Shown here in pieces: positions 1 through 64,000 of a DNA stretch of 64,000 nucleotides. The position numbers were made by a program, and so were the translations under genes. Source of the DNA: Escherichia coli (GTDB lineage Bacteria > Pseudomonadota > Gammaproteobacteria > Enterobacterales > Enterobacteriaceae). The DNA lies in assembly GCF_013315695.1 (NCBI RefSeq), contig NZ_CP054353.1; one strand, given 5' to 3'. Positions within the stretch are counted from its first letter, which is position 1. Each line of letters opens with the position of its first letter. The notes beneath the pieces are model-generated. The model had not been told where the DNA came from, made no database searches, and saw nothing but the letters and a program-made list of their open reading frames with translations.

Positions 1-187
1 AGATAATTGTTCTGGCTCCACCACTCTTTCCTTGTTGGAGGGGTAAACGTTTTTTGATGACACCGCTACCTAAATCAGCCTCCCATATGCCCTGCATCAC
101 TTCTTCAGCGGCAGCCATGAGAACTTTATCGTGAATACCAAGTTTTTTCGTGCTTTGGCTGAATCGTCTTGCCTTATACACACCCAT
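1..187 (-). CDS. Partial CDS (N-terminal ~62 codons, continues past left window edge): RelE/ParE-superfamily (HigB-2/Gp49-like) toxin candidate
   Basis: Manual minus-strand translation from ATG at 185-187: MGVYKARRFSQSTKKLGIHDKVLMAAAEEVMQGIWEADLGSGVIKKRLPLQQGKSGGARTII... The G-x-G...GKSGG-R-I motif is typical of this toxin family. Absent from ORF track because it runs off the edge. Confidence 0.4.
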   Translation of the reverse strand, partial: MGVYKARRFSQSTKKLGIHDKVLMAAAEEVMQGIWEADLGSGVIKKRLPLQQGKSGGARTII

Positions 188-412
188 ACATCCATCCTTG
201 TGGTAATGTTTACTATAGTAACCATTACGCTTATTTCAAGTAATTGCGATCAAAACTTTAATTTGGTGTGAAAAAGTGAGAGTTGCCTCGAGTACGATAC
301 ATTTTTCTCGATTTATGCGTCAGGGGATTTTGTGCGTAAGGGTAGGACATCGGGAAGGGTAGCAGAGGCAGATCGAAGAACAATATCCTTGTTAGATCTG
401 CCTTTAAATTAA

Positions 413-1738
413 TTAAACCCGGCTACCCCACAAATCGTACTCATCGGCGTGCTCGACTTTCACACGCAGGATATCACCCGGCTTAACGTTGGTTTCACCA
501 TTGAGATAAACCGCGCCGTCGATTTCCGGTGCATCTGCCATGCTGCGACCAATCGCACCTTCTTCGTCCACTTCGTCGATAATCACCAGAATTTCACGGC
601 CCACTTTCTCTTGCAGGCGCTCGGCGGAAATCTGCTGCTGCAACTGCATGAAACGGTTCCAGCGTTCTTCTTTCACTTCTTCCGGAACCTGGTCAGGCAG
701 GGCATTGGCGTCTGCACCTTCAACCGGGCTGTATTTAAAGCAGCCAACGCGATCCAGACGTGCTTCTTTCAGGAAGTCGAGTAGCATCTGGAAATCTTCT
801 TCCGTCTCGCCAGGGAAGCCGACAATAAAGGTTGAGCGTAGGGTCAGTTCCGGGCAGATTTCGCGCCACTGTTTGATGCGCGCCAGTTGGCGATCTACAG
901 AACCCGGACGCTTCATCAGTTTGAGAATGCGCGGGCTGGCGTGCTGCAACGGAATGTCCAGATACGGCAGGATTTTGCCTTCTGCCATCAGTGGGATGAC
1001 GTCGTCCACATGCGGATAAGGGTAAACGTAGTGCAGACGTGTCCAGATCCCCAGTTTCGATAACTGTTCGCACAGGCTGACCATGCTGGTTTTTACGGGC
1101 TCGCCGTTGTGGAAGCCAGTACGATGTTTAACATCGACGCCATACGCGGAAGTATCCTGCGAGATCACCAGAATCTCTTTAACGCCCGCATCAACCAGAC
1201 GTTTCGCTTCACTTAACACTTCGCCAATCGGACGGCTCACCAGGTCGCCGCGCATAGACGGAATAATGCAGAAGGTGCAGCGGTGATTACAGCCTTCAGA
1301 AATTTTCAGATAGGCATAATGACGCGGTGTCAGTTTCACACCTTGTTCTGGCACCAGGCTCAGGAATGGGTTGTGTTTCGGTTTTGGCACGTAGTGATGA
1401 ACGTGCTCCAGAACCTGCTCATAGCTATGAGGCCCGGTGATTTCCAGCACTTTCGGGTGGACTTCGCGGATCTGATCTTCTTTTGCCCCCAGACAACCGG
1501 TCACAATTACCTTGCCGTTTTCATTCAACGCTTCACCAATGGCTTCCAGTGATTCTTGTACCGCGCTGTCAATAAAGCCGCAGGTGTTGACGATCACCAT
1601 GTCCGCATCGTCATAGCTCGGTACCACGTCATAACCTTCAGTGCGTAGTTCGGTGAGAATACGCTCTGAATCGACAAGGTTTTTCGGACAGCCAAGGGAA
1701 ACAAAGCCGATTTTCGGCTGGGGAGTTACTTTGCTCAT
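413..1738 (-). CDS. rimO: Ribosomal protein S12 methylthiotransferase RimO (radical SAM MTTase)
   Basis: 441-aa ORF with N-terminal MTTase domain, radical-SAM CNHRCTFC motif and C-terminal TRAM-like region; full-length match to recalled E. coli RimO. Confidence 0.93.
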
Positions 1739-1950
1739 AGCTTAAAAAATATTCAGTTACAGGAAAGGTCAGGGCAGGGATTCTACAGAGTTCTGGATAA
1801 AATTTGTATCGCAATCTCATTCGCTGACGGAGGCGAAGGAAATGTAAATTTTGTTAATTCGGCGTGAAGAATTGATCCTGGACAGCATTTTGCTCAAAAA
1901 ATAGCCATACTATTTAATTGCAACAAGGCTGGAAAGAGGAGGATCGAAGT

Positions 1951-2334
1951 ATGTTCGTTGACAGACAGCGAATCGACCTGCTGAACCGGTTGATCGACGC
2001 ACGCGTTGACCTCGCCGCATACGTGCAACTGAGGAAGGCAAAAGGATACATGTCCGTCAGCGAAAGCAATCATCTACGAGATAACTTTTTTAAACTGAAT
2101 CGCGAACTGCACGATAAATCGCTGCGGTTGAATCTTCATCTGGATCAGGAAGAGTGGAGTGCTCTTCATCATGCTGAAGAAGCATTAGCGACAGCCGCAG
2201 TATGTTTGATGAGTGGGCACCATGATTGCCCGACTGTTATTACAGTCAACGCCGATAAGCTTGAAAATTGTCTGATGAGCTTAACGCTGAGTATCCAGAG
2301 CCTGCAGAAGCACGCCATGCTTGAGAAGGCCTGA
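1951..2334 (+). CDS. bssR: Biofilm regulator BssR
   Basis: 127-aa protein from internal ATG (MFVDRQRIDLLNRL...) inside the 138-aa ORF; matches recalled E. coli BssR (YliH) and its position next to rimO. Confidence 0.85.
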   Translation: MFVDRQRIDLLNRLIDARVDLAAYVQLRKAKGYMSVSESNHLRDNFFKLNRELHDKSLRLNLHLDQEEWSALHHAEEALATAAVCLMSGHHDCPTVITVNADKLENCLMSLTLSIQSLQKHAMLEKA

Positions 2335-2338
2335 AAAC

Positions 2339-2375
2339 TAAGGGGGAGAAAGCGTCTCCCCCTTCATGTTTAAGT
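2339..2375 (+). terminator. Candidate intrinsic terminator downstream of bssR
   Basis: GC hairpin aagggggaga-aagcg-tctccccctt followed by a T-rich stretch. Confidence 0.45.
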
Positions 2376-2444
2376 TTTTGTAAAAATGAATTTGTTATCT
2401 CCTCCACTGACTACGCTTTAAGCCAGAGTCAATCCGGAGGCGTT

Positions 2445-3560
2445 ATGCATCGACAATCCTTTTTCCTTGTGCCCCTTATTTGTCTTTCTTCCGCTCTCTG
2501 GGCGGCTCCTGCAACGGTAAATGTCGAAGTACTGCAAGACAAACTCGACCATCCCTGGGCGCTGGCCTTTTTACCCGACAATCACGGTATGTTAATCACT
2601 CTGCGCGGCGGCGAGTTGCGTCACTGGCAAGCAGGAAAAGGATTATCTGCGCCGCTTTCCGGAGTGCCGGAAGTTTGGGCGCACGGGCAGGGTGGCCTGC
2701 TGGATGTGGTTTTAGCGCCTGATTTTGCTCAGTCTCGCCGCATCTGGTTAAGTTATTCCGAAGTTGGCGATGATGGCAAAGCCGGAACTGCTGTGGGTTA
2801 TGGCCGCTTAAGTGATGATCTCTCAAAGGTGACCGACTTCCGCACCGTCTTTCGCCAGATGCCAAAACTGTCTACCGGCAACCATTTTGGCGGGCGGCTG
2901 GTATTCGACGGTAAAGGTTATCTTTTTATTGCTCTGGGCGAAAACAATCAGCGCCCGACGGCGCAGGATCTGGATAAATTACAGGGCAAACTGGTGCGTC
3001 TGACCGACCAGGGCGAAATCCCGGATGATAATCCTTTTATAAAGGAATCCGGTGCACGCGCCGAGATCTGGTCTTATGGCATTCGTAATCCGCAAGGAAT
3101 GGCGATGAATCCGTGGAGTAATGCACTATGGCTGAATGAACATGGCCCGCGCGGTGGCGATGAAATTAATATCCCGCAAAAAGGCAAAAACTACGGCTGG
3201 CCGCTGGCAACCTGGGGAATCAACTATTCGGGCTTTAAAATACCGGAAGCGAAAGGGGAGATCGTCGCCGGGACCGAGCAACCTGTTTTTTACTGGAAAG
3301 ATTCGCCCGCCGTGAGCGGCATGGCCTTCTATAACAGCGATAAATTCCCCCAGTGGCAGCAAAAATTATTTATTGGCGCGCTGAAAGATAAAGATGTCAT
3401 TGTGATGAGCGTCAACGGCGACAAAGTGACAGAAGATGGCCGTATTTTAACGGACAGAGGGCAGCGAATTCGTGATGTTCGCACTGGACCCGACGGTTAT
3501 TTATACGTTCTCACCGACGAGTCCAGTGGGGAATTACTTAAAGTTAGCCCACGCAATTAG
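2445..3560 (+). CDS. yliI: Soluble aldose sugar dehydrogenase (PQQ-dependent), YliI
   Basis: 371-aa ORF with signal peptide; length and synteny match E. coli YliI. Confidence 0.9.
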
Positions 3561-4183
3561 CTAACGGGAATCATCACCACTTTGCGCACTGCGGGGCGTT
3601 CAGTGAGTTGCTGATACCAGCGTTGCAGATTTGGACGCGGTGTCCAGGTCAGGCCAACGTTAAACAAATTGTAGATGAACGGTGCGATAGCGATATCGCC
3701 CACACCAAACTCGTCGCCGGAGAACCATTTTACTTTTGCCAGTTCCGCATCGAGCAGGGCAAACAGGGCGTCGCACTCTTTACAACTGGCATCAATGGCG
3801 GCCTGATCGCGCTCTTCCGGTGGTGTTCTGACTAATCCCATCAGGATCCCGCGATGGGCATTACTGAGCGTCTGGTTTGCCCAGTCCATCCATTTTTCTG
3901 CTTCCGCACGACGTGCCGGTGAGTCGATCCACAGGCGTTTTTGCCCGTACTGTGCCGCCAGATAGCGGACAATGGCGTTTGATTCCCAAAGAATGAGATC
4001 ACTTTCGTCGTCACGCAACAACGGCACCAGCCCGTTAGGGTTCATCGCCAGAAAATCAGCATCGTGATTTATCCCAAACTCACGGCCCGCGAGAATTTGC
4101 TCATAAGGTAGTTCCAGTTCTTCGAGCGTCAGCAATACTTTTTTTACGTTGGTTGAATTATTCCGACCCCACAGCGTAATCAT
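3557..4183 (-). CDS. gstB: Glutathione S-transferase GstB
   Basis: 208-aa product starting [16 protein letters not shown]; GST fold; synteny with yliI and dacC. Confidence 0.88.
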
Positions 4184-4429
4184 ACTCACCCCTTTTCCGA
4201 CAGGCAGCCACAGGCTGAACAGGACTCCGATGGTGAAGTAAAGTTAACTTTTAAGCAACAGCTGGCAAAAAAATGACACCAGAAGCAGCGAAGCGGCAGG
4301 ATATTGCATAAACTTTAAAAACTTTACCAACTTACGGTTTCTTTAAGTTTGTGTGTGCGTTATTAATCACCGAACTTATCATACGGCGATATAACGTATT
4401 TTTTTTGAATGGATACTCGGGTGGCATTT

Positions 4430-5632
4430 ATGACGCAATACTCCTCTCTCCTTCGTGGTCTTGCAGCGGGTTCTGCATTTTTATTCCTTTTTGCCCCAAC
4501 GGCATTCGCGGCGGAACAAACCGTTGAAGCGCCGAGCGTGGATGCGCGTGCATGGATTTTAATGGATTACGCCAGCGGTAAAGTGCTGGCAGAAGGCAAC
4601 GCGGATGAGAAACTGGATCCCGCGAGCCTGACTAAAATCATGACCAGCTATGTGGTTGGGCAGGCGCTTAAGGCCGATAAGATTAAACTCACCGATATGG
4701 TGACGGTCGGTAAAGATGCCTGGGCGACGGGAAATCCGGCACTGCGTGGTTCATCGGTAATGTTCCTCAAACCGGGCGATCAGGTTTCGGTGGCAGACTT
4801 GAACAAAGGTGTGATTATCCAGTCCGGTAATGACGCCTGTATTGCGCTGGCCGATTACGTTGCCGGGAGCCAGGAGTCATTTATTGGTTTGATGAATGGT
4901 TATGCCAAAAAACTGGGTCTGACCAACACTACCTTCCAGACGGTGCACGGTCTGGATGCGCCGGGGCAGTTCAGTACCGCGCGCGATATGGCATTGCTGG
5001 GTAAAGCATTAATCCACGATGTGCCGGAAGAGTACGCCATTCATAAAGAGAAAGAGTTCACCTTCAACAAAATTCGTCAGCCTAACCGTAACCGTCTGCT
5101 GTGGAGCAGCAATCTGAATGTTGATGGCATGAAGACAGGAACCACTGCAGGCGCGGGATATAATCTGGTTGCTTCGGCTACCCAGGGTGATATGCGTTTA
5201 ATCTCCGTAGTGCTGGGGGCGAAAACTGACCGTATCCGTTTTAATGAGTCTGAGAAATTATTGACCTGGGGTTTCCGCTTCTTTGAAACCGTGACGCCAA
5301 TTAAACCTGATGCCACCTTTGTGACTCAGCGCGTCTGGTTTGGTGATAAGAGCGAAGTGAATCTCGGGGCAGGTGAAGCGGGCTCAGTGACCATACCGCG
5401 TGGGCAGCTGAAAAACCTGAAAGCGAGTTATACGTTAACGGAACCGCAGCTTACCGCACCGCTGAAAAAAGGTCAGGTTGTCGGGACCATTGATTTCCAG
5501 CTTAACGGTAAATCCATTGAGCAGCGTCCGCTGATCGTGATGGAAAATGTGGAAGAGGGCGGATTCTTTGGTCGGATGTGGGATTTCGTGATGATGAAAT
5601 TCCATCAGTGGTTCGGCAGCTGGTTCTCTTAA
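4430..5632 (+). CDS. dacC: D-alanyl-D-alanine carboxypeptidase PBP6
   Basis: 400-aa product from internal ATG ([11 protein letters not shown]...); signal peptide and SxxK active-site motif (SLTK). Confidence 0.92.
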
Positions 5633-5678
5633 TCTTCTGATAACCGGATGGCGCGAAACGTCATCCGGTTATACTTCA

Positions 5679-6437
5679 TTAATACATCAACTTAATACGC
5701 TGCGTCTGCGCGTACTTCACATACTCATCTTCCGGGCAACAATCGCTCACCATAATATCAAAGCGTTTCAGGTCACCCATGCGCGCCGGACGCACCTTGC
5801 CAAATTTACTGTGGTCGACAACCAGCACATGCTTTTGCGCCATCGACATGGCCCAGTGTTTTACCGGCAACTCTTCAAGATTAAAACAGGTAGCGCCTTT
5901 ACTGACATGCACGCCCGCCGCAGAATAAAAAGCGATATCCGGGCAAAAATTATTCAGCGTTTGCTGAAAATCGATGGGTTTGAAAATGGCGTTGCTGGCG
6001 TGAAATTCACCACCACACAGAAACGCGCGGCAATGAGGTTTCTCTTTCAGCGCCAGAAAGGTATTTAGCGAATAACAAACGGCGGTAAAAGGGATTTCAT
6101 TATCAATCGCTTCAATAATCCACGGTGTGGTGGTGCCACAGTCAAAAAAGAGGGTCTGATCGGGTTCTACCAGAGTCGCAGCCAGTTTTGCCGCCCGGCG
6201 TTTTTCTTCCACCAGGCGGGATTTTTGATCGCTTAACAGGTAATGGCTGGCGCTGCGCGGTTCCAGAACAATATAGCCGCCGAGCAAAACGACGGGCGCA
6301 CTGTGGTTGTTCAGATCGCGACGAATCGTCATCTCCGAAACCCCAAGCAGGGCGGCGGCGTCTTTAAGATGTAACTTATCGCTGCGTTTTAATTCTTGCA
6401 GCAGCTGCCCGATACGCTCTTCGCGACGTGTTTCCAT
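5679..6437 (-). CDS. deoR: Deoxyribose operon repressor DeoR
   Basis: 252-aa ORF with N-terminal HTH and DeoR-type sugar-binding C-terminus. Confidence 0.92.
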   Translation of the reverse strand: METRREERIGQLLQELKRSDKLHLKDAAALLGVSEMTIRRDLNNHSAPVVLLGGYIVLEPRSASHYLLSDQKSRLVEEKRRAAKLAATLVEPDQTLFFDCGTTTPWIIEAIDNEIPFTAVCYSLNTFLALKEKPHCRAFLCGGEFHASNAIFKPIDFQQTLNNFCPDIAFYSAAGVHVSKGATCFNLEELPVKHWAMSMAQKHVLVVDHSKFGKVRPARMGDLKRFDIMVSDCCPEDEYVKYAQTQRIKLMY

Positions 6438-6494
6438 AATCCCTCTGAATAGTTATTGAAGCGAGCCGCTCAATACTACACTTTTTAGCAGAGA

Positions 6495-7091
6495 TCAGTC
6501 ACGCACCCAGCCTTTGCGGATCGGTAATGCAAAACAGAAGCGATACCACGATTGCAGACGTTGATAGAGTTTATGCCCCATCGCTTGCCAGATAATCTGG
6601 GCGCTAAGGCAGCCAATCATACCTGCCAGCAATCCACCGAGCATATCCAGCGGCCAGTGGACGCCAAGATAAACGCGCGACCAGGCAATGACGACGGCCA
6701 GCACCATTAAAAGTGAGCCGGACCACAGGCGATGCCAGCATAAAAATGCCAGTGCAAAGGTGAAAATCACCGTACCGTGATCGCTCGGGAATGAGTCATC
6801 CGCCGCATGATGCAGGAAGTTATAGCCGATATTTTCGACAAAGGGTCGGTCGTGCGGAAAAAGATGTCCCATCGTCCAGGACACCAACAGGCTGACCGCC
6901 AGCGCGATAGCGATTTTTATCACCAGTTGCCGTTGTGCTGTAAGCCCCCACAACCAAAGTACCGCGGCCAGCAACGGCACCACGGTAATCAAGTCTTTAG
7001 CAATAAAAATCGCCAACGAGATCATCCACGGCGCAGAGTCTGGCGTCGCGTTAATAAGAGAGAATAGAGAGAGATTCAAATTTTCCAGCAT
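6495..7091 (-). CDS. ybjG: Undecaprenyl-pyrophosphate phosphatase (PAP2 family) YbjG
   Basis: 198-aa product from internal ATG (MLENLNLSLF...); PAP2 membrane phosphatase motifs; synteny. Confidence 0.88.
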   Translation of the reverse strand: MLENLNLSLFSLINATPDSAPWMISLAIFIAKDLITVVPLLAAVLWLWGLTAQRQLVIKIAIALAVSLLVSWTMGHLFPHDRPFVENIGYNFLHHAADDSFPSDHGTVIFTFALAFLCWHRLWSGSLLMVLAVVIAWSRVYLGVHWPLDMLGGLLAGMIGCLSAQIIWQAMGHKLYQRLQSWYRFCFALPIRKGWVRD

Positions 7092-7375
7092 AACTTCCCG
7101 ACGCAAAGTGATTAAAAGGGAGCCAATACAGGCAAGTCGTTGAGAATAAAGTGCAGGTTAAACTGGGTAAAGCGGCATCGTCTTATTTCCCTCAAGCGGC
7201 CTGTTTACGGTGGGTGATTGTAACGGGCATAGGTTAAATAAAACTTAAAGAAAGCGTAGCTATACTCGCAATAATGTAAGAATGTGCTTAACCGTGGTTT
7301 CAGCTACAAAATTTGCTTTCTCGTTAGCTGCGCTTTTATTAAACTTTGCGCGATTATTATTGGCGAAGAAATTGC

Positions 7376-8608
7376 ATGCAAAATAAATTAGCTTCCGGTG
7401 CCAGGCTTGGACGTCAGGCGTTACTTTTCCCTCTCTGTCTGGTGCTTTACGAATTTTCAACCTATATCGGCAACGATATGATTCAACCCGGTATGTTGGC
7501 CGTGGTGGAACAATATCAGGCGGGCATTGATTGGGTTCCTACTTCGATGACCGCGTATCTGGCGGGCGGGATGTTTTTACAATGGCTCCTGGGGCCGCTG
7601 TCGGATCGTATTGGTCGCCGTCCGGTGATGCTGGCGGGAGTGGTGTGGTTTATCGTCACCTGTCTGGCAATATTACTGGCGCAAAACATTGAACAATTCA
7701 CCCTGTTGCGCTTCTTGCAGGGCATAAGCCTCTGTTTCATTGGCGCTGTGGGATACGCCGCAATTCAGGAATCCTTCGAAGAGGCGGTTTGTATCAAGAT
7801 CACCGCGCTGATGGCGAACGTGGCGCTGATTGCTCCGCTACTTGGTCCGCTGGTGGGCGCGGCGTGGATCCATGTGCTGCCCTGGGAGGGGATGTTTGTC
7901 TTGTTTGCCGCATTGGCAGCGATCTCCTTTTTCGGTCTGCAACGAGCCATGCCTGAAACCGCCACGCGTATAGGCGAGAAACTGTCGCTGAAAGAACTCG
8001 GTCGTGACTATAAGCTGGTGCTGAAGAACGGTCGCTTTGTGGCGGGGGCGCTGGCGCTGGGATTCGTTAGCCTGCCATTGCTGGCGTGGATCGCCCAGTC
8101 GCCGATTATCATCATTACCGGCGAGCAGTTGAGCAGCTATGAATATGGTTTGCTGCAAGTGCCTATTTTCGGGGCGTTAATTGCGGGTAACTTGCTGTTA
8201 GCGCGTCTGACCTCGCGCCGCACCGTACGTTCGCTGATTATTATGGGCGGCTGGCCGATTATGATTGGTCTGTTGGTCGCTGCTGCGGCAACGGTTATCT
8301 CATCGCATGCGTATTTATGGATGACCGCCGGGTTAAGTCTTTATGCTTTCGGTATTGGTCTGGCGAATGCGGGACTGGTGCGATTAACCCTGTTTGCCAG
8401 CGATATGAGTAAAGGTACGGTTTCTGCGGCGATGGGGATGTTGCAAATGCTGATCTTTACCGTCGGTATTGAAATCAGCAAACATGCCTGGCTGAACGGG
8501 GGCAACGGACTGTTTAATCTCTTCAACCTTGTCAACGGCATTTTGTGGCTGTTGCTGATGGTTATCTTTTTAAAAGATAAACAGATGGGAAATTCGCACG
8601 AAGGGTAA
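7376..8608 (+). CDS. mdfA: Multidrug efflux MFS transporter MdfA (Cmr)
   Basis: 410-aa product from internal ATG ([14 protein letters not shown]...); 12-TMS MFS protein. Confidence 0.92.
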
Positions 8609-8640
8609 AAAAATGCCTGATTGCTTTGTGCGATCAGGCA
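8607..8640 (-). terminator. Bidirectional intrinsic terminator between mdfA and ybjH
   Basis: Hairpin gcctgat...atcaggc flanked by an A7 run on the top strand, giving a T7 tail on the minus-strand transcript. Confidence 0.5.
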
Positions 8641-8648
8641 TTCTCAAA

Positions 8649-8933
8649 TTAATGGTGATGGTCGTCAATCTGGTGTTCGATAACCATCCCTTCACCTACG
8701 CTGGCAAGATGGCGAACATAAGGATGCGGGCGGTAAGCCGGAGCTGGCGCAGGAGCCACATAGACGGTTTGCGGCACAGTCGCGACGCTGACCGCTTGTG
8801 GAACGCTGACTGAATCAGGAACCACAACCACTTTGTATCCACTCGGCACATCGACGGTGACACTTTGCGCCATCGCCACACCAGTAAAGCCCATTAAAAG
8901 CGCGCCCAACAGTAGACAATTTTTCATAATCAT
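8649..8933 (-). CDS. ybjH: Small secreted protein YbjH
   Basis: 94-aa ORF with signal peptide; position matches K-12 ybjH. Confidence 0.8.
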   Translation of the reverse strand: MIMKNCLLLGALLMGFTGVAMAQSVTVDVPSGYKVVVVPDSVSVPQAVSVATVPQTVYVAPAPAPAYRPHPYVRHLASVGEGMVIEHQIDDHHH

Positions 8934-9018
8934 TTCGCCTGAAATAATGCAGCGGGTTAATTTCCGCGAATTATGCAGCCTTCATTCAGGCATTGTGTTG
9001 CCGGGCGTGCTGCCGTTT

Positions 9019-9834
9019 TTATTGGTTAAATGGCGCTTCGTGTTTAAGAACTTTATCGATCACATCCAGTACGCCTTCACGGTTATTGGAGCCTGCCCGG
9101 TATTTTGCCGCTGCGACGACCGCGCTGCCGGCATTTTCCATTGCAAAACTAAAGCCTGCCTGACGCAGCATCTCAATATCGTTACCGCCATCGCCAAAGA
9201 CCACCACTTCGCTGTCGTCTATTCCCCATAATTTCTGCAGTTGGCGAAGGCCATTGGCTTTATGTACGCCGGGGATAATCAGATCGATGCTGCCGTTGCC
9301 GGTGTGGACCGGCACCATAATATCGCCGATGGCCTCATGTAATGCTTTTTGCACTTGTGGGATCAGTTCGTCAGAGAGATTAAGGCCAAATTTAAAGAAG
9401 ATATCTTCTAAGTTGTCAAAGTTATCGACGTATTCCAGACGGTGATAATACATTTCCGCCACCGTTTTCATGGCATCGTCATATTTTTTGAGGGTATAGG
9501 CGCTATTTTTTCCGCAGGCAATAATTTCCACTTCCGGGCGCGTCAGCAAATGTTCCACGACAGTAGCAAACGCATCCTTCGACAGCTCGCCATTAAAAAC
9601 ATCTTTGCCTTCGCTCACTACCCAGCCGCCGTTTTCAGCCACAAAGGCAATTTCATTAGCAATTTCAGGGAAGAAAGAGATCAACTGATAATATTGATTC
9701 CCGCTGGCGACCACAAAGCGAATGCCTTGTGCTTTCATTTGCTGATACTGAGCCATAAACCGCTCACGGTTATAGGTTTTTTGATCGCTTAAGAAAGTAC
9801 CATCCATGTCTACCGCAATTAATTTAATGCTCAT
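9019..9834 (-). CDS. ybjI: HAD-family FMN/sugar phosphatase YbjI
   Basis: 271-aa product starting [13 protein letters not shown] (HAD DxDGT motif); start overlaps the ybjJ stop. Confidence 0.9.
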   Translation of the reverse strand: MSIKLIAVDMDGTFLSDQKTYNRERFMAQYQQMKAQGIRFVVASGNQYYQLISFFPEIANEIAFVAENGGWVVSEGKDVFNGELSKDAFATVVEHLLTRPEVEIIACGKNSAYTLKKYDDAMKTVAEMYYHRLEYVDNFDNLEDIFFKFGLNLSDELIPQVQKALHEAIGDIMVPVHTGNGSIDLIIPGVHKANGLRQLQKLWGIDDSEVVVFGDGGNDIEMLRQAGFSFAMENAGSAVVAAAKYRAGSNNREGVLDVIDKVLKHEAPFNQ

Positions 9835-11042
9835 CAACTATTCTCCATCGCCGTCTGCGTTTTGGTATCGGGTTTGGCGACGGCTTTCGCGACAATAGCC
9901 GCGAGAATAACCAGCGCCAGTACAACCAGCATTGCACTACGTAATCCATAATGTTCGCCGAGATAGCCCAGCAGCGGCGGCCCGACGAGGAAAGCCAGAT
10001 AACCGGTCGTTGCTACCACACTGACGCGGGTTGGTGCATCGGGGCCGGTATCGCTGGCGGCAGAAATGGTCAGCGGGAAGCCCAGCGAGGCACCTAGTCC
10101 CCAAAGTACAACAGACACTCCTGCGACCCAGGCGCTATCGACAAAAATAATCAGCCCAATACCCAACGCCCCCATTAGTGCACTGGCCCGAACCACGGCA
10201 ACGCGACTGTAACGGTCGATGAACCAACCGCCGGTGAGGCGTCCAACGGTCATCCCCAGGGTAAAACCGGCATAAATCAGCGAGCCGGAAGTAGGACTAA
10301 AACCGTGACCGTCAACCATTAATAAGGGTAACCAGTCGTTGGCAGAACCTTCGGCAAAGGCCATCGCCAGCACCACAACACCAATCAACAGCAACTGGAT
10401 ATCGCGATAAAAAGGTACGCCTTTTTCGCCATGCTGGGTGCCATCGGCAGCATTTTTGCCCGTACCGTCAGGGATTGCCTGAATGGCGATATAAATAGGT
10501 GCGATGCCTACCAGCGCCGCCAATAAAATATGCACCGTTGCCGGAACGCCAAAGGCCGTCAGTGCCATCCCGACACCAGCGCCTGCCAGCGTGCCCAGGC
10601 TATAAAAACCGTGCATCATCGGCAAAACCGTTTTATTCATTTCTCGCTCAACGGCGGCACCTTCAACGTTTATCGCCACTTCCGCAGAACCAAAACTTGC
10701 CCCAAAGACGCCGAGACCAACCGCGAAGAGCAGGGGCGATGTCAGCCAGAGTGCCAGACTTAGTATCATCATCCCGATCAATGCGCAGGACATCGTGACC
10801 AGGATGACATTACGCGTCCCAAAGCGTTTCACTAACCACGCCGAGCAGAGAATACCGCTCATTGAACCGATCGACAGACCAAAGAGAACACCGCCCATTT
10901 CAGCGATCGAGACAGAAAGAATGTCGCGGATAGCAGGTGTACGGGTTGCCCAGGACGCCATTAACAGGCCCGGCAAAAAGAAGAACATAAACAGCGCCCA
11001 GGTTCGGCGTTTCAATGCATTACGTGAAGAATTTAGGGTCAT
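9834..11042 (-). CDS. ybjJ: MFS transporter YbjJ
   Basis: 402-aa hydrophobic multi-TMS ORF; synteny. Confidence 0.88.
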
Positions 11043-11125
11043 AGATCACGTCAAAATAAGAAGAGGGAAGACAACATTAGCAAGGTTGTGTACATTTGTA
11101 CACAATTGCAGAGAGAGGAAATGAC

Positions 11126-11662
11126 ATGCGTCGCGCTAACGATCCGCAACGGCGAGAAAAAATTATCCAGGCCACGCTGGAGGCGGTGAAACTTTATGGA
11201 ATACATGCTGTTACGCACCGCAAAATTGCTACCCTTGCCGGGGTACCGTTGGGGTCGATGACCTACTATTTTTCAGGAATTGATGAGTTGTTGCTGGAGG
11301 CGTTCAGCAGTTTTACTGAGATCATGTCCCGGCAATATCAGGCATTTTTTAGCGATGTTAGTGATGCTCAAGGCGCATGCCAGGCTATCACCGATATGAT
11401 CTACAGCTCACAGGTGGCAACGCCGGATAATATGGAGCTGATGTACCAGCTCTACGCGCTGGCTAGTCGAAAACCGCTATTAAAAACGGTAATGCAAAAC
11501 TGGATGCAACGCAGTCAGCAAACGCTCGAACAATGGTTTGAACCCGGAACCGCCCGCGCGCTTGATGCGTTTATTGAGGGGATGACGCTGCATTTTGTCA
11601 CCGACCGTAAGCCGCTATCGCGCGAGGAGATTTTGAGGATGGTTGAGAGGGTTGCAGGGTAG
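11126..11662 (+). CDS. rcdA: TetR-family transcriptional regulator RcdA (YbjK)
   Basis: 178-aa product from internal ATG ([21 protein letters not shown]...); TetR-type N-terminal HTH. Confidence 0.88.
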
Positions 11663-11681
11663 TAGATAAATTTTAGGCAAC

Positions 11682-11760
11682 AAAAAACCCACCAACCTTG
11701 AACCGAAATGGCGGGGTTGATGGGCTCCACAAAATGGGGACATCAAAGAAAAGCAGTGGC
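11682..11760 (-). ncRNA. rybB: Sigma-E-dependent small RNA RybB
   Basis: Reverse complement reads gccactgcttttctttgatgtccccattttgtggagcccatcaaccccgccatttcggttcaaggttggtgggtttttt, matching recalled RybB including the terminator hairpin and T6 tail; located between rcdA and ybjL as in K-12. Confidence 0.85.
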
Positions 11761-11800
11761 ACTAATTAAGACTGATGCCCTGCGGAAAAGTTCTGCGGTT
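11761..11800 (-). promoter_or_regulatory. Candidate sigma-E promoter of rybB
   Basis: GAACTTT-like -35 element and TC-containing -10 region directly upstream of the RybB 5' end on the minus strand; rybB is known to be sigma-E dependent. Confidence 0.4.
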
Positions 11801-11836
11801 GTGCAAAAAAATTTCATTTTCAGGGCAACTTCAGTT

Positions 11837-13522
11837 TTATCCTAATCCTGGCCATACCATGACGATGATTGTCCCTGCCAGCGTCAGCAGGACGTTGGCG
11901 ATTGCGTAAGTGCCCGCATAGCCCAGCGCCGGGATATTACTGCGAGCTGTATCACTGATGATCTCCATTGCCGGCGCGCAGGTGCGTGCGCCCATCATTG
12001 CGCCGAACAACAGTGCGCGGTTCATTCGCAATACATAAGCGCCGAACAAGAAGCAGATAACCACTGGCACCAGACTGACAATCAATCCGGCAATCAACAT
12101 TTGACCGCCAATCGCGCCCAGGCCGTTATTAATACCGCTACCGGCGCTCAGACCAACGCCTGCCATAAACACCATCAAGCCGAACTCTTTCACCATGCTT
12201 AATGCACCTTGCGGAATGTAACCGAAGGTCGGGTGGTTAGCACGCATAAAGCCCAGCATAATTCCGGCGAATAACAACCCGGCAGCGTTCCCCATGCCGA
12301 AACTGAATGTGCTGAACTGGAAGGTGATCATCCCGATCATCAGCCCAATAACAAAGAAGGCGCAGAATGCCAGCAAGTCAGTGACCTGGCTGTGAATCGA
12401 GATAAAGCCGATGCGATCGGCGATGGTTTTTACGCGACGGGCATCGCCGCTGACTTGTAAAACGTCACCTTTGTTAAGCACGACGTTGTCATCAATCGGC
12501 ATCTCAATCTGGCTACGAATGACGCGGTTAAGGAAGCAACCGTGATCGGTCAACTTCAGTTGTGCGAGACGTTTGCCTACAGCGTTATGGTTTTTAACGA
12601 CCACTTCTTCAGTGACGATACGCATGTCGAGAAGGTCACGATCGAAAACTTCTTTGCCATTACGGAAACTGGGATCGAGTCGGGCGTGGGCGTCGGGATA
12701 GCCTACCAACGCTATTTCATCGCCCATTTGTAGTACGGCATCACCGTCTGGATTTGCCAGAATCCCGTTACGCCGAATACGTTCAATGTAACAGCCAGTT
12801 TGTCGATAAATACCCAGTTCACGCAGATTTTTGCCGTCGGTCCAGGCTACCAGCTCCGGGCCGACGCGGTAGGCGCGGATCACCGGCAAATAAACCTTAC
12901 GGTTGGCATCTGTGTCCAGGCCACGTTCGCGGGCGATTTGCTGGGCGCTGGTCTGTAAGTCCTGATGCTGCAATTTCGGCAAGTAACGCGCACCAACAAT
13001 CAAACTCACCAGACCGATTAAATAGGTTAAGGCATATCCGAGGCTCAGATTATCCAGCGCCAGTGAGAGCTGCCTGCTTTCCATACCGGAATGACGCAGT
13101 GTATCGCCAGCACCGACCAAAACCGGTGTTGACGTCATAGAGCCTGCTAACATACCGGCCGTCAGGCCAATATCCCAGCCAAACAGCTTACCTAACCCTA
13201 AGGCGATGACCAGCGCACTGCCAACCATCACCAGTGCTAACATTAGGTAATTTTTCCCATCGCGAAAAAAAATGGAAAAAAAGTTCGGTCCGGCTTCGAC
13301 CCCGACGCAGAAAATAAACAGCATAAAGCCAAGATTAAGCGCGTCGGTGTTAATGCTGAAATGTTGTTGGCCTAATAACAGCGATACGACTAAAACGCCA
13401 ATGGAATTACCCAGTTGGATCGAACCAAGTCGTAATTTCCCGAGACATAGCCCAAGCGCGAGGACCACAAATAATAACAGAATGTAATTCCCATTTAACA
13501 ATTCGGCGACGTTTATATTCAC
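11837..13522 (-). CDS. ybjL: Putative transporter YbjL (AAE family, two TrkA-C domains)
   Basis: 561-aa ORF with hydrophobic N- and C-terminal halves flanking a soluble central region; synteny. Confidence 0.9.
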
Positions 13523-13791
13523 GGAGGCTAACTTCTTGTTTACTAGTAAGCTGTTGAAAGAAATGGTAATTTACGATAATGTTTTTTACCAGAATTCAGG
13601 GCGCAGATTCATTCAGCGCACCTAAACGATAGTAAAGTAACAATATATTTTACTAGTGTAATCACATTAGGTATCAACGGCTATATGAATTGCGTTGGCC
13701 TATATTAGCATGGAATGCGAAGCGGCTTTATCTTACTGAACGCCACACTGGCGAAAAATGTGTTCGATAGACGCAGTGTCAGGAGGAACGA

Positions 13792-14169
13792 GTGAAACAT
13801 AAACAACGTTGGGCGGGGGCAATCTGCTGTTTTGTCCTCTTCATTGTGGTGTGCCTTTTTCTGGCGACGCACATGAAAGGCGCTTTTCGGGCTGCCGGGC
13901 ATCCTGAAATCGGCTTGCTGTTTTTCATTCTTCCTGGAGCAGTTGCCAGCTTCTTTTCACAGCGTAGAGAAGTCCTGAAACCTCTGTTTGGCGCAATGCT
14001 GGCGGCACCCTGTTCAATGCTTATTATGCGGCTGTTTTTTTCACCGACGCGCTCATTCTGGCAAGAGCTGGCATGGTTATTAAGTGCGGTGTTCTGGTGT
14101 GCGCTGGGGGCACTGTGTTTCTTATTTATCAGTAGTTTGTTTAAACCACAGCACAGAAAAAATCAATAA
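13792..14169 (+). CDS. ybjM: Inner membrane protein YbjM
   Basis: 125-aa hydrophobic ORF; synteny. Confidence 0.82.
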   Translation: MKHKQRWAGAICCFVLFIVVCLFLATHMKGAFRAAGHPEIGLLFFILPGAVASFFSQRREVLKPLFGAMLAAPCSMLIMRLFFSPTRSFWQELAWLLSAVFWCALGALCFLFISSLFKPQHRKNQ

Positions 14170-14198
14170 AGCCCTCAACGCGAGGGCTTGTCAGACGA

Positions 14199-14456
14199 TC
14201 AGGCGTCCAGATTCTCTTTCACCCATGCAGCAAAATCGGTATAGCCGCCGATATGTTGCTGATCGACAAAAATCTGCGGCACGGTTTCTACGGGTTTACC
14301 TGCCTTTTGTTGTAGATCTTCTTTAGTGATCCCTTCCGCACGAATATCAACATACTGATACTGAAAATCATCGCGTTCATTGCTCAATTTCTCAGCCAGA
14401 TCTTTTGCACGCACACAGTAAGGGCAACCCGGACGACCAAAAATAACGGTTTGCAT
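14199..14456 (-). CDS. grxA: Glutaredoxin 1
   Basis: 85-aa product (MQTVIFGRPGCPYCVRAKDL...) with CPYC active site. Confidence 0.93.
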   Translation of the reverse strand: MQTVIFGRPGCPYCVRAKDLAEKLSNERDDFQYQYVDIRAEGITKEDLQQKAGKPVETVPQIFVDQQHIGGYTDFAAWVKENLDA

Positions 14457-14615
14457 TATTTCTCTCCTCATAGATTTATGCCTGTAATGATCACGCTAAA
14501 ATGTATTCGCTGAAAGTAGGTTTAACCTGTTGCATTAATTGCTAAAAGCTATAACTGTTAAACACAATACAGTGAAAAGTTTTAGACTGAAGGCTCACTT
14601 TGCAGAGGGAAGCGT

Positions 14616-14903
14616 ATGCGCGCGATCGGTAAATTGCCTAAAAGCGTGTTGATACTGGAATTTATCGGAATGATGGTGCTGGCGGTGGCGCTGCTGTCGG
14701 TAAGCGGCTCCCTGTCGCTGCCTGAGCCATTTTCTCGGCCAGAAGTGCAGATTCTGATGATTTTTCTCGGTGTTTTGCTCATGCTTCCCGCTGCGGTGGT
14801 GGTTATTCTTCAGGTGGCAAAACGTCTTGCCCCACAGCTGATGAACCGTCCACCGCAATATTCACGTTCAGAAAGAGAAAAAGATAATGACGCCAACCAT
14901 TGA
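14616..14903 (+). CDS. ybjC: Small membrane protein YbjC
   Basis: 95-aa ORF immediately upstream of and overlapping nfsA, as in K-12. Confidence 0.82.
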   Translation: MRAIGKLPKSVLILEFIGMMVLAVALLSVSGSLSLPEPFSRPEVQILMIFLGVLLMLPAAVVVILQVAKRLAPQLMNRPPQYSRSEREKDNDANH

Positions 14904-15609
14904 ACTTATTTGTGGCCATCGCTCCATTCGCCATTTCACTGATGAACCCATTTCCGAAGCGCAGCGTGAGGCGATTATTAACAGCGCCCGTGCGACGTCC
15001 AGTTCCAGTTTTTTGCAGTGCAGTAGCATTATTCGCATTACCGACAAAGCGTTACGTGATGAACTGGTGACGCTGACCGGCGGGCAAAAACACGTAGCGC
15101 AAGCGGCGGAGTTCTGGGTGTTCTGTGCCGACTTTAACCGCCATTTACAGATCTGTCCGGATGCTCAGCTCGGCCTGGCGGAACAACTGTTGCTCGGTGT
15201 CGTTGATACGGCAATGATGGCGCAGAATGCGTTAACCGCAGCGGAATCGCTGGGATTGGGCGGGGTATATATCGGCGGCCTGCGCAATAATATTGAAGCG
15301 GTGACGAAACTGCTGAAATTACCGCAGCATGTTCTGCCGCTGTTTGGGCTGTGCCTTGGCTGGCCTGCGGATAATCCGGATCTCAAGCCGCGTTTACCGG
15401 CCTCCATTTTGGTGCATGAAAACAGCTATCAACCGCTGGATAAAGACGCACTGGCGCAGTATGACGAACAATTAGCGGAATATTACCTCACCCGTGGCAG
15501 CAATAATCGCCGGGATACCTGGAGCGATCATATCCGCCGAACAATCATTAAAGAAAGCCGCCCATTTATTCTGGATTATTTGCACAAACAGGGTTGGGCG
15601 ACGCGCTAA
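14887..15609 (+). CDS. nfsA: Oxygen-insensitive NADPH nitroreductase NfsA
   Basis: 240-aa ORF starting MTPTIELICGHRSIRHFTDEPI; nitroreductase family. Confidence 0.93.
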   Translation: MTPTIELICGHRSIRHFTDEPISEAQREAIINSARATSSSSFLQCSSIIRITDKALRDELVTLTGGQKHVAQAAEFWVFCADFNRHLQICPDAQLGLAEQLLLGVVDTAMMAQNALTAAESLGLGGVYIGGLRNNIEAVTKLLKLPQHVLPLFGLCLGWPADNPDLKPRLPASILVHENSYQPLDKDALAQYDEQLAEYYLTRGSNNRRDTWSDHIRRTIIKESRPFILDYLHKQGWATR

Positions 15610-15669
15610 AACCGCCACGTCGATGTATGATACGCGGGCTTTTGACCAGGTCTGACAGAGAGGTGCAGG

Positions 15670-16572
15670 GTGAAAATTGCCATATTGTCCCGGGATGGAA
15701 CGCTCTATTCGTGTAAGCGGCTGCGTGAAGCCGCTATACAGCGCGGTCACCTGGTTGAAATTCTTGATCCGCTTTCTTGCTACATGAACATAAATCCTGC
15801 GGCGTCTTCTATTCACTACAAAGGCCGCAAGTTACCCCATTTTGATGCTGTGATCCCGCGTATTGGTACCGCCATTACCTTTTATGGGACGGCGGCACTG
15901 CGCCAGTTCGAGATGCTGGGGAGCTATCCGCTCAATGAGTCGGTCGCCATTGCCCGGGCGCGTGACAAATTGCGTTCGATGCAACTGCTGGCGCGTCAGG
16001 GCATCGACCTGCCTGTCACGGGCATTGCGCATTCGCCGGATGATACCAGCGATTTAATCGACATGGTCGGTGGTGCGCCGCTGGTGGTCAAGTTGGTTGA
16101 AGGCACGCAGGGAATTGGCGTCGTGCTGGCGGAGACGCGTCAGGCGGCGGAAAGCGTGATTGACGCTTTCCGCGGTCTGAACGCGCATATTCTGGTGCAG
16201 GAATATATCAAAGAGGCGCAAGGGTGCGATATCCGCTGTCTGGTTGTTGGCGATGAAGTGGTCGCTGCGATTGAACGGCGGGCGAAAGAGGGCGATTTTC
16301 GTTCCAATTTGCATCGTGGCGGCGTGGCAAGCGTCGCCAGAATCACACCACAGGAGCGTGAAATCGCGATAAAAGCCGCGCGAACGATGGCGCTGGACGT
16401 TGCTGGTGTGGATATTCTGCGTGCTAATCGCGGGCCGTTGGTGATGGAAGTGAATGCGTCGCCAGGGCTGGAAGGAATAGAAAAAACCACCGGTATCGAC
16501 ATCGCGGGTAAAATGATCCGCTGGATCGAACGCCACGCTACGACAGAATATTGCCTGAAAACGGGTGGCTAG
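15670..16572 (+). CDS. rimK: Ribosomal protein S6 glutamate ligase RimK (ATP-grasp)
   Basis: 300-aa ORF starting [22 protein letters not shown]; ATP-grasp fold. Confidence 0.93.
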
Positions 16573-16659
16573 TCGCAATCACATTACTGATCATGGTTTT
16601 GCCTGCGCTTTTTGCGTAAGCTGTGCCGGTCTTTTTATCGAAAGAGGTTGTACAAAATT

Positions 16660-17136
16660 ATGACATCGCTGGTCGTTCCTGGTCTGGATACGCTGCGTCA
16701 ATGGCTCGATGACCTGGGGATGAGTTTTTTTGAATGTGATAACTGTCAGGCTCTGCATCTGCCCCATATGCAGAATTTCGACGGTGTCTTTGATGCCAAA
16801 ATCGATCTGATCGATAACACGATCCTGTTTTCTGCCATGGCGGAAGTTCGACCTTCAGCCGTGTTACCGCTGGCGGCGGATTTATCTGCCATCAATGCCA
16901 GTTCGCTGACCGTGAAAGCATTTCTTGATATGCAGGATGATAATCTGCCAAAGCTGGTGGTTTGCCAGTCTTTATCCGTTATGCAGGGCGTAACCTATGA
17001 GCAGTTTGCATGGTTCGTGCGTCAGAGCGAAGAGCAGATTTCGATGGTCATTCTTGAAGCTAATGCCCATCAACTGCTGTTACCGACTGACGATGAAGGG
17101 CAAAACAACGTTACCGAAAACTATTTCCTCCACTGA
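16660..17136 (+). CDS. ybjN: YbjN (putative sensory transduction regulator family)
   Basis: 158-aa product from internal ATG (MTSLVVPGLDTLRQW...); synteny with rimK and potF. Confidence 0.88.
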   Translation: MTSLVVPGLDTLRQWLDDLGMSFFECDNCQALHLPHMQNFDGVFDAKIDLIDNTILFSAMAEVRPSAVLPLAADLSAINASSLTVKAFLDMQDDNLPKLVVCQSLSVMQGVTYEQFAWFVRQSEEQISMVILEANAHQLLLPTDDEGQNNVTENYFLH

Positions 17137-17486
17137 TAACTCCTTTCGAGCACGCAGTCGCTGCCGCAGTGACTGCGTGCTGCAAAATTATCTGCTGTTT
17201 TTAACCTTTTCTTAAAGATTGTTTCACTTCTCTTGTGTCGATTTGGCTTTATCACATAGAGCAAATACGCATAAAAATTTGTTAAATACCGTTTTTTAAT
17301 CCGAGCTATAGTCTCAAACCCTGGCTAAAGTTATTCTTGCGATGCTTTTATATAGCGAGCAGTGCTGGCCGGGAGAGAGTTCTCTTTTCTTACACCGCGC
17401 CGATAAAAAATATGCACGTTTATTGCATATCTTTCAGTGTGACAACTTTTGTTCGTTTGTTAACGAACTTTCAGAAGGAAAGAGAT

Positions 17487-18599
17487 ATGACCGCCTTAAA
17501 TAAAAAATGGCTATCGGGTCTGGTTGCGGGTGCTCTGATGGCCGTCTCTGTCGGCACGCTCGCGGCTGAACAAAAAACACTCCACATTTATAACTGGTCT
17601 GATTATATCGCCCCGGACACGGTGGCCAATTTTGAAAAAGAAACCGGTATTAAAGTCGTCTACGATGTTTTCGACTCTAACGAAGTACTGGAAGGCAAAT
17701 TAATGGCGGGTAGCACCGGCTTTGACCTGGTGGTGCCGTCAGCAAGCTTTCTTGAACGCCAGTTGACTGCGGGAGTTTTCCAGCCGCTGGACAAAAGCAA
17801 ATTGCCGGAGTGGAAGAATCTCGACCCGGAGCTGCTGAAGCTGGTCGCCAAACACGATCCCGACAATAAATTTGCTATGCCCTATATGTGGGCGACGACC
17901 GGGATTGGCTATAACGTCGATAAAGTCAAAGCGGTGCTGGGCGAAAACGCGCCCGTCGATAGCTGGGACTTGATCCTCAAACCTGAAAATCTGGAAAAAC
18001 TGAAAAGCTGCGGTGTCTCTTTCCTCGATGCACCGGAAGAAGTGTTTGCTACCGTGCTGAATTATCTCGGCAAAGATCCCAACAGCACTAAAGCAGATGA
18101 TTACACCGGACCGGCAACCGATCTGCTGTTAAAGCTGCGCCCGAACATTCGTTATTTCCATTCATCTCAATACATTAACGACCTGGCAAACGGCGATATC
18201 TGCGTCGCTATTGGCTGGGCGGGCGATGTCTGGCAGGCGTCAAACCGCGCGAAGGAAGCGAAGAATGGCGTTAATGTCTCGTTCTCGATTCCGAAAGAAG
18301 GGGCGATGGCGTTCTTTGATGTCTTCGCCATGCCTGCGGATGCCAAAAATAAAGACGAAGCCTATCAGTTCCTGAATTACCTGCTGCGCCCGGATGTGGT
18401 GGCGCATATTTCCGACCATGTGTTCTATGCCAACGCGAACAAAGAAGCTACGCCGCTGGTAAGCGCGGAAGTGCGTGATAATCCAGGGATTTATCCTCCG
18501 GCGGACGTTCGTGCGAAGTTGTTCACTCTGAAAGTGCAGGATCCAAAAATAGACCGTGTGCGCACCCGCGCGTGGACCAAAGTGAAGAGCGGAAAATAA
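17487..18599 (+). CDS. potF: Putrescine ABC transporter periplasmic binding protein PotF
   Basis: 370-aa product from ATG at 17487 (MTALNKKWLSGLVAGALMAVS...), preceded by an SD-like gaaggaaag; the 5' extension in the ORF track is likely untranslated. Confidence 0.92.
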   Translation: MTALNKKWLSGLVAGALMAVSVGTLAAEQKTLHIYNWSDYIAPDTVANFEKETGIKVVYDVFDSNEVLEGKLMAGSTGFDLVVPSASFLERQLTAGVFQPLDKSKLPEWKNLDPELLKLVAKHDPDNKFAMPYMWATTGIGYNVDKVKAVLGENAPVDSWDLILKPENLEKLKSCGVSFLDAPEEVFATVLNYLGKDPNSTKADDYTGPATDLLLKLRPNIRYFHSSQYINDLANGDICVAIGWAGDVWQASNRAKEAKNGVNVSFSIPKEGAMAFFDVFAMPADAKNKDEAYQFLNYLLRPDVVAHISDHVFYANANKEATPLVSAEVRDNPGIYPPADVRAKLFTLKVQDPKIDRVRTRAWTKVKSGK

Positions 18600-18693
18600 T
18601 CCGCAGTCGTAGATGCCGGACGGGCGCACCACACCCGCCGGCAATTCGCACCATTATGGTGCGCTTGCACACATTCAATGCCGGAGAGCAGCC

Positions 18694-19827
18694 GTGAATG
18701 ACGCTATCCCTCGCCCGCAGGCGAAAACCCGTAAGGCGCTGACGCCGCTATTAGAAATCCGCAACCTGACCAAATCCTACGATGGTCAACATGCGGTGGA
18801 TGATGTCAGTCTGACCATCTATAAAGGCGAAATATTCGCGCTGCTGGGCGCATCCGGCTGTGGCAAGTCCACGCTGCTGCGTATGCTGGCAGGTTTTGAA
18901 CAACCTTCTGCCGGGCAGATAATGCTCGATGGCGTCGATTTGTCACAGGTGCCGCCTTACCTGCGCCCCATCAATATGATGTTTCAGTCTTATGCGCTGT
19001 TTCCGCATATGACCGTGGAACAGAACATCGCTTTTGGCCTGAAACAGGACAAACTACCGAAAGCGGAAATTGCCAGCCGGGTCAATGAGATGCTTGGGCT
19101 GGTGCATATGCAGGAGTTCGCCAAACGCAAACCGCATCAGCTTTCCGGTGGTCAGCGACAGCGTGTGGCACTGGCCCGAAGCCTTGCCAAGCGCCCGAAA
19201 CTATTACTGCTCGATGAGCCTATGGGCGCGCTGGATAAAAAGCTGCGTGACAGGATGCAGCTTGAAGTGGTGGATATTCTGGAGCGTGTCGGTGTGACTT
19301 GTGTGATGGTCACCCACGATCAGGAAGAGGCGATGACCATGGCGGGGCGCATCGCCATTATGAATCGTGGGAAATTTGTCCAGATTGGCGAACCGGAAGA
19401 GATCTATGAGCATCCGACCACCCGCTATAGCGCTGAATTTATCGGTTCGGTTAATGTCTTTGAAGGTGTACTCAAAGAGCGTCAGGAAGATGGTCTGGTG
19501 CTTTATTCGCCGGGACTGGTGCACCCACTGAAAGTCGATGCAGATGCTTCAGTGGTTGATAACGTGCCGGTACACGTAGCGCTACGTCCGGAAAAAATCA
19601 TGCTTTGCGAAGAGCCACCCGCCAATGGTTGTAACTTCGCGGTGGGGGAGGTGATACACATTGCCTATCTCGGCGATCTTTCGGTGTATCACGTTCGTCT
19701 GAAAAGTGGGCAAATGATTAGCGCCCAGCTACAAAACGCCCATCGTCATCGTAAAGGGTTACCGACCTGGGGCGACGAAGTGCGTTTGTGCTGGGAAGTG
19801 GACAGCTGTGTGGTGCTGACGGTTTAA
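18694..19827 (+). CDS. potG: Putrescine ABC transporter ATPase PotG
   Basis: 377-aa product from GTG at 18694 (V/MNDAIPRPQAKTRK...); Walker A GASGCGKST and ABC signature LSGGQRQR. Confidence 0.9.
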   Translation: MNDAIPRPQAKTRKALTPLLEIRNLTKSYDGQHAVDDVSLTIYKGEIFALLGASGCGKSTLLRMLAGFEQPSAGQIMLDGVDLSQVPPYLRPINMMFQSYALFPHMTVEQNIAFGLKQDKLPKAEIASRVNEMLGLVHMQEFAKRKPHQLSGGQRQRVALARSLAKRPKLLLLDEPMGALDKKLRDRMQLEVVDILERVGVTCVMVTHDQEEAMTMAGRIAIMNRGKFVQIGEPEEIYEHPTTRYSAEFIGSVNVFEGVLKERQEDGLVLYSPGLVHPLKVDADASVVDNVPVHVALRPEKIMLCEEPPANGCNFAVGEVIHIAYLGDLSVYHVRLKSGQMISAQLQNAHRHRKGLPTWGDEVRLCWEVDSCVVLTV

Positions 19828-19836
19828 GGAGCAAAG

Positions 19837-20790
19837 ATGAGTACACTTGAACCTGCTGCCCAGTCGAAACCGCCGGGCGGATTTAAGCTGTGGTTGTCGC
19901 AGCTGCAAATGAAGCATGGGCGCAAACTGGTGATTGCGCTGCCGTATATCTGGCTAATCCTGCTGTTTCTGCTGCCATTTCTGATTGTCTTTAAAATAAG
20001 CCTGGCGGAGATGGCGCGCGCTATTCCACCTTATACCGAACTGATGGAGTGGGCTGACGGGCAACTTTCCATCACTCTTAATCTCGGTAATTTTCTGCAA
20101 CTGACTGACGATCCGCTCTATTTCGATGCTTATCTCCAGTCGTTACAGGTGGCGGCGATTTCGACTATTTGCTGTTTACTGATCGGCTATCCGCTGGCGT
20201 GGGCGGTGGCGCACAGTAAGCCTTCGACCCGTAATATCTTATTACTACTGGTGATCCTGCCGTCGTGGACCTCGTTTCTGATTCGTGTCTACGCCTGGAT
20301 GGGAATATTAAAAAACAACGGTGTGCTGAATAATTTTCTGCTGTGGCTGGGGGTTATCGATCAACCGCTGACCATTCTACATACCAATCTGGCCGTTTAT
20401 ATCGGCATTGTTTACGCCTACGTGCCGTTTATGGTACTGCCGATTTATACCGCGTTGATTCGAATTGATTATTCACTGGTGGAAGCAGCACTGGATCTCG
20501 GTGCACGACCACTGAAAACGTTCTTTACTGTGATCGTGCCGCTGACTAAAGGTGGGATTATTGCCGGATCGATGCTGGTGTTTATCCCGGCTGTGGGCGA
20601 GTTTGTGATCCCTGAACTGCTCGGTGGCCCGGACAGCATCATGATCGGGCGCGTGCTGTGGCAGGAGTTCTTTAACAACCGCGACTGGCCGGTGGCCTCA
20701 GCGGTAGCGATCATCATGTTGCTGCTGCTAATTGTGCCGATAATGTGGTTCCACAAGCATCAGCAAAAAAGCGTGGGAGAACACGGATGA
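19837..20790 (+). CDS. potH: Putrescine ABC transporter permease PotH
   Basis: 317-aa multi-TMS ORF; synteny. Confidence 0.92.
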   Translation: MSTLEPAAQSKPPGGFKLWLSQLQMKHGRKLVIALPYIWLILLFLLPFLIVFKISLAEMARAIPPYTELMEWADGQLSITLNLGNFLQLTDDPLYFDAYLQSLQVAAISTICCLLIGYPLAWAVAHSKPSTRNILLLLVILPSWTSFLIRVYAWMGILKNNGVLNNFLLWLGVIDQPLTILHTNLAVYIGIVYAYVPFMVLPIYTALIRIDYSLVEAALDLGARPLKTFFTVIVPLTKGGIIAGSMLVFIPAVGEFVIPELLGGPDSIMIGRVLWQEFFNNRDWPVASAVAIIMLLLLIVPIMWFHKHQQKSVGEHG

Positions 20791-21632
20791 ATAATTTACC
20801 GGTAGTTCGTTCGCCCTGGCGGATTGTGATTTTGCTGCTGGGCTTCACCTTTCTCTACGCGCCAATGCTGATGCTGGTGATCTATTCATTCAACAGCTCG
20901 AAGCTGGTGACGGTGTGGGCCGGCTGGTCAACGCGCTGGTATGGCGAATTATTGCGCGATGACGCGATGATGAGTGCGGTTGGTTTAAGCCTGACAATTG
21001 CGGCCTGTGCGGCGACGGCGGCGGCGATCCTCGGGACTATTGCGGCGGTGGTGCTGGTGCGCTTTGGCAGGTTTCGCGGATCAAATGGCTTTGCCTTTAT
21101 GATCACCGCGCCGCTGGTGATGCCAGATGTCATCACGGGCTTGTCGCTGTTGTTGTTATTCGTCGCGCTTGCTCATGCCATTGGCTGGCCTGCGGACCGC
21201 GGTATGCTCACCATCTGGCTGGCGCATGTCACTTTCTGTACGGCTTATGTGGCGGTCGTTATTTCTTCAAGATTGCGGGAGCTGGACCGTTCCATTGAAG
21301 AAGCCGCGATGGATCTTGGTGCGACGCCACTGAAAGTGTTTTTCGTCATTACGCTACCGATGATCATGCCCGCGATCATTTCTGGCTGGTTACTGGCTTT
21401 TACTTTGTCGCTTGATGATCTGGTGATCGCCAGCTTTGTTTCCGGGCCGGGAGCCACCACGTTACCGATGCTGGTCTTTTCTAGCGTGCGGATGGGGGTG
21501 AATCCGGAAATCAACGCCCTGGCAACATTGATCCTCGGTGCGGTCGGAATTGTCGGATTTATCGCCTGGTATCTGATGGCGCGCGCAGATAAACAGCGGA
21601 TACGCGATATCCAGCGTGCAAGACGTGGCTGA
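20787..21632 (+). CDS. potI: Putrescine ABC transporter permease PotI
   Basis: 281-aa product from internal ATG (MNNLPVVRSPWRI...) overlapping the potH stop. Confidence 0.92.
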   Translation: MNNLPVVRSPWRIVILLLGFTFLYAPMLMLVIYSFNSSKLVTVWAGWSTRWYGELLRDDAMMSAVGLSLTIAACAATAAAILGTIAAVVLVRFGRFRGSNGFAFMITAPLVMPDVITGLSLLLLFVALAHAIGWPADRGMLTIWLAHVTFCTAYVAVVISSRLRELDRSIEEAAMDLGATPLKVFFVITLPMIMPAIISGWLLAFTLSLDDLVIASFVSGPGATTLPMLVFSSVRMGVNPEINALATLILGAVGIVGFIAWYLMARADKQRIRDIQRARRG

Positions 21633-21691
21633 AGACACTAAAATTTGCCAACCTGGCTACATAATGCCGCGCATGTCGCGGCATTGTTTTC

Positions 21692-22180
21692 ATGGAAGAC
21701 GAAACGTTGGGATTTTTTAAGAAAACATCTTCATCTCATGCTCGCCTGAATGTGCCTGCGCTGGTGCAGGTAGCGGCGCTCGCCATTATTATGATCCGTG
21801 GCCTCGACGTGCTGATGATTTTCAATACGCTGGGCGTGCGCGGTATTGGCGAGTTCATTCATCGCAGCGTACAAACCTGGAGTTTAACGCTGGTCTTTTT
21901 AAGCAGTCTGGTGCTGGTTTTCATTGAGATCTGGTGTGCGTTTTCACTGGTGAAAGGGCGTCGCTGGGCGCGCTGGCTGTATCTGTTGACACAAATCACG
22001 GCCGCAAGTTACTTGTGGGCGGCTTCGCTGGGGTATGGTTATCCGGAGCTGTTCAGCATTCCCGGTGAATCAAAACGTGAAATCTTCCATAGCCTGATGC
22101 TGCAGAAGCTGCCGGATATGCTCATCCTGATGCTGCTGTTCGTTCCCTCGACCAGTCGGCGGTTCTTCCAGTTGCAATAA
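21692..22180 (+). CDS. ybjO: Inner membrane protein YbjO
   Basis: 162-aa hydrophobic ORF; synteny. Confidence 0.82.
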   Translation: MEDETLGFFKKTSSSHARLNVPALVQVAALAIIMIRGLDVLMIFNTLGVRGIGEFIHRSVQTWSLTLVFLSSLVLVFIEIWCAFSLVKGRRWARWLYLLTQITAASYLWAASLGYGYPELFSIPGESKREIFHSLMLQKLPDMLILMLLFVPSTSRRFFQLQ

Positions 22181-22220
22181 TGTGTATAATCGTCGCCCCT
22201 GATGATGTGAAGGTCAATGT

Positions 22221-23348
22221 ATGCAGTGCGCACTTTACGACGCGGGTCGCTGTCGTTCCTGTCAGTGGATAACGCAGCCGATTCCAGAGCAACTCTCCGC
22301 TAAAACCGCCGATCTTAAGAATCTGCTCGCCGACTTTCCGGTTGAGGAATGGTGCGCGCCGGTGTCAGGCCCGGAACAAGGGTTTCGTAATAAAGCCAAA
22401 ATGGTGGTGAGTGGTAGCGTTGAAAAACCACTGCTCGGTATGCTGCATCGAGACGGCACACCGGAAGACCTTTGTGACTGCCCGCTTTATCCTGCCTCAT
22501 TTGCGCCCGTTTTTGCGGCGCTAAAACCGTTTATCGCCCGAGCGGGGTTAACGCCCTACAACGTGGCGCGTAAGCGTGGCGAACTGAAATACATTCTGCT
22601 GACTGAAAGCCAGAGCGATGGCGGCATGATGCTGCGCTTTGTACTGCGTTCTGATACCAAGCTGGCGCAACTGCGTAAGGCGCTGCCGTGGTTACAGGAA
22701 CAACTACCGCAGCTGAAAGTTATTACCGTCAATATTCAGCCGGTACATATGGCGATTATGGAAGGGGAGACGGAGATCTACCTGACTGAACAACAGGCGC
22801 TGGCAGAGCGTTTTAATGACGTACCGCTGTGGATCCGTCCGCAAAGTTTCTTCCAGACTAATCCGGCGGTCGCCAGCCAGTTGTACGCCACCGCGCGCGA
22901 CTGGGTACGACAGCTGCCGGTTAAACATATGTGGGATCTGTTCTGCGGTGTGGGGGGCTTTGGTTTACACTGCGCGACGCCTGACATGCAGTTAACCGGG
23001 ATCGAAATTGCGCCAGAGGCCATTGCCTGTGCAAAGCAGTCAGCCGCTGAACTGGGCTTAACGCGTTTGCAATTTCAGGCGCTGGACTCCACTCAGTTTG
23101 CCACTGCCCAGGGGGAAGTGCCGGAGCTGGTGCTGGTTAACCCGCCGCGCCGCGGCATCGGTAAACCGCTGTGTGATTATCTCTCAACGATGGCACCGCG
23201 TTTTATTATCTACTCCAGCTGTAACGCCCAAACTATGGCGAAAGATATCCGCGAACTGCCTGGTTATCGCATCGAACGGGTACAGCTTTTTGATATGTTC
23301 CCGCACACCGCGCATTACGAAGTGCTGACACTGCTGGTTAAGCAATAA
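22221..23348 (+). CDS. rlmC: 23S rRNA (uracil747-C5)-methyltransferase RlmC (RumB)
   Basis: 375-aa ORF; N-terminal Cys cluster ([14 protein letters not shown]) and SAM-MTase fold. Confidence 0.92.
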
Positions 23349-23370
23349 AAAAGCCGCAGGTGCGGCTTCA
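23349..23370. terminator. Candidate bidirectional terminator hairpin between rlmC and artJ
   Basis: aaaaaagccgca-ggt-gcggctt; the minus-strand transcript ends in a T6 run. Confidence 0.45.
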
Positions 23371-23398
23371 GATTGCTGATCAGGTGCGCTTTGTTCAT

Positions 23399-23499
23399 GC
23401 CGGATGCGGCGTGAACGCCTTATCCGGCCTACAAAATCATGCTAAATCAATACATTGCAGAGTTGATGTGGGCCGGATAAGCGCAGCGCATCAGGCAAT
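23399..23499. repeat. REP/BIME element pair
   Basis: gccggatgcggcgtgaacgccttatccggcctac and inverted partner ggccggataagcgcagcgcatcaggc; canonical E. coli REP motifs. Confidence 0.6.
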
Positions 23500-23522
23500 C
23501 TTACTTTTGTCATCAGTCTCAA

Positions 23523-24254
23523 TTACTGCGGGAACCACTGGTCATTGATTTTCTGATATGTACCGTCAGCTTTAATTGCTGCCAGCGCATTATTCAGTTT
23601 TTCCAGCAGAGCTTTGTTATCCGGACGTACAGCGATACCCAGGCCGGTGCCGAAGTATTGCGGATCGGTCACTTTTTCAGTCGCAACGCCCAGTTGCGGG
23701 TTGGTTTTCAGCCATTCATTAACCACCGCTGTGTCACCAAATACCCCATCAATACGGCCATTTTTCAGATCGATAAAGGCATTCTGATAACTGTCATAGG
23801 AGACAGTTTTCACTTCCGGGTGCTGATCCTGAATATATTTCTGGTGCGTGGTGCCGTTTTCCATCCCAATACGTTTGCCTTTCAGATCGGCAAACGTTTT
23901 GTAGGTATCTTTTTTGGCAATCACGACGGCTGAGTTTTCGTAGTAGGGCGTGGTAAACGATACCTGTTTGCTACGCTCCGGCGTGATATCCATTCCGGAG
24001 ATTACGGCGTCATATTTTCTGAATTTCAGTGACGGGATCAGGCTGTCGAACGCGTGATTAGTAAAAGTACATTCTGCCTGCATTTGTTTGCACAAGGCTT
24101 TTGCCAGGTCGATATCAAAGCCGACAATCTCATTATTAGCACCTATAGATTCAAAGGGTGGATAGGTGGCTGAAACGCCAAAATTGATTTTCTCTGCGGC
24201 AGAAGCACCGAAAGTAAAAGAAGCAAGTAAAGCGGCAAGAACTAACTTTTTCAT
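23523..24254 (-). CDS. artJ: Arginine ABC transporter periplasmic binding protein ArtJ
   Basis: 243-aa product from internal ATG (MKKLVLAALLASFTFGASA...); paralog of artI in the same cluster. Confidence 0.92.
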   Translation of the reverse strand: MKKLVLAALLASFTFGASAAEKINFGVSATYPPFESIGANNEIVGFDIDLAKALCKQMQAECTFTNHAFDSLIPSLKFRKYDAVISGMDITPERSKQVSFTTPYYENSAVVIAKKDTYKTFADLKGKRIGMENGTTHQKYIQDQHPEVKTVSYDSYQNAFIDLKNGRIDGVFGDTAVVNEWLKTNPQLGVATEKVTDPQYFGTGLGIAVRPDNKALLEKLNNALAAIKADGTYQKINDQWFPQ

Positions 24255-24323
24255 GATGGAACTCCCGTCTGTCAATCTTATGATTTTTGGCCGTGTCTGC
24301 GGCATGGGATAACAATGCCATCA

Positions 24324-24360
24324 AGTGAATTTATATGCAATAAATATGATTAAATAATTT
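24324..24360 (-). promoter_or_regulatory. Candidate ArgR operator (ARG boxes) in artJ promoter region
   Basis: AT-rich near-palindromic TGAATttatATgCAAT-like motifs upstream of artJ; artJ is a known ArgR regulon member. Confidence 0.35.
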
Positions 24361-24369
24361 AAATGAAAT

Positions 24370-24404
24370 AAAAAAAGACGGACAGCTTAGTGAGTTGTCC
24401 GTCT
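24370..24404 (-). terminator. Intrinsic terminator of the artPIQM operon
   Basis: Minus-strand hairpin gacggacaa...ctgtccgtc followed by a T7 run, between artM and the artJ promoter. Confidence 0.6.
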
Positions 24405-24427
24405 TCATTATAAGAATTTATGCACTA

Positions 24428-24466
24428 TGTAGGCCGGATAAGGCGTCCACGCCGCATCCGGCATCA
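24428..24466. repeat. REP element
   Basis: gtaggccggataaggcgtccacgccgcatccggcatcag. Confidence 0.55.
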
Positions 24467-24479
24467 GCACGCAGCCAAA

Positions 24480-25148
24480 TTAATTCCTTCGCTCAAACGC
24501 CAGTGCTTTACGCTCGATCAGACGCATCATCAGCGTCAGCAGACCGTTAACAATCAGGTAAATAATCCCTGCCGCACCGAACACCATGACATCGTAGGTG
24601 CGTCCGTACAACAACTGGCTGTATCCCATCACTTCCATCAGCGTAATGGTGTAAGCCAGAGAAGTACTTTTGAACACCAGCACCACTTCGTTGGAATAAG
24701 AAGAGAGCGAGCGTTTAAACGCGTACGGCAGCAGGATCGCCAGCGTATCTTTTTTGCTCATTCCCAGGGCGCTACAGGACTGCCATTGACCTTCCGGGAT
24801 CGCGCGAATCGCACCGTAAAACAGCTGCGTGGTGTACGCCGCACTGTTCAGCGACAACGCAATCAGCGCACATAACCACGGTTCTGACAACAAATGCCAC
24901 AGTGCCGGATACTCCTGCAACGTTGGGAACTGGCCCGGTCCGTAATAAATCAGGAAGATCTGCACCAGCAGCGGCGTACCGGTAAACAGCGTGATATAAC
25001 CCCGCACCAGCCACACCAGCACCGGCGTTTTCAGCGTCAGGATGATGGTAAAAATCAACGCCAGAATCAGTGCCACAATCAGCGAGGCAACGGTTAGCGT
25101 CAGGCTGGTGTGCAGCCCTTTCATCAGTTCGGGTAAATACTCAAACAT
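24480..25148 (-). CDS. artM: Arginine ABC transporter permease ArtM
   Basis: 222-aa multi-TMS ORF; synteny. Confidence 0.92.
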   Translation of the reverse strand: MFEYLPELMKGLHTSLTLTVASLIVALILALIFTIILTLKTPVLVWLVRGYITLFTGTPLLVQIFLIYYGPGQFPTLQEYPALWHLLSEPWLCALIALSLNSAAYTTQLFYGAIRAIPEGQWQSCSALGMSKKDTLAILLPYAFKRSLSSYSNEVVLVFKSTSLAYTITLMEVMGYSQLLYGRTYDVMVFGAAGIIYLIVNGLLTLMMRLIERKALAFERRN

Positions 25149-25864
25149 TAGCTGGGCCTCCGCTCAAAACGTGTCGCGCGCAGGTCAATGCGTTTGAGAA
25201 TGTACTGACTGAGCAGGGTGATCCCCAGATAAATCGCCGCCGCCACAATGTACCAGGTAAATGGTTCCTGGGTACGGGTAGCGATGCTTTTGGTTTGTAG
25301 CATTAAATCATTCACGCTTATCAAACTGACCAGCGCGGTATCTTTCAGCAGCACCAGCCACTGGTTACCGAGACCAGGCAGCGCATGACGCCACATCTGC
25401 GGCATCACCAGACGGAAAAAGATAGCCGATTTTGACAGCCCCAGCGCCTGACCAGATTCCCACTGACCCACCGGCACCGCTTTCAACGCGCCGCGCAGCG
25501 TTTGCGAGGCATAGGCGGCATACAGCAGTGACAGAGCGATGACACCACAAAGGAACGGGCTAACGTCGAAGTTCTCAATGTCCATCTGCACCGGGATCTG
25601 CACGAACCCAAGATTGATAGTGAAGCCATCCGAAAGCGTCAGCAGCAACTGCGAGGAGCCAAAATAGATAAACAGCACCACCAGAATTTCTGGCAGGCCG
25701 CGCAGAACCGTCACCAACGCTGAACCTGCCCACGCGACGGGACGCCATTTTGCAGACTCCCATACCGCAAAGAACATCGCCAGCGCCAGCCCGACAATCA
25801 ATGCACAAACGGCAAGGCCGACGGTCATCCCGGCGGCGCTTGCTAAAGGAAAAAATTCATTCAT
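25148..25864 (-). CDS. artQ: Arginine ABC transporter permease ArtQ
   Basis: 238-aa multi-TMS ORF; synteny. Confidence 0.92.
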
Positions 25865-25870
25865 CAGGAA

Positions 25871-26602
25871 TTACTTCTGGAACCATTTGTTGTAGATGGT
25901 TTCGTAAGTGCCATCTTTCTTCACTTTTTCCAGCGCAGTGTTGAGTTTCTGCTGCAGTTCAGTGTTGCCCTGACGTACCGCGATGCCGAGACCAGTACCG
26001 AAGTAATCTTTATCGGTCACTTTGTCGCTCACTGCCGCCAGTTTCGGGTTGTCTTTCAGCCACTCGGTGACCACTGCGGTGTCACCGAATACGCTGTCGA
26101 TACGACCGTTTTGCAGATCCAGTTTTGCGTTCTGGTAGCTGTCATACGGAACGGTGGTGATTTCCGGGTGCTTATCCATAATGAACTTCTGGTGTGTCGT
26201 CCCGTTCTGAACGCCGACTTTTTTGCCTTTCAGCTGATCAACACTGGTGTATTTACCCTGCTGACCCACAAACAGGGCAGAGTTGTCATAGTAAGGGGTG
26301 GTAAACAGCACCTGCTTTTCACGTTCTGGGGTGATATCCATCCCGGCCATCACCGCTTCCACGCGACGGAATTTCAGGCTTGGGATCAGGCTGTCAAATG
26401 CCTGGTTGGAGAAAGTGCAGGTTGCATCAATCTCTTTACACAGCGCTTGTGCCAGGTCGACGTCAAAACCAACGATCTGGTTGTTTGCATCAATCGATTC
26501 AAACGGAGGATAGGAGGCTTCGGTAGCAAAACGAATAGTTTCGGCAGCTGTGGCGGAAAGACTAAAACCTGCAATTAACGCGGCAATCAGAACTTTTTTC
26601 AT
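25871..26602 (-). CDS. artI: Arginine ABC transporter periplasmic binding protein ArtI
   Basis: 243-aa ORF with signal peptide; paralogous to ArtJ. Confidence 0.92.
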   Translation of the reverse strand: MKKVLIAALIAGFSLSATAAETIRFATEASYPPFESIDANNQIVGFDVDLAQALCKEIDATCTFSNQAFDSLIPSLKFRRVEAVMAGMDITPEREKQVLFTTPYYDNSALFVGQQGKYTSVDQLKGKKVGVQNGTTHQKFIMDKHPEITTVPYDSYQNAKLDLQNGRIDSVFGDTAVVTEWLKDNPKLAAVSDKVTDKDYFGTGLGIAVRQGNTELQQKLNTALEKVKKDGTYETIYNKWFQK

Positions 26603-26619
26603 TGTTGTTATCCCGAATA

Positions 26620-27348
26620 TTAGTGAGAGAGATAGTTTTTAAATGCTTCGGTTTGCGGCTCGGTAAAGCAGCTCGCGTCGCCTTGTTCTACGATATGACC
26701 GTTTTCCATATACACCACTCGGCTGGCGGTTTTACGCGCCACTTCAACTTCGTGGGTGACGATCACCTGGGTAATATTCGTTTCTGCCAGCTCACGAATG
26801 ATGCTGACGATTTGTGCCGTAATTTCCGGGTCCAGTGCGGCGGTCGGTTCATCGAACAGCAGTACCTGCGGTTCCATCATCAACGCACGGGCAATAGCAA
26901 CACGCTGCTGCTGACCACCAGAAAGATGCAGCGGGTAACGATCGCTATAAGGTTTGAGACGCAGACGTTCCAGCAGTTTTTCTGCACGGGCCAGCGCCTG
27001 ATCTTTGCTCAACCCCAGTACACGGCAGGGCGCTTCAATCAGGTTTTGCTGCACGGTCAGATGCGGCCACAGGTTGTATTGCTGAAACACCATGCCAACG
27101 TTACGACGCAAATCGCGAATCGCTTTGTCAGAGGGTGTTTTGGTGAAATCGAAATGGTTGCCTGCAATGTTGAGCGTACCGGAGCGCGGCATCTCAAGCA
27201 GATTGAGTACACGCAGCAGCGAGCTTTTACCCGCGCCGCTGGGGCCAAGTAACACCAGCGTTTCGCCCTGTGGGCAATCCAGCGTGATATCGAACAGCGC
27301 CTGATGCGCGCCGTAGAAGCAATTAATGCCGTTTAATTGAATACTCAT
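26620..27348 (-). CDS. artP: Arginine ABC transporter ATPase ArtP
   Basis: 242-aa product from internal ATG ([18 protein letters not shown]...); Walker [10 protein letters not shown] and LSGGQQQRV signature. Confidence 0.92.
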
Positions 27349-27407
27349 TGACACTCGTATACTGGCAGTCTGATAGCTATTGAGGTCGAAGATAGTACCT
27401 TTGGCAG

Positions 27408-27467
27408 AATAATTATGCAATATTTCTGCTTTAAAAGTTAAAAGCAAAGCGCATTATTCAATAAACA
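27408..27467 (-). promoter_or_regulatory. Candidate ArgR operator region upstream of artP
   Basis: AT-rich ATTATGCAATATT and CATTATTCAATAAA motifs upstream of artP; the art operon is ArgR-regulated. Confidence 0.3.
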
Positions 27468-27565
27468 TAGCACAAAATAACGGGGGCGGTGGTCGGCGAG
27501 CATAAATGTCGGCATTCCTCACGAAATGCCGGACAATTTACGGGGTTTATTGGTTGATCAAGGCG

Positions 27566-28081
27566 TTAGCGATTCTCGATGGACTGACGGAGCGTACCCG
27601 CTGTGGCATGAACGCTACCGCCTAAGTAGCGCACATCGTCGATGACCCAACACTGGCCTTCCTGAATCATTAACACTTCATCCTGCCAGCCCTGGTCACC
27701 CTGTTTGAGATCCACGCGCAATGGAATGTTACGGGCATCACGATTAGGGATAGTCGATGCACTGGCAACGTGGGCGCTGTCTGGCAAGGTGGTTCGACTG
27801 GAGAACGGATCGCTGCTTAACAATTCACGATGACTGTTATCGCGGCTGGCATCGCTAAGTAGGGTTGCCAGTTTGTCACTCAAATAGGGGCGCAGGGCGG
27901 TAATGTCATTGCTGCGATGTTGAATGCGGTAGTCATAGAATTGTTGAGCCACGCTGTCAGGGCCACCCTGGACACAGGAACCGGTGCGGGGGCCGTTATC
28001 TTTATAAGCTGGCGTGACGGTGGTACAGGCACTCAGCAGCAGTGCACATGGAATAAGTAGAGATAGTGAACGGTAGCGCAT
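27566..28081 (-). CDS. ybjP: Lipoprotein YbjP
   Basis: 171-aa product with lipobox LLSAC; synteny. Confidence 0.88.
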   Translation of the reverse strand: MRYRSLSLLIPCALLLSACTTVTPAYKDNGPRTGSCVQGGPDSVAQQFYDYRIQHRSNDITALRPYLSDKLATLLSDASRDNSHRELLSSDPFSSRTTLPDSAHVASASTIPNRDARNIPLRVDLKQGDQGWQDEVLMIQEGQCWVIDDVRYLGGSVHATAGTLRQSIENR

Positions 28082-28087
28082 AATCAT

Positions 28088-30708
28088 TTCCTTATTAGCT
28101 TGCTGTCTGCGTCACACTACGACCAAACGTTATCAGATTATTTAATACATTGTTTTTAATACAATTCTGAAACAATCTGAACACCTGATTGGGTTTGAGT
28201 CCATTGCTGGCTACCCACTCAAGGTTGCTCGTAGCTGACTTACTTAAATTACCCAAACAATAGACAGTGTAAACCATTTGTGAGGTTGAGCGTGTTATAT
28301 GGCTGAAATGATCATTTAAGGTAAATATGATAGTTCTGAAATGGCGGGATAAATCCTCCTGTAGAGGTTAAGAGCATCTGCAAGAAGCCAGTTTCACATT
28401 TATAACGCGTGATAAATGAACGCGGTTATTGTCTAATCATTACAGAATTTTTCACATGCAATAAGAGATCCTGCAATTAAGATGATTGCTAAAATTACAT
28501 TGTATTTTTGAAAATGAGCGAAATTTGATAGTCCCAGCTTTGACTTTTGATAATATTATATATGCTACAGTTGTGGGTAAAGAATTTAAGCTAATGAGTT
28601 TGAGCGAAGAATAAATCAAACTGTATCAGTGTTTCGTTAATTAATATGAGTATAAATGCGTTGTGCTTTTATAATAATAAAGCACGAGGAGTTCAGTGGA
28701 ATATCTTTTCCCTTGGGTGATTTTTAATATGATAAACAATATATCTGATCAAGCATCATCATTTCCAGGCACACAACTGAATCAAAGTGATAATTTCCTC
28801 GATTCACTGAGGGAATTTTTCGCGATATTAAATTCCAGTCGTAAGGGTGAGTTGTCTACATGGGACACCATCTACTTGCATCTGATATTAGCAATAAATG
28901 CTGATAGTGATCTCATAAAAAATGATGAGTTGCTAGTGGAAAATATTCCATCAGCGAATTATCAATTTAATATATTTTTTAGTAATGCTTTCGAGATTGA
29001 TGTTAAAAAATATCTTGGCAAATCAGAAGATAACGAAGTTGAAATAAAAGTGGGTAATGAAAGAATTACCATTGGAATACGTAATGTATCGAATGGGAAA
29101 CTTGAAAGACAAAAATTTCTTTTCCCACTGGACTATGAGAATAAATTACAACATCAATTAGACAAGCATTTTACGATTGAATCGCATCCATTATTATACA
29201 GGCATACTATGGGTAGTAAGATTGCGAATGTGATTTTTGAAAAATTATACAGTCGTATTGACTTTAACAAAGAGCAATATATATCCTTTATAAAGGATGC
29301 GTTTATTCATTTTTATGATTATAGCAGGCGATATGCAATTAGTGAGAATATCGCAAAAGACGCTGTAACAAACAATATCGCATTGATGAGTACTTTTTAT
29401 GACAGTGAAAATACGTCAGGTGAGGTTTTAAATAATGATTTTACAGAAGAAGAATCATTTGAAACTGCGTTAAATATCGAGCATGCAATAGTGCTTGGAT
29501 TTGCTGATGATAATTTTGAAACAAAACCTGTTCATTATCAGGATTTATTAACACGATTTAGTGCCTTTCAAGATACCGTGTTTAATTTGTTTCCTGAAAT
29601 GCACTCTTCGCATTACAACGATATTTGTAGCGTAAGTGTGGATATGACAAAGGGAACGCAATGCATGATTCACTTGATGGTGAATGAAGAAGTTCTTATG
29701 TCGTTGCCTGTTCCAGTTGCCATGATGGTACGTGAAGATGCAACTAATTTAGTCAATCTTAAAACACTACTCAATGATGGTTGCTTTATTAAATATAGTC
29801 ATTTTAATGACGTGGCATTAATAAAGCAAAACATAAATAATCTCTATTTATCACACACTATTGTGAATGAAAGCATATTGAAAAAATGTTGTTTTGAAAA
29901 CGGCAGTTTAGGTGATGTTAAAATCACAAATAGCAATGTAATAAACAGTGTATTCAAAAATATTTCGTTTAGATCTGTTAAAATTAACAACGTAAATACT
30001 CATTCTTTAAAATTTATTAACTGCCATTTTTTCAATGTTGATATGATAAGAGTTAATTTCAGTAAATGTCTTTTTCATGACTGTAGTATGCATGGTGTCA
30101 AGATAAAACCATGGTTGCCAGTAAAATGGACAAAAGAATTAATAAATGATTATTTGTATGGCTGTTTACTATCTCTGTACTCTATCTGTGCAAGAGATAT
30201 ATATAATATGATCGCCGGTAATAACGTGAAGGTTGCTGCGGATGCTTTCCTTGAAATACTTTATTCTCTTAAAAATAAATATTGTATTAAACTATTAAGC
30301 GCTCAGGATCGGGCGTTTATATACGAATTTGCAAGAATGATCTTCGCTTATATTAATGACAAAAGCATTGAAATCTTATTACTTTCTTGTTTTGCGGCTG
30401 CTGACCAAAAAGCAATCCAGAGGTATATACCTCAGGCGCAAGATGGGGAAGACTTTAGGAATCATTTACAATATAAGTTGGCTCTTCCCACTCATTAATG
30501 TTGCCGGCACAACATAATAGGGCAGGTAAGCGGTGCTCCATAATGAAACCAATATCCGGTTACGAAACAGATAATTGTACAGGCTTATGTACCTGTTTTT
30601 GACACAATGAGATGATTTCCTAAACTGATCAAAACCTTCTTCCCAACATGGCATATCAGTCCGATAATGCTTTAGAGATCGAAGGCTTAACAAACAAGGA
30701 GAACGATC
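28088..30708. other. AT-rich inserted island between ybjP and ybjQ (absent from K-12 as recalled)
   Basis: Abrupt drop in GC content relative to flanking core genes; holds a single 600-aa ORF with no K-12 counterpart at this locus. Confidence 0.6.
28696..30498 (+). CDS. Pentapeptide-repeat protein, candidate EspX-like type III secretion effector
   Basis: 600-aa ORF from GTG at 28696 with SD gaggag 6 nt upstream. C-terminal third has tandem 5-residue repeats with a central F/L/M (SNVIN SVFKN ISFRS VKINN ... LKFIN CHFFN VDMIR VNFSK CLFHD). AT-rich codon usage. Confidence 0.6.
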   Translation: MEYLFPWVIFNMINNISDQASSFPGTQLNQSDNFLDSLREFFAILNSSRKGELSTWDTIYLHLILAINADSDLIKNDELLVENIPSANYQFNIFFSNAFEIDVKKYLGKSEDNEVEIKVGNERITIGIRNVSNGKLERQKFLFPLDYENKLQHQLDKHFTIESHPLLYRHTMGSKIANVIFEKLYSRIDFNKEQYISFIKDAFIHFYDYSRRYAISENIAKDAVTNNIALMSTFYDSENTSGEVLNNDFTEEESFETALNIEHAIVLGFADDNFETKPVHYQDLLTRFSAFQDTVFNLFPEMHSSHYNDICSVSVDMTKGTQCMIHLMVNEEVLMSLPVPVAMMVREDATNLVNLKTLLNDGCFIKYSHFNDVALIKQNINNLYLSHTIVNESILKKCCFENGSLGDVKITNSNVINSVFKNISFRSVKINNVNTHSLKFINCHFFNVDMIRVNFSKCLFHDCSMHGVKIKPWLPVKWTKELINDYLYGCLLSLYSICARDIYNMIAGNNVKVAADAFLEILYSLKNKYCIKLLSAQDRAFIYEFARMIFAYINDKSIEILLLSCFAAADQKAIQRYIPQAQDGEDFRNHLQYKLALPTH

Positions 30709-31032
30709 ATGCAATTTTCTACAAGCCCAACTCTGGAAGGCCAGACCATCGTCGAATATTGCGGTGTGGTGACCGGCGAAGCGATTTTAGGTGCCAATAT
30801 TTTCCGTGATTTCTTTGCCGGTATCCGCGATATCGTTGGCGGACGCTCCGGGGCTTATGAAAAAGAATTGCGTAAAGCGCGGGAGATCGCCTTTGAGGAG
30901 CTCGGCGATCAGGCCCGGGCGCTGGGGGCCGATGCCGTAGTCGGTATTGATATCGACTATGAAACGGTCGGGCAAAACGGCAGTATGCTGATGGTTAGCG
31001 TCAGCGGTACGGCGGTGAAAACGCGTCGATGA
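30709..31032 (+). CDS. ybjQ: YbjQ (UPF0145 family)
   Basis: 107-aa ORF starting [21 protein letters not shown]; synteny. Confidence 0.9.
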
Positions 31033-31859
31033 GAAGAGTCTTCTGGCTGGTCGCCGCCGCTCTGTTACTGGCAGGGTGTGCCGGCGAAAAGGGCATTGTC
31101 GAGAAAGAGGGATATCAGCTTGATACCCGACGCCAGGCGCAGGCGGCGTATCCGCGCATTAAAGTGCTGGTTATCCACTACACCGCAGATGATTTTGATA
31201 GCTCGCTGGCGACACTGACCGACAAGCAGGTCAGCTCGCATTATCTGGTCCCTGCGGTGCCACCGCGATACAACGGTAAACCGCGCATCTGGCAACTGGT
31301 GCCGGAACAGGAACTGGCCTGGCATGCGGGGATTAGCGCCTGGCGCGGGGCAACGCGCCTTAACGACACCTCTATTGGCATTGAGCTGGAAAACCGTGGC
31401 TGGCAGAAATCAGCCGGAGTGAAATATTTTGCCCCGTTTGAACCGGCACAGATTCAGGCGCTTATTCCACTGGCGAAAGATATTATTGCCCGTTATCACA
31501 TCAAGCCGGAAAACGTAGTGGCACATGCGGATATCGCCCCGCAGCGCAAAGACGATCCGGGGCCATTATTTCCCTGGCAGCAACTGGCGCAGCAGGGGAT
31601 TGGTGCCTGGCCGGATGCGCAGCGGGTGAACTTTTACCTTGCCGGGCGCGCGCCGCACACACCGGTAGATACCGCATCATTGCTGGAGCTTTTGGCGCGC
31701 TACGGTTATGACGTTAAACCTGATATGACACCGCGCGAGCAGCGGCGCGTGATTATGGCGTTCCAGATGCATTTCCGCCCGACGTTATACAACGGCGAAG
31801 CGGATGCAGAAACACAGGCAATTGCCGAAGCGTTGCTGGAGAAATACGGGCAGGATTAG
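31029..31859 (+). CDS. amiD: N-acetylmuramoyl-L-alanine amidase AmiD (lipoprotein)
   Basis: 276-aa ORF with lipobox LLAGCAG; amidase_2 domain. Confidence 0.92.
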
Positions 31860-32869
31860 CGCGGCAGTTTTCCGTGGTCGCGTAGCCAGGCGGCAGTTTT
31901 CTCGATACCTTCATCCAGGGTGATGACTGGCTGATAACCTAACTCTTCCTGCGCACGCGTAATATCCAGCGTAAAGTCAAAATTCAACTTGGAGACGCCG
32001 TAGTGGGTCAGCGGCGGCTCTTTTGCTGACTTGCGGCCTAAACGCTCCATGCTGCGGGCGATCATATCCAGCATCGGGTAAGGAACCGAACGAATACGAC
32101 AGTCAATATTCAACTCGTCGATCAGCTTCTGCACGATGCTGCGCAGTGTGCGATGCTCGCCGTTGGTGATGTTGTACACACGCCCGGAAGGTAGCTTATC
32201 GCAGGCTTCCTGGCTTGCCAGCCACATGGCGTGCACGGCATTTTCATAGTAGGTCATATCGACCAGCGCACTGCCGCCGTGCGGTAACAGAATGCTGCCG
32301 TAGTGGTGCATCATATGCGCCAGACGGGGGATAAAGACTTTATCGTGCGGTCCGAACAGACTTTGTGGGCGCAGAATAGTAAAGCGCGTTTGTGGATTTG
32401 CCTGCGAAAGCATATTGATCACTTCTTCGCTGGCTGCTTTGCTACGGGCAAACTCGTTAGCGAAGCGGTGAGGGCGAAAATCTTCTTTAATATCGCGATG
32501 GTGGTGATAATCGAAGTACAGGGAGGGGGAAGAGATATGAATAAAGTTACGCACACCCCAGGCGACAGCCCATTCACCCAGGCGGCGAGTGGCGCGAACG
32601 TTAGCCAGATCGAAAGCCTGTTGTGTCCCCCAGGGCGAGGTAAAGCTGGAGCAGTGCCACAGCGTATCAATGCCCGCGAGCATCACTTTAGCTTGTGATG
32701 AGACCAGCTCGGTCAGATCCGCCGGAACAAACTCTGCGCCCATTTTTTCCAGCAATTTACCCATTGCCTCGTTGCGACCGGTCGCTCGCACGCTGATGCC
32801 TTTCTGGCATAAAAACTCTACCGCGTTTCGACCTAAGCCGCTGGTGGCGCCGGTAACCAGTACCTTCAT
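31856..32869 (-). CDS. ybjS: NAD(P)-dependent epimerase/dehydratase family protein YbjS
   Basis: 337-aa product from internal ATG ([19 protein letters not shown]...); Rossmann GxxGxxG motif. Confidence 0.88.
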
Positions 32870-32967
32870 ATCAATCCACTGTTGTTGAGAAAATAACGTG
32901 CGCATTCTTCCGTGATTTCCTCCATGATGCAATGGGAAACATGAAAGAATAACGCAGGTTTTGTCGA

Positions 32968-34398
32968 TTAATCTGTGCTTTGTTCTGCCAGTCTGGCGAT
33001 TCGTTTTGCCATTCCGCGAAAAATAAACAGATGCGCGGGGATCATCAATAACCAGTAAAACAACCCTGGCATACCGTGCGGATGCCAGAATGCGCGAACA
33101 TCGATAGTACGATAGTCACCTTTATCTTCCAGGGTAAAACACAGTCGTCCCAGCCCCGGCGCTTTCATGCCAAATAACAGCGTAAGTTGTTTTTGCGGTT
33201 CAACGACAATCACTTTCCAGCTATCCACCGCATCTCCGGTCTGCAAATATTCACGCTCCGGGCGGCCTTTTGCCAGCTTATGACCGATCGCGCGGTCCAT
33301 CAGCGCCCGGGTCTGCCACAAAATATTACCAAAGAAATAACGCTCTCTACCGCCGATTTGATTCACCACCTGCCATAAAGCCGCAAGGCTGGCGGACGTT
33401 TTAACGGTAAACCCCGCCTGTTTGGCGAAATAACCGTACTCCGGTCGCCAGCGGGCAAAGGCCTGAGCGTCGTATCCCCAGTCGCTGGAGTTGACCAGCT
33501 TTTCTTCCTCTTTCAGGGTGCGACGTACCGCGTCATCGAAAGCAATCAGCCGTTGTGGGATGAGTGCACGTAACGCGGTGTCATCTGCCAGCAGATCGTG
33601 TTTCAGCCCCTGAATCAACGCTTTGGCGGTGGTGGGCGGTACGGAAGTAATCACATTGAGAAACCACACCGAAATCCAGCGGGTCGGAAAGGGGATGGGG
33701 ATCAACCAGCGGCGCTTACCGCTCACCGCCATAAAATGTTCAAACTGTTGCTGATAACTGAGTACTTCTGGCCCAGCGGCTTCGAAGATGCGATGTTCGC
33801 AGGCCGGATGATCTAACAGCGCCACCAGATAGTGCAGCAGGTTTTCCAGCGCAATGGGCGTGGTGCGTGAACGGACCCAGCGTGGCGGCGTTAACACGGG
33901 CAAGTTGTAAACCATATCGCGCATGACTTCGAACGCCGCTGAACCTGCACCAACGATTATTCCGGCACGCAATTCGGTCACCGGGACACCCGCTTCACGA
34001 AGAATATCCGCCGTAGCCTGACGGGCGCGCAGATGGTCCGACTGCTCATGTGGCGGGGCCTGCAACGAACTGAGAAAGATTAATTGCTTAACTGGGACTT
34101 CACGTAGCGCATCGCGGACGTTGAGGGCCACCTGGCGCTCCTGAGCGATAAAATCGCCGCCTTCGCCCATGCTGTGCACCAGAAAATAGACCGTATCGAT
34201 ATCCTGCAACAGGGCCGGAAGGTTATCCGGCCAGCTGAGATCGACTTTATGGCAACTGACATTTGCCAGTTGCAGCTTTGCAAGCCTGTCGACATGACGT
34301 GCCGCCGCCAGGATCTGATGCCCCTGCTGGCTGAGTGTTCGCACCAGATGCTGACCAATGTAGCCACTGGCACCGAGAACTAAAATGCGTTGCGGCAC
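32968..34398 (-). CDS. ybjT: NAD(P)-binding protein YbjT
   Basis: 476-aa product apparently from GTG ([19 protein letters not shown]...); the ORF-track 5' extension overlaps ltaE and is likely untranslated. Confidence 0.85.
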
Positions 34399-34408
34399 GT
34401 CTCCCTCC

Positions 34409-35410
34409 TTAACGCGCCAGGAATGCGCGCCAGTGGGCGGCGACTTCCGCCAGCTGAGCGCGCGAGACGTCAAGATGCGTCACCAGGCGGACAATCGGCG
34501 AGGCGTTAATCAGCACGTTTCTCGCTTTCATGTATTCGCCTAACGCGGCAGCATTTTCTTCCCCGACGCGAACAAACAGCATATTGGTGTCCTGACGCAT
34601 CACATCCGCGCCTGCTTCACGCAGCTGCTCCGCCATCCAGGCAGCGTTGTCGTGGTCTTCCTGCAAGCGCGCAACGTTATTTTTCAGGGCATATATTCCG
34701 GTGGCAGCCAGAATGCCGGACTGGCGCATCCCGCCACCTGTCATTTTCCGCCAGCGAATGGCACGTTTAATGTAATCACGATTACCGACGAGTAATGAAC
34801 CGACTGGCGTCCCAAGACCTTTCGACAGGCAAATGGTGAACGAATCACAATATTGTGTGATCTCTTTCAGTTCGCAGCCGTAAGCCACCACAGCATTAAA
34901 GATGCGCGCACCGTCCACATGCAGCGCCAGATTGCGCTCGCGGGTAAATTCCCATGCTTCTTTGAGGTATTCACGCGGCAGCACTTTGCCGTTGTGAGTG
35001 TTTTCCAGACTGAGTAATTTGGTGCGGGCGAAATGGATATCGTCGGGTTTGATTTTCATCGCCACTTTATCCAGCGGTAGCGTGCCGTCGGCAGCCGCGT
35101 CGATGGGTTGCGGTTGAATACTGCCCAGCACCGCCGCGCCACCGGCTTCAAACAGATAGTTATGCGCGGCCTGACCGACAATATACTCTTCGCCGCGTTC
35201 ACAGTGACTGAGCAGAGCGACCAGGTTGGCCTGAGTGCCGGTAGGCAGAAAAATGGCGGCTTCTTTACCGGAAAGCTCTGCTGCATAGTCCTGCAGAGCA
35301 TTAACGGTAGGGTCGTCTCCGTAAACGTCGTCCCCAACCGGGGCGGCCATCATCGCTTCGAGCATGGCGCGGCTCGGTCGGGTAACGGTATCACTGCGTA
35401 AATCAATCAT
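34409..35410 (-). CDS. ltaE: Low-specificity L-threonine aldolase
   Basis: 333-aa ORF starting [20 protein letters not shown]; PLP-dependent aldolase family. Confidence 0.92.
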
Positions 35411-35446
35411 GGCATGTCCTTATTATGACGGGAAATGCCACCCTTT

Positions 35447-37165
35447 TTACCTTAGCCAGTTCGTTTTCGCCAGTTCGATCACTTCATCACCGCGTCCGCT
35501 GATGATTGCGCGCAACATATACAAGCTGAAACCTTTGGCCTGTTCGAGTTTGATCTGCGGTGGAATGGCTAATTCTTCTTTGGCTACTACCACATCCACC
35601 AACACCGGACCGTCGATGGAAAAGGCGCGTTGCAGGGCTTCATCGACTTCAGAGGCTTTTTCCACGCGAATACCCGTAATTCCGCACGCTTCGGCAATGC
35701 GGGCAAAGTTGGTGTCGTGCAGCTCAGTACCGTCTGTCAGGTAGCCTCCGGCTTTCATCTCCATCGCCACAAAGCCCAGCACGCTGTTATTAAAGACGAT
35801 AATTTTCACTGGCAATTTCATCTGCATTACTGAGAGGAAATCGCCCATCAACATACTGAAACCGCCATCGCCGCACATGGCGACCACCTGACGTTCCGGC
35901 TCGGTTGCCTGCGCACCCAGCGCCTGCGGCATGGCGTTAGCCATCGAACCGTGGTTAAACGAACCTAACAGACGACGCTTGCCGTTCATTTTCAGATAAC
36001 GTGCCGCCCACACCGTTGGCGTACCAACGTCACAGGTAAAGATGGCGTCATCGGCGGCAAAATGACTAATTTGCTGCGCCAGATATTGCGGGTGAATGGC
36101 TTTCTCGCTCGGTTTAGCTAAATCATCCAGCCCTTTGCGGGCGTCGCGGTAATCTTCCAGCGCTTTATCCAGAAACTTGCGATCGGTTTTTTCTTCCACC
36201 AGTGGCAGCAATGCCCGCAGGGTTGATTTGATATCGCCGACCAGTGCCATATCTACCTTGCTATGCGCGCCGATGCTGGCTGGGTTGATATCAATCTGAA
36301 TAATTTTGGCATCGGTCGGGTAGAACGCGCGGTAGGGAAATTGCGTGCCGAGCAGCACTAACGTATCGGCATTCATCATGGTATGGAAACCTGACGAGAA
36401 GCCGATTAATCCCGTCATTCCGACATCATACGGATTATCGTATTCGACATGCTCTTTACCGCGCAGGGCATGAACAATAGGCGCTTTAATTTTCCCGGCA
36501 AACTCAACTAACTCTTTATGCGCCCCCGCGCAGCCGCTGCCACACATCAGGGCGATATTGCTGGAATAACGCAGCAGTTGCGCCAGTTTGCGTAACTCTT
36601 CTTCTTCCGGCGTCACGACTGGTTGTGGCGCATTATACCAGTGGGTAGTTGCCCCTTCTGGTGCAGGTTTTAACGCCACGTCGCCCGGTAACACGACAAC
36701 GGAAACGCCACGGTTTAGCACTGCTTTGCGCATAGCAATTGCCAGCACTTGTGGGATCTGCTCTGGGCTGGAAACCAGCTCGCAATAGTGACTACATTCG
36801 CGGAATAGCTCTTGTGGGTGGGTTTCCTGGAAATAGCCGCTGCCAATTTCGCTGGAGGGAATATGAGCGGCAATCGCCAGTACCGGAACGTGATTGCGGT
36901 GGCAATCGAACAGGCCGTTGATTAAGTGCAGGTTGCCGGGGCCGCACGATCCGGCACAGACCGCCAGTTCTCCGCTAAGTTGTGCTTCAGCGCCAGCGGC
37001 AAACGCCGCCACTTCTTCATGCCGGGTGGACATCCACTCGATGGTGCCCATGCGATTAAGACTGTCACTAAGACCGTTCAGAGAGTCGCCCGTGACTCCC
37101 CAGATGCGTTTCACTCCTGCCGATTCGAGTGTTTTGGCGATATAAGCTGCAACCGTTTGTTTCAT
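35447..37165 (-). CDS. poxB: Pyruvate oxidase (ubiquinone-dependent) PoxB
   Basis: 572-aa ORF; ThDP/FAD enzyme starting [32 protein letters not shown]. Confidence 0.93.
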
Positions 37166-37297
37166 GGTTCTCCATCTCCTGAATGTGATAACGGTAACAA
37201 GTTTAGTTCATCTGACGGAGGGGGAAGGGATGGGAGAAAAAGGAGGCACTAACGGTTAAATAGCCCGATGAAAGGAATATCATCGGGCATAAGGCGA

Positions 37298-38266
37298 TTA
37301 TGCGAGAACCAAATCCCCCTGCGGATGGCAGGAGCAGGCCAGTACGTAACCTTCAGCGATTTCGGCGTCGGTCAGCGTCATTGTGCTGCTCACCGTATAT
37401 TCACCGGAAACCACTTTCGTCTTACAGCAGCCGCAAACACCTGCGCGGCAGGCGGCGACAACCGGAACGTTATTGCTTTCCAGCGCCTCCAGTAGCGTGG
37501 TGCCAACCGGGGCGTAAAATTCTCGTGCCGGTTGCAGTTTGGTGAATTTCAGACCGCTGATCGCCGCTTCCGCTACTGGGGTGAAGAATTTCTCTTTAAA
37601 GAAACGCGTCACGCCGAGCGCTTTCACTTCCTGCTCTACCCAATCCATATATGGAGCAGGGCCACAGGTCATCACGGTACGTGAGGCTAAATCAGGGACA
37701 CCTGCCAGCAGTTCGCGAGTGAGACGACCAGCGATAAAGCCTTCGGTAACGTTATTTTCCGCCACCAGCGTTACCGGATAGTTACGCCACTCATCGGCGA
37801 AAATCACATCCTGCGGCGTACGCACGTTGTAGATCACCTGCACATCGGCCTGTGGACGGTTCTTCGCCAGCCAGCGACGCATCGACATAATCGGCGTAAC
37901 GCCGCAGCCTGCCGCCAGCAACAGGAATTTATCTTCTGCTTTATCGTCGCAGGTAAATTCCCCCATCGCGTCCGAAAGCCAGAGATAATCACCGCGTTTT
38001 ACATCGCGCGTCAGCCACTGGGAGCCGACACCGTCATCAATCCGCCGCACAGTCAGGGTGATGTATTCACTCACGCCTGGCGTGGAGGAAATGGTGTAAG
38101 CACGCAGCGTTTCCGCTGAGTTACGCACGCTGACCAGTGCATATTGCCCGGCGCGATATGGGTAGTAATCGTGGCAAATCAGGGAAATCGTCCACACATC
38201 CGGCGTTTCTTGCGTAATGTGATGAACCTGCATCCGCCACGGGCATTGATTCGTTGGCATCGTCAT
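37298..38266 (-). CDS. hcr: NADH oxidoreductase for hybrid-cluster protein (Hcr)
   Basis: About 322 aa; FNR-like FAD/NAD domain plus C-terminal 2Fe-2S ferredoxin Cys cluster (CRAGVCGCCK); directly downstream of hcp. Confidence 0.9.
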   Translation of the reverse strand: MTMPTNQCPWRMQVHHITQETPDVWTISLICHDYYPYRAGQYALVSVRNSAETLRAYTISSTPGVSEYITLTVRRIDDGVGSQWLTRDVKRGDYLWLSDAMGEFTCDDKAEDKFLLLAAGCGVTPIMSMRRWLAKNRPQADVQVIYNVRTPQDVIFADEWRNYPVTLVAENNVTEGFIAGRLTRELLAGVPDLASRTVMTCGPAPYMDWVEQEVKALGVTRFFKEKFFTPVAEAAISGLKFTKLQPAREFYAPVGTTLLEALESNNVPVVAACRAGVCGCCKTKVVSGEYTVSSTMTLTDAEIAEGYVLACSCHPQGDLVLA

Positions 38267-38277
38267 CGACAAACTCC

Positions 38278-39930
38278 TTACGCGCTCAACAGTTGCTTCA
38301 TGTCTTCTTCAACAGTGGTGATAGAACGCAGGCCGAATTTCTCGTTCAGCACCGCCAGCAGGTCTGGTGTCAGGAAACCAGGTGCAGTCGGGCCGGTGAC
38401 GATATTTTTCACACCCAGAGAAAGCAGCGTCAGCAGAATGACAATCGCTTTCTGTTCAAACCAGGAGAGCACCAGCGACAGCGGCAGATCGTTGACTCCG
38501 CAGCCCAGTTTCTCTGCCAGCGTTACCGCCAGAATAATTGCTGAGTAAGCATCGTTACACTGACCAGCATCTACCAGACGCGGCAGACCTTCGATATCGC
38601 CAAACTCAAGTTTATTAAAGCGATATTTACCGCAAGCGAGGGTCAGGATCAGGCAGTCATCCGGCACGCTGGTGGCGAAATCGGTGAAGTAGTGACGCTC
38701 GCCGCGTGCGCCGTCACAGCCGCCAAGCAGGAAGATATGACGCAGTTTTTCACGGCTCACCAGATCAATCAGCGTATCGGCTGCGCCAAGCAGTGTCTGG
38801 CGACCAAAGCCCACGGTGATCAGGTGCGGAATTTCGCTGTACGGGAAGCCCGCCATCTGTTGCGCCTGGGCAATGACCGCAGAGAAATCTTCGCCATCCA
38901 GATGACGCACACCCGGCCAGCCAACGATGCTGCGGGTCCAGATACGATCGTCATAAGCGCCTACGGTTGGGTCGATGATGCAGTTTGAGGTCATCACGAT
39001 GGGGCCAGGGAAACGAGCGAACTCCACTTGCTGATTCTGCCAGCCGCTGCCGTAGTTACCGACCAGATGCTTGAATTTACGCAGCTCCGGGTAACCATGC
39101 GCAGGCAGCATTTCGCCGTGGGTGTAGACATTAACGCCCGTGCCTTCTGTCTGTTCCAGCAGGTTGTAGAGATCTTTGAGATCGTGACCGGAAATCAGAA
39201 TGCATTTACCCGCCGTCGCTTTGACGTTGACCTGGGTTGGCGTCGGGTGACCGTATTTACTGGTTTCGCCTGCATCCAGAATGCTCATCACTTTGAAGTT
39301 CATCTGGCCGATTTCCATTGAACACTCAAGAAGCGCGTTCATATCGGCAGGCCAGGTCCCCAGCCACGCCATGATTTTATGGTACTGGGCATAAATATCA
39401 TTGTCGTATTGACCGAGAACGTGTGCGTGTTCCATATAGGCCGCCGCACCTTTCAGGCCATACAGGCACAGCAGACGCAGGCCGAGAATGTTTTCGCCAA
39501 TCGCCGCTTTATCTTTGTTAGGGGTAAATTCTGCTGCCTGACGTTGCAGCTCGCCGAGATCGTCGCTCACCAGTTGCAGGTCAGCCATCGGGTTATCGAC
39601 GCGGGCGTTGGCATCTACAGCCAGGCAGTGTGCTTTCAGCGCCTCGCGCAGGGCAATCGCTTCACGAGCGTAGCCGACAATACGCGGAGAATCGAAGTTA
39701 ACGTTGGTCAGGGTTGAGAAAAAGGCACGTGGCGCAAAGCTGTCTACATCGTGGTTGATGATGCCGTATTCACGCGCTTTTACCGCCCAGGCCGAAAGCC
39801 CTTGCAGCGCCGCGATGAGTAAATCCTGAAGGTCAGAGGTTTCCGCCGTTTTACCACACATCCCCTGCGCGTATGAGCAGCCGTTTCCTGCCGGAGTACG
39901 GATAGTTTGTTCACATTGCACACAAAACAT
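38278..39930 (-). CDS. hcp: Hybrid-cluster protein (hydroxylamine reductase) Hcp
   Basis: 550-aa product starting [20 protein letters not shown] with N-terminal Cys cluster. Confidence 0.93.
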
Positions 39931-40026
39931 GATCACACCTTTTAAAGTTATATTTAATATACATGTTTAAGGTTAAGACGCTTAACGCGGGGATAAAAGG
40001 GATTTTTCATGCAACTTTAAGGGAGA

Positions 40027-40040
40027 TTGATTTAGCGCAA
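40027..40040 (-). promoter_or_regulatory. Candidate FNR site in hcp-hcr promoter
   Basis: TTGAT-N4-GCAA near-consensus FNR box (ttgatttagcgcaa) upstream of hcp; hcp is known to be FNR-activated. Confidence 0.3.
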
Positions 40041-40073
40041 TTTTGGCGGCAGGGATCTACCGCCAGAGAGGTA

Positions 40074-40973
40074 TTACGCGGAAAAAAAGGCGATGAGGAT
40101 CGGCACTAACAGGCTGAGAATAAAACCGTGAACAATCGCCGCCGGGACCATATCCAGCCCGCCAGTACGTTGAAGAACGGGCAGGGTGAAATCCATCGAC
40201 GTCGCACCGCATAAGCCCAGTGCAGTAGAGCGGCTACGGCGAATCAGCCCAGGGATTAACATAATAGCAATCAGCTCACGGGCCAGATCATTAAAAAACG
40301 CCGCGCTCCCGATTACTGGACCAAAAGATTCGGTCAATAAAATACCGGAAAGAGAATACCAGCCGAAACCGGAGGCCATTGCCAGCGCGGTATTGATGGG
40401 AAGATCAAGAATAAAGGCGTTAATTAAACCACCAATTAATGAACTGGCAACCACCACCACGGCGACAATCATTCCCCGGCGATTAAGGACAATCTGCTTT
40501 AAGGTCATGCCATTATTGCGCAACTGAATACCGACGAGGAAAAGTAGCAGAATTAAGGTGTATTCACTGGCTTTGGTCGCGTGTTGTAAGAAAGCCAGTC
40601 CACTCAGACCAATGGCAAAACCAATCACTACTACGCCGCACAGTTTTAGCGACTCCAGTGCCATCGCAATACGCGACGGGAGTTTTTCTTGATGATGGTG
40701 GTTGCGCCATGGCAGGCCGCGCTCCAGCCACAACAACGCAATAATATTGCAGAGTAAAATAATGGTAATGCTGACGGAGGAATAATGCAGAATCGCCAAC
40801 AGGTTACTGGCGAGGTTATCGAGAAACGCCAGACTGATACCCATAAAAAAGAGAATGAGGTAAACCATCCAACTTAATAGCTGATTAATAACTCTTAATG
40901 CAGCTTTTTGGCGAAGCGGAATGAGGTAACCCACAATCAGGGGAACCAGAATGATTAACAGCCCAGAAAACAT
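40074..40973 (-). CDS. lysO: Lysine exporter LysO (YbjE)
   Basis: 299-aa product from internal ATG (MFSGLLIILVPLIVGYL...); multi-TMS; last K-12-collinear gene before the IS. Confidence 0.88.
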   Translation of the reverse strand: MFSGLLIILVPLIVGYLIPLRQKAALRVINQLLSWMVYLILFFMGISLAFLDNLASNLLAILHYSSVSITIILLCNIIALLWLERGLPWRNHHHQEKLPSRIAMALESLKLCGVVVIGFAIGLSGLAFLQHATKASEYTLILLLFLVGIQLRNNGMTLKQIVLNRRGMIVAVVVVASSLIGGLINAFILDLPINTALAMASGFGWYSLSGILLTESFGPVIGSAAFFNDLARELIAIMLIPGLIRRSRSTALGLCGATSMDFTLPVLQRTGGLDMVPAAIVHGFILSLLVPILIAFFSA

Positions 40974-41312
40974 GAAAACCCAGTCCTTGCAAAGATGAAG
41001 TCGAAATGCGCGATGACACACTACTGAAAGCGGAAGGACGAGTAAAGTTGCAATTAAAAGGAAATGTTATGCAAAAGGAGCAGTAGAGTATTCGTTTTCA
41101 TTTAAAGATGTTCTTGCGCTTTAATTACAAACCGCACCGGTGTTGGTGGCGTCAAAATCGCTGAAGCGTTCCCCGAAGGCCGGGGCAGCCCACATGGATG
41201 TGGGCTGAGGGCGCGTCTTACAAGGATAATGAGATGGACGCTCCAGATTTTACGGTATCAAAGTACCAGACTGGATCGTTGCAATACGTCCTGAAAAATT
41301 AGGGGCGTCCAC

Positions 41313-42338
41313 ATGAAAGTATCAACTCTTGGTATCGACCTGGCAAAGAACGTTTTTCAGCTTCATGGTGTCGATCATGAAGGCCATACTATTTTGCGTA
41401 AAAAGCTCACCCGGGCTAAGTTTGTTCAGTTTGTGATTCAACTGGAACCTTGTCTGATTGGCATGGAAGCCTGCTCATCCAGTCATTATTTTGCGCGATT
41501 ATTCACCCGCTATGGTCATGAGGTAAAACTCATACCTCCGCAGTATGTGAAGCCTTATGTGAAAACGAACAAGACGGATGCAGCAGATGCTGAAGCAATC
41601 TGCGAAGCGGTAACCCGTCCGAATATGCGTTTTGTTCAGATAAAAACCGAAGAGCAGCAGGCCGTTTTAGCGTTACACACTGAACGGGGAATACTTATCC
41701 GTGAGCGGATTGCCTGTGCCAATAGTTTAAGAGCCACACTTGCTGAGTTTGGTATTACGATTGCGGCCGGACAAAGCCATTTAACACGTGAGCTGCCAGC
41801 CATTCTGGAGGATGGCGAAAATGGTTTATCTCCCTTTGTCAGAACCAGCATCTACAGACAGTCTAAACATATCCGGGAACTTGAAGAACAAGTTAAACAG
41901 GTAGAAGAAGCTCTGGCCTCCTGGTATAGAACGCAGGAAGCCTGCCAGAGAATGGCCAAGATCCCGGGGGTTGGCATGCTAACGGCCACTTATGTGGTAG
42001 CAGCAGTGGGTAATGCCCGACAATTCAGTACCGCAAAGCAGTTCGCTTCATGGCTGGGGCTGACACCAAAGGAACATTCCAGCGGCGGGAAACAGCAACT
42101 GGGAGGGATCAGCAAACGTGGAGATGGATATTTCCGATACCTGCTGGTTCACGGCGCACGCGCACTTACCGCCTGGGTCAACCGAAACGGCGCGGTTGAG
42201 GAGAATTCCTGGCTTCAGGGACTCCTTGAGCGGAAGCACTACAATGTAGCTGTTGTCGCCATGGCGGCAAAAACAGCGAGGATCATGTGGTCAATGTTGT
42301 CACACAATACTGAATATCAACCTCGGCAGCTCGCCTGA
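41313..42338 (+). CDS. IS110-family transposase/recombinase (RuvC-like DEDD N-domain plus C-terminal Tnp domain)
   Basis: 341-aa ORF starting MKVSTLGIDLAKNVFQLHGVD with conserved acidic residues (GIDLAKN, GMEACSS); typical IS110/IS1111 recombinase length and architecture; agggg SD upstream. Confidence 0.85.
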   Translation: MKVSTLGIDLAKNVFQLHGVDHEGHTILRKKLTRAKFVQFVIQLEPCLIGMEACSSSHYFARLFTRYGHEVKLIPPQYVKPYVKTNKTDAADAEAICEAVTRPNMRFVQIKTEEQQAVLALHTERGILIRERIACANSLRATLAEFGITIAAGQSHLTRELPAILEDGENGLSPFVRTSIYRQSKHIRELEEQVKQVEEALASWYRTQEACQRMAKIPGVGMLTATYVVAAVGNARQFSTAKQFASWLGLTPKEHSSGGKQQLGGISKRGDGYFRYLLVHGARALTAWVNRNGAVEENSWLQGLLERKHYNVAVVAMAAKTARIMWSMLSHNTEYQPRQLA

Positions 42339-42384
42339 CACAAGGTCAGTCAATCTGACGAGGTGCTGAAAAAAAGTTAACGTC

Positions 42385-42565
42385 CTGGTAGGTGCAGGTG
42401 ACTTCAGAAGATGGCAAAACAGGTAAGACCGCAGGCAGGATACACCGAGAGGTAACAAGGGCAAGTTAGCCCGTAGAGGATGATTGGTACCTGCCTGGCG
42501 GATTTCATCATGGTTCGGGATAAAAATCCCATCAGAAACCGGATATATGGCTGCACCTACCCGTT
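42385..42565 (+). ncRNA. Candidate structured RNA in IS110 right flank (possible bridge/guide RNA); strand and ends unverified
   Basis: Perfect 10-bp inverted repeat gtaggtgcag (42388-42397) / ctgcacctac (42551-42560) enclosing a nested ccgcaggcagg (42429-42439) / cctgcctggcgg (42490-42501) pair and a ggga-taaaaa-tccc hairpin; no convincing coding potential. Confidence 0.2.
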
Positions 42566-42839
42566 TTATTACATAACTGAAGAAAGCATTGCATTCCGGG
42601 AGCGTCCATATATGTTACCTCGCGCCCGACCCGGTAGCCGTAAGGGATAAGCCGAGGGCACCGCGCAGCGGCGATTTTGTTCGCCAGAGCCCGGGGGTGC
42701 AGGGGGCGGCGGCGATTGGCCGCCCCCTGCGCGCTCCTTGCGCCAGTGATTATATGAAGCAATGCACATGACAGGAGCGCAACAGGATGAGAGACTGAAC
42801 TATTCTCGTTATTTTCGGACCTGATGACATTAATTAATT

Positions 42840-42923
42840 TTAAAATATCATCTTAAATACGCCAGTCACCACCAGTAGCCCAATCAGGAAAATAATCAAT
42901 ACAGCCCAGAGTATAATTTTCAT
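42840..42923 (-). CDS. yohP: Small membrane protein YohP (27 aa)
   Basis: Manual translation MKIILWAVLIIFLIGLLVVTGVFKMIF; below the ORF-track length cutoff; adjacent to mdtQ as in K-12. Confidence 0.8.
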   Translation of the reverse strand: MKIILWAVLIIFLIGLLVVTGVFKMIF

Positions 42924-43146
42924 TGGCGTTCCTTTATTTGTGAGTGCTGAATAAGTATAGGAAAAAACGAAGCCCTTTGCCGCTATTCATAAACGATTAA
43001 GATAAATCGGAAGATATCATTCGCTTAGTGTATATTTTTCTGGATATGTCGTTTTATTGCCACTGATGTATTGCCACGCGAAACTAAAAAATATATCGCA
43101 ACACACGGTAATCTCCGCGCACCTTTTCTTACCTGATTATTCCCCC

Positions 43147-44583
43147 ATGAATCGTGATTCTTTTTATCCAGCCATCGCCTGTTTTCCGCTGTTACTGATG
43201 CTAGCCGGGTGTGCGCCTATGCATGAAACCCGCCAGGCGTTAAGCCAGCAAACACCCGCGGCACAAGTTGACACCGCATTACCCACGGCGCTGAAAAATG
43301 GTTGGCCAGACAGCCAATGGTGGCTGGAGTATCACGATAATCAACTCACCTCATTAATTAATAACGCACTACAGAACGCACCGGATATGCAGGTGGCTGA
43401 ACAGCGCATTCAGCTGGCTGAAGCCCAGGCGAAGGCAGTTGCCACTCAGGATGGTCCACAGCTCGACTTTTCTGCGGATATGGAGCGGCAAAAAATGTCG
43501 GCAGAAGGGTTAATGGGGCCGTTTGCTTTGAACGATCCTGCCGCAGGTACGACCGGTCCGTGGTACACCAACGATACTTTTGGCTTAACGGCGGGCTGGC
43601 ATCTCGATATCTGGGGAAAGACTCGGGCGGAGGTTACTGCTCGCCTCGGTACGGTTAAAGCACGGGCGGCGGAACGCGAGCAAACCCGCCAATTGCTGGC
43701 TGGCAGCGTAGCCCGCCTGTACTGGGAGTGGCAAACCCAGGCGGCGTTAAACACGGTCTTACAGCAAATCGAAAAAGAGCAGAACACCATTATCGCCACC
43801 GATCGCCAGCTATATCAGAACGGGATTACTTCTGCAGTTGAAGGTGTGGAAACCGATATTAATGCCAGCAAAACCCGGCAGCAGCTCAACGATGTCGCGG
43901 GGAAAATGAAAATTATTGAGGCACGGTTAAGTGCGCTCACCAACCACCAGACAAAGTCATTGAAGCTTAAACCGGTCGCGTTGCCGAAAGTGGCAAGTCA
44001 GCTTCCTGATGAACTCGGGTACTCCTTACTGGCCCGGCGGGCAGATTTGCAGGCGGCGCACTGGTACGTTGAGTCATCGTTAAGCACTATTGATGCGGCA
44101 AAAGCGGCATTTTATCCTGACATCAACCTGATGGCCTTTCTGCAACAGGATGCGTTGCACTTAAGCGATCTGTTCCGTCATTCCGCGCAGCAAATGGGCG
44201 TTACGGCAGGCCTGACGCTACCCATTTTCGATAGTGGTCGTCTTAACGCCAATCTCGATATCGCAAAAGCCGAAAGCAACTTGTCTATCGCCAGCTACAA
44301 CAAAGCGGTGGTTGAAGCGGTAAATGACGTGGCGCGGGCGGCCAGCCAGGTTCAGACACTGGCGGAGAAAAACCAGCATCAGGCGCAAATTGAGCACGAT
44401 GCCTTGCGTGTGGTAGGTCTTGCGCAGGCGCGCTTTAACGCGGGCATCATTGCTGGTTCCCGCGTCAGCGAAGCCAGAATCCCCGCGCTGCGTGAGCGGG
44501 CCAATGGCCTGTTATTGCAAGGGCAGTGGCTGGATGCCTCCATTCAACTCACCGGTGCGCTGGGCGGGGGTTACAAACGCTGA
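43147..44583 (+). CDS. mdtQ: Outer-membrane efflux lipoprotein (NodT/OMF family) MdtQ (YohG), apparently intact
   Basis: 478-aa product from internal ATG (MNRDSFYPAIACFPLLLMLAGCAP..., lipobox LAGC); uninterrupted reading frame, unlike the K-12 pseudogene. Confidence 0.85.
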   Translation: MNRDSFYPAIACFPLLLMLAGCAPMHETRQALSQQTPAAQVDTALPTALKNGWPDSQWWLEYHDNQLTSLINNALQNAPDMQVAEQRIQLAEAQAKAVATQDGPQLDFSADMERQKMSAEGLMGPFALNDPAAGTTGPWYTNDTFGLTAGWHLDIWGKTRAEVTARLGTVKARAAEREQTRQLLAGSVARLYWEWQTQAALNTVLQQIEKEQNTIIATDRQLYQNGITSAVEGVETDINASKTRQQLNDVAGKMKIIEARLSALTNHQTKSLKLKPVALPKVASQLPDELGYSLLARRADLQAAHWYVESSLSTIDAAKAAFYPDINLMAFLQQDALHLSDLFRHSAQQMGVTAGLTLPIFDSGRLNANLDIAKAESNLSIASYNKAVVEAVNDVARAASQVQTLAEKNQHQAQIEHDALRVVGLAQARFNAGIIAGSRVSEARIPALRERANGLLLQGQWLDASIQLTGALGGGYKR

Positions 44584-44635
44584 TGATATGCGCCTTCTAT
44601 ACTTAACATTTATTCAGCGTTAAGTGGAGAACTCG

Positions 44636-45397
44636 ATGGCACAGGTCGCGATAATTACCGCCTCCGATTCGGGGATCGGCAAAGAGTGCGCGTTATTACT
44701 GGCGCAGCAGGGGTTTGATATTGGCATTACCTGGCACTCAGATGAAGAAGGGGCAAAAGATACCGCGCGTGAGGTAGTTAGCCACGGCGTACGTGCGGAG
44801 ATCGTGCAACTGGATCTCGGCAATCTACCAGAAGGGGCACTGGCGCTGGAGAAACTTATTCATCGGCTGGGGCGTATTGATGTGCTGGTGAATAATGCGG
44901 GCGCAATGACCAAAGCGCCGTTTCTTGATATGGCTTTCGATGAGTGGCGCAAGATTTTTACCGTTGATGTCGATGGTGCATTTTTATGCTCGCAAATTGC
45001 TGCCCGCCAGATGGTGAAGCAAGGGCAGGGCGGTCGCATCATCAACATTACATCGGTACATGAACATACGCCGCTGCCGGATGCCAGCGCCTACACAGCC
45101 GCTAAACATGCGCTCGGCGGGTTAACCAAAGCAATGGCGTTGGAGTTGGTCAGGCATAAAATTTTGGTGAACGCAGTCGCACCTGGGGCGATCGCCACGC
45201 CAATGAACGGCATGGATGACGGCGATGTGAAGCCCGACGCGGAGCCTTCGATTCCCTTGCGACGTTTTGGCACAACGCATGAGATTGCCAGTCTGGTGGT
45301 ATGGCTTTGTTCGGAGGGCGCAAATTACACCACCGGGCGGTCGTTGATAGTGGATGGCGGCTTTATGTTGGCGAATCCGCAGTTCAACCCAGAATAG
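44636..45397 (+). CDS. yohF: Short-chain dehydrogenase/reductase YohF
   Basis: 253-aa product from internal ATG (MAQVAIITASDSGIGKECA...); SDR fold with TGxxxGIG and YxxxK. Confidence 0.9.
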   Translation: MAQVAIITASDSGIGKECALLLAQQGFDIGITWHSDEEGAKDTAREVVSHGVRAEIVQLDLGNLPEGALALEKLIHRLGRIDVLVNNAGAMTKAPFLDMAFDEWRKIFTVDVDGAFLCSQIAARQMVKQGQGGRIINITSVHEHTPLPDASAYTAAKHALGGLTKAMALELVRHKILVNAVAPGAIATPMNGMDDGDVKPDAEPSIPLRRFGTTHEIASLVVWLCSEGANYTTGRSLIVDGGFMLANPQFNPE

Positions 45398-45427
45398 CGC
45401 AGTGAGGTGCGTGGTTATTTCATTGGG

Positions 45428-45506
45428 TTAGGCCAGATAAGACACGCCAGCGTCGCATCAGGCATGGTGCACCGGATGTCGGATGCGGCGCGAACACCTT
45501 ATCCAG
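45428..45506. repeat. REP-like palindromic element
   Basis: gccagataagacacgcc...gcatcaggc...cggatgcggcgcgaacaccttatcc motifs between yohF and yohD. Confidence 0.45.
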
Positions 45507-45516
45507 GGCAATAGTT

Positions 45517-46095
45517 TTACGCCTGATGATCCGGCTTTTTCTTCCCGCGCCGTTTCAGCCACCAGCGCACGCCTACCACCAGAACCACGACCAGAATCAA
45601 CCAGACCCAGTGCTTCAAATGCTGGTCGAGATTGTGCAACCACGGCGCAATCACCTGCCCACCAGCGTAACCGATAGTGGTAAAAATCAGCGACCAGGCA
45701 AATGCGCCGAGAATATTCAGCGGCAGAAAGATTTTCGGCGGCAGCTGGCTGGCACCAATCAGCGTCGGGCCAATGACCCGAAAGCCATACATAAAACGCG
45801 TACCAATGACAAACAGATACGGATGGCGTTGGATAAGTTTCTGCGCCCGCTCAATTTTATCCTGATGTTTCGAGAAACGGCGTAACAGCTTGCCGCCAAA
45901 CCGCCGCCCGCACAGATAAAGCACCTGGTCGCCAATCATGCCGCCAAGCGCCACAGAAAGTACCACCAGCGGGAACTTTAATAGCCCCTGATGTGCCGCA
46001 ACGCCTCCCAGCAAAGTCACGGTTTCACCTTCCGCCAGGCTACCGATCACCAGCGCGGCATAACCATATTGTGAGATGAGTGTATTGAGATCCAT
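45517..46095 (-). CDS. yohD: DedA-family inner membrane protein YohD
   Basis: 192-aa product from internal ATG (MDLNTLISQYGYAALVIGSL...). Confidence 0.9.
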   Translation of the reverse strand: MDLNTLISQYGYAALVIGSLAEGETVTLLGGVAAHQGLLKFPLVVLSVALGGMIGDQVLYLCGRRFGGKLLRRFSKHQDKIERAQKLIQRHPYLFVIGTRFMYGFRVIGPTLIGASQLPPKIFLPLNILGAFAWSLIFTTIGYAGGQVIAPWLHNLDQHLKHWVWLILVVVLVVGVRWWLKRRGKKKPDHQA

Positions 46096-46264
46096 AGGAC
46101 AGTCTGTCTCCCTTTGCTTGCCTGTAAGCATACACCCTGTGAATCATTCACGCTGAAAAAGGACGTACATCAGACGGTGCAAATTACATGAGCGAACAAA
46201 AAATAATCACAAGCTGACTTATACTTGAACTGTCAGGTTCATGAACTCACAACAAGGGGGCGGT

Positions 46265-46852
46265 ATGAGCCATGTCTGGGGACTGTTTTCCCATCCCGAT
46301 CGTGAAATGCAGGTGATTAATCGCGAAAACGAAACGATTTCTCACCATTACACCCACCACGTTTTGCTGATGGCGGCGATTCCGGTGATTTGCGCCTTCA
46401 TTGGCACTACACAGATTGGCTGGAATTTTGGCGATGGCACTATCCTGAAGTTATCCTGGTTTACCGGACTGGCGCTGGCTGTCTTGTTTTACGGCGTTAT
46501 GCTGGCTGGGGTTGCGGTGATGGGGCGGGTCATCTGGTGGATGGCGCGTAATTATCCGCAGCGTCCGTCACTTGCGCACTGCATGGTCTTCGCGGGCTAC
46601 GTTGCAACTCCGCTGTTTTTAAGCGGTCTGGTGGCGCTTTACCCGCTGGTCTGGTTGTGTGCGCTGGTCGGCACGGTGGCGCTGTTTTACACCGGCTACC
46701 TGCTGTATCTCGGTATTCCGAGCTTCCTGAATATCAACAAAGAGGAAGGACTTAGCTTCTCCAGTTCGACACTGGCGATAGGCGTGCTGGTGCTGGAAGT
46801 GCTGCTCGCCCTTACCGTTATACTATGGGGCTACGGTTATCGTTTGTTCTAG
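46265..46852 (+). CDS. yohC: Yip1-family inner membrane protein YohC
   Basis: 195-aa product from internal ATG (MSHVWGLFSHPDREMQ...). Confidence 0.88.
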   Translation: MSHVWGLFSHPDREMQVINRENETISHHYTHHVLLMAAIPVICAFIGTTQIGWNFGDGTILKLSWFTGLALAVLFYGVMLAGVAVMGRVIWWMARNYPQRPSLAHCMVFAGYVATPLFLSGLVALYPLVWLCALVGTVALFYTGYLLYLGIPSFLNINKEEGLSFSSSTLAIGVLVLEVLLALTVILWGYGYRLF

Positions 46853-47025
46853 AAAGTTCTTTTGCGCTGCATTGCTGGCGTAAATGTCAGCAATGCAGCA
46901 TTTCCTCACGATTCTTCTTTGACGATCGCACTTTTTGCTCGTTATGATGGCGTCGCTAGCCTCAGTAAATCCTTACTCCGGCGGTGCGCAACCCGTGCGC
47001 GTGAACCACTATCTGAATGCTCATC

Positions 47026-47958
47026 ATGCCGAAATTTCGAGTTTCTTTATTTAGCCTGGCCCTGATGCTGGCTGTGCCTTTTGCACCGCAGGCCGTTGCG
47101 AAAACGGCAGCCGCTACCACCGCGTCACAACCGGAAATTGCCTCCGGTAGCGCGATGATTGTTGATCTGAATACCAACAAAGTGATCTATTCGAACCACC
47201 CGGATCTGGTGCGTCCGATTGCGTCTATCAGCAAATTAATGACCGCGATGGTTGTGCTGGATGCACGACTGCCGCTGGATGAAAAACTAAAAGTGGATAT
47301 CAGCCAGACGCCGGAGATGAAAGGGGTCTATTCGCGCGTACGACTGAACAGCGAAATCAGCCGTAAAGATATGCTGTTGCTGGCGCTGATGTCTTCAGAA
47401 AACCGCGCGGCGGCAAGCCTTGCGCACCATTATCCCGGTGGTTACAAAGCCTTTATTAAGGCGATGAACGCGAAAGCGAAATCGCTCGGAATGAACAACA
47501 CGCGCTTTGTTGAACCAACCGGATTGTCGGTGCATAACGTTTCAACCGCCCGTGACTTAACCAAACTGCTCATTGCCAGCAAACAATATCCGCTGATCGG
47601 GCAGTTAAGTACCACCCGGGAAGATATGGCAACCTTCTCTAACCCGACGTATACGCTGCCGTTCCGCAATACTAACCATCTGGTGTATCGCGATAACTGG
47701 AATATTCAGTTAACTAAAACCGGCTTTACCAATGCGGCGGGCCATTGTCTGGTGATGCGTACGGTTATCAATAATAAACCGGTGGCGCTGGTAGTGATGG
47801 ACGCGTTTGGCAAATATACCCATTTTGCCGATGCCAGCCGCCTGCGTACCTGGATTGAGACCGGTAAAGTGATGCCTGTTCCGGCAGCAGCGTTGAGCTA
47901 TAAAAAACAAAAAGCCGCCCAGATGGCGGCGGCGGGGCAGACGGCACAGAACGATTAA
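47026..47958 (+). CDS. pbpG: D-alanyl-D-alanine endopeptidase PBP7
   Basis: 310-aa product from internal ATG ([17 protein letters not shown]...) with signal peptide and SxxK motif (SISK). Confidence 0.92.
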
Positions 47959-47996
47959 ATGAATGACGGATGGCGATACTCTGCCATCCGTAATTT

Positions 47997-49712
47997 TTAC
48001 TCCACTTCCTGCCAGTTTTTCCGCTTACTGGTTTTACCGATCCCCGGATTCATACTGTTGGTCGGATCGTTCTCGCGATAGAACTTCTGCAACGTCTCCG
48101 GTGCTTTATACAAATGACCGACGTTATGCTCGGCAGGGTATTGCGCGCCGCGCTGCTGCAGCAGTTCCAGCATCTGTTCTTTCAACGCATGCACATCCAC
48201 GCCTTTTTTCACGATGTAATCCTGATGGAAGACATAGCACATAAAATGGCCGTAATAGAGCTTGTGCACCAGCTGGCTGTCGATCTCCGGCGGTAAATGC
48301 TCATACCATTCGGTGTCGTTACGCCGCAGAGCGATATCCAGCGCCAGAATGTCTTCGACTTCATCGGAATGCACAGCCTGATAACGAATTGCTGCGCCCG
48401 CAGCGGCGAAACGGTGTAAAAACGCTTTGCTGCCTTCCTCCGGCGTACAGACAAAGAAATCGCCCTCGGCCTGTTTGAAATAATCCACCAGCCACGATTT
48501 GGCTTCACCGACGCCATCGCCCGCCATTTTTAACAGCAGATGATGCTCGTATTTATCGCGCCAGTTTTTCATGCGTGGCGGTAAATGGCTGGGGAACAGG
48601 TGACCGAATTTTTGCATTGCACGGTCGGTAAAATGCGGACGGAAGAATTTCACTTTCTCCAGCATCGCATCGGTGCGTCCCTTGAGATTAAAGAAGAACG
48701 GCATCTTGTCGGTGCCTAACTTATCAATCATCAGGAAGGTGTCTTTGCCGTATTTTTCCGCAATATCGTAGATATCCCGGTGCATATATTCCCCGGCAAC
48801 CGGCAAATTTTCGAAATTAGCCAGAATATGACGGCGGATTTCGGTCAGCACTTCCGGCTGGTTGGTGCCGATATAAAACACCTGCTGATTTTTTTCCGCT
48901 TCGAAGGTATCAAGACGTACCGCAAAGACGGCCAGCTTACCTGCGCAACCAGAAGATTCAAATAACCGATCCGGATCAGCGTTATAACGTGCGGGCGTGT
49001 CGGCTTCAATATCACGAACGCGGTGGACATAGTCATAATCGTGGGCGTGACGACCATCGTGGCGCACATCGTCATCTTTGATGCGATCGTCATCCAGCTT
49101 GCTAAGGATCTGCTCCGGCGTTTCGCCCAGATCAATCCCCAGATGGTTAACCAGCGTCAGCTTGCCATCTTCATTTATACGCGCGAATAACGACATTTCG
49201 GTATACGCCGGGCCACGTTGCACCAGCGAACCACCAGAGTTATTACAGATACCGCCGATGACCGATGCGCCTATACACGATGATCCAATCACCGAGTGCG
49301 GTTCGCGTCCCAGCGGTTTGAGGGCTTTTTCCAGTGAATAGAGCGTGGTGCCCGGATAGGCCAGCACCTGTTCGCCCTTGCCGAGAACGTGTAGCTTGTC
49401 GAGACGCAGGGTGCTGATGATCACGATATCGCGATCATAGTCGTTACCGTTTGGCGTAGATCCTTCGGTCAGACCTGTATTGGCGGCCTGCATGAGAATA
49501 ATTTTGTCGGCGGTGACGCAGGCTTTCAGCACCCGCCACAATTCCAGTAGTGAGCCAGGGAAAACGACAGCCAGCGCGTCGCCCTGACCAGAACGGAAGC
49601 CCTTGCGATAGCGGGCCGTTTTTGCGGGATCGGTGAGCAGGTGTGAATGACCGACCAGACGGGCAAGTTCATTCAAAAAGGCTTTATTATCAGTTGTTGT
49701 CATGGAAGACAT
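47997..49712 (-). CDS. dld: FAD-dependent D-lactate dehydrogenase (quinone) Dld
   Basis: 571-aa product from internal ATG (MSSMTTTDNKAFLNELARL...). Confidence 0.93.
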   Translation of the reverse strand: MSSMTTTDNKAFLNELARLVGHSHLLTDPAKTARYRKGFRSGQGDALAVVFPGSLLELWRVLKACVTADKIILMQAANTGLTEGSTPNGNDYDRDIVIISTLRLDKLHVLGKGEQVLAYPGTTLYSLEKALKPLGREPHSVIGSSCIGASVIGGICNNSGGSLVQRGPAYTEMSLFARINEDGKLTLVNHLGIDLGETPEQILSKLDDDRIKDDDVRHDGRHAHDYDYVHRVRDIEADTPARYNADPDRLFESSGCAGKLAVFAVRLDTFEAEKNQQVFYIGTNQPEVLTEIRRHILANFENLPVAGEYMHRDIYDIAEKYGKDTFLMIDKLGTDKMPFFFNLKGRTDAMLEKVKFFRPHFTDRAMQKFGHLFPSHLPPRMKNWRDKYEHHLLLKMAGDGVGEAKSWLVDYFKQAEGDFFVCTPEEGSKAFLHRFAAAGAAIRYQAVHSDEVEDILALDIALRRNDTEWYEHLPPEIDSQLVHKLYYGHFMCYVFHQDYIVKKGVDVHALKEQMLELLQQRGAQYPAEHNVGHLYKAPETLQKFYRENDPTNSMNPGIGKTSKRKNWQEVE

Positions 49713-49907
49713 TTTCCACTCCTTGTGGTGGCGAAAAAATATCACAAACTAGAATAGCGCCTTGTATGACAATTCAGCGAGTGAATATTTTGAAAATTCA
49801 GACAATAAACTGAGCATTCTTTTTCTCTCTCTATCATGCTTATGGCAAACTACGGTTTTTGCACCATTTTCGCTGCCTCGTCGGGCAACAGAGGAAGAAA
49901 AATCCAT

Positions 49908-52205
49908 ATGAAATGGCTATGTTCAGTAGGAATCGCGGTGAGTCTGGCCCTGCAGCCAGCACTGGCGGATGATTTATTCGGCAACCATCCATTAACGCCC
50001 GAAGCGCGGGATGCGTTCGTCACCGAACTGCTTAAGAAAATGACAGTTGATGAGAAAATTGGTCAGCTGCGTTTAATCAGCGTCGGCCCGGATAATCCGA
50101 AAGAGGCGATCCGCGAGATGATCAAAGACGGGCAGGTTGGGGCGATTTTCAACACCGTAACCCGTCAGGATATCCGCGCCATGCAGGATCAGGTGATGGA
50201 ATTAAGCCGCCTGAAAATTCCTCTTTTCTTTGCTTACGACGTGCTGCACGGTCAGCGCACGGTGTTCCCGATTAGCCTCGGTCTGGCCTCGTCTTTTAAC
50301 CTCGATGCGGTGAAAACAGTCGGGCGTGTCTCTGCTTATGAAGCGGCAGATGATGGCCTGAATATGACCTGGGCACCGATGGTCGATGTTTCGCGCGATC
50401 CGCGCTGGGGACGTGCTTCCGAAGGTTTTGGCGAAGATACGTATCTCACCTCAATAATGGGTAAAACCATGGTGCAAGCGATGCAGGGTAAAAGTCCGGC
50501 AGATCGCTACTCGGTGATGACCAGCGTCAAACACTTTGCCGCTTACGGCGCGGTAGAAGGCGGTAAAGAGTACAACACCGTCGATATGAGTCCGCAGCGC
50601 CTGTTTAATGATTATATGCCGCCGTACAAAGCGGGGCTGGACGCAGGCAGCGGCGCGGTGATGGTGGCGCTGAACTCGCTGAACGGCACGCCAGCCACCT
50701 CCGACTCCTGGCTGCTGAAAGATGTTCTGCGCGACCAGTGGGGCTTTAAAGGCATCACCGTTTCCGATCACGGCGCAATCAAAGAGCTGATTAAACATGG
50801 CACAGCGGCAGACCCGGAAGATGCGGTGCGCGTGGCGCTGAAATCCGGCATCAACATGAGTATGAGCGACGAGTATTACTCGAAGTATCTGCCTGGGTTG
50901 ATCAAATCCGGCAAAGTGACGATGGAAGAGCTGGATGACGCTGCCCGTCATGTACTGAACGTTAAATATGATATGGGGTTGTTTAACGACCCGTACAGCC
51001 ATCTCGGTCCGAAAGAGTCTGACCCGGTGGATACCAATGCCGAAAGCCGCCTGCACCGCAAAGAAGCGCGTGAAGTGGCACGCGAAAGCCTGGTGTTGCT
51101 GAAAAACCGTCTCGAAACGTTACCGCTGAAAAAATCAGCCACCATTGCGGTGGTTGGGCCATTGGCGGACAGCAAACGTGACGTGATGGGCAGCTGGTCC
51201 GCAGCCGGTGTTGCCGATCAATCTGTTACTGTGCTAACAGGGATTAAAAACGCCGTCGGTGAAAACGGTAAAGTGCTGTACGCCAAAGGGGCGAACGTCA
51301 CCAGTGACAAAGGCATTATCGATTTCCTGAATCAGTATGAAGAGGCGGTCAAAGTCGACCCGCGCTCGCCGCAAGAGATGATTGATGAAGCGGTGCAAAC
51401 CGCGAAGCAATCTGATGTGGTGGTGGCTGTGGTCGGTGAAGCTCAGGGGATGGCGCACGAGGCCTCCAGCCGTACCGATATCACTATTCCGCAAAGCCAA
51501 CGTGACTTGATTGCGGCGCTGAAAGCCACCGGTAAACCACTGGTGCTGGTGCTGATGAACGGACGTCCGCTGGCGCTGGTGAAAGAAGATCAGCAGGCTG
51601 ATGCGATTCTGGAAACCTGGTTTGCGGGGACTGAAGGCGGTAATGCAATTGCCGATGTATTGTTTGGCGATTATAACCCGTCCGGCAAGCTGCCGATGTC
51701 CTTCCCGCGTTCTGTCGGGCAGATCCCGGTGTACTACAGCCATCTGAATACCGGTCGCCCGTATAATGCCGACAAGCCGAACAAATACACTTCGCGTTAT
51801 TTTGATGAAGCTAACGGGGCGCTTTATCCGTTCGGCTATGGTCTGAGCTATACCACTTTCACCGTCTCTGATGTGAAACTTTCTGCGCCGACCATGAAGC
51901 GTGACGGCAAAGTGACCGCCAGCGTGCAGGTGACGAACACCGGTAAGCGCGAAGGGGTGACGGTAGTTCAGATGTACCTGCAGGATGTGACGGCTTCCAT
52001 GAGTCGCCCGGTAAAACAGCTGAAAGGCTTTGAGAAAATCACCCTGAAACCGGGCGAAACCCAGACTGTCAGCTTCCCGATTGATATCGAGGCGCTGAAG
52101 TTCTGGAATCAACAGATGAAATATGACGCCGAGCCTGGCAAGTTCAATGTCTTTATCGGCACTGATTCCGCACGCGTTAAGAAAGGCGAGTTTGAGTTGC
52201 TGTAA
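49908..52205 (+). CDS. bglX: Periplasmic beta-glucosidase BglX (GH3)
   Basis: 765-aa product from ATG at 49908 (MKWLCSVGIAVSLALQPALA...) with signal peptide; GH3 family. Confidence 0.93.
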   Translation: MKWLCSVGIAVSLALQPALADDLFGNHPLTPEARDAFVTELLKKMTVDEKIGQLRLISVGPDNPKEAIREMIKDGQVGAIFNTVTRQDIRAMQDQVMELSRLKIPLFFAYDVLHGQRTVFPISLGLASSFNLDAVKTVGRVSAYEAADDGLNMTWAPMVDVSRDPRWGRASEGFGEDTYLTSIMGKTMVQAMQGKSPADRYSVMTSVKHFAAYGAVEGGKEYNTVDMSPQRLFNDYMPPYKAGLDAGSGAVMVALNSLNGTPATSDSWLLKDVLRDQWGFKGITVSDHGAIKELIKHGTAADPEDAVRVALKSGINMSMSDEYYSKYLPGLIKSGKVTMEELDDAARHVLNVKYDMGLFNDPYSHLGPKESDPVDTNAESRLHRKEAREVARESLVLLKNRLETLPLKKSATIAVVGPLADSKRDVMGSWSAAGVADQSVTVLTGIKNAVGENGKVLYAKGANVTSDKGIIDFLNQYEEAVKVDPRSPQEMIDEAVQTAKQSDVVVAVVGEAQGMAHEASSRTDITIPQSQRDLIAALKATGKPLVLVLMNGRPLALVKEDQQADAILETWFAGTEGGNAIADVLFGDYNPSGKLPMSFPRSVGQIPVYYSHLNTGRPYNADKPNKYTSRYFDEANGALYPFGYGLSYTTFTVSDVKLSAPTMKRDGKVTASVQVTNTGKREGVTVVQMYLQDVTASMSRPVKQLKGFEKITLKPGETQTVSFPIDIEALKFWNQQMKYDAEPGKFNVFIGTDSARVKKGEFELL

Positions 52206-52214
52206 TGCTTTAGC

Positions 52215-52240
52215 AAGGGCGCGACGTTTGCGCCCTTTGC
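52215..52240 (+). terminator. Candidate terminator hairpin downstream of bglX
   Basis: aagggcgcg-acgtt-tgcgcccttt hairpin; weak T-tract. Confidence 0.4.
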
Positions 52241-52279
52241 CTGATGTTCATATCTTAACTTGCTGAATTTTCGCCCTTT

Positions 52280-52314
52280 GTAGGCCGGATAAGGCGCTCG
52301 CGCCGCATCCGGCA
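52280..52314. repeat. REP element
   Basis: gtaggccggataaggcgctcgcgccgcatccggcag. Confidence 0.55.
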
Positions 52315-52456
52315 GGAAACGCCGGACCGAATATGCCTCTTAAGTATTTATCTGATTCTGTAACTGAATCCGTCCGCTCAGGCTAACCCTGTCATTATCA
52401 ACTATGCTTTTCTCTTAATTCGCTGAAAACAACAGTAAAAGAATGAGGAAAGCATC

Positions 52457-53374
52457 ATGCCACTCTCAAAGGTCTGGGCAGGTTCACTGGTTTTGTTGGC
52501 AGCCGTGAGCCTGCCGCTGCACGCGGCTTCCCCAGTTAAAGTCGGTTCAAAAATCGATACCGAAGGCGCGCTGCTCGGCAATATCATTTTGCAGGTGCTG
52601 GAAAGCCACGGCGTACCAACGGTCAATAAAGTGCAACTTGGAACGACTCCTGTGGTGCGCGGGGCGATTACTTCCGGTGAACTGGATATCTATCCGGAAT
52701 ATACCGGCAATGGCGCGTTTTTCTTTAAAGATGAAAACGATGCGGCATGGAAAAATGCCGGGCAGGGCTACGAGAAAGTCAAAAAGCTCGATGCAGAGCA
52801 AAACAAGTTAATCTGGCTGACGCCCGCACCTGCGAATAACACCTGGACCATCGCCGTGCGTCAGGATGTGGCAGAGAAAAATAAACTCACTTCGCTTGCT
52901 GACCTGAGTCGTTACCTGAAAGAGGGCGGCACCTTCAAACTGGCTGCCTCAGCAGAGTTTATCGAACGCGCCGATGCGTTACCCGCGTTTGAAAAAGCCT
53001 ATGGCTTTAAGCTCGGTCAGGATCAGTTGCTGTCACTGGCTGGTGGCGATACGGCAGTGACGATCAAAGCCGCTGCTCAGCAAACCTCTGGCGTTAATGC
53101 CGCAATGGCTTACGGTACCGACGGTCCGGTCGCGGCGCTGGGGCTGCAAACCTTAAGCGATCCGCAAGGCGTGCAACCTATCTACGCACCTGCACCAGTG
53201 GTGCGTGAATCGGTGTTGAAGGAGTATCCGCAAATGGCACAGTGGCTACAGCCAGTCTTCGCCAGCCTCGATGCAAAAACATTGCAGCAACTGAATGCCA
53301 GCATTGCTGTGGAAGGACTGGATGCCAAAAAAGTGGCTGCCGACTACCTGAAACAAAAAGGGTGGACGAAGTAA
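52457..53374 (+). CDS. osmF: Glycine betaine/osmoprotectant ABC transporter substrate-binding protein OsmF (YehZ)
   Basis: 305-aa ORF with signal peptide; first gene of the yehZYXW operon. Confidence 0.9.
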   Translation: MPLSKVWAGSLVLLAAVSLPLHAASPVKVGSKIDTEGALLGNIILQVLESHGVPTVNKVQLGTTPVVRGAITSGELDIYPEYTGNGAFFFKDENDAAWKNAGQGYEKVKKLDAEQNKLIWLTPAPANNTWTIAVRQDVAEKNKLTSLADLSRYLKEGGTFKLAASAEFIERADALPAFEKAYGFKLGQDQLLSLAGGDTAVTIKAAAQQTSGVNAAMAYGTDGPVAALGLQTLSDPQGVQPIYAPAPVVRESVLKEYPQMAQWLQPVFASLDAKTLQQLNASIAVEGLDAKKVAADYLKQKGWTK

Positions 53375-53380
53375 TTTCCC

Positions 53381-54538
53381 GTGACTTATCTACGTATTAA
53401 TCCTGTTCTGGCGCTGTTGCTGTTGCTGACGGCAATCGCAGCGGCGCTGCCGTTTATCAGTTACGCGCCTAATCGTTTAGTTTCGGGTGAGGGGCGTCAT
53501 CTCTGGCAGCTGTGGCCGCAAACGATCTGGATGCTGGTGGGCGTTGGTTGCGCCTGGATGACAGCCTGTTTTATTCCCGCTAAAAAAGGCAGCATTTTTG
53601 CACTCATTCTGGCGCAATTCGTCTTCGTATTGCTGGTGTGGGGAGCAGGAAAGGCGGCGACACAACTGGCACAAAATGGCAGTGCGCTGGCGCGTACCAG
53701 CCTCGGCAGTGGTTTCTGGCTGGCTGCGGCGCTGGCATTGCTGGCCTGTAGCGATGCCATCCGCCGAATCTCCACGCATCCGCTGTGGCGCTGGTTGTTG
53801 CATATGCAGATTGCCATTATTCCGCTGTGGTTGCTGTACTCCGGCACGCTTAACGATCTCTCGCTAATGAAAGAATACGCCAACCGTCAGGATGTGTTTG
53901 ACGACGCGCTGGCACAACATCTGACGTTGCTGTTTGGTGCGGTGCTGCCTGCGTTAGTGATTGGTGTGCCGTTGGGCGTCTGGTGCTACTTTTCCACTGC
54001 GCGGCAGGGGGCGATTTTTTCGCTACTCAATGTCATTCAGACCGTGCCTTCGGTGGCGCTCTTTGGCCTGTTGATTGCGCCGCTTGCCGCGCTGGTTACG
54101 GCCTTTCCGTGGCTGGGTAAGCTCGGCATAGCAGGAACCGGAATGACACCCGCACTGATTGCGCTGGTGCTCTATGCCTTGCTGCCGCTGGTGCGCGGCG
54201 TGGTAGTCGGCTTGAACCAGATCCCGCGCGATGTGCTGGAGAGCGCCAGAGCGATGGGCATGAGCGGGGCGCAGCGATTCCTGCATGTTCAGTTACCGCT
54301 GGCGTTACCGGTATTTCTGCGTAGCCTGCGGGTGGTGATGGTGCAAACCGTCGGCATGGCGGTGATTGCGGCGTTAATCGGCGCAGGCGGTTTTGGTGCG
54401 CTGGTTTTCCAGGGGCTGCTAAGCAGTGCCATTGATTTAGTGTTGCTGGGGGTGATCCCGGTAATTGTTCTGGCGGTGCTGATCGATGCGCTGTTCGATT
54501 TGCTTATCGCACTGCTGAAGGTGAAACGTAATGATTGA
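53381..54538 (+). CDS. yehY: ABC transporter permease YehY
   Basis: 385-aa multi-TMS ORF; synteny. Confidence 0.9.
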
Positions 54539-55457
54539 ATTTAGCCATGTCAGCAAACTGTTCGGCGCACAAAAAGCCGTTAACGATCTCAATCTCAATT
54601 TTCAGGAAGGGAGTTTTTCGGTGCTGATTGGCACTTCTGGCTCCGGCAAATCCACCACCCTGAAAATGATTAACCGCCTGGTGGAGCATGACAGCGGCGT
54701 GATCCGCTTTGCCGGAGAAGAAATTCGCTCGCTGCGAGTACTGGAGTTGCGCCGCCGGATGGGCTATGCCATTCAATCTATTGGCCTGTTTCCCCACTGG
54801 AGCGTGGCGCAAAATATTGCCACCGTGCCGCAATTACAAAAATGGTCACGGGCGCGGATCGACGATCGTATCGACGAATTAATGGCGCTACTGGGGCTGG
54901 AGCCAAATTTGCGTGAGCGTTATCCGCATCAGCTTTCCGGTGGTCAGCAGCAACGTGTGGGAGTGGCGCGCGCACTGGCTGCCGATCCGCAAGTCTTACT
55001 GATGGATGAACCTTTTGGCGCGCTGGACCCGGTAACGCGCGGCGCGTTGCAACAAGAGATGACGCGCATACACCGTTTGCTGGGGCGTACCATTGTGCTG
55101 GTCACTCATGATATTGATGAGGCGCTACGGCTGGCAGAACATCTGGTATTGATGGATCACGGTGAAGTGGTGCAGCAGGGCAATCCGCTGACGATGCTGA
55201 CTCGTCCGGCGAATGATTTTGTTCGCCAGTTTTTTGGACGTAGTGAACTGGGTGTGCGCCTGCTTTCGTTACGTAGTGTGGCGGATTACGTGCGTCGCGA
55301 AGAACGTGCAGAAGGTGAGGCACTGGCAGAAGAGATGACGCTACGCGATGCGCTCTCCCTGTTTGTCGCGCGGGGATGCGAGGTGCTGCCGGTGATGAAC
55401 ACGCAGGGCCAGCCTTGCGGCACGCTGCATTTTCAGGATCTGCTGGTGGAGGCGTAA
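54531..55457 (+). CDS. yehX: ABC transporter ATPase YehX (with C-terminal CBS-like region)
   Basis: 308-aa ORF with Walker [10 protein letters not shown] and LSGGQQQRV signature. Confidence 0.9.
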
Positions 55458-55461
55458 ACGT

Positions 55462-56193
55462 ATGAAGATGTTGCGCGATCCGCTGTTCTGGCTCATTGCT
55501 CTGTTTGTGGCACTGATTTTCTGGCTGCCTTACAGCCAGCCGCTGTTTGCTGCCTTGTTCCCACAACTGCCACGCCCCGTTTATCAGCAAGAGAGTTTTG
55601 CAGCTCTGGCACTGGCTCATTTCTGGCTGGTGGGAATTTCGAGTTTGTTTGCGGTGATCATTGGTACTGGTGCCGGAATTGCTGTCACTCGCCCTTGGGG
55701 CGCGGAATTTCGTCCACTGGTGGAAACTATTGCCGCCGTTGGACAGACTTTTCCGCCCGTTGCAGTGCTGGCGATTGCCGTTCCGGTGATCGGCTTTGGC
55801 CTGCAACCGGCGATTATCGCCTTGATCCTTTACGGTGTGCTACCCGTCCTGCAGGCGACACTTGCCGGGCTGGGATCGATTGATGCCAGCGTGACCGAAG
55901 TTGCCAAAGGCATGGGAATGAGTCGTGGTCAGCGACTGCGTAAGGTCGAGCTACCGCTGGCGGCTCCGGTGATTCTGGCGGGCGTGCGAACTTCGGTGAT
56001 TATCAACATTGGTACGGCGACGATCGCCTCAACGGTAGGGGCCAGCACGCTGGGTACGCCCATCATCATCGGGCTTAGCGGATTTAATACCGCGTATGTG
56101 ATCCAGGGGGCGTTACTGGTGGCACTGGCGGCGATCATCGCAGACCGCCTGTTTGAAAGGCTGGTGCAGGCGTTCAGCCAGCACGCAAAATAA
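55462..56193 (+). CDS. yehW: ABC transporter permease YehW
   Basis: 243-aa multi-TMS ORF; synteny. Confidence 0.9.
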
Positions 56194-56281
56194 AGGTATA
56201 ACCTGCGAGCATGACGCCACCAATTCCGCCTAACGCCATAAACAGGAACAGGGCGATGACTCCAATTTTAGCTATGCGCAT
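56174..56281 (-). CDS. yohO: Small membrane protein YohO (35 aa)
   Basis: Manual translation [35 protein letters not shown]; below ORF-track cutoff; overlaps the yehW 3' end on the opposite strand. Confidence 0.7.
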
Positions 56282-56340
56282 AATGCACTCCTTATGTTAA
56301 CGAAAGGATTGTACAGTAAAGCGCATTTGTTAACGAATCA

Positions 56341-57030
56341 TTAAATGCCGAGTGGGAAAATATCATGGCCTTGTTCCTGCCAACTGGTGAGTTGCTGCTG
56401 TTGGGCGGAGGTTCGATTTTCACCGCACCACACCAGCAATGTACGGCCTTCGAACAGTTCAGGGCGTAGTTGATTGAGCGAGTGGGCGAGGACATCAATG
56501 CGCCATCCTTGTTGACTGGCAATCCAGCCCTCCAGCCACAGACGGGTGGTATCCTGAATATTCCAGCCAACCACCAGCGCATCTTTACCCTGTTTTTTAC
56601 GTGCCGAAGCCAGACAAATGGCAATGTAGTTGATCAGTACGCCGTCGAGGATCGCCAGCAGCGCCTGGAGAGTCGGTTGTTGGCACTGAAGCCGTCGGCG
56701 CAGTGGAATGAACAGATGTGTGGTGAGTGTCTGGGCGGGGTAATCCTGACCGCGCTCTTTGATCCACGTTCGCAGGCTATGCAGATTGCCGCTTTGCAGG
56801 TAAGTCAGTAATGTTTCTTGCTGATCGCGCCAGCCGTTCTGCACATCAACATTTTCATTACTGAGCAGCATTTTTACTTTGCTGACCTGCACGCCATTGT
56901 CGATCCAGCGTTTGATCTCGCGGATCCGGTCAATATCGGCATCGTTGAACAGCCGATGACCGCCGTCTGTCCGTTGCGGTTTCAGCAATCCGTAACGCCT
57001 CTGCCACGCGCGTAACGTGACAGGGATTAA
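56341..57030 (-). pseudogene. mlrA: mlrA (yehV), MerR-family curli regulator, 5'-truncated by prophage integration
   Basis: Reading frame matches MlrA from about residue 15 (..[30 protein letters not shown]...) to the stop at 56341. Upstream of about 57030 the sequence no longer encodes the MlrA N-terminus (expected ..GEVALLCD) and an integrase gene follows. Confidence 0.8.
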
Positions 57031-57062
57031 GGGTAAACTAACTGATTTTACAAGTTTTTATT

Positions 57063-58349
57063 TTACCCCACTTTCTTATGGGGCATACATGGGACACTTT
57101 CAGATAGTCTTTTGTTAAGGAGTTCTATCTGTTCGTGATTGTTGTCTTTCATCCATGCTCCGTAAACATTGAATACCATTTGTGCGTTTGTGTGGCCCAT
57201 CTGGCTTGCGATAAAACTAGGATTAGCTCCAGCGGCAAGTGACCAGCATGCATAAGTATGCCTGGATTGGTACGATTTTCTGTGTCTCAGACCTGCGTGT
57301 TTTAAGATACTTGTCCATGACTCCCTGATGGAGTCAACCTTATAGTGCGGTCCGGAAAACTGCCGCTGTTTTATTACCTGAGGACTAAAAACAAAAGTGC
57401 ATTTATGCACAGTACTTCTCCCATATTCCCTCTGCTTTACCTCTACAGAATGTTGCTTTCCAAGCATGGTCATTTCCGCCTGACTTTTAAGAGCATCAAT
57501 AGCTGGTTGAACCAGATGAATTGTCCTTCCGGTGCCAGCATCGGTTTTTGGTGGAGTGAATTCGCCAAGTTTTGTATAATTCCTACGGATGGTTATAGTC
57601 CTTGCTTTAAGATCTATATCTTCCCATGCCAGCGATACCAGCTCCCCGTGACGAATACCCGTGTATACAGCGAGAATCCACAGGTTTTTTGTTTGTTGAT
57701 GACGGCAAGCCTCAATAAAACGAATAAATTCGTCACGGGTGAGAGGATCTGGTTTTACCTTGGACTTTTTTAAGGGAGCCAGACCGTTAAATGGGTTTCC
57801 TGAGGTATAACCATTATCTGTTGCAAATTGAAACATTCCAGCTATGGTTGTCATATAGTAGTTTACCGTGACCACTGAGCGCCCTTTTATGGAAGAAGTC
57901 TTTCCATTAGAAAGTTTTTGGTAACCGGTCAACAAATCTCTCCTTACGAAAAGTAAATCCTCTTTTGTTATGGATGAAACCAGTTTTTTTTCACCTAACA
58001 TTGGTAACATGTTTTTAATTACTGACTGGTAACGGTTAAGTGCATTCGCACAAATCTCAATTTTCTTAAGGTCCAACCATTTTTCCGAAAGTGCCTTAAC
58101 GGTTATCTCTCTTTTTCCCAGACCAAAGTGTTTCAGGTTAGGGGAATTAGGGAACTGCGCGGAGTAGTCGAAACTCCCCATTCTGATTGCAAAACAAACG
58201 GAAGTGCGAAGTTCACCAGCGATCTTCCGGTTTTTGGCTGTGTCAGGAACACCGAGGTTTTCTCTGACACGTTTGCCATTATAGTGAAACCATATACGGA
58301 GTGATCCTCCATGGTTTTCAACGCCTGTCGGGTATGATGCGTTACTCAT
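57063..58349 (-). CDS. int: Phage tyrosine integrase
   Basis: 428-aa ORF with C-terminal tyrosine-recombinase catalytic region (..RHTYACWSLAAGANPSFIASQMGHTNAQMVFNVYGAWM..); 3' end about 30 bp from the att junction. Confidence 0.9.
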   Translation of the reverse strand: MSNASYPTGVENHGGSLRIWFHYNGKRVRENLGVPDTAKNRKIAGELRTSVCFAIRMGSFDYSAQFPNSPNLKHFGLGKREITVKALSEKWLDLKKIEICANALNRYQSVIKNMLPMLGEKKLVSSITKEDLLFVRRDLLTGYQKLSNGKTSSIKGRSVVTVNYYMTTIAGMFQFATDNGYTSGNPFNGLAPLKKSKVKPDPLTRDEFIRFIEACRHQQTKNLWILAVYTGIRHGELVSLAWEDIDLKARTITIRRNYTKLGEFTPPKTDAGTGRTIHLVQPAIDALKSQAEMTMLGKQHSVEVKQREYGRSTVHKCTFVFSPQVIKQRQFSGPHYKVDSIRESWTSILKHAGLRHRKSYQSRHTYACWSLAAGANPSFIASQMGHTNAQMVFNVYGAWMKDNNHEQIELLNKRLSESVPCMPHKKVG

Positions 58350-58382
58350 TAAACCTCCCAGACGTCCAGGAGCATTAACAGG

Positions 58383-58637
58383 TTAACCGGAACTTGCATT
58401 TTTGGCACCTGGTTGTTTCTGGTTTTCGATCCATCGCATAATTTCTTCGATGTTGTACAGGCATTCACTGTAGTGCCTCGGATCACCTTCTACAGCGTAA
58501 TGGCGGTATTCTTTTCCCTGCATCCATGACTTTCTTCTTGCCCGCTCAATGGTGCCAGGCTTTAGCCCTGTTGATGCAATGAGGACTCTCTCCGTACACC
58601 ATTTGCTGGGGGTTATCTGATAGATGATTGTCTGCAT
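58383..58637 (-). CDS. xis: Excisionase-like DNA-binding protein
   Basis: 84-aa ORF immediately upstream of int on the same strand; basic winged-helix-like segment (LKPGTIERARRKSW). Confidence 0.65.
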   Translation of the reverse strand: MQTIIYQITPSKWCTERVLIASTGLKPGTIERARRKSWMQGKEYRHYAVEGDPRHYSECLYNIEEIMRWIENQKQPGAKNASSG

Positions 58638-58655
58638 GCCAACCTCATAAAATTT

Positions 58656-58790
58656 TCATCCACGGCAGTGGCACCACACGTCAAACATTCGCTTCACAAC
58701 TTCACGACAGTAGAAGCCGTCAACATCTCGCGTCAGGTCATAGCGATTGCCGTAACGCTGGTGGACCCATCGTTCAAATGCTTTATTCAT
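58656..58790 (-). CDS. Small Cys-containing protein (44 aa), hypothetical
   Basis: Manual translation MNKAFERWVHQRYGNRYDLTRDVDGFYCREVVKRMFDVWCHCRG; fits the tight gene packing between xis and the next ORF; below ORF-track cutoff. Confidence 0.3.
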   Translation of the reverse strand: MNKAFERWVHQRYGNRYDLTRDVDGFYCREVVKRMFDVWCHCRG

Positions 58791-58793
58791 TCT

Positions 58794-59072
58794 TTACTTC
58801 CTTTTTATGGCTCGTAATTTTTTCAGGTGCTTTTCCTGCTCAGTGTCCGCGAGAATTTTGCGGTACTCCTGGTGGTCAATATGTTCGAACAGGCAGTTTA
58901 ACTCACCAATGCGTACCCGCCCGGATCGTCCGTCCATCCGTCGAAAGAACACTGAGTGCTCAGTGATGCGAGTAATCACCACGGGGTATCCGGCTCTGTC
59001 CGTGTATATCTGACCGCGTTGAATCAAAGCGAACATGTGGTTATCCCCATCGACAAATCGAGAACACAACAA
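58794..59072 (-). CDS. Phage hypothetical protein
   Basis: 92-aa ORF in the co-directional early operon. Confidence 0.45.
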   Translation of the reverse strand: MLCSRFVDGDNHMFALIQRGQIYTDRAGYPVVITRITEHSVFFRRMDGRSGRVRIGELNCLFEHIDHQEYRKILADTEQEKHLKKLRAIKRK

Positions 59073-59120
59073 ACGCTGCTGCGAATACCACCCCCAGAGT
59101 TACGATTGCATCAGGCCAGC

Positions 59121-59639
59121 TCATTGATTCACCTCCTGCCTGTCGTCCGGCATTCGCTCACTACAGCTTATCCAACCATCCGGAGTTACCGGAGAGCTGG
59201 TTGACGCTTCCGGGATTTTCCGAAAATTATTGGTTGACGAATCTTTATTTTCCCGAAAGTTTCCGGACTGAAGCATGGCTTCGCGGCAATCGTTCCAGCC
59301 TGTAGCGTATGCAGCCGCTTTGCTGCTGCCTTCAACTGGCGCATCCTGCCAATACATTTCTTCCGGCACTACCGGCGCTGGAGGGGCGGCGTAAATGCCC
59401 TCTATCACTAAATGTTTGCGCTCAAAATCATCTGGCTCTCGATGATATACGTAACTCCAATCACCAAGGTTATCATTGCGCCTGCAACGGAAACCTATCG
59501 GCTCTGCTTCCAGCGATGCCAGAGCAATTCGTGCCAGTTCTTCCGCTTCTTCTGCTGGCAGTACAACGTTGCTACCCGGTCCGTATGTTTCGCGCCACTG
59601 CTTGATTGTCAGCAGTCGCTCTTTGGTAATAGTGATCAT
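59121..59639 (-). CDS. Phage hypothetical protein
   Basis: 172-aa ORF; its start overlaps the stop of the upstream gene by 4 nt. Confidence 0.5.
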   Translation of the reverse strand: MITITKERLLTIKQWRETYGPGSNVVLPAEEAEELARIALASLEAEPIGFRCRRNDNLGDWSYVYHREPDDFERKHLVIEGIYAAPPAPVVPEEMYWQDAPVEGSSKAAAYATGWNDCREAMLQSGNFRENKDSSTNNFRKIPEASTSSPVTPDGWISCSERMPDDRQEVNQ

Positions 59640-60151
59640 GCCGCGTTTCCTTCTTTCTTATTAACAATTACACCGTCATATATTTCATTAAGGTGCCCTC
59701 TCAACTCCATGCGCCTTAATGCAGATAACATGTAATCGCATTCAACCTGCTTATTCCCGGTAAATGGCTTATCGTCAGGATTACCCCAACAGCAATTACC
59801 CCTGGGCCATCCATGTACTTTCCGTACTCTTCCGTTAACAACGTGAAGTAATCCCCAGCCGGGAGGTAAATCCTCAACTGAAATAATTTCCGGCTCACTA
59901 ATAAAGAATCGCCAGTCGCCCATGCCAAGTGAGGGATTTTTACGGAAACGCTTTTTTCTATCTGCCAACAAGTCAGCACGAGAACACTTCGCCTCTATCA
60001 GGCATGATGCTGAATTTCTGAATCCCATAGCATCTGGCTGTTCTCCGGTACTGGTTACAGCAACAAAGCGGTCATGAAAGCAAACCTTGAACCCGTTGCG
60101 CTTAAGGAACTTGTACGCAATCTGACAGAGTTCGTGGTGTGTTAACGCCAT
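59636..60151 (-). CDS. Phage protein with PD-(D/E)XK nuclease-like motif
   Basis: 171-aa ORF containing ..GEQPDAMGF..(11 aa)..IEAKCS.., a PD-x(n)-E-x-K pattern; assignment is by motif only. Confidence 0.4.
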   Translation of the reverse strand: MALTHHELCQIAYKFLKRNGFKVCFHDRFVAVTSTGEQPDAMGFRNSASCLIEAKCSRADLLADRKKRFRKNPSLGMGDWRFFISEPEIISVEDLPPGWGLLHVVNGRVRKVHGWPRGNCCWGNPDDKPFTGNKQVECDYMLSALRRMELRGHLNEIYDGVIVNKKEGNAA

Positions 60152-60152
60152 A

Positions 60153-60752
60153 TCACTCTCCTTTGATGCGAATGTCAGCGACGCGTAATGCGTGTTCTAG
60201 GTCAATCAGGTAAAGCCAACTGCCATTTTCTTTAGGTATCATGACTTGTCGCTCATCTGCATTTATGGGGTGTCCATATCGAAGGTCGTAGCGAGTCGGT
60301 AATTGAACTTCCCGCGCTTCCAGTTCAGCAATACGCTTGCACCCATCAGAGATAACTCCCTCATAATACTCGCGCTGCTCGTTGAGTTTTGATTTTGTCT
60401 CCTCAAGCTCAACGCGCAGCTTCCCTACCGTTAGCGCAATATCCTCGTTCTCCTGGTCGCGGCGTTTGATGTATTGCTGGTTTCTTTCCTGTTCATCCAG
60501 CAGTGCCAGCACGGTAGCCGGGTTAGCCTCTGCTATGAATTCAGCGTTTGCATAAGCCTGAGCATCTGTTTCAACCAGGCAGTTAACGTGACATTCTGCA
60601 ATTACGCCACCGGGTTCTCCTTTCCATTTTTGACAAACAAAAACTCCTGTTAAATTGCCGTGTTGGTTAACAGATGTATGCCCTACGATGTAGCTTCCTT
60701 TAGTTGCTTTCTCTGCCTTTTCACGCAGTACCTGATAGTTAATGTTGCTCAC
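60153..60752 (-). CDS. Phage hypothetical protein with coiled-coil region
   Basis: 199-aa ORF; start overlaps the upstream stop; central charged heptad-like region (LRVELEETKSKLNEQREYYE). Confidence 0.5.
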   Translation of the reverse strand: MSNINYQVLREKAEKATKGSYIVGHTSVNQHGNLTGVFVCQKWKGEPGGVIAECHVNCLVETDAQAYANAEFIAEANPATVLALLDEQERNQQYIKRRDQENEDIALTVGKLRVELEETKSKLNEQREYYEGVISDGCKRIAELEAREVQLPTRYDLRYGHPINADERQVMIPKENGSWLYLIDLEHALRVADIRIKGE

Positions 60753-60988
60753 TGGTTGCCTCCTTTACGGATCTGCGCTGCGATGCACGAAAAAAAAGAC
60801 TTTCGCGTATGACTGTTAAGAGCTGGCGCGAACGCCGCGTTAAGAACGGCGGCATCACAGCCGTCATCGATATAGAGCGCAATTTTTTTCTCCAGGCGTG
60901 CTTTGGCTTCCTGCAACTGCATATCCCGGCACGCACGCGGGATATACTCAGCAATTTGAGCGATAGATTTTTCGTTCTGTTTAAACAT
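60749..60988 (-). CDS. Phage hypothetical protein
   Basis: 79-aa ORF chosen over the overlapping 120-aa alternative (60739..61101) because it keeps the 4-8 nt start/stop overlap chain of the operon. Confidence 0.4.
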   Translation of the reverse strand: MFKQNEKSIAQIAEYIPRACRDMQLQEAKARLEKKIALYIDDGCDAAVLNAAFAPALNSHTRKSFFSCIAAQIRKGGNQ

Positions 60989-61184
60989 GCTTCACCTCGA
61001 TAGGCTTGATGGTATCGATCAGCAGTCGGCGGCGAGTATTTTCTGCAAAGTGGCGGCGTCCGGTTTCTTTGTGGTAAAACTCGTTTTTTCCGACGACCCA
61101 CATCCGCTTTGTCTGGTGCAGTTTTTTTACCTGCGGACCGTCTCGGGTGATAACAATTCCTGTATGAGTTTTTATCACGCTCAT
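60981..61184 (-). CDS. Phage hypothetical protein
   Basis: 67-aa basic ORF within the overlap chain. Confidence 0.4.
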   Translation of the reverse strand: MSVIKTHTGIVITRDGPQVKKLHQTKRMWVVGKNEFYHKETGRRHFAENTRRRLLIDTIKPIEVKHV

Positions 61185-61543
61185 TTTTTATTCTTCGGTG
61201 CTTTCGGCATTACTGCCCAGTGAGTGATATTGACGTTTTCAAGGTCCCCGACCTGAAATGTCCACAGCCATTCTCCGGTTTCTTTTTGTCCCCAGGTGTA
61301 CCAGAGAGAACGCCAGCCAATTAGCCAGCCTTCTCCGTTAGCATCAAATAACAGAACACTTTCATTTGCTGGTGGCAGTTCAGCTGACACTGGTATTATT
61401 TTGTTTTCCAGTGCCGCACATTTAGCTTCAAGCGCGTCGAATTTACGTAACAGGTACTCAGCATTTGTTTCATTCACTTTCAGATCTCGCGGTACACATT
61501 TCCCGCGAAGAAACCCTTCCATTTCGAAAACATTCATGCGCAT
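61181..61543 (-). CDS. Phage protein, DUF551-like
   Basis: 120-aa ORF with Trp-rich C-terminal segment (GWLIGWRSLWYTWGQKETGEWLW) resembling DUF551 phage proteins as recalled. Confidence 0.45.
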   Translation of the reverse strand: MRMNVFEMEGFLRGKCVPRDLKVNETNAEYLLRKFDALEAKCAALENKIIPVSAELPPANESVLLFDANGEGWLIGWRSLWYTWGQKETGEWLWTFQVGDLENVNITHWAVMPKAPKNKK

Positions 61544-62139
61544 TTGCGTAACTCCGATAAATCGTTAAAACGTTCCATAAACATCCCGTAGGCATGACCC
61601 GGTGCCAGTGGAATCACGTTGAACATCTCTGTTGCCGGGATGCCTTCCAGTACTGGCCAGAAAGAGCCATCATCAAGCCCGAGATCGCGGCGTTCGGTTG
61701 CCAGCATGATGAGATCGGCATATTTCACAGGCGTGCGCATAACCGGGGGTAACCCGTATTTCTCACGGATTACGGCGTCTATTTTTTCTTCCATCCGTTT
61801 ATAGTCAGGAAGAAGGCGTTTCAGTGGAGCGGGAATATCCTGGCAATACGCTTCTGTTGCATCATGCATTAACGCTTCAAAAGCAAATTCCTGCGGCACC
61901 AGCTGGCTGCAAAGCACCGCATGCTGGGCGACACTGTAGAAGTGTGAAAGATGTCCTGCAAAGCGACAGATATTTGAAAGGGAAACCGCGATATCGTTAA
62001 TCACGATGTCGTCTTTATTTATCTTGTCATAATAAAAATGCTTCCCGGAAAAAGTTTTAATAAATGACATTTCGTTCTCCACTTTATATGCGCTGCACCG
62101 CTCTGAATTTTGATTGCAGCAATCCAGCCCATTTGACAT
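61534..62139 (-). CDS. HD-domain phosphohydrolase (YfbR-like 5'-deoxynucleotidase family)
   Basis: 201-aa ORF with H...HD metal-binding signature (..AGHLSHFYSVAQHAVL...LMHDATEAY..). Confidence 0.55.
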   Translation of the reverse strand: MSNGLDCCNQNSERCSAYKVENEMSFIKTFSGKHFYYDKINKDDIVINDIAVSLSNICRFAGHLSHFYSVAQHAVLCSQLVPQEFAFEALMHDATEAYCQDIPAPLKRLLPDYKRMEEKIDAVIREKYGLPPVMRTPVKYADLIMLATERRDLGLDDGSFWPVLEGIPATEMFNVIPLAPGHAYGMFMERFNDLSELRKCA

Positions 62140-62160
62140 GGGATGATTGCTGCAATTTTT

Positions 62161-63078
62161 TTAAGTTGTTGGATTTTGGCTTTTATCTTCTTTGTAAGAA
62201 AGAAGGTCACACATCAAATTAACTACCTTGCTGAATTGGAAAAGGTCAGCGCCAGTCTGATGACGCCACTGGAATGCTTTATCATCTTCATCATTAAATG
62301 TCTGAGATTGAGTATTGATGCGCGAAAAATGGAAATTTTCGGTAAGAATGAAGGTCACACCGCAACCGGATAACTCCATTTTATCAGCAGTGAAACTACT
62401 ACTAAGGCTATCGGCCAGTTCGCTTTGAATTGACTCATGCTCAGCTGAGTAGCGAATAATTTCCTTTTGATCTGCGTAGCGTGATAGCTGAATATAATTT
62501 CCGACAGTGAATCCTTCAAATGCATTGGCTGCACCATTGATGTAGTTATTCAGGCGTGTAGTCAGTCCATTCTTGATATCACTGATGTTGATTGTTTCTG
62601 TTTTCACTGAACCGACAACCTTAATCAGCATTGCGCATACCATACCGGCTATTATTTTATTGGTTGTGTTGATTACCAATAATTTCTCATCAGTGCTGTA
62701 CAATGCAAGAATCAGAGTAGACTTAACAAATGCCTGTTTGCATAGATCTACTCGTACGTTATCAATAATGGCCAGTCGTTCGGCACGCTTTAATTTATTC
62801 CCGGACATATTTTCGGTTGTTTGGATTCGAGAATTAGCTTCTTTCATGACGACATGTCGGGGAATTATTTTCTGATCATGACGGATTACCATTGCGTACC
62901 CACCAGATATCGGAGTTACCAGTTCACCAGTGACAGGATTCTCTACAAAAGAGGACCGTGAAAATTCTGTTTCCCCGATTTCAGAATAAGGGAGTTCGAG
63001 AAGATGACCTTCAATAGCCTGTATACTAGGTAATGTTGCTCGGTACACAATTGCGTTACGAAATTTTGGTAATTTCAT
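62161..63078 (-). CDS. RdgC-like recombination-associated protein
   Basis: About 305 aa from ATG at 63078 (MKLPKFRNAIVYRATLP...) with aggaaa SD; N-terminal pattern and length resemble bacterial RdgC (MLWFKNLMVYRL...). The ORF-track 5' extension to 63279 is likely untranslated. Confidence 0.5.
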   Translation of the reverse strand: MKLPKFRNAIVYRATLPSIQAIEGHLLELPYSEIGETEFSRSSFVENPVTGELVTPISGGYAMVIRHDQKIIPRHVVMKEANSRIQTTENMSGNKLKRAERLAIIDNVRVDLCKQAFVKSTLILALYSTDEKLLVINTTNKIIAGMVCAMLIKVVGSVKTETINISDIKNGLTTRLNNYINGAANAFEGFTVGNYIQLSRYADQKEIIRYSAEHESIQSELADSLSSSFTADKMELSGCGVTFILTENFHFSRINTQSQTFNDEDDKAFQWRHQTGADLFQFSKVVNLMCDLLSYKEDKSQNPTT

Positions 63079-63765
63079 TCTATTTTCCTCTGCACAATGT
63101 ATTAGTTTCTCCACAAAACAGAGAAGAACACCTGCGGTGGCAGCCGCCCGGATGGATTGGGTTATGAGCCCGTCGTCCGGTGATGCTCTTCTCTGTTTTG
63201 TAAAAAGAGCGGTACCAGCCGGAAGCAAGTGTACAAACTGGTACCGCCAAAGCAGTGGCTGTTGTGGTGGGGTTGTCACTCAGGCGTATGGTCAACCTGA
63301 CAACCCGGTGTCCTCAACGGGGAAAGAGTAACCCCGCCATACTTACCGCCGCGCCATTTCGCGGATTACCACAACGCTGAGAGCACTTAGCCAGTTACGG
63401 CACCACACTTTGTCGCGGTTCCATAAATGCCCTCATCGTTGCACCCTGGTCTCTTCCCAGGCGTCAAACCGAATCGCCACGCTGGTTAGGCGTCTTATCA
63501 GCATCCTCATTGACTTGCACATTCCGGCTATCTGGTTTGTTTGCCCGAGCAAGGAGTGGATTGTCCCCTTTAACGTCCCCAGACCGCTAACGACGCATGT
63601 GCCATACGCCGTGTTACAACCAAATTTTGTTAGTACCTTGTTTGTAGGTCTGGAGAGAAAGATAAAATGAAGTTGCGCATTATGCAAGTGTTTTATTGCG
63701 AGATAAGCAATTTGGTGGGTAATGAAAAGCCACCTTCTGGTGGCTAATTGATGTTGAGGTAGGGG

Positions 63766-64000
63766 GTTAATTGTGTCGCTTAAGGGTCTGTGACTGACTG
63801 ATTAAGACCTTTCCAAAGACCATAAACCGGTGTTCGTTTTCGCTGGTAATTCCCCATTCGCGGTAAATCTGATTATCAGAAATTACCAGCAGTTTATCAG
63901 GTATCATTTGCAGTCGTTTGACGTAAATTTTATCATCAAAACCAAATACATATATACCATCCCCATCAAACTGATTGATACTGATATCAACGAAGATGAG
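63766..64000 (-). CDS. Partial CDS (C-terminal 78 codons; start lies beyond right window edge): S24 LexA/CI-like peptidase domain, candidate phage repressor
   Basis: Manual translation ..LIFVDISINQFDGDGIYVFGFDDKIYVKRLQMIPDKLLVISDNQIYREWGITSENEHRFMVFGKVLISQSQTLKRHN*, resembling the C-terminal autocleavage domain of CI/LexA-type repressors. Confidence 0.4.

Follow-up and report, generated by a model that had tools for sequence, protein, structure and literature searches.

The left edge of the window (the whole stretch of Escherichia coli DNA that was analyzed, 64,000 nucleotides) interrupts a type II toxin-antitoxin operon that is chromosomal and belongs to the HigBA2 family; its toxin gene precedes its antitoxin gene. 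It is very likely, by analogy with characterized relatives, that this is a functional module of that family, in which a ribosome-dependent mRNA endonuclease is neutralized and autorepressed by a helix-turn-helix (HTH) antitoxin. The pair itself is ordinary and already known: it is annotated in over 1,000 RefSeq genomes, and the mechanism of the family has been worked out in Vibrio cholerae and Coxiella. The original prediction was of a RelE- or HigB-2-like toxin beside rimO, with an antitoxin expected just past the edge. It needs correcting on two points only: dgcI is intact, and the label "Gp49-like" is not supported.

On the minus strand, an open reading frame starts with an ATG at position 187 and runs without a stop for 62 codons to position 1, as predicted; the remaining two minus-strand frames across 187-1 have many stops. 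Its translation is MGVYKARRFSQSTKKLGIHDKVLMAAAEEVMQGIWEADLGSGVIKKRLPLQQGKSGGARTII, and the RelE/ParE-type motif that had been quoted for this frame is present. The 62-codon fragment matches the Pfam family PF06296 ("RelE") with E = 1.7e-18 (67.4 bits; the cutoff is 27), a sequence match far beyond chance. Positions 1-1200 of the window match several complete chromosomes of E. coli with 100% identity, among them that of MS 21-1 (locus L001; window position is L001 position minus 12000). Leftward extension through MS 21-1 gave the full 128-codon toxin gene, an HTH gene just downstream of it (with an 11-nt overlap), where the antitoxin had been expected, and an intact dgcI (Table 1).

These data refute the alternative that the minus-strand frame arose by chance and that dgcI ends here on the plus strand. 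Besides the Pfam match, the stop codon of dgcI is 588 bp to the left of window position 1 (L001 11412), and the plus-strand frames that enter the window are closed within 15 codons, in agreement with the claim that no long plus-strand frame enters. The 14-codon plus-strand tail that had been noted does have sense codons at 2-43, but its stop is a TAA at 44-46 instead of ending at 45, and the tail (2-46) is antisense of the toxin gene. Nor was dgcI replaced: it encodes 442 amino acids with 98.6% identity to DgcI of K-12, and the module lies between dgcI and rimO. These two genes are convergent, and the module is wedged between them; rimO is co-directional with the toxin operon and upstream of it, with a spacer of 225 bp before the toxin gene. 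The genes after rimO in the window are bssR, yliI, and gstB. In the assembly of strain HS, yliI (aldose sugar dehydrogenase; L003 5038-6153) has an internal stop, and the annotation calls it a pseudogene.

Table 1. Features at the left edge of the window and in the identical locus of E. coli MS 21-1 (L001).
Feature	Window position	L001 position	Strand	Identity, basis, or remarks
dgcI, complete		10084-11412		RefSeq annotation; left of the window
Antitoxin gene, 109 aa		11811-11482		WP_001280945.1; RefSeq "helix-turn-helix domain-containing protein"
Toxin gene, complete, 128 aa		12187-11801		WP_000539521.1; RefSeq "type II toxin-antitoxin system RelE/ParE family toxin"
Toxin gene, remainder left of window		11801-12000
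Toxin gene, 5' part (62/128 codons)	1-187		-	WP_000539521.1; HigB-2/PF06296 family
In-window part of ~994-bp segment	1-406			Comparison of L001 with K-12 (L002)
Shine-Dalgarno-like AAGGA	195-199		-	7 nt upstream of toxin ATG; minus strand CACAAGGATGGATGT-ATG
26-bp palindrome, halves GTAATGTTTACTA/TAGTAACCATTAC	203-228			Predicted operator of the HTH antitoxin
Sigma-70 promoter-like site	212-239		-	-35 TTGAAA (239-234), 16-nt spacer, -10 TATAGT (217-212)
Hairpin just past the rimO stop codon	366-403			Inverted repeat; 9-bp stem GGCAGAUCU/AGAUCUGCC
rimO, flanking core gene	413-1738		-	Open reading frame list and annotation

The full toxin matches PF06296 over the entire profile (positions 1-120 of 120; E = 6.9e-33; 113.8 bits, with a cutoff of 27). 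Among the toxin families in Pfam, this was its only match: PF05973, PF05016, and PF09907 gave none at E ≤ 1. The fragment also lacks a match to PF05973 at E ≤ 1, and so the Gp49-like label is unsupported for both. HigB-2 from V. cholerae is assigned to PF06296 as well, in a paper that also points out how confused the naming is (Gerdes, mBio 2025, PMC11980606). The likeness of the toxin to V. cholerae HigB2 (VcHigB2) appears remote at the sequence level: a single-sequence phmmer search against the sequences in PDB found nothing at E ≤ 10, while a profile of 30 homologues found HigB-2 chains only (E = 3e-4). No model in NCBIfam matched the toxin.

An AlphaFold2 model of the toxin (pLDDT 84.9, pTM 0.80) has two C-terminal helices. 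When this model was compared to PDB with Foldseek, the top six matches were HigB2 chains (including 8a0x_C and 5ja8_E), with probabilities of 0.92-1.00 and TM-scores, normalized by target, of 0.49-0.57; across the HigB2 fold alignments overall, identity was 13-16% and TM-scores were 0.45-0.57. The next matches were further ribosome-dependent nucleases with the RelE fold (Cami1, YafQ, HP0894, HigB1, RelE, and YoeB), with ParE weaker. The predicted fold is of the RelE type (BECR) and is closest to HigB2. Together with the full-length Pfam match, HigB-2 being the sole PDB family found by profile and the best match by fold bears out the proposed placement in the RelE/ParE superfamily and the HigB-2 family.

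One fold serves both mRNA endonucleases and ParE-like poisons of DNA gyrase, and ParE structures (6xrw, 6x0a, 5cw7) are among the weaker fold matches, so we considered whether the toxin might be a gyrase poison instead. This is exceedingly improbable. The ParE fold matches are weak (E ≥ 0.08), PF05016 is not matched at E ≤ 1, and HigB2 accounts for all of the best matches, by sequence and by fold. Furthermore, the basic active-site residues of the RelE type are conserved, and the closest characterized relative, ToxP from Coxiella, inhibits translation in a cell-free system. An mRNA endonuclease is the activity that we propose for the toxin.

In the profile alignment, residues K45, R47, R59, W76, and K78 of the toxin correspond to Lys49, Arg51, Arg64, Tyr82, and Lys84 of VcHigB2, respectively; the first three are encoded inside the window. 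Four of these five active-site residues are the same in the two proteins, and the fifth is an aromatic replacement (Tyr82 to Trp). Across the 30 homologues, K45, R47, R59, and K78 are invariant. W76 is at least 90% conserved, with tyrosine instead in ToxP and in one other homologue (P0083). In addition, the glycine-rich stretch QQGKSGGA of the toxin is the counterpart of the disordered beta2-beta3 loop of HigB2. Replacing Arg51, Arg64, Tyr82, or Lys84 of HigB2 with alanine reduces activity by 170- to 3,000-fold (PMC5416850).

Does the tryptophan imply that the toxin is catalytically dead or attenuated, and that the pair is kept only as a transcription factor and its co-repressor? The Y82A mutation reduces the activity of VcHigB2 by 1,200-fold (PMC5416850), and truncated alleles of the toxin exist in E. 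coli. However, the tryptophan is found across the clade and is not a sporadic lesion; it is aromatic like tyrosine; and no variation occurs at the other four active-site positions. The ratio of nonsynonymous to synonymous substitutions (dN/dS) is 0.05-0.08 for the toxin and equally low for the antitoxin, and ToxP, which is 36% identical, is toxic. Overall, loss of catalysis seems quite improbable, and we favor an active toxin.

The truncated toxins that are annotated in some E. coli are P0027 (104 amino acids, in 23 contigs), P0038, P0039, P0048, P0052, and P0066 (73 amino acids). The toxin is not always kept intact, then, and the gene may have been inactivated repeatedly. A different sort of allele, in BS-01 (L085 2503-3371, NZ_CP172816.1), seems to have the toxin without the antitoxin. 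It contains numerous homopolymer runs and frameshifts and is just 83-94% identical over the aligned stretches, and it is probably an assembly error rather than biology.

The antitoxin has an HTH_3 (Xre-type) domain at residues 53-94 (Pfam, E = 1.9e-9), with a segment of about 46 residues ahead of it. It is similar to VcHigA2 (PDB 5JAA_A; phmmer E = 5.7e-4, over residues 47-106) and to AntitoxP from Coxiella (BLASTP E = 2e-12), and by these sequence comparisons it is homologous to HigA2. In 77 of 80 related loci, the gene immediately after the toxin gene encodes a homologous antitoxin. We also considered the MqsA family of antitoxins (TIGR03830), but only the C-terminal HTH aligned, and the score was 47.1 bits against a cutoff of 61.8. 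The zinc-binding CxxCG...CxxCG domain of MqsA is absent: there is no cysteine among the 109 residues. Because the antitoxin is below the cutoff and cysteine-free, it is not MqsA.

Upstream of the toxin gene is a promoter-like site that matches the sigma-70 consensus at 10 of 12 positions, and its -10 element lies inside a palindrome whose 13-nt arms are 92% complementary, with no spacer between them. The palindrome occurs once in the 64-kb window, where 0 occurrences are expected. In an alignment of the DNA upstream of the orthologous loci in seven organisms, the palindrome was the sole conserved block, and the flanking DNA was not conserved. The exact pattern of the core (GTAnnnnTTACyATAGTAAnnAnTAC) is found in E. 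coli, UBA5654, Kluyvera, Siccibacter, Morganella, and a metagenome-assembled genome (MAG) of Paenochrobactrum, at a constant distance from the ATG of the toxin, and there is a near-match in Proteus columbae. We interpret this conservation as the phylogenetic footprint of a predicted operator. This layout parallels that of the single operator of VcHigA2, which starts after the -35 and extends across the -10 (PMC11006873).

Read-through from rimO into the operon is also possible. The hairpin just past the rimO stop codon, folded as minus-strand RNA, has a predicted energy of -16.2 kcal/mol (z = -2.5) and is not followed by a U-tract; it may attenuate such read-through. The hairpin differs between alleles of the site. 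Here, it is GGCAGATCT...AGATCTGCC, without a U-tract, while in K-12 (L002 4665-4710) it is CAGGCCGG...CCGGCCTG and is common to the convergent dgcI. Because each allele has a different hairpin after rimO, the termination of rimO may differ between the two. On the other side of the module, there is a perfect 12-bp hairpin 3' of the antitoxin gene. We also noticed an imperfect tandem direct repeat of 17 nt between the toxin promoter and rimO (window 312-345; TTTATGCGTCAGGGGAT / TTTGTGCGTAAGGGTAG), which is not conserved in other genera. The roughly 1.07 kb that comprises the segment and its junctions has no Rfam match at E ≤ 1.

Two characterized systems are informative about this pair. The first is HigB-2/HigA-2 of V. 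cholerae (VCA0468/VCA0469; PDB 5JA8, 5JAA, and 8A0X), which sits in a superintegron, unlike the E. coli pair at its core-genome intergenic site. Both toxins belong to PF06296, and both operons have the toxin first and an antitoxin with an N-terminal segment that neutralizes the toxin (predicted, in E. coli) followed by a C-terminal HTH. Both have a single palindromic operator that spans the -10 (predicted, in E. coli). The E. coli toxin retains the equivalents of K49, R51, R64, and K84 but has tryptophan in place of Tyr82. At 128 amino acids, it is 18 longer than VcHigB2 (110 amino acids), and its model has an extra C-terminal helix. The operator sequences differ as well: GTAATGnTTAC-TATA-GTAAnCATTAC in E. 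coli versus TGTACGC-N5-GCGTACA in VcHigBA2.

The second system, ToxP/AntitoxP from plasmid QpH1 of Coxiella burnetii (CBUA0028/CBUA0027), is the closest experimentally characterized relative that we found. The gene order is alike, and both proteins align over nearly their full lengths (36% identity and E = 5e-24 for the toxins; 33% identity and E = 2e-12 for the antitoxins). As annotated, ToxP has 30 extra residues at the N terminus, and it retains the tyrosine (GYAKN), whereas the E. coli clade has tryptophan (GWSKS). ToxP/AntitoxP is plasmid-borne and has a role in plasmid maintenance, while the E. coli pair is chromosomal. For ToxP/AntitoxP, experiments have demonstrated toxicity, rescue by the antitoxin, inhibition of translation in a cell-free system, binding to the toxin, and binding to the promoter (PMC10098735).

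Two toxin-antitoxin systems of K-12 can also be compared. RelE/RelB and HigB/HigA (YgjN/YgjM) have in common with the rimO-side pair the fold of the RelE/ParE (BECR) superfamily and, presumably, ribosome-dependent cleavage of mRNA, and K-12 HigBA is also toxin-first (PMC11980606). However, K-12 RelE belongs to PF05016 and K-12 HigB to PF09907, and the rimO-side toxin matches neither; RelB is an antitoxin of the ribbon-helix-helix type, and its gene precedes that of its toxin. The higB-1/ybaQ locus described by Rousset et al. is separate from the dgcI-rimO pair. When we searched the literature by protein accession, by the locus tags from strain Sakai, and by the rimO/dgcI context, we found no dedicated experimental study of the E. 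coli pair.

Relative to K-12, the module lies in a segment of about 994 bp (L001 11413-12406) that takes the place of about 40 bp, and the distance between dgcI and rimO is 1000 bp here instead of 46 bp. Similarity to K-12 is lost at the third base in the stop codon of dgcI and picks up again at window position 407 (AATTAATTAAACCC). Thus, the claim that a module was inserted beside rimO holds in the sense of about 1 kb extra relative to K-12; as an event, gain and loss both fit. We found no target-site duplication or terminal inverted repeats at the ends of the segment, and no mobility gene near the module in the annotation of MS 21-1, so an origin as a transposon or an integron cassette is unsupported. 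Base composition was uninformative: the GC content of the segment is 0.39-0.44, and that of pdeI-dgcI is equally low.

Among 5,426 complete E. coli genomes, 1,138 (~21%) carry the segment and 4,283 have the K-12-type junction, or empty site. In other words, the site is essentially a two-allele presence/absence polymorphism. The segment is at least 95% identical in 1,136 of the 1,138 carriers, and 98.6-100% identical among the full-length matches listed. The carriers include O157:H7 Sakai (ECs_5400, "addiction module toxin RelE," and ECs_5399), O55:H7, SMS-3-5, 042, and the commensal strain HS, and the RefSeq name "RelE/ParE family toxin" is applied in over 1,100 genomes. In a published survey, toxins with Pfam's RelE domain were absent from the sampled sequence types of phylogroups A, B1, and C (PMC10790755). 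The carriers of the module fit this survey, with HS as the exception.

The module appears to be strictly chromosomal in E. coli. In PLSDB, the identical toxin was found only on three "plasmid" records: CP088669.1 (730 kb), NZ_CP134663.1 (4.9 Mb), and NZ_CP141089.1 (4.9 Mb). Because these are very large or chromosome-sized, they are probably mislabeled chromosomal sequence.

Several comparisons bear on the age of the segment. The carriers differ from each other by 0.3-1.3% in the segment, 1.2-2.7% in dgcI, and 0.5-1.0% in rimO. Between MS 21-1 and Sakai, synonymous divergence is 0.067 for the toxin, 0.043 for the antitoxin, and 0.037 for rimO. The segment thus diverges on the same scale as its flanks, and by these measures it is a long-standing resident that diverged along with them and not a recent arrival. 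HS looks like a mosaic (L003 677-4331): its dgcI and its segment are closest to those of Sakai (1.2% and 0.3% differences), while its rimO is closest to that of K-12 (0.23%). This pattern suggests that homologous recombination in the core genes on either side has carried the segment between lineages, here into phylogroup A.

To place the module in a wider context, we scanned one genome per species for relatives. This identified 80 related loci, mostly from Enterobacterales, Legionellales, and other Gammaproteobacteria. None of the representatives of other Escherichia species (again one genome each) has the module. Relatives are common on plasmids, as in Piscirickettsia, Sinorhizobium, Coxiella, Providencia, and Moellerella. 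One 1,198-bp contig from a "Collinsella sp." MAG (JAIJJM010000872.1; L005) encodes a toxin and an antitoxin that are 100% identical to the E. coli proteins, along with the 3' end of dgcI (98.6% identical at the protein level). Contamination of the bin with E. coli DNA is almost certainly the explanation.

The closest copy outside of E. coli is in the MAG "Enterobacteriaceae bacterium UBA5654" (DIJC01000022.1), with 74% identity for the toxin and 78% for the antitoxin. There, the gene order is bssR, rimO, a 316-amino-acid open reading frame, toxin, antitoxin, and gsiD (L006 1333-4706), and pdeI and dgcI are absent. Comparison with this orthologue gave dN/dS ratios of 0.079 (toxin) and 0.066 (antitoxin); with ratios of about 0.07, both genes are under purifying selection. 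The synonymous divergence (dS) is saturated, and just this one of the 79 loci outside of E. coli has rimO within 4 kb, so two histories fit. The module may have been ancestral at the site and lost in K-12-like lineages, or it may have been gained. Other observations that bear on this are the absence of the module from the representatives of other Escherichia species, the lack of a target-site duplication, that the whole spacer differs, that the segment diverged like its flanks, and that the UBA5654 orthologue is downstream of rimO.

As to the neighboring genes, the GC content of pdeI-dgcI (L001 7728-11412) is 0.40-0.45, while that of rimO (L001 12413-13738) is 0.51-0.55. This low GC content and the absence of pdeI and dgcI from UBA5654 hint that these two genes, too, were added later, between gsiD and rimO.

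RimO methylthiolates ribosomal protein S12 beside the decoding center. An operon whose toxin would act in the ribosomal A site lies directly downstream of rimO and is co-directional with it, and the UBA5654 orthologue is likewise downstream. On that basis, we considered whether rimO read-through, or the modification state of S12, might be functionally coupled to the expression or activity of the HigB2-type toxin. We view this coupling as highly improbable. If it were true, then the empty site of K-12 would be the derived state, left by deletion of a long-resident module.

We propose the following mechanism for the pair. The sigma-70 promoter at window 239-212 would transcribe both the 128-residue toxin and the 109-residue antitoxin, and translation of the antitoxin would be coupled to that of the toxin through the 11-nt overlap. 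The RelE-fold toxin would enter the ribosomal A site and cleave mRNA under translation, using K45, R47, R59, W76, and K78. The N-terminal ~45 residues of the antitoxin would bind and neutralize the toxin, and a dimer of its C-terminal Xre-type HTH would bind the single 26-bp palindrome over the -10 so that the operon represses itself. If the antitoxin is labile, its degradation would release free toxin, which would arrest translation. For the E. coli pair, we infer toxicity, mRNA cleavage, neutralization, and operator binding from the characterized relatives in V. cholerae and Coxiella; what the analysis itself shows is at the sequence level, namely the two genes and their family, the predicted fold, the conservation of residues, gene pairing, and palindrome, the purifying selection, and how the pair is distributed in E. 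coli.

Candidate roles for the module in E. coli are selfish persistence of the segment, a stress response, or defense against phage. In particular, the pair might be mainly an abortive-infection system, in which toxin is released when a phage shuts down gene expression in its host or triggers loss of the antitoxin. Toxins of the RelE/ParE superfamily have been discussed as defense toxins (PMC11980606), and the module is accessory and patchy, with a presence in 21% of E. coli genomes. Also, a homologue of the toxin with 37% identity is carried by Escherichia phage PhiR12_3 from E. coli ECOR13 (PV340552.1 4340-4657; annotated as a hypothetical protein). But PADLOC gave no match for the toxin, and the neighboring genes (gsi, pdeI, dgcI, rimO, and bssR) are housekeeping genes rather than a defense island. 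We consider a mainly antiphage role to be rather unlikely. It concerns the biological role of the pair and not its chemistry, and is therefore compatible with the proposed mechanism.

A common accessory toxin-antitoxin pair of this kind matters little beyond correct annotation. Still, the segment offers a simple marker, present or absent, between two core genes, K-12 naturally lacks the module and can serve as a host for testing the pair, and the tryptophan that takes the place of the catalytic tyrosine of HigB2 in the E. coli clade is an easily testable difference.

Follow-up and report, generated by a model that had tools for sequence, protein, structure and literature searches.

The AT-rich islet lying between the core genes ybjP and ybjQ in our window (the whole stretch of 64,000 nucleotides of Escherichia coli DNA that was analysed) carries one long gene, an uncharacterised, already annotated EspX1-type orphan. 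The gene is real and under purifying selection, it is old at its locus and it is not linked to the LEE. The best explanation overall, to which we give an even chance of being right, is that of a functional accessory gene, a distant paralogue of EspX1, encoding a non-enzymatic binding or scaffold protein. About one fifth of E. coli genomes keep this uncharacterised 600-residue protein under selection, apparently mislabelled as a pseudogene in RefSeq; we regard the overall importance of the locus as modest.

A single long gene in an AT-rich islet

The islet spans positions 28096 to 30653 (2558 bp, GC 0.332), and its borders (approximately 28096 and 30653) were set by aligning the empty sites of AR_0019 and O26:H11 11368. 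The composition profile drops to a GC of 0.27-0.40 over approximately 28050-30600, against 0.50-0.60 on either side, and the value of the islet is the minimum among all 2558-bp windows of the 64 kb (median 0.511, 5th percentile 0.445), in agreement with the AT-rich block of about 2.6 kb that an earlier note had placed between these two genes. According to the annotation, the left flank is the lipoprotein gene ybjP (27566..28081, minus strand) and the right flank is ybjQ (30709..31032, plus strand). The site is empty, with a spacer of 125 bp, in K-12-like genomes, in EPEC E2348/69 and in O26 (O26:H11 11368), and alignment to such empty sites shows that 56 bp of the spacer have been swapped for the islet. 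The surroundings had been described as collinear with K-12, which holds only locally, up to an IS110 element approximately 11 kb downstream where collinearity is lost. The composition suggests a horizontal origin of the islet, and a GC content of 32% would be consistent with silencing by H-NS. A 10-bp direct repeat (ATGATTTCCT) is found close to each end (E of approximately 0.5, compatible with chance). A simple deletion through this repeat was discarded, because the sequence past it does not fit.

The first 600 bp of the islet, as delimited by composition and borders, are a non-coding leader (28096..28695, GC 0.345). All sequence upstream of position -14 of ybjP is islet, so in carriers the leader should hold the promoter of ybjP together with that of the repeat gene. 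In a promoter and terminator scan of the islet, sites (promoter-like hexamers included) were no commoner than in shuffled sequences, and an Rfam search gave only sub-threshold noise. Directly upstream of ybjP there is a 60-codon ORF (28095..28277, minus strand), open in 8 of 8 alleles examined; it is unsupported as a gene, its matches being to E. coli itself only, with none in Pfam.

The only long ORF of the islet (28696..30498, plus strand, stop included) encodes the 600-aa pentapeptide-repeat protein, in a frame that is intact here. The GTG start and strong Shine-Dalgarno that had been assigned to it were borne out, a GAGGA (28686..28690, plus strand) being placed 5 nt before the GTG. An alternative start is the ATG of Met12 (28729..28731, plus strand), at which conservation between the two allele classes described below begins: upstream of it, the class-II allele does not keep the frame set by the annotated start, and 589-aa variants of the protein are present in databases. 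RefSeq labels the gene a pseudogene with codons 1-413 only; this appears to be an annotation artefact, the open frame having been cut at codon 413. The counterpart in strain Sakai is ECs_0949/ECs_0950, which is frameshifted. A literature search for ECs0949 found no paper mentioning the gene.

Architecture of the protein

Residues 358-477 (29767..30126, plus strand) consist of 24 consecutive pentapeptides in one unbroken register, with F, L, I, V or M at 21 of the 25 centres; when the protein was shuffled 1000 times, the same periodicity was reached just 3 times. The repeats seen earlier are real, but 'at least ten' was too low a count. A check against Pfam, as had been suggested, matched Pentapeptide_4 (PF13599) over residues 366-440 (E 2.5e-5, 24.7 bits) and again over residues 439-470 (E 0.006), and PF13599 is precomputed for every homologue of the protein. 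From this pattern, the 24 pentapeptides are predicted to form approximately six coils of a quadrilateral beta-helix. The repeats had been placed at the C-terminus, which proved incorrect, since a tail of 125 residues, predicted to be helical, comes after them. This C-terminal region (residues 473-600; 30112..30495, plus strand), delimited from a low-confidence model and from conservation, is the best-conserved part of the protein (83% amino acid identity between allele classes) and starts with PWLPVKWTKELINDYL, which resembles MPGRWTTQLVNKHL of EspX1.

The N-terminal region (residues 1-357; 28696..29766, plus strand) is an orphan, with mixed helix and strand in the low-confidence model. The earlier note had assigned no motif to these approximately 350 residues, and searches of Pfam, NCBIfam, PHROG and PDB and with phmmer likewise give no family. 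Against 1.84 billion protein representatives, phmmer recovered only the protein's own cluster, its fragments and weak pentapeptide matches, and neither the N-terminal 357 aa nor the C-terminal ~125 aa had a match beyond that cluster. The PHROG, PDB and NCBIfam matches to the repeat region lie almost wholly in residues 360-471, and outside residues 360-487 a single marginal PHROG (E 0.0075) and a Vimentin chain (E 0.25) were all that NCBIfam, PADLOC, PHROGs, Pfam and PDB sequences yielded. NCBIfam and Pfam revealed no domain of a nuclease, an NTPase or another effector, and the protein has no transmembrane segment and no Sec signal (maximum 19-residue hydropathy 1.44).

AlphaFold2 models had a mean pLDDT of 41.3 for the full length (16 sequences) and of 38.8 for residues 340-600 (6 sequences), low values that we attribute to the almost nil sequence diversity of the family. 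Prediction of the repeat structure, another of the suggested checks, was thus only partly informative: strands across residues 388-472 appear in the first, full-length model and not in the other. At this level of confidence, the beta-helix and the helical tail rest on the sequence pattern and on low-confidence secondary structure. We propose that the protein is soluble and tripartite, with ~357 orphan residues at the N-terminus, a short beta-helix of ~24 pentapeptides and a conserved helical tail of ~125 residues. The rigid beta-helix would serve as a spacer, or as a surface for interactions, between two family-specific domains, in what would be a non-enzymatic binding or scaffold role.

Selection and recurrent inactivation

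Five intact alleles showed a dN/dS of 0.13-0.26 at a dS of 0.03-0.18, values comparable with those of ybjP, ybjQ and amiD, and the deficit of non-synonymous changes among them is clear (binomial p ~4e-12). Because this synonymous divergence resembles that of the flanks, the islet is an old resident and not a newly arrived one. A second class of alleles (class II, 19 genomes) has 81% nucleotide identity to class I. The comparison of both classes over 589 codons contains no indels and gives a dN of 0.151, a dS of 0.597 and a dN/dS of 0.25 (p ~2e-18); the ratio is below 0.45 in every segment, with no sign of positive selection. The two classes are discrete, with no intermediates, and the dS between them is 0.60 in the gene versus 0.08-0.30 (about 0.14) in the flanks.

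Of the 7 class-I alleles examined, 5 have an intact ORF, as has the class-II allele. In Sakai-type O157 a 7-bp insertion causes the frameshift, and other losses are due to IS1-mediated deletions and IS2 insertions, a recurrent inactivation which indicates that the gene is dispensable in some lineages. Such frameshifts, IS insertions and deletions, together with the RefSeq label, could point to a decaying relic without present function. We find this very unlikely: a relic would not be expected to show so many intact frames in class I and class II, ratios of 0.13-0.26 or 589 codons free of indels at a dS of 0.6, and the pseudogene call itself looks artefactual.

Repeated loss of an AT-rich islet that holds one gene and occurs in 21% of genomes is also what one may expect from a conflict gene intrinsic to the bacterial cell (anti-phage defence or toxin protection) residing in a small hotspot of variation flanked by core genes. 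Diversifying or balancing selection would in that case have kept the allele classes deeply split (dS 0.60, flanks 0.08-0.30); however, dN/dS is below 0.45 everywhere and positive selection is unseen. The repeat region has weak matches to HalA, the Hailong effector, and to phage families without a known function, yet the score against the HalA model (NF051894) is 24.4 bits for a cut-off of 250, from a match of no more than 53 repeat residues, and PADLOC models gave no match. The neighbours being ybjP and ybjQ, there is no partner gene and hence no halB alongside, nor does the protein contain a membrane segment or a nuclease, NTPase or other effector domain. We therefore consider a conflict gene unlikely, and an accessory gene encoding a scaffold or binding protein remains our preferred reading.

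Distribution and type III secretion

Of 5426 complete E. coli genomes, 1126 (21%) contain the gene, each in one chromosomal copy, and every carrier locus inspected has it between ybjP and ybjQ. Carriers include O157:H7, O145, Shigella sonnei and many blood-stream and poultry isolates. Phage and plasmid collections contained no phage or true plasmid copy; three 'plasmid' matches belong to records of 0.73-4.9 Mb, which we took as mislabelled chromosomal sequence. The sole match among 100,044 GTDB species representatives was a 3-kb contig of a 'Collinsella' MAG, 96% identical, taken as mis-binned E. coli contamination. Taxonomically, the gene is confined to E. coli and Shigella.

The escN-escV genes of the LEE were found in 697 of the 5426 genomes (13%), so at least 429 of the 1126 carriers are without LEE, and espX1 was found in 3651 (67%). 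The earlier note had counted occurrence in T3SS-negative commensals as evidence against an effector. The genome counts largely gave this outcome, with at least 429 carriers free of the LEE; because espX1 likewise does not follow the LEE, the distribution speaks against a 'LEE effector' but not against 'EspX-like'. The function of the protein would be independent of the LEE in most carriers. That "EspX-like" genes do not track the LEE (21%, espX1 67%, LEE 13%) bears on the use of espX as a virulence marker.

These data weigh on a rival explanation, in which the protein would be a true type III effector, the eighth of the EspX type and as yet without a name, putatively translocated into host cells via LEE, Mxi-Spa or ETT2, with the beta-helix displaying the terminal domains to a target in the host. 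The gene is under purifying selection across lineages regardless of the LEE, it is absent in E2348/69 and O26:H11 11368, and it is frameshifted in Sakai. In its favour, composition and architecture match those of espX genes and there is a weak similarity to EspX1. By a heuristic count, made with no prediction tool, S, T, N, Q and P make up 13 of the first 30 residues and K and R none. Many T3SS substrates have an N-terminus similarly rich in S, T, N, Q and P and free of K and R. The submitter of strain PCN033 named the protein 'putative type III effector protein', and EspY3, a pentapeptide-repeat protein encoded outside the LEE, is reported in PMC6313403 to be a T3SS effector located at actin pedestals.

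Models of known effectors speak against such a role. NF011904 (HECT-type E3) and NF007264 (SopA family) gave no match at E <= 1, while as positive controls EspX4 scored 1172 bits and EspX2 84 bits on these models, and EspX5 matches effector models too. NleL and SopA chains were absent from the results of the PDB sequence search, the PipB and PipB2 models (NF011743/NF011744) gave no match, and the protein contains neither the LFNEF motif (C-terminal in PipB2) nor the WEx5F motif. We regard an effector as doubtful, and putative export via LEE (O157, O55 and O145), Mxi-Spa (Shigella) or ETT2 as rather improbable. If secretion were demonstrated, the O157 and Shigella repertoires would gain one more effector; if it were excluded, the whole EspX1-type group would be due for re-examination. 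A broader and still tentative proposal is that the gene and its EspX1-type relatives are Escherichia-specific intracellular beta-helix scaffolds, selected in commensals and ExPEC, and not type III effectors. If this were true, 'espX' entries among virulence markers would be mislabelled, and the ancient allele classes would result from long-term balancing selection or from import from an unsampled Escherichia lineage.

Relation to EspX1 and other pentapeptide-repeat proteins

The GC content of the gene (0.321) is close to that of espX1 (0.323), espX2 (0.348), espX4 (0.320) and espX5 (0.329), and all of them are single genes in backbone islets encoding 430-670 aa. BLASTP aligned residues 379-521 with residues 304-438 of EspX1 (E 0.004), 50 residues beyond the repeats. 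The suggested comparison with EspX thus gave a weak match to EspX1, and EspX2 showed no similarity. With hhalign, residues 471-520 aligned with EspX1 377-438 (E 0.0064, at a probability of just 5.9% and an Neff of ~1). The observed EspX1 score was attained by 3 of 2000 shuffles of the C-terminal, post-repeat part and by 18 of 500 of the N-terminal part. The similarity thus appears weak and above chance, and it equals that between named EspX proteins. Identity with a named locus was ruled out: EspX1-7 are ECs0025, 0876, 4654/5, 5021, 5048, 5295 and 1560 (nomenclature of Tobe et al. 2006, taken from secondary tables), while the gene studied here is ECs_0949/0950. Of the proposal of an 'EspX-like effector', GC, size, layout and the weak EspX1 similarity survive, but the named locus, the effector models and the link to the LEE do not.

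Other families share the repeat and little else. The protein has the repeat type of the DNA mimics Qnr, MfpA and McbG, and residues 365-487 give weak matches to Qnr, McbG-like and other pentapeptide structures, which could suggest a mimic guarding topoisomerase. Qnr-type proteins have ~200-220 residues and are almost entirely beta-helix, whereas the helix here takes up ~120 of 600 residues between large unrelated domains; with a score of 11.6 bits on the Qnr model (NF033086), for a cut-off of 240, this role is extremely improbable. EspX2, EspX4, NleL (EspX7) and Salmonella SopA, which are effectors or effector-like, also combine a pentapeptide beta-helix domain with an AT-rich gene, but unlike our protein they possess a HECT-like E3 ligase part. 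In PipB and PipB2 (Salmonella SPI-2 effectors) and in EspY3, as here, the pentapeptide block is the sole recognisable domain, as outlined in PMC6313403; the block of our protein is shorter and is followed by the tail of 125 residues.

The closest counterpart is EspX1 (ECs_0025), annotated as 'T3SS effector-like protein EspX' or 'type III secretion system effector EspX1'. The two differ in locus, in length (473 aa versus 600 aa) and in prevalence (67% versus 21% of genomes), with ~21% identity over ~150 residues. Both are single genes in AT-rich backbone islets of Escherichia only, with a majority of LEE-negative carriers, and both proteins have a large N-terminal region, a short pentapeptide block and a predicted helical tail, with a common motif after the repeats, P-x-[KR]-W-T-x-[EQ]-L-[IV]-N-x-[YH]-L. 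The most likely reading of these sequence features is that the gene and espX1, itself a backbone-encoded 'T3SS effector-like' gene, are distant paralogues.

An AT-rich islet with a single long gene

The interval between ybjP and ybjQ, the genes on either side of the islet, stands out by composition, with a GC content of 0.27-0.40 over ~28050-30600 vs 0.50-0.60 outside. Alignment to the genomes of AR_0019 and O26:H11 11368, both with a 125-bp ybjP-ybjQ spacer, placed the borders at ~28096 and ~30653. The islet thus delimited (2558 bp, GC 0.332) stands in place of 56 bp of the short spacer, and no 2558-bp stretch in the 64-kb window has a lower GC. The AT-rich block described in the earlier note is therefore confirmed by both GC profile and empty-site alignment. 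E. coli AF3 (NZ_OZ547117.1), a UK blood-culture isolate, shows 100% identity to the window.

Just 14 bp separate the ybjP start codon from the islet edge upstream of it, so carriers must take the ybjP promoter from islet DNA; upstream of ybjQ, only 55 bp of the original DNA are kept. Carriers may regulate both genes differently from K-12-like strains. Directly upstream of ybjP and on the same strand, a 60-codon ORF (28095-28277, minus strand) is open in 8/8 alleles examined, the divergent class included. It has no Pfam match, its database matches are E. coli self-matches only, and we found nothing to indicate its translation.

Prophage and IS sequences are also visible in the window. The late region of a P2-like prophage (1 to ~11600: baseplate, tail fibre, sheath, tube, tape measure, gpD and ogr) adjoins ybjL, and an IS110-family transposase (~41300-42340) directly follows lysO. 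Past it come yohP, mdtQ, yohF, yohD, yohC, pbpG, dld, bglX, osmF-yehW and mlrA, a series that differs from the genes past lysO on the K-12 map. K-12 collinearity hence ends at the IS110 element, probably through a large IS-associated rearrangement. A lambdoid prophage end (~57000-64000: integrase, excisionase, yfdP/Q/R/S-like genes) is integrated beside mlrA, the site where Stx phages integrate in O157:H7.

Architecture of the encoded protein

The sole long ORF of the islet (28696..30498, plus strand, 600 aa) starts with GTG, as the earlier note had it, and has GAGGA 5 bases upstream. The pentapeptide repeats it reported are borne out too: residues 358-477 form 24 pentapeptides back to back in one register, with F/L/I/V/M at the centre in 21/25, a periodicity matched by 3/1000 shuffles of the protein, and Pfam Pentapeptide_4 is detected twice, at 366-440 (E 2.5e-5) and at 439-470. 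Library matches (NCBIfam, PDB, PHROGs) are nearly all confined to the repeat block (360-487). There, PDB matches are SV2, Qnr and McbG chains, PHROG matches are families of unknown function, and the NCBIfam HalA and Qnr models match far under their cut-offs; DNA mimicry of the Qnr kind, which these matches might bring to mind, is for that reason unlikely.

Residues 1-357 and the last 125 residues gave no family match in NCBIfam, Pfam, PHROGs, PDB or phmmer, in line with the claim that the N-terminal 350 aa hold no assignable motif; the two marginal matches outside the repeats were to a PHROG (150-196) and to a Vimentin chain (270-355). Exhaustive phmmer against 1.84 billion representatives returned nothing beyond the cluster of the protein itself, fragments of that cluster and weak matches to pentapeptides. 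Neither a membrane segment nor a Sec-type N-terminus was found. Two AlphaFold2 models reached a mean pLDDT of 41 and 39, the alignment being too shallow. The best-supported layout, of EspX1 type, joins an orphan N-domain to a predicted beta-helix of ~6 coils, followed by a conserved tail predicted to be helical; the protein would probably serve in binding or as a scaffold.

Two allele classes and long-term maintenance

Among five intact alleles dN/dS was 0.13-0.26, with fewer non-synonymous changes than expected (p ~4e-12); their dS (0.03-0.18) resembled the values for ybjP, ybjQ and amiD when the same pairs of genomes were compared. A second class of alleles occupies the same locus in 19 genomes, one of them E. 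coli WL297 (locus L017, 2484-4285), and no intermediates link it to the window's class. The two classes share 81% identity in DNA and 72.6% in protein, and their alignment, which begins at Met12 and reaches the stop codon, spans 589 codons with 0 indels (dN 0.151, dS 0.597, dN/dS 0.25), the helical tail being the best-conserved part (83% identity). Such an indel-free alignment, at this dN/dS and dS, indicates that the gene has long been kept as a protein and, with the constraint among intact alleles, makes pure decay without function unlikely. Conservation begins at Met12, so the ATG at 28729, not the GTG, could be where translation starts. The diverged block runs from ~28420 to 30620 of the window, and flanking genes in the WL297 pair have a dS of only 0.08-0.30 vs 0.60 for the repeat-protein gene; the second class could come from another Escherichia lineage or reflect an old balanced polymorphism.

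The gene is present in 1126/5426 complete E. coli genomes, as one chromosomal copy each, and lies between ybjP and ybjQ in every carrier locus inspected. Carriers include O157:H7, O55:H7, O145, Shigella sonnei, S. flexneri and porcine ETEC, as well as isolates from poultry and from human blood and urine. No copy was found on a phage or true plasmid in the phage and plasmid collections, and the sole match among 100,044 species-representative genomes was a 3-kb mis-binned contig. This contig (JAIJJM010000403.1, 2972 bp, in a 'Collinsella sp.' MAG) has a 96% identical copy that lacks 1 bp, and almost certainly reached that bin as a contaminant. In some lineages the gene is lost through IS1-mediated deletion, IS2 insertion or frameshift. 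The data are best explained by an accessory protein, confined to E. coli and Shigella, that is functional and maintained by selection; a role in defence or conflict seems improbable.

RefSeq/PGAP labels the open 599/600-codon frame a pseudogene, 'incomplete; missing C-terminus' (28696-29934 in the window; likewise in loci L002-L005). The feature stops at codon 413, which is where Sakai has its frameshift, and it does so also in genomes with an intact ORF. For the complete genomes inspected, the label looks like an annotation artefact hiding a real gene, and match tables suggest that it reaches most of the ~1100 carriers.

Relation to type III secretion and to EspX proteins

The earlier note raised a possible EspX-like type III effector. 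LEE escN-escV occur in 697/5426 genomes, so LEE must be missing from 429 or more of the 1126 carriers; prototype EPEC E2348/69 and EHEC O26:H11 11368 have an empty site, and the Sakai copy is frameshifted. Age at the locus and this distribution argue against LEE dependence. The gene espX1, a T3SS effector in RefSeq naming, is itself found in 3651/5426 complete E. coli genomes, so that the EspX1-type group as a whole occurs mostly where LEE is missing. A precedent for secretion of such a protein is EspY3, which also has pentapeptide repeats and a gene outside LEE and is reported to be a T3SS effector that localises to actin pedestals (PMC6313403). One submitter's annotation of the islet protein in strain PCN033 reads 'putative type III effector'. 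We found no paper on the function of ECs0949 or ECs0950, ECs_0950 merely being listed as induced in one transcriptome study. On balance, translocation by some T3SS is possible but doubtful.

The Sakai counterpart, ECs_0949/ECs_0950, is not among the named EspX loci (ECs0025, 0876, 4654/5, 5021, 5048, 5295 and 1560; table in PMC5931665), and that identity was rejected. So was membership of the SopA/NleL or PipB branches: the protein matched none of the NCBIfam SopA-family, HECT-type E3 and PipB2 models, whereas the positive controls did (EspX4, SopA-family, 1172 bits; EspX2, HECT-type E3, 84 bits; EspX5, PipB2, weakly). Databases already list the protein under 'pentapeptide repeat-containing protein'; it belongs, without a name of its own, to a known but poorly understood kind.

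What stands of 'EspX-like' is a resemblance to EspX1. Compared with sequences taken from Sakai, the proteins are similar in size and the genes in GC (espX1 0.323, espX2 0.348, espX4 0.320 and espX5 0.329 vs 0.321). BLASTP aligned residues 379-521 with 304-438 of EspX1 (E 0.004), extending 50 residues beyond the repeats, followed by EspX5 (E 0.012) and EspX4 (E 0.09), with nothing significant for EspX2. Against the EspX1 family, hhalign paired 471-520 with 377-438 (E 0.0064, probability 5.9%), and the observed score was reached by 3/2000 shuffles for the C-terminal segment and 18/500 for the N-terminal one. Pairwise similarity among named EspX proteins is itself nearly nil (EspX1 vs EspX5, E 0.039; EspX1 vs EspX2, E 1.6), no closer than to our protein. 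Judged from these alignments, 'EspX' is a loose grouping, not a homologous family. The islet protein is built like EspX1 and is possibly its distant paralogue.

Follow-up and report, generated by a model that had tools for sequence, protein, structure and literature searches.

An IS110/IS1111-type insertion sequence within TRIP1 repeats at the junctions of a known terminus-spanning inversion in Escherichia coli

The 64,000-nucleotide stretch of Escherichia coli DNA analysed here (the window) holds one of the two junctions of a 1.3-1.6 Mb terminus-spanning inversion, very probably made by homologous recombination across an inverted repeat, which is composed of an insertion sequence (IS) and the TRIP1 repeat around it. 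The inversion is already known, having been published for SMS-3-5 and IAI39 (Wang et al. 2017, PMC5372343; Goodall et al. 2021, PMC8347550; Li et al. 2024, PMC10888264). In SMS-3-5 it measures 1.402 Mb between 1606-bp inverted repeats encoding the transposase WP_000868863.1, and repeat 'E' of Wang 2017 (PMC5372343) carries the same transposase as the IS of the window. The published accounts name a 'transposase repeat' or 'TRIP1' and none connects both (PMC5372343, PMC8347550, PMC10888264); Seferbekova et al. 2021 holds nothing specific on the inversion. The present analysis is a modest addition to this, namely that in a census of 5426 complete E. coli genomes all 85 inverted ones carry the IS and not just TRIP1 at their junctions.

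The window runs from a K-12 876.7-915.1 kb block through the IS at 41228-42613 into a K-12 2229.3-2214.9 kb block that is reversed. A sequence-only reading had claimed that ybjE is joined here to yohP-mdtQ and had looked to a K-12 alignment for a check; that alignment, now run, matches K-12 876,704-915,111 to window 407-41227 in the forward direction and K-12 2,229,293 down to 2,214,909 to window 42612-57030 in reverse, and together with the gene calls it bears the claim out. The gene orders proposed for either side of the IS agree with the K-12 annotation, and aqpZ, said to be missing, was not found in the 64-kb window. The interval 40973-42923 coincides exactly with the intergenic region between lysO and yohP, and K-12 collinearity stops at about 57,030, within mlrA, where a prophage starts. 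The mdtQ gene, a pseudogene in the K-12 annotation, is intact in the window. The features of the junction are as follows.

40074-40973 (-), lysO (ybjE) CDS; an open reading frame annotated lysO in MS 21-1, the gene with which the K-12 19.7-min block ends, the K-12 alignment running to 915,111
41132-41227 (no strand), left part of TRIP1, 96 bp, of the TRIP1a (lysO-aqpZ) type; the K-12 lysO-aqpZ alignment ends at 41227
41228-42613 (+), IS110/IS1111-type insertion sequence, 1386 bp; delimited by alignment to the empty sites of K-12
41234-41244 (+), left subterminal inverted repeat ATGGACGCTCC; matches 42599-42609 in reverse complement over all 11 bp
41313-42338 (+), transposase/recombinase gene, 341 aa, DEDD type; Pfam and NCBIfam matches
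42339-42613 (+), non-coding region 3' of the transposase gene, 275 nt; presumed seekRNA/bridge-RNA region
42599-42609 (+), right subterminal inverted repeat GGAGCGTCCAT; pairs with 41234-41244
42614-42790 (no strand), right part of TRIP1, about 177 bp, of the TRIP1c (dusC-yohP) type; from identity to the K-12 copies and diagnostic sites
42840-42923 (-), yohP CDS; an open reading frame, first gene of the inverted K-12 48-min block
43147-44583 (+), mdtQ (yohG) CDS; intact, 478 aa

The IS110 copy expected at the junction is there, as an IS110-family transposase open reading frame within the 1386-bp IS. Its product matches Pfam DEDD_Tnp_IS110 (PF01548, 1e-14) in an N-terminal RuvC-like domain and Transposase_20 (PF02371, 4e-24) at the C-terminus, and the NCBIfam model NF033542 'IS110 family RNA-guided transposase' at 359 bits (cut-off 140). 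All ten of the IS-bearing loci aligned contain the 1386-bp unit, and the IS occurs in 179 of the 5426 genomes with a median of 2 copies. Its subterminal repeats are perfect over 11 bp and lie 6 and 4 bp from the ends. No long target duplication is made, an AT dinucleotide being at most what is shared, and the terminal AT of the IS may be a core dinucleotide in common with the target. Joining of the right end to the left end would yield TTGCAT-16 bp-TATAAT, a predicted junction promoter.

Non-coding DNA amounts to 275 bp downstream of the transposase gene against 85 bp upstream, and the downstream part, presumed by analogy to be the seekRNA or bridge-RNA region, has a predicted fold better than 200 of 200 shuffles (z = -2.9). 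Within it the first 11 nt of CGAGAGGTAACA (42446-42457) are complementary, with one mismatch, to the right target half GTTACCTCGCG; this candidate guide, a 9-mer match or an 11-mer with one mismatch, is equalled by 58 of 2000 shuffles, and the candidate for the left half is a 6-mer match only. An Rfam scan of 40000-44000 at a permissive E-value returned only a chance miRNA match, and so no curated family covers the non-coding RNA of the IS. RNA guidance of the element seems probable by analogy with its family, the putative guide being assigned by complementarity alone. The DEDD transposase with Transposase_20 is shared with IS621 (which targets REP), ISPpu10, ISPa11 and ISEc11, and the repeat-hairpin IS110/IS1111 elements also have in common with the IS of the window a single exact position and orientation in a GC-rich intergenic hairpin, subterminal inverted repeats, a long non-coding region 3' of the transposase gene and a promoter assembled on end joining (here predicted). 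The target is TRIP1 rather than the REP or GTGAAAATACTG of the relatives, and at 1386 bp with a 341-aa transposase the IS differs from the seekRNA-guided ISEc11 (1433-1443 bp, 339 aa).

TRIP1, for which Rudd 1999 is said to be the source, is a GC-rich repeat of about 270 bp present at ybjE-aqpZ (TRIP1a) and yohG-yohI (TRIP1c). The two copies are about 94% identical and oppositely oriented in two K-12 intergenic regions, at positions that agree with Li 2024 (PMC10888264), where TRIP1a sits 158 bp upstream of ybjE. At the window junction the repeat is a hybrid, since the 128-bp segment 41100-41227 is 93.8% identical to K-12 TRIP1a against 90.7% to TRIP1c, and segment 42615-42800 matches the K-12 dusC-yohP copy at 100% identity but the lysO-aqpZ copy at 93.2%; by the diagnostic sites the type changes exactly across the IS. 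The IS enters at a single exact position, with a single orientation, in the loop of a TRIP1-family hairpin between TTTTACAGGGAT and GTTACCTCGCGCCC, and the junction ACA(G/A)GGAT, IS, GTTACCTCGCGCCC is the same in five contexts, these being TRIP1a, TRIP1c, both hybrid repeats and a TRIP1-like copy at yegH-asmA. Both breakpoints of the inversion are the same nucleotide of the repeat, in TRIP1a and TRIP1c. An apparent TRIP1 inside poxB was rejected as an artefact of several loci having been stored in one FASTA file.

The sequence-only reading had predicted a reciprocal aqpZ-dusC junction with a second IS, and dusC-IS-aqpZ is indeed present in MS 21-1, a genome that matches the window at 100% in its unique flanks, as it is in 84 of the 5426 genomes overall. 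The MS 21-1 copies lie at 1,899,911-1,901,297 (+) and about 3,481,797-3,483,183 (-), on opposite strands, and in IAI39, SMS-3-5 and CE10 too the copies at the two breakpoints are inverted relative to each other. The reciprocal junction of the window strain itself is predicted from relatives with 100% identical flanks. Equal distances about the terminus had also been claimed, and the two loci flank dif at 675.7 and 638.5 kb in K-12 coordinates; in MS 21-1 the arms from dif to the junctions measure 782.1 and 799.8 kb, and the inverted segment, 1.58 Mb long, is centred on dif to within 17.6 kb. Assemblies classically go wrong where an IS coincides with a break in synteny, so that a chimera at the repeated IS, or the stitching of unrelated contigs, would be the natural suspicion. 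It is refuted, its chance now being negligible, by the contiguous 3-kb lysO-IS-yohP stretch that stands identical in 84 of the 5426 complete genomes from many laboratories and technologies, by the reciprocal junctions at the expected distance and by the three papers describing the inversion. These 84 include the finished genomes of IAI39 and SMS-3-5, which share with the window the breakpoints ybjE/lysO-yohG/mdtQ and aqpZ-yohI/dusC and the transposase WP_000868863.1 in the flanking inverted repeat; in them the inversion spans terE, D, A, C and B, and the window lineage, which is MS 21-1-like, differs from them by 1 to 2.6% in the flanks.

Whether the IS had a part in the inversion, or whether TRIP1a and TRIP1c recombined by homology with the ISs later or incidental, as in the reading of Li 2024 (PMC10888264), is addressed chiefly by the census. 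The repeats on their own do offer inverted homology (about 270 bp at about 94% identity, the CE10 copies agreeing perfectly over 38 + 129 bp on the two sides of the insertion site), and KFu014 carries a hybrid TRIP1 free of the IS at dusC-aqpZ, the one genome with that junction beyond the 84 that have the IS there. Against this, an IS-free lysO-yohP junction was found in none of the 5426 complete genomes searched with an IS-deleted query, although more than 5000 of them are without this IS, and the IS stands at 169 of the 170 junctions of the 85 inverted genomes. That query recovered 51 genomes at 80% coverage or above against 84 by the intact junction, two-piece matches being assumed to be unjoined in some; in all 51 full-coverage matches the IS lies between two pieces, and the matches ranked next cover only 59% of the query. 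Since an IS-free junction would match as a single full-coverage piece, the count of zero is independent of the discrepancy between 51 and 84. KFu014 has the same flanks as SMS-3-5, where both ISs are present, and so secondary loss of the IS is the more parsimonious account of that genome. The genomes of the census are phylogenetically non-independent with respect to the association of IS and inversion, perhaps 2 or 3 events only being represented.

An uninverted substrate bearing both ISs also exists. lysO-IS-aqpZ occurs in 8 and dusC-IS-yohP in 10 of the 5426 genomes, and CE10, XJ6.1, JNEC-KY178, Res13-Lact-PER13-34 and LR778147 have both without the inversion; the earlier proposal of an inversion between two inverted IS copies gains support here, CE10 being the presumed substrate, arranged as in K-12 and with inverted ISs at lysO-aqpZ and dusC-yohP. 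Inverted or not, roughly 89 genomes have an IS in both TRIP1 sites. Of the roughly 1553 bp of homology, 1386 come from the IS. On these grounds recombination between the TRIP1 copies with the ISs as bystanders is unlikely, and homologous recombination across the whole of IS and TRIP1 is preferred.

Mapping of the crossover from single-nucleotide differences in the IS was informative for one clean event only, that between CE10, which is uninverted with both ISs, and the inverted IAI39. The two strains agree at 100% in all four unique flanks and, over the full 1386 bp, in both IS copies, and judged from these sequences the inversion has flipped again at least once between them. The crossover lies somewhere in the 521 bp between IS position 995 and right-flank position 129, of which 392 bp are IS and 129 bp TRIP1, and so could fall in the TRIP1 part, as recombination between the TRIP1 repeats alone would have it, or exactly at the boundary of IS and target. 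The inclusion of that boundary bears on a further possibility, in which the occupied TRIP1 sites were exchanged site-specifically by the RNA-guided DEDD recombinase that the IS encodes, itself related to the Piv invertase. The family does carry out RNA-guided recombination and Piv does inversion, and Durrant et al. 2024 reportedly described programmable recombination of target and donor DNA by bridge RNAs, inversion included. However, recombination of a left-end with a right-end junction predicts an empty target and a tandem IS dimer, and what is seen is one IS per junction; the Piv-like product, an empty site with a tandem IS, was not seen in the genome census. Such a recombinase is not known to act on a pair of identical right-end/target junctions. 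Among the IS copies, positions 77 and 549 show all four allele combinations, a four-gamete pattern indicating that exchange occurs inside the IS body, which is a signature of homologous recombination. Catalysis by the recombinase is accordingly rated as highly improbable.

The favoured route by homologous recombination would begin with site-specific insertion of the IS into TRIP1a and TRIP1c, in opposite orientations on either side of dif. Because the two repeats are oppositely oriented, an IS in both creates an inverted repeat of about 1.55 kb (38 bp of TRIP1, the 1386-bp IS and 129 bp of TRIP1), within which RecA-type recombination would then flip the segment between, giving lysO-IS-yohP, as in the window, and dusC-IS-aqpZ. 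With breakpoints nearly equidistant from dif replichore balance should barely change, and a dif-centred inversion would preserve ter and KOPS polarity; with balance and polarity kept the arrangement would be tolerable and heritable. Long inverted repeats on opposite replichores do recombine, and the products are tolerated because they are symmetric about the ori-dif axis, examples being the rrnD-rrnE inversion of E. coli W3110, the rrn inversions of Salmonella Typhi and the IS-flanked inversions of Shigella. In contrast to these, here a site-specific IS places the long repeats into a pre-existing short inverted pair, and so the breakpoints fall on the same nucleotide whatever the lineage. That the paired TRIP1-targeted ISs are more than passive homology, either promoting exchange through their recombinase or forming a recurrently flipping, selectable switch of the terminus domain, is very unlikely; if there were such a switch, its placement would be set by the RNA-guided choice by the IS of two dif-symmetric repeats.

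Overall the census suggests that attribution of the inversion to TRIP1 alone is incomplete, and the descriptions as a 'transposase repeat E' and as a 'TRIP1a/1c rearrangement' can be reconciled. The inversion itself raises no new biological question. It accounts for a recurrent synteny break in 85 of 5426 complete genomes, IAI39, SMS-3-5 and MS 21-1-like strains among them, and is a clean natural case in which a site-specific, probably RNA-guided, IS builds a long inverted repeat out of two short ones dispersed on opposite replichores, one that allows a megabase-scale, dif-centred and heritable inversion with nucleotide-identical breakpoints.

Two blocks of K-12 homology meet in the window: MG1655 876,704-915,111 aligns forward with 407-41227, from rimO to lysO (ybjE) and into the lysO-aqpZ spacer, and 2,229,293 down to 2,214,909 aligns in reverse with 42612-57030, from yohP through mlrA. 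Neither the gene calls nor the K-12 alignment place aqpZ in the 64-kb window, and this absence and both alignments agree with the sequence-only reading, which had a ybjE block joined to a yohP-mdtQ block with these gene orders. Its interval, 40973-42923, is exactly the lysO-yohP intergenic region, and so the observation was correct as stated. The gene calls at the junction, and the integrase of a prophage further downstream, are:

40074-40973, minus strand, lysO (ybjE)
41313-42338, plus strand, 341-aa ORF, transposase of the IS
42840-42923, minus strand, yohP
43147-44583, plus strand, mdtQ (yohG)
57063-58349, minus strand, prophage integrase, 428 aa (phrog_1, 5e-83)

A second breakpoint, unmentioned in the earlier gene list, which stopped at mlrA, lies inside mlrA (yehV) at about 57,030, where homology to K-12 and MS 21-1 ends and a prophage starts (57031-64000; integrase, then exonuclease and dNMP phosphatase); mlrA/yehV is well known as an attachment site for lambdoid (Stx1) phages. 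In K-12 mdtQ is a pseudogene, and in IAI39 and CE10 it is interrupted by an internal stop; the copy in the window is intact (478 aa). The ybjP-ybjQ interval contains about 2.5 kb (28100-30647) not found in K-12 and annotated in MS 21-1 as a pentapeptide-repeat pseudogene. MS 21-1 has a Mu-like prophage within potG (3,504,584-3,524,486) that the window does not, so the window must come from a near relative of that strain rather than from the strain itself.

The lysO-IS-yohP junction is not an artefact. The 3-kb stretch 40500-43500 is found unbroken in 84 of 5426 complete E. coli genomes, the finished IAI39 and SMS-3-5 among them, with identity of at least 98.7% in all 30 matches listed and MS 21-1 the closest of these (99.9%), and this recurrence rules out an assembly chimera. 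The reciprocal junction expected of an inversion, aqpZ beside dusC with a second IS copy, is likewise present in 84 of 5426 genomes. In MS 21-1, whose unique flanks are 100% identical to those of the window, this copy lies on the opposite strand at 1,899,911-1,901,297; the lysO-IS-yohP junction, at about 3.482 Mb, is 1.58 Mb away. Measured to the IS centres, the MS 21-1 dif site (2,682,724-2,682,751) lies 782.1 kb from one copy and 799.8 kb from the other, so that the arms differ by 17.6 kb; the K-12 arms measure 675.7 and 638.5 kb, and the two loci are indeed roughly equidistant from the terminus, as had been claimed. In two close relatives of the window (NZ_OZ546925.1 3,604,409-3,607,695 and NZ_OZ546911.1 4,436,817-4,440,103) the dusC-IS-aqpZ span is 3287 bp against the usual 3386 bp or so, roughly 100 bp being missing.

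Both K-12 intergenic regions, lysO-aqpZ and dusC-yohP, share in opposite orientations a GC-rich repeat of about 270 bp, which is the TRIP1 of Rudd (1999), with TRIP1a in ybjE-aqpZ and TRIP1c between yohG (mdtQ)/yohP and yohI (dusC) (Li et al. 2024, PMC10888264). In the window TRIP1a homology ends at 41227 (...TACAAGGAT) and TRIP1c homology restarts at 42614 (GTTACCTCGCGCCC...), both at a single nucleotide position within TRIP1, the two parts being separated by a 1386-bp element (41228-42613). Its ORF carries the Pfam DEDD_Tnp_IS110 and Transposase_20 domains and matches NCBIfam NF033542, 'IS110 family RNA-guided transposase', at 359 bits (cut-off 140), confirming the proposed IS110 copy. The perfect 11-bp subterminal inverted repeats (41234-41244 and 42599-42609), the layout of the non-coding parts (85 bp 5' and 275 bp 3' of the gene) and the promoter-like TTGCAT-16 bp-TATAAT predicted for end-to-end joining are hallmarks shared with the IS1111 group (Siddiquee et al. 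2024, PMC11187229).

Site specificity of the IS is demonstrated by five contexts, TRIP1a, TRIP1c, both hybrid repeats and a TRIP1-like copy in yegH-asmA, in each of which it is inserted at one position and in one orientation with respect to the repeat. The target is the loop of a GGGCGCG/CGCGCCC hairpin, a preference similar to that of IS621 and related elements for REP hairpins. The downstream non-coding region of the IS folds better than 200/200 shuffles, and the first 11 nt of CGAGAGGTAACA (42446-42457) are complementary, with one mismatch, to the right target half GTTACCTCGCG; because an equal-length match arises in 58/2000 shuffles, and the IS non-coding region holds no convincing guide for the left half, it is from family membership that RNA guidance is inferred. 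The yegH-asmA repeat is more diverged (across 190 bp it shares about 86% identity with TRIP1a), is a sixth TRIP1-like locus outside the five of Li et al. and is the commonest IS context among the contigs sampled, with 18 similar places beyond those listed; a small Gp49/HTH gene pair adjoins the occupied locus. In CP070152.1 (4,401,910-4,408,935) the 1661 bp made up of TRIP1a and its IS are flipped as one unit between lysO and aqpZ, and so TRIP1 is orientation-polymorphic in place; with such an arrangement, copies at TRIP1a and TRIP1c would be direct, not inverted, repeats.

Junction states among the 5426 complete genomes:

lysO-IS-yohP (inverted), 84 genomes
dusC-IS-aqpZ (inverted), 84 genomes
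dusC-aqpZ with empty hybrid TRIP1 (inverted, KFu014), 1 genome
lysO-IS-aqpZ (uninverted), 8 genomes
dusC-IS-yohP (uninverted), 10 genomes

The IS is present in only 179 of the 5426 genomes. It occupies one or both junctions in all 85 inverted ones (169/170 junctions). An IS-deleted query found lysO-yohP without the IS in 0/5426 genomes, its 51 full-coverage matches all being two pieces with the IS between them. Recombination between TRIP1 copies only, as Li et al. interpret the junctions, is possible for any single event but fails to explain zero IS-free lysO-yohP junctions among the more than 5000 genomes without the IS.

Five genomes (CE10, XJ6.1, JNEC-KY178, Res13-Lact-PER13-34 and LR778147) hold both ISs in the K-12 arrangement. 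In CE10 the 1386-bp IS, with 38 bp of TRIP1 on its left and 129 bp on its right, makes up an inverted repeat of about 1553 bp, and the two IS copies differ by six SNPs. No difference separates IAI39 from CE10 in the four unique flanks or in either IS copy, yet IAI39 is inverted; a flip has thus occurred recently between these near-identical strains, and this supports the suggested inversion between two inverted IS copies. All six SNPs remain linked to the left-end flank, and the crossover therefore maps to a stretch that runs from position 995 of the IS to position 129 of the right flank, made up of 392 bp of IS plus 129 bp of TRIP1. Among the MS 21-1, SMS-3-5 and window copies all four allele combinations at IS positions 77 and 549 are seen, indicating homologous exchange inside the IS body. 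The window IS differs at four sites from the MS 21-1 junction copy and at only one from the reciprocal copy despite 100% identical unique flanks, suggesting that the two copies have undergone gene conversion or exchanged sequence repeatedly. Inversion catalysed by the recombinase is unlikely, as a left-end by right-end exchange between two inverted copies predicts an empty site plus a tandem IS, a product that is not seen. Taken together, the CE10/IAI39 flip, the allele combinations and the census strongly favour homologous recombination across the IS+TRIP1 block, which would invert the intervening segment.

KFu014 is the only inverted genome with a clean IS-free hybrid TRIP1 at dusC-aqpZ (NZ_CP091712.1 2,926,899-2,928,896); its lysO-yohP junction retains a single IS. 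The flanks of the empty site are identical to those of SMS-3-5, and the site is most simply read as secondary IS loss; either precise loss, or recombination through the right half of TRIP1 while one IS was in place, may be its cause. For ISEc11 no restored target was detected upon circle formation, which makes it uncertain how the IS would have been lost.

The feature is real and the interpretation given by the sequence-only reading is supported, but the inversion and its repeat-mediated nature were already known. Wang et al. 2017 (PMC5372343) described the 1.402-Mb inversion of SMS-3-5, flanked by a 1606-bp inverted repeat 'E' encoding transposase WP_000868863.1, an allele found in CE10, IAI39, SMS-3-5 and KFu014. 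Goodall et al. 2021 (PMC8347550) noted that terE, D, A, C and B all lie within the SMS-3-5 inversion, which leaves the fork trap intact, and that IAI39 has an additional rearrangement. Li et al. 2024 (PMC10888264) counted TRIP1a/1c junctions in 6725 genomes (68 aqpZ-yohI, 58 ybjE-yohG) and ascribed them to TRIP1, the IS at the junctions being unmentioned and IS621 and IS110 appearing in the reference list only. What is added is modest: the 'repeat E' transposase and TRIP1a/1c accounts describe a single structure; the IS is of the IS1111 type, specifically targets the TRIP1 hairpin loop and lies at one or both junctions of every inverted genome of the census; and the inversion has either been undone or occurred on more than one occasion.

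What the first reader, a model, noticed from the sequence alone, without database searches (positions are those of the whole stretch)
41022..42839. IS110-family element with candidate structured guide (bridge-type) RNA in its non-coding flanks
Seen: a 341-aa DEDD-type recombinase ORF (41313..42338) is followed by about 500 nt with no convincing coding potential but nested perfect inverted repeats (42388-42397/42551-42560; 42429-42439/42490-42501; small ggga/tccc hairpin), and preceded by a 9-bp stem hairpin (41186-41207). Established: IS110/IS1111 elements lack terminal inverted repeats and encode a ~150-200 nt structured non-coding RNA in one end that base-pairs with both target and donor DNA to direct the recombinase. 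Inference: this element carries such an RNA, most likely on the 3' side. Its target and donor loops would give the specificity of the element that sits at this genome's rearrangement breakpoint.
Basis: partly seen in the sequence, partly recalled or inferred. Interest (0 to 1): 0.75.

Follow-up and report, generated by a model that had tools for sequence, protein, structure and literature searches.

The report
ISEc81 insertion sequence with bridge RNA

Summary
The central inference holds, but the coordinates are too wide and the element is already catalogued. Comparison with empty sites puts the insertion at 41228-42611 (1,386 bp counting one AT core), not 41022-42839. The outer parts, including the 41186-41207 hairpin, are the two halves of the chromosomal TRIP1 repeat the element inserted into.

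It is an IS1111-group member of the IS110 family:
- a 341-aa DEDD recombinase
- 11-bp subterminal inverted repeats
- an 85-nt left end and a 273-nt right end

It corresponds to ISfinder's ISEc81. Durrant et al. 2024 (Supplementary Table 5) already list a bridge RNA detected in its right end.

I mapped that RNA at 42383-42566.
- **Target loop:** GAGGUAACA pairs with the right flank TGTTACCTC. GAGGAUG has the same sense as the left flank AAGGATG.
- **Donor nucleotides:** AUUUCAU and AUAUAUG(G) match the element's two ends.

In 45 related elements each guide fits its own flank or end better than other elements' (permutation p ≤ 1e-4), and the helices covary.

A second, inverted copy lies at dusC-aqpZ in near-identical genomes. 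The two copies bound the known TRIP1a/TRIP1c inversion. No complete genome has this junction without the IS.

Expression and activity of this copy are untested.

The parts
41132..41227 (.). Left half of the chromosomal TRIP1 repeat (TRIP1a type, lysO/ybjE side). This is target DNA, not part of the IS.
   Evidence: It is contiguous with K-12 lysO-aqpZ intergenic sequence (96.7% over 40800-41227) and 90.7% identical to the dusC-yohP copy. The repeat is named in PMC10888264.
41186..41207 (+). It lies outside the IS.
   Evidence: Perfect 10-bp stem (I11). Present in the empty sites L001 and L003. Aligns to the first AYGGAY hairpin of Rfam RF01731.
41226..41227 (+). Core dinucleotide AT at the left junction. 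The empty site has a single copy.
   Evidence: The two BLAST pieces against the empty site overlap by 2 bp, L001 805-806.
41228..42611 (+). ISEc81 body: 1,384 bp, or 1,386 bp counting one AT core.
   Evidence: Absent from the empty sites L001 and L003. Copies of identical length sit at yegH-asmA (L002) and dusC-aqpZ (L101), differing by 1-4 SNPs. Name taken from Supplementary Table 5 of PMC11208160.
41234..41244 (+). Left subterminal inverted repeat, ATGGACGCTCC.
   Evidence: I5: 11 nt, 100% complementary to 42599-42609. Conserved in all close relatives.
41235..41311 (+). 5'-UTR hairpin. The left subterminal repeat pairs with GGGGCGUCCA just before the ATG, covering the Shine-Dalgarno region.
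   Evidence: MFE -29.3 kcal/mol, z = -4.5. The same long-range pairing is predicted in 14 of the 16 relative loci folded; it is absent from the two Citrobacter loci L093/L094.
41313..42338 (+). Recombinase gene, 341 aa: DEDD/RuvC-like N-terminal domain plus Transposase_20 C-terminal domain with the GLTPxxxSSG motif.
   Evidence: Invariant residues D9, E52, D89, D92, S256 and G258 in alignment A1. Distant matches to IS621 (8wt6) and ISCro4 (9t56) transposases.
42383..42566 (+). Bridge (seek) RNA: full match to covariance model R1. The outer stem is 42387-42397 paired with 42551-42561.
   Evidence: 192 bits. The model matches on the + strand, 3' of the recombinase gene in nearly every related locus searched; three extra matches lie elsewhere. 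Covariation. Outer stem, I9.
42429..42501 (+). Target-binding stem-loop. Stem 42429-39/42490-501 with G42498 bulged, inner stem 42444-46/42486-88, apical hairpin 42459-62/42469-72.
   Evidence: 94%, 98.8% and 99.1% of cells are paired, and every pair of these helices shows compensatory changes. z = -4.6.
42446..42457 (+). Right-target guide CGAGAGGUAACA. It pairs with the top strand of the right flank, TGTTACCTCGCG (42613-42624).
   Evidence: 11 of 12 complementary (I10), with 9 contiguous pairs. In 45 elements the score against the own flank is 7.5 versus 3.8 for others; the own flank is best in 34 of 45; p <= 1e-4.
42476..42482 (+). Left-target guide GAGGAUG. It has the same sense as the target top strand AAGGAT+G, so it pairs with the bottom strand.
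   Evidence: Own score 5.7 versus 3.8 for others, p <= 1e-4. Examples: L093 UAUUG with flank CTATT|G, and L097 GGUGGUG with flank GGTGGT|G.
42502..42508 (+). Right-donor guide AUUUCAU in the multiloop. It pairs with the top strand of the left IS end, ATGAGAT (41230-41236).
   Evidence: UCCAU/CCCAU/UUCAU/CUCAU track ATGGA/ATGGG/ATGAA/ATGAG. Own score 6.2 versus 5.4 for others, p <= 1e-4.
42511..42541 (+). Hairpin between the two donor guides: stem 42511-15/42537-41 with an apical GGGAU/AUCCC hairpin.
   Evidence: The two innermost stem pairs covary (CG 38, AU 29, UA 12; and CG 63, UA 14).
42543..42550 (+). Left-donor guide AUAUAUGG. It has the same sense as the right IS end plus core, ATATAT(AA), so it pairs with the bottom strand.
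   Evidence: At least eight different end sequences (ATATATG, ATCTATG, ATGTATG, ACACATG, ATGCATG, ATGTACG, ATAGATG, ATACATG) are mirrored in this segment. Own score 6.8 versus 4.7 for others, p <= 1e-4.
42589..42594 (+). TTGCAT, the -35 half of a promoter that is completed only in a circular intermediate. The -10 TATAAT would be 42611-42613 joined to 41228-41230, with a 16-nt spacer.
   Evidence: Read directly from the sequence. No sigma-70-like + strand promoter lies inside the integrated IS. A junction promoter was shown experimentally for ISEc11 (PMC11187229).
42599..42609 (+). Right subterminal inverted repeat, GGAGCGTCCAT.
   Evidence: I5.
42612..42613 (+). Core dinucleotide AT at the right junction.
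42612..42748 (.). Right half of the TRIP1 repeat (TRIP1c type, dusC-yohP side). This is target DNA, not part of the IS.
   Evidence: 99.0% identical to the dusC-yohP empty site L003, against 93.3% to the lysO-aqpZ copy.

Best explanation
The element at 41228-42611 is a copy of ISEc81, an IS1111-group member of the IS110 family. It has a DEDD recombinase gene followed by a bridge (seek) RNA of about 180 nt at 42383-42566.

**RNA layout**
- One stem-loop (42429-42501) presents two target guides around a small hairpin.
  - The 5' guide, (CGA)GAGGUAACA, pairs with the top strand to the right of the crossover, T-GTTACCTC.
  - The 3' guide, GAGGAUG, pairs with the bottom strand to the left of it, AAGGAT-G.
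- Nucleotides in the adjoining multiloop recognise the element's own ends.
  - AUUUCAU pairs with the top strand of the left end, ATGAGAT.
  - AUAUAUG(G) pairs with the bottom strand of the right end, ATATAT.

**Inferred mechanism, by analogy with ISEc11, ISPa11, ISKpn4 and IS621**
- The element excises as a circle.
- The circle junction assembles a TTGCAT-N16-TATAAT promoter that drives the recombinase gene and the co-transcribed RNA.
- The RNA-recombinase complex pairs the circle junction with the target and exchanges strands at the AT core.
- This inserts the element, in one orientation, right after GGAU in the second hairpin loop of a TRIP1 repeat.

**Shown here:** the boundaries, the RNA's conservation and covariation, and the guide-flank and guide-end matching.

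**Inferred:** transcription, RNA processing, RNA-protein binding, circle formation and catalysis.

Two inverted copies, one in TRIP1a and one in TRIP1c, most likely then underwent ordinary homologous recombination inside the IS. That would give the inversion whose lysO-IS-yohP junction is in this window.
For: **Boundaries**
- Empty sites define the ends...ACAGGG-AT-GTTACC....
- The same 1,386-bp unit is found at three different TRIP1 copies.

**Family**
- NCBIfam equivalog at 359 bits and Pfam PF01548 plus PF02371.
- 11-bp subterminal repeats (I5), conserved in relatives.
- Short left end and long right end.
- Listed as 'ISEc81 | Detected Bridge RNA End: RE | IS1111' in Supplementary Table 5 of PMC11208160.

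**RNA**
- Model R1, built from 11 elements of 54-88% protein identity, gives 85 matches at E <= 0.01, all on the + strand. The main match in nearly every related locus lies just 3' of the recombinase gene.
- 86% of cells are paired against at most 42% when slid. 31 of 39 pairs show double changes, and 0 of 500 shuffles reach this.

**Guides**
- In this copy the right-target guide matches the flank at 11 of 12 positions (I10).
- Matched-versus-mismatched tests on 45 elements:

| Guide | Own | Others | p |
|---|---|---|---|
| Right-target | 7.5 | 3.8 | <= 1e-4 |
| Left-target | 5.7 | 3.8 | <= 1e-4 |
| Left-donor | 6.8 | 4.7 | <= 1e-4 |
| Right-donor | 6.2 | 5.4 | <= 1e-4 |

- The order of the guides, top-strand match 5' of bottom-strand match, and the overlap of the two matches on the target are as described for IS1111-type seekRNAs (PMC11187229).
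- Donor nucleotides sitting in a multiloop is as described for many IS1111 elements (PMC11208160).

**Inversion**
- The reciprocal junction dusC-IS-aqpZ is present in the same genomes.
- 98 complete genomes have lysO-IS-yohP. None of 5,426 has that junction without the IS.
Against: - No transcript, circle or transposition data exist for ISEc81 itself.
- Rfam 15 has no family that matches the RNA.
- The donor region's secondary structure is not settled.
  - The three outer pairs of the hairpin between the donor guides, and the CAG/CUG helix, show almost no covariation.
  - An alternative helix, 42409-14 with 42505-10, is 93% paired and would occlude part of the right-donor guide.
- The left-target guide matches the common TRIP1 loop (ACAGGGAT) one base less well than it matches this copy's variant (ACAAGGAT).
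- Alignment A3 was fitted to the model's structure, which biases pair counts towards it.
- Many of the 45 elements are related, so the permutation p-values overstate independence.
Confidence: 0.9

Rival explanations
1. The 3' non-coding structure is only a transcript-stability, terminator or protein-binding element of the IS. It plays no part in choosing the target, which the protein recognises directly.
For: The structure is thermodynamically stable. Large parts of it are invariant in sequence, as expected for a protein-binding scaffold. No expression data exist for this element.
Against: The only hypervariable blocks inside an otherwise conserved RNA are complementary to each element's own flanks. 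The own flank scores best in 34 of 45 elements. Variable end sequences are mirrored in the RNA. No terminator-like site is predicted there. Deleting or reprogramming this region in related IS1111 elements abolished or redirected transposition (PMC11187229).
Confidence: 0.04
2. The element spans the reader's full interval (41022-42839), with guide RNA candidates in both flanks, including the 41186-41207 hairpin.
For: Both outer segments are highly structured, and they are complementary to each other (I2).
Against: Both outer segments are present and contiguous in genomes that lack the IS. These are K-12 lysO-aqpZ and VCSW8 dusC-yohP. They form the TRIP1 repeat found in 96% of E. coli genomes (PMC10888264). 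Model R1 finds nothing there.
Confidence: 0.01
3. The lysO...yohP inversion arose by recombination between the TRIP1a and TRIP1c repeats themselves, as proposed by Li et al. 2024. ISEc81 inserted into both hybrid repeats only afterwards.
For: - TRIP1a and TRIP1c are 94% identical, 273 bp long and inverted relative to each other. PMC10888264 attributes 137 rearrangements to them.
- Informative a/c differences start only tens of bases from the insertion point. A crossover in the central TRIP1 bases therefore cannot be excluded.
- The 98 genomes may descend from a single event.
Against: - None of 5,426 complete genomes has the hybrid junction without the IS, whereas 98 have it with the IS.
- The reciprocal junction also carries the IS.
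- The switch from a-type to c-type flank coincides with the IS.
- 1.39 kb of near-identical inverted DNA is a far better substrate for homologous recombination than 273 bp at 94% identity.
Confidence: 0.2
4. The inversion was catalysed by the IS recombinase and its RNA acting on the junctions of the two integrated copies, not by host homologous recombination.
For: Bridge recombinases can invert DNA between inverted sites (PMC11208160). The crossover cannot be located inside the IS from sequence alone.
Against: This is an inference. Exchange between the left junction of one copy and the right junction of an inverted copy would leave one IS-free hybrid target and one head-to-tail IS joint. What is observed is one complete IS at each junction.
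Confidence: 0.05

Closest known systems
ISEc81 (ISfinder entry; Durrant et al. 2024, Supplementary Table 5)
   Same: This is the same element. The recombinase sequence printed for ISEc81 matches the window's ORF apart from a few residues. The table lists it as IS1111 group with 'Detected Bridge RNA End: RE'.
   Different: The published table gives only the end in which an RNA was detected. I found no published guide assignment, boundaries, natural target or role in the inversion. A full-text search for 'ISEc81' found only element lists.
seekRNAs of IS1111-family ISEc11, ISPa11 and ISKpn4 (Siddiquee et al. 2024, PMC11187229)
   Same: - The RNA is encoded in the long 3' non-coding region.
[quoted passage not shown]
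- The elements have subterminal repeats and add no extra bases on insertion.
- A promoter is formed at the circle junction.
- ISPa11 also targets a repeated palindrome.
   Different: The targets differ: ISEc11 uses GTGAAAATACTG, whereas this element uses a TRIP1 loop. Those elements have experimental support (co-purified RNA, deletion, reprogramming). ISEc81 has none.
IS621 bridge RNA (Durrant et al. 2024; Hiraizumi et al. 2024; PDB 8wt6)
   Same: - One RNA carries separate target and donor guides.
- Each site is read on opposite strands to the left and right of a short core.
- The recombinase is DEDD-type with a C-terminal serine motif.
- The target is a repeated palindromic element.
   Different: - The IS621 RNA lies 5' of the gene, in the left end. 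Here it lies 3'.
- IS621 uses two simple internal loops. Here the donor nucleotides sit in a multiloop.
- The core is CT in IS621 and AT here.
- IS621 has 2-3-bp subterminal repeats. Here they are 11 bp.
- The proteins are only distantly related, E = 1.5e-7 over the C-terminal domain.
ISYen1 (Yersinia enterocolitica) and ISEch3 (Dickeya)
   Same: These are the closest named relatives, at 69% and 65% protein identity. They share the same subterminal repeat, the same RNA scaffold, the same left-target guide GGAUG, and insertion right after A[U/G]GGAU in a hairpin loop.
   Different: The right-target guide differs and matches their own flanks. For ISEch3, UUCGCCGCGU pairs with ACGCGGCGAA at 10 of 10 positions.
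TRIP1 repeats (Rudd 1999; Li et al. 2024, PMC10888264) and Rfam RF01731 TwoAYGGAY
   Same: The flanks of the IS are TRIP1a (left) and TRIP1c (right). Intact TRIP1 copies align over the whole TwoAYGGAY model, with two adjacent hairpins carrying AUGGAU and AGGGAU loops.
   Different: These are the target, not part of the IS. The Rfam score is 30.9 bits against a gathering score of 43, so membership of TwoAYGGAY is not established.

Membership tests
IS110 family, IS1111 group | DEDD (RuvC-like) N-terminal domain plus a C-terminal Transposase_20 domain with the conserved GL-P----S/T-G motif | tested here: met
   PF01548 (E = 1e-14) and PF02371 (E = 4e-24). NF033542 at 359 bits against a cut-off of 140. 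D9, E52, D89, D92, S256 and G258 are invariant in A1. The motif reads WLGLTPKEHSSGG.
IS110 family, IS1111 group | Subterminal inverted repeats of 7-17 bp, set a few bases in from the ends | tested here: met
   ATGGACGCTCC at 41234-44 and GGAGCGTCCAT at 42599-609: 11 bp, perfect, 6 bp from the left end and 2 bp from the right end excluding the core.
IS110 family, IS1111 group | Short left non-coding end and a long non-coding region downstream of the recombinase gene | tested here: met
   The left end is 85 nt and the right end 273 nt, from the empty-site boundaries.
IS110 family, IS1111 group | Sequence-specific and orientation-specific insertion with no target-site duplication beyond a shared core | tested here: met
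   The same position and orientation relative to the TRIP1 loop is used at four junctions: lysO-yohP, dusC-aqpZ, yegH-asmA (L002) and dusC-IS. Only AT is shared.
IS110 family, IS1111 group | Circular intermediate whose junction forms a promoter for the recombinase gene | not testable with these tools
   In silico only. Joining the ends gives TTGCAT-N16-TATAAT, and no + strand promoter lies in the integrated copy. Circle formation needs PCR.
Bridge RNA / seekRNA | Conserved structured RNA in the long non-coding end, on the recombinase strand | tested here: met
   85 model matches, all on the + strand, with the main match just 3' of the gene in nearly every related locus. 31 of 39 pairs show compensatory changes, and slide and shuffle controls are far lower.
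Bridge RNA / seekRNA | Target-binding loop with two guides that pair with opposite strands either side of the crossover and overlap at the core | tested here: met
   42446-57 pairs with the top strand of the right flank. 42476-82 pairs with the bottom strand of the left flank. They overlap on T-G. Own-versus-other tests give p <= 1e-4.
Bridge RNA / seekRNA | Donor-binding nucleotides complementary to the two IS ends | tested here: met
   42502-08 matches the left end and 42543-50 the right end. At least eight end variants are mirrored in relatives, p <= 1e-4. The exact secondary-structure context is unresolved.
Bridge RNA / seekRNA | The RNA is transcribed, binds the recombinase and is required for recombination | not testable with these tools
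   Shown for ISEc11, ISPa11, ISKpn4 and IS621, not for ISEc81.
Rfam RF01731 TwoAYGGAY (considered for the target repeat) | Score at or above the curated gathering threshold, with two hairpins carrying AYGGAY loops | tested here: inconclusive
   Scores are 30.9 and 30.6 bits against a gathering score of 43, over the full model, with E = 0.004-0.04. The first loop, AUGGAU, fits the consensus. The second, AGGGAU, departs at the Y position.

The most novel reading that the evidence does not exclude
The ISEc81/ISYen1/ISEch3 clade keeps a fixed left-target guide (GGAUG) and varies only the right-target guide. Its members would therefore be specialists for A[U/G]GGAU hairpin loops of TwoAYGGAY-like structured repeats: TRIP1 in E. 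coli and similar elements in Serratia, Dickeya, Pectobacterium, Jejubacter and Yersinia.

This would give the orphan TwoAYGGAY motif its first biological association, as a landing pad for RNA-guided insertion sequences. It would also re-attribute the recurrent 'TRIP1-mediated' inversion around the terminus in E. coli to pairs of ISEc81 copies rather than to the repeats themselves.
Probability: 0.4. Interest if true: 0.5.

Novelty: already known. Interest (0 to 1): 0.3.

Why it matters
For the finding as stated, very little is new. The element is catalogued, NCBI already names the protein an RNA-guided transposase, and a published table records a bridge RNA in its right end.

What this analysis adds:
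- exact ends for ISEc81
- an explicit map of its four guide segments
- its natural target, the second hairpin loop of the TRIP1 repeat
- the observation that every complete E. coli genome with the lysO-yohP inversion junction carries the IS at that junction, which bears on a 2024 paper that attributes the inversion to TRIP1 itself

The clade offers a natural series of guide variants on a constant scaffold, which could help anyone engineering IS1111-type recombinases.

Tried and rejected
- **Rfam on the window:** Rfam 15 over 40000-44000 found no bridge RNA family. The only hit was a chance miRNA match inside the ORF.
- **Genome scan for relatives:** I fetched the close relatives one by one with the look-up of encoding contigs instead.
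- **Automatic end detection:** my inverted-repeat search picked a wrong repeat in 13 of 58 loci, where the distance from the RNA was over 55 nt. Those loci were dropped from the guide tests.
- **Poorly supported helices:** RNAalifold's CAG/CUG helix and the three outer pairs of the hairpin between the donor guides have almost no covariation. I do not rely on them. An alternative helix, 42409-14 with 42505-10, is better supported but conflicts with the right-donor guide. This is left open.
- **A guide RNA in the left end:** I considered and rejected this. The model finds nothing there, and its strong hairpin involves the subterminal repeat and the ribosome-binding site.
- **Repeat annotation:** MG1655 RefSeq annotation has no repeat feature at lysO-aqpZ. 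The name TRIP1 came from the literature.
- **Supplement search:** one supplement search returned only noise.
- **Recombinase-catalysed inversion:** I rejected this on architectural grounds; see the rival explanations.
Full report
**What is in the sequence**

The window is E. coli. The region 40900-43000 is 99.4-99.8% identical to chromosomes such as MS 21-1, IAI39 and SMS-3-5, where it is annotated lysO | IS110 family (RNA-guided) transposase | yohP. From my own knowledge, these strains belong to phylogroup F.

The ORF at 41313..42338 (+, 341 aa) scores 359 bits against NCBIfam NF033542 'IS110 family RNA-guided transposase', whose cut-off is 140. It has Pfam PF01548 (DEDD_Tnp_IS110) at residues 6-146 and PF02371 (Transposase_20) at 211-289. 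Among solved structures it matches only the IS621 and ISCro4 transposases, and only distantly.

**True boundaries**

BLAST against an empty lysO-aqpZ site (K-12, L001) and an empty dusC-yohP site (VCSW8, L003) shows three things.
- 40800-41227 is contiguous with chromosomal sequence.
- 42612 onward is contiguous with chromosomal sequence.
- The two pieces overlap by the dinucleotide AT.

The empty site reads ...TTTTACAGGG-AT-GTTACCTCGCG... The inserted DNA is therefore 41228-42611, or 1,386 bp counting one AT. Units of the same length, differing by 1-4 SNPs, sit at yegH-asmA in strain CE2050 and at dusC-aqpZ in MS 21-1.

The segments 41022-41227 and 42612-42839 are chromosomal, and the 41186-41207 hairpin belongs to the target, not the element.

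**Which kind of element**

The element has perfect 11-bp subterminal inverted repeats, at 41234-44 and 42599-609 (I5). It has an 85-nt left end and a 273-nt right end. This is the IS1111-group layout described by Siddiquee et al. (PMC11187229) and Durrant et al. (PMC11208160).

The recombinase sequence printed for ISfinder's ISEc81 in Durrant's Supplementary Table 5 matches this ORF apart from a few residues. That row reads 'ISEc81 | Detected Bridge RNA End: RE | IS1111'. So the element is catalogued, and a bridge RNA in its right end has already been detected computationally.

A full-text search for ISEc81 found only lists of mobile elements.

**The RNA**

The 3' non-coding region folds better than all 200 shuffles, z = -2.9.

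I fetched close relatives of 54-88% protein identity: ISYen1, ISEch3, and elements from Serratia, Pectobacterium, Acerihabitans, Citrobacter, Jejubacter and Salmonella. All share the subterminal repeat and the end sequences.

Aligning their 3' regions shows long invariant blocks interrupted by one hypervariable block.

A covariance model built from 11 of these sequences gives 85 matches at E <= 0.01, all on the + strand. The main match in nearly every related locus lies just 3' of the recombinase gene, down to 46% protein identity and across alpha-, beta- and gammaproteobacteria.

On the resulting alignment of 83 distinct rows:
- 86% of cells are paired, against at most 42% when partners are slid
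- 31 of 39 pairs show changes on both sides
- no shuffle reaches the observed values

The best-supported helices are these.

| Helix | Window positions | Cells paired |
|---|---|---|
| Target stem | 42429-39 / 42490-501 | 94% |
| Inner stem | 42444-46 / 42486-88 | 98.8% |
| Apical hairpin | 42459-62 / 42469-72 | 99.1% |

The inner pairs of a second hairpin, 42511-15/42537-41, also covary.

One caveat applies: the alignment was fitted to the model's structure, which biases counts towards it.

**Target guides**

In this copy, 42446-57 (CGAGAGGUAACA) is complementary at 11 of 12 positions to the right flank at 42613-24. The repeat finder lists this pair independently (I10).

The segment 42476-82 (GAGGAUG) has the same sense as the left flank plus core plus one base (AAGGAT-G), so it would pair with the bottom strand. 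The two matches overlap at the crossover, and the top-strand match lies 5'. This is exactly as described for IS1111-type seekRNAs.

Across 45 elements with confidently placed ends:

| Guide | Own flank | Other flanks | Note |
|---|---|---|---|
| Right-target | 7.5 | 3.8 | own flank best of all 45 in 34 cases; p <= 1e-4 |
| Left-target | 5.7 | 3.8 | p <= 1e-4 |

Examples:
- ISEch3: UUCGCCGCGU pairs with ACGCGGCGAA
- L092: GUGAAUAC pairs with GTATTCAC
- L097: GGUGGUG corresponds to flank GGTGGT|G

**Donor guides**

The nucleotides between the helices track the element's ends.
- 42543-50 (AUAUAUGG) has the same sense as the right end, ATATAT. In relatives at least eight different end sequences (ATCTATG, ATGTATG, ACACATG, ATGCATG, ATGTACG, ATAGATG, ATACATG and others) are mirrored base for base. 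Own score 6.8 versus 4.7 for others.
- 42502-08 (AUUUCAU) pairs with the left end, ATGAGAT. UCCAU/CCCAU/CUCAU track ATGGA/ATGGG/ATGAG. Own score 6.2 versus 5.4 for others.

This agrees with Durrant's remark that many IS1111 elements carry their donor-binding nucleotides in a multiloop.

The local structure is not settled. A helix between 42409-14 and 42505-10 is 93% paired with some covariation, and it would cover part of the right-donor guide.

**Expression logic (inferred)**

No sigma-70-like + strand promoter is predicted inside the integrated element.

Joining the ends would place TTGCAT (42589-94) 16 nt upstream of a TATAAT made from 42611-13 plus 41228-30. This is the arrangement shown experimentally for ISEc11.

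**The target and the inversion**

The flanks are the two halves of the TRIP1 repeat. TRIP1 is a structured element of about 273 bp, found at ybjE-aqpZ (TRIP1a) and at yohI-yohG (TRIP1c), among other places (PMC10888264).

In this window the left flank is a-type (96.7% versus 90.7%) and the right flank is c-type (99.0% versus 93.3%). In MS 21-1 a second, inverted ISEc81 lies between dusC and aqpZ, 1.58 Mb away.

Junction counts among the 5,426 complete genomes:
- 98 have lysO-IS-yohP
- 94-95 have the reciprocal junction pieces
- none has a lysO-TRIP1-yohP junction without the IS

One complete IS at each junction is what homologous recombination inside two inverted copies would give. Junction-to-junction site-specific exchange would not give it. 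Li et al. attribute this inversion to TRIP1 itself. The data here point to the IS copies instead, with the caveat that the 98 genomes may descend from a single event.

**A side observation**

Intact TRIP1 copies align over the whole Rfam TwoAYGGAY model (RF01731). The scores, 30.9 and 30.6 bits, are below the gathering score of 43.

The element sits right after GGAU in the second loop. Relatives in five other genera also sit right after A[U/G]GGAU in hairpin loops.

**Verdict**

The kind of system, and this very element, are already known. The guide map, the natural target and the link to the inversion are modest additions.

Noticed in passing
window 41132-41227 and 42612-42748; intact copies at L001 731-870 and L003 609-760: The target repeat (TRIP1) aligns over the whole Rfam RF01731 TwoAYGGAY model, but below threshold: 30.9 and 30.6 bits against a gathering score of 43. 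The IS sits right after GGAU in the second AYGGAY-like loop. Further near-threshold TwoAYGGAY hits lie near relatives, at L095 424-498 (40.2 bits) and L084 457-533 (32.7 bits).
   Followed up: partly
window 41235-41311: The left subterminal repeat pairs with a third copy of the repeat (GGGGCGUCCA) that ends one base before the ATG and covers the Shine-Dalgarno region. MFE is -29.3 kcal/mol, z = -4.5. The same long-range pairing is predicted in 14 of the 16 relative loci folded; it is absent from the two Citrobacter loci L093/L094. It may be a translational control. I did not find it described.
   Followed up: partly
window 40897-41227 joined to 42614-42945 (in silico excision), searched in the E. 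coli genome collection: None of 5,426 complete E. coli genomes has the lysO-TRIP1-yohP hybrid junction without ISEc81, while 98 have it with the IS. PMC10888264 attributes this inversion to TRIP1 repeats and does not mention the IS.
   Followed up: yes
window 42409-42414 with 42505-42510: A conserved (U)GAUGG segment 5' of the target stem-loop can pair with the CCAUCA of the right-donor guide region. It is 92.8% paired in 83 sequences, with GC/AU/GU variation at one pair. It has the same sense as the left IS end. It could therefore be an intramolecular mask of the guide or an extra donor-matching segment.
   Followed up: partly
L075 2598-2786 and 2979-3172; L023 586-779; L070 1-161: Some distant relatives have a second match to the RNA model. 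It lies either in tandem downstream of one recombinase gene or upstream of it. These may be duplicated or orphan guide RNA genes.
   Followed up: no
L085 2083-2198; L091 678-780 and 2054-2149; L087 456-579: The flanks of ISYen1 and of the Pectobacterium relative give sub-threshold matches to Rfam Ysr224 (RF02770; 42.2, 26.9 and 45.5 bits against a gathering score of 70). This suggests that the 'sRNA' family is the repeat those elements insert into. L087 has a strong STnc490 match (140.6 bits) upstream of ISEch3.
   Followed up: no
window 41216-41227: This copy's left flank reads TCTTACAAGGAT, where K-12 TRIP1a, TRIP1c and the yegH-asmA copy read TTTTACAGGGAT. The A variant matches the left-target guide GAGGAUG one base better.
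   Followed up: no
L085-L089 junctions: The dinucleotide at the crossover is not always the same on both sides of an element. ISEch3 copies L087 and L088 have AT on the left and AC on the right, while L089 has AC on both sides. Two ISYen1 copies (L085, L086) differ by one T at the right junction. The exact core and cleavage positions in this clade are therefore not settled.
   Followed up: no

Follow-up and report, generated by a model that had tools for sequence, protein, structure and literature searches.

A GC-rich palindromic module beside an IS110-family element in Escherichia coli is the right part of the host repeat RRS-dusC/TRIP1c

Here we show that a GC-rich palindromic module located between an IS110-family insertion sequence (IS) and yohP, in a 64,000-nucleotide stretch of Escherichia coli DNA (hereafter the window), is the right part of a known host repeat, TRIP1c or RRS-dusC, which natively lies between dusC and yohP. 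The best overall explanation, in which we have high confidence, is that a gap-forming host repeat has been split by a putatively RNA-guided IS. The original prediction had offered two readings of the module, as the distal end of the IS or as a host repeat that served as the insertion target; the first proved wrong and the second right. The module itself was already known as RRS-dusC/TRIP1c and is explained by published work. We establish here its identity in the window, its conservation, the limits of the IS, the covariation of the fold and the fixed point of insertion. The residual interest lies in the relationship between the IS and the repeat, an IS-flanked inversion, the covariation evidence and a resemblance to the TwoAYGGAY RNA motif.

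Identity of the module

The repeat family was described as TRIP1, with subtypes TRIP1a–e (Rudd 1999; Li et al. 2024, Genes 15:236, PMC10888264). TRIP1a–e are the RRS element under its older name: the family was renamed RRS, for Replication Risk Sequence, by Pham et al. (2023, NAR 51:5527, PMC10287960), and later papers have followed (Pham et al. 2024, NAR 52:6392, PMC11194060; Kusi-Appauh et al. 2026, bioRxiv 10.64898/2026.06.16.732529). The K-12 RefSeq annotation has no repeat feature in the yohP–dusC or lysO–aqpZ intergenic regions, and the family was identified from this literature.

Positions 42612–42799 are 100% identical to the dusC–yohP intergenic DNA of IS-free K-12-like strains. Against K-12 RRS-dusC itself, 180 of 180 positions are identical over 42612–42791, and homology to TRIP1 fades at about 42791. 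The block is thus present unchanged in the yohP–dusC region of IS-free genomes and belongs to a known repeat family, the outcome that the original prediction had named as its own refutation. Related sequence is found in 5,425 of 5,426 complete E. coli genomes. The search for other copies returned a second, nearly identical K-12 copy between lysO and aqpZ, oriented as described for TRIP1a/RRS-lysO, and a shortened copy (truncated TRIP1b) downstream of putP that keeps the 12-bp hairpin described below.

The 222-bp RRS unit is present in the window as two pieces. The right part (about 137 bp, of the RRS-dusC/TRIP1c type; 42612–42748, + strand) contains the 3′ arm of hairpin 2, the 3′ strand of the outer stem, the G-quadruplex motif and the GC hairpin. 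The last TRIP1 helix (consensus helix 14; 42733–42778, + strand) pairs GCTCCT at 42733–42738 with AGGAGC at 42773–42778. The left part (85 bp; 41143–41227, + strand) supplies the 5′ strand of the outer stem, hairpin 1 with its loop ACATGGATGT, and the 5′ arm and loop of hairpin 2 as far as ...ACAAGGAT. It is identical at 84 of 84 positions to the left half of a flip-type RRS-dusC (L007) and 94% identical to K-12 RRS-lysO, and genomes that lack the IS have the two parts joined. Instead of an uninterrupted unit, the locus has 85 bp and 137 bp separated by a 1,384-bp IS; the membership of both pieces in RRS/TRIP1 is nonetheless sure.

The pieces also have the intergenic position expected beside lysO or dusC. 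On the left lies lysO (ybjE; 40074–40973, − strand, from the annotated start of the 299-residue protein; the list of open reading frames has a longer, GTG-initiated frame with its end at 41021), the native neighbour of the other RRS copy. On the right lies yohP (42840–42923, − strand), the native right-hand neighbour of RRS-dusC, with mdtQ and yohF. The window thus shares with the published RRS-dusC and RRS-lysO (Pham 2023, 2024; Kusi-Appauh 2026) the identity of the right part, the G-quadruplex motif, the lysO and yohP neighbours and, by replichore geometry, placement on the lagging-strand template, but differs from them in that the 222-bp unit is broken after 85 bp by the 1,384-bp IS and is a hybrid at an inversion junction, with the left half being another allele beside lysO and the right half the dusC/yohP allele.

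Outside the five loci of Li et al. (2024), we found a diverged RRS/TRIP1-like subfamily between yegH and asmA, about 73% identical in the right part. Both GGA hairpins and the covarying G-run hairpin are kept in this subfamily, and the IS uses the same insertion point there (L031, 2380–2470 and 3854–4040; also L010, L013, L018, L022 and L026). In Escherichia whittamii (L022, about 8600–8690), an RRS-like copy carries an internal insertion of about 75 nt with an extra GGA-loop hairpin (ggcccagggatgggcc).

Limits of the insertion sequence

The IS (41228–42611, + strand) is 1,384 bp long and encodes a transposase of 341 amino acids (41313–42338; Pfam DEDD_Tnp_IS110 and Transposase_20), followed by a 3′ non-coding region (42339–42611, + strand). 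Perfect 11-bp subterminal inverted repeats lie at 41234–41244 and 42599–42609; together with the long 3′ non-coding region, they place the element in the IS1111 group. In a plasmid copy, whose flanks are unrelated, the match to the window is confined to the stretch from ...AATGAGATGG to ...CCATATATGTTACCTC, with divergence immediately afterwards; in IS-free E. coli, the flanks of the window are contiguous (...ACAGGGAT GTTACCTCGCG...). These two comparisons define the IS as 41228–42611, with an AT core dinucleotide on either side (41226–41227 and 42612–42613). The IS is present in 179 of the 5,426 complete E. coli genomes, which have 337 places between them and a median of two each.

These limits bear directly on the reading of the module as the distal end of the IS, either a second RNA domain or a recombination site. 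The module does adjoin the 3′ non-coding region of the IS, and the first 37 nt of the interval originally singled out (42575–42790) are IS DNA: 42575–42611 (+ strand) is the right end of the element with its subterminal inverted repeat GGAGCGTCCAT (42599–42609), and is the only IS DNA in that interval. However, the plasmid copy has no module, which therefore does not travel with the IS in all copies; left and right flanks are joined in empty sites; and the module is unchanged in IS-free genomes, with related sequence in 5,425 genomes as against 179 that have the IS. We accordingly give this reading practically no weight. Annotations should place the end of the IS at 42611 and name the GC block RRS/TRIP1c rather than IS or REP.

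The GC hairpin and its surroundings

Direct reading and an inverted-repeat listing both returned the perfect 12-bp inverted repeat that had drawn attention to the module: GCAGGGGGCGGC at 42699–42710 and GCCGCCCCCTGC at 42719–42730, separated by an 8-nt spacer. The resulting hairpin (42699–42730, assigned to no strand) has the loop GGCGATTG, and its 5′ arm overlaps the G-quadruplex motif. In first-order Markov simulations of 64 kb, 0.07 perfect inverted repeats of at least 12 bp with a 3–20-nt loop are expected, and the window has three; the 12-bp stem is far beyond chance. Folded as single-stranded DNA, the hairpin is equally stable on the two strands (−22.8 and −22.7 kcal/mol). The surrounding block is as GC-rich as had been described (70.5% G+C over 42612–42749).

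A stable GC hairpin between convergent genes might be a transcription terminator, or an mRNA-stabilizing 3′ hairpin, for dusC or yohP. However, direct reading of 42575–42790 shows no T tract after the stem on either strand, as had been stated, a terminator scan of two intact RRS elements yielded zero terminator-like sites, and the hairpin also occurs at unrelated loci (lysO–aqpZ, putP–efeU and yegH–asmA), in both orientations. A function of this kind is very improbable, and the host-repeat reading is retained.

Three further features of the interval were considered and set aside. The module had been judged unlike canonical REP, and identity with REP or BIME was rejected: the REP-derived Rfam models naRNA4 and ES036 have no match in 40900–43100, while they do match true REPs in other loci. 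The 7-bp inverted pair said to bracket the block (gcattgc, 42586–42592; gcaatgc, 42759–42765) exists at those positions, but the meaning attached to it did not survive: at least one such pair arises in 79% of simulated regions of matched size and composition, its left arm is IS DNA and its right arm host DNA, and the pair is absent from IS-free genomes. The overlapping open reading frames at 42532–42771, already suspected to be artefacts, were rejected as genes, as they span the IS/host junction and K-12 has no annotated coding sequence between yohP and dusC.

Covariation of the fold

A pattern scan of one genome per species gave 19 matches on 18 DNA stretches, from Escherichia species, two Pseudocitrobacter species and one metagenome-assembled genome, and from no other source. 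The covariation alignment comprised 21 distinct copies from Escherichia and Pseudocitrobacter. Its consensus fold has 71 pairs, 13 of them with compensatory changes, of which four are in the helix of the GC hairpin and three in helix 14 (42733–42738/42773–42778). Given this structure, 98.2% of cells are paired, compared with 40–49% when partners are slid by 1–3 columns, and the covariation score was reached by 0 of 500 shuffles. The arms of the hairpin vary in concert (GGGGGCGGC/GCCGCCCCC versus GGGGGAGGA/TCCTCCCCC, and CCAGGGTGG/CCACCCTGG in the diverged subfamily), while the loop GGCGATTG is nearly invariant, with one substitution among the 21 copies.

Two points follow from the pattern of changes. 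G·U pairs outnumber A·C mismatches in the alignment by 98 to 9, which identifies the G-quadruplex strand as the folding strand. This excess fits single-stranded DNA of the lagging-strand template as well as it fits RNA, and covariation cannot tell the folding of single-stranded DNA from that of an RNA transcript. In addition, the C-rich arm, which would be needless for a G-quadruplex alone, covaries with its partner; the GC hairpin itself thus appears to be under selection, a point apparently not made in the published TRIP1/RRS work. Covariation therefore shows selection on the whole fold of the G-quadruplex strand, the C-rich hairpin arm included.

G-quadruplex motif and replication gaps

The published RRS G-quadruplex motif GGGGGTGCAGGGGGCGGCGG (Pham et al. 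2024, PMC11194060) is found exactly at 42693–42712 (+ strand), where it overlaps the 5′ arm of the hairpin. It has one match in the whole window and none in 100 shuffles. Gap formation and its strand dependence are taken here from the literature rather than from the strain of the window. In the published work, two 222-bp RRS lie 650 kb either side of dif with the G-quadruplex strand as the lagging-strand template, and at RRS the replisome leaves post-replication gaps that can reach 2 kb and carry RecA and SSB (PMC10287960, PMC11194060). Pol I, II and IV are blocked in vitro by the G-quadruplex strand, blocking by its complement is less efficient, and in single-molecule assays a gap forms at nearly every encounter with RRS; the proposed role is that of a topological relief valve flanking the Ter domain (published RRS work). 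Very few bacterial sequences have been shown to programme post-replication gaps, and the RRS core is among them. The pilE G-quadruplex of Neisseria gonorrhoeae, cited in the RRS papers as the only other bacterial example, is likewise a G-quadruplex-forming sequence that triggers gap formation, but is unrelated in sequence and context, and its role is in antigenic variation rather than chromosome topology.

In IAI39, the + strand of the window corresponds to the + strand at 0.90 Mb, which lies in the right replichore; the cumulative GC skew of the window is positive. From this geometry, the G-quadruplex strand would be the lagging-strand template, as in K-12, and the native orientation to replication would be kept. 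The proposed sequence of events is then as follows. The G-quadruplex strand, once exposed as lagging-strand template, would fold and block DNA polymerases, and up to 2 kb of template would be left behind the replisome as a post-replication gap that carries SSB and RecA. An IS1111-type, putatively RNA-guided element entered the hairpin-2 loop of the RRS, at a point some 80 bp upstream of the G-quadruplex motif; the repeat was thereby cut into pieces of 85 and 137 bp, with the module left beside the IS. We infer that the piece bearing the G-quadruplex still works when split.

The hairpin may account for part of the published behaviour. A perfect hairpin folds equally on both strands, which fits the weaker block by the complementary strand; for the same reason, the hairpin alone cannot explain the strand-specific block.

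In many genomes (O157:H7-like and others), RRS-dusC is reversed with respect to its neighbours yohP and dusC; its flanks differ in sequence, and its hairpin allele has two compensatory changes (L007, 2401–2696; also L008 and L030). The G-quadruplex strand of such copies would sit on the leading-strand template, and this opposite orientation does not fit a strict orientation requirement.

Resemblance to the TwoAYGGAY motif

The orphan motif TwoAYGGAY (Rfam RF01731; Weinberg 2010) is a candidate RNA found in gut metagenomes, Clostridiales and gamma-proteobacteria, and has been proposed to bind CsrA (PMC4333381). Like RRS, it has two adjacent hairpins with AYGGAY loops inside a long outer stem, but it is annotated as RNA, whereas RRS has been characterized at the DNA level. 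Intact RRS matches the full model at 30.9 bits (E = 0.007 in a 551-nt search), and the other copies score 29–30 bits (29.1–30.9 bits over all copies); all are below the gathering score of 43, so that these are full-length but sub-threshold matches and RRS falls outside TwoAYGGAY as Rfam delimits it. The Rfam scan of the IS-split region (40900–43100) returned only chance matches of microRNA and snoRNA type and no TwoAYGGAY, as the IS splits the element. The GC/G-quadruplex module lies 3′ of the TwoAYGGAY model and outside it.

In Pseudocitrobacter faecalis (L012, 2165–2395, + strand), a divergent element lies beside RRS in inverted orientation and, at 49.2 bits, exceeds the gathering score. Its outer stem is RRS-like, and a G-rich 12-bp hairpin with a G-run follows downstream. 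In E. coli, the search for this TwoAYGGAY-type paralogue gave one partial match only.

Together, these matches suggest that RRS and TwoAYGGAY are part of one wider family; we treat the relationship as a lead, and the resemblance is apparently unreported. If the kinship is true, either RRS-like replication elements extend to gut Clostridia or RRS has an RNA role.

On a stronger version of this reading, RRS/TRIP1 would primarily be a structured non-coding RNA, a relative of TwoAYGGAY that possibly binds CsrA, with the DNA effect secondary; it would be compatible with the DNA model. The full-model matches of intact copies, the paralogue that exceeds the gathering score while sharing the outer stem and G-run hairpin, and the covariation with its strong bias of G·U over A·C all point this way, as do the hairpin loops ACAUGGAUGU and ACAGGGAUGU, which resemble the CsrA site proposed for TwoAYGGAY (PMC4333381). 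However, every RRS copy scores under the Rfam gathering threshold, the GC hairpin lies outside the model, and G·T wobble in folded single-stranded DNA gives the same strand bias. Scans of two intact copies found no consensus promoter upstream of the element and no terminator (one promoter-like site was present at the far end, in L002), and the orientation relative to neighbouring genes is inconsistent. Published direct experiments, moreover, show function at the DNA level. Given the missing upstream promoter and terminator and the variable orientation, an RNA role is a minority reading, and we consider it unlikely that RNA is the primary form; the DNA-level, gap-forming element remains the preferred interpretation.

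Targeting of RRS by the IS

Every genome with the full-length IS (175 of 175) has a copy inside TRIP1/RRS. The insertion point is identical in three RRS subtypes or loci, the order being ...ACA(G/A)GGAT, the IS and then GTTACCTCGCG. The three contexts are that of the window, the RRS-dusC of flip orientation and the diverged, RRS-like yegH–asmA copy.

The IS 3′ non-coding region folds into a stem with an internal loop (z = −2.9), and a predicted target-binding loop of the seekRNA/bridge type lies at 42431–42499 (+ strand; from the inverted-repeat listing and the fold). The 5′ side of this loop, GAGGUAACA (42449–42457), is complementary to the right target flank TGTTACCTC (42613–42621), and the 3′ side, AGGAUG (42477–42482), has the same sense as the left flank plus core. 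The arrangement is that of the IS1111 seekRNA architecture (Siddiquee et al. 2024, PMC11187229). The RNA from the IS 3′ region is therefore likely to guide targeting to RRS hairpin 2, as judged from the modelled fold and flank matches, and the IS probably adjoins the module through such targeting. The combination of a fixed insertion point in RRS with a guide-like 3′ non-coding region matching it is apparently unreported, and the target and end sequences of this IS were not found in the seekRNA paper (PMC11187229) or its supplements.

Comparable IS110-family elements are IS621 in REP (Choi 2003), IS4321/IS5075 in the inverted repeats of Tn21 (Partridge & Hall 2003) and ISEc11 with its seekRNA (Siddiquee 2024). 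The element described here resembles them in its DEDD transposase, its subterminal inverted repeats, its 3′ non-coding region with guide-like flank matches, and its use of a host-repeat target at a fixed point and in one orientation. It differs from IS621, IS4321/IS5075 and ISEc11 in that its target is the loop of RRS hairpin 2 (ACAGGGAT to the left of the insertion point, GTTACCTC to the right) rather than REP or the end of a transposon.

A frameshifted copy of the IS, the one with unrelated flanks, is found on plasmid NZ_CP076707.1 (L003, 2730–4070). Its flanks, CCGGAAT on the left and GTTACCTC on the right, mimic the RRS target: the site is not an RRS but shares GGAAT followed by GTTACCTC. 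From the aligned flanks, this site would fit recognition that spans about 9 nt of the right flank and about 5 nt of the left.

The lysO/dusC inversion

The order of genes in the window, with lysO to the left of the split repeat and yohP, mdtQ and yohF to its right, marks the junction of a lysO/dusC inversion. Li et al. (2024, PMC10888264) reported a TRIP1a/1c inversion junction in SMS-3-5 and IAI39, and their ybjE(lysO)–yohG(mdtQ) arrangement is exactly that of the window. The lysO–IS–yohP junction is common to 132 genomes. The reciprocal junction (dusC, left part of RRS, IS, right part of RRS, aqpZ) was predicted and then found in 97 genomes, SMS-3-5 among them, with the IS on the opposite strand; without the IS, the dusC–RRS–aqpZ junction is found in one genome only.

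Both ends of the approximately 1.3-Mb lysO/dusC inversion thus carry the same IS, in inverted orientation (41228–42611 in the window; NC_010498.1, 2313395–2315580). Neither Li 2024 nor Pham 2024 mentions an IS at the junctions, and its presence at both ends is apparently unreported. Li et al. (2024, PMC10888264) attributed the rearrangements to the TRIP1 repeats. The homology offered by two inverted 1.38-kb IS copies is longer than that of the 0.27-kb repeats, and by replication geometry an RRS-triggered gap would run from the G-quadruplex motif over the adjacent IS. On these two grounds, it is plausible that the IS copies are the substrates for the inversion.

The alignments do not place the crossover: the left part matches the flip-type allele at 84 of 84 positions and K-12 RRS-lysO at 94%, whereas the right part matches K-12 RRS-dusC at 180 of 180. 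As far as alignment tells, the statement that each half is native to its flank would be true for three of the four halves only.

A joint reading of these observations can be proposed, although we consider it less likely than not. It holds that the IS would be an RNA-guided element specialized for RRS, that both Ter-flanking RRS would be split in about 100 genomes, that the inversion would be gap-driven and that RRS would be kin to TwoAYGGAY. RecA-loaded, single-stranded inverted IS copies may then drive a recurrent, terminus-symmetric 1.3-Mb inversion, and some strains would, from place counts, be without an intact TRIP1 copy. If it is true, such strains would test in nature the claim that a cell needs at least one RRS, and would point to the G-quadruplex/hairpin piece as the minimal functional RRS. 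For specialists, the point of interest would be natural isolates in which both RRS copies are split by a site-specific, putatively RNA-guided IS.

In terms of place counts, some IS-bearing genomes have only two TRIP1-related places, both split by the IS (NZ_CP066806.1, strain TCM3e1; NZ_CP159652.1, strain Z226-1). Separately, 42 of the 5,425 genomes have no place that covers at least 80% of intact TRIP1c.

Other features of the window

The only Rfam matches at gathering score in the window are the RybB small RNA (11679–11757, − strand) and the Peptidase-S11 RNA motif (46941–47021, + strand). The other perfect 12-bp inverted repeats lie at 46866–46899, just upstream of the Peptidase-S11 motif, and at 62113–62156. 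Beside the RRS locus, mdtQ (43148–44583, + strand) is an apparently intact open reading frame, whereas the K-12 gene is a pseudogene and that of IAI39 is interrupted by an internal stop.
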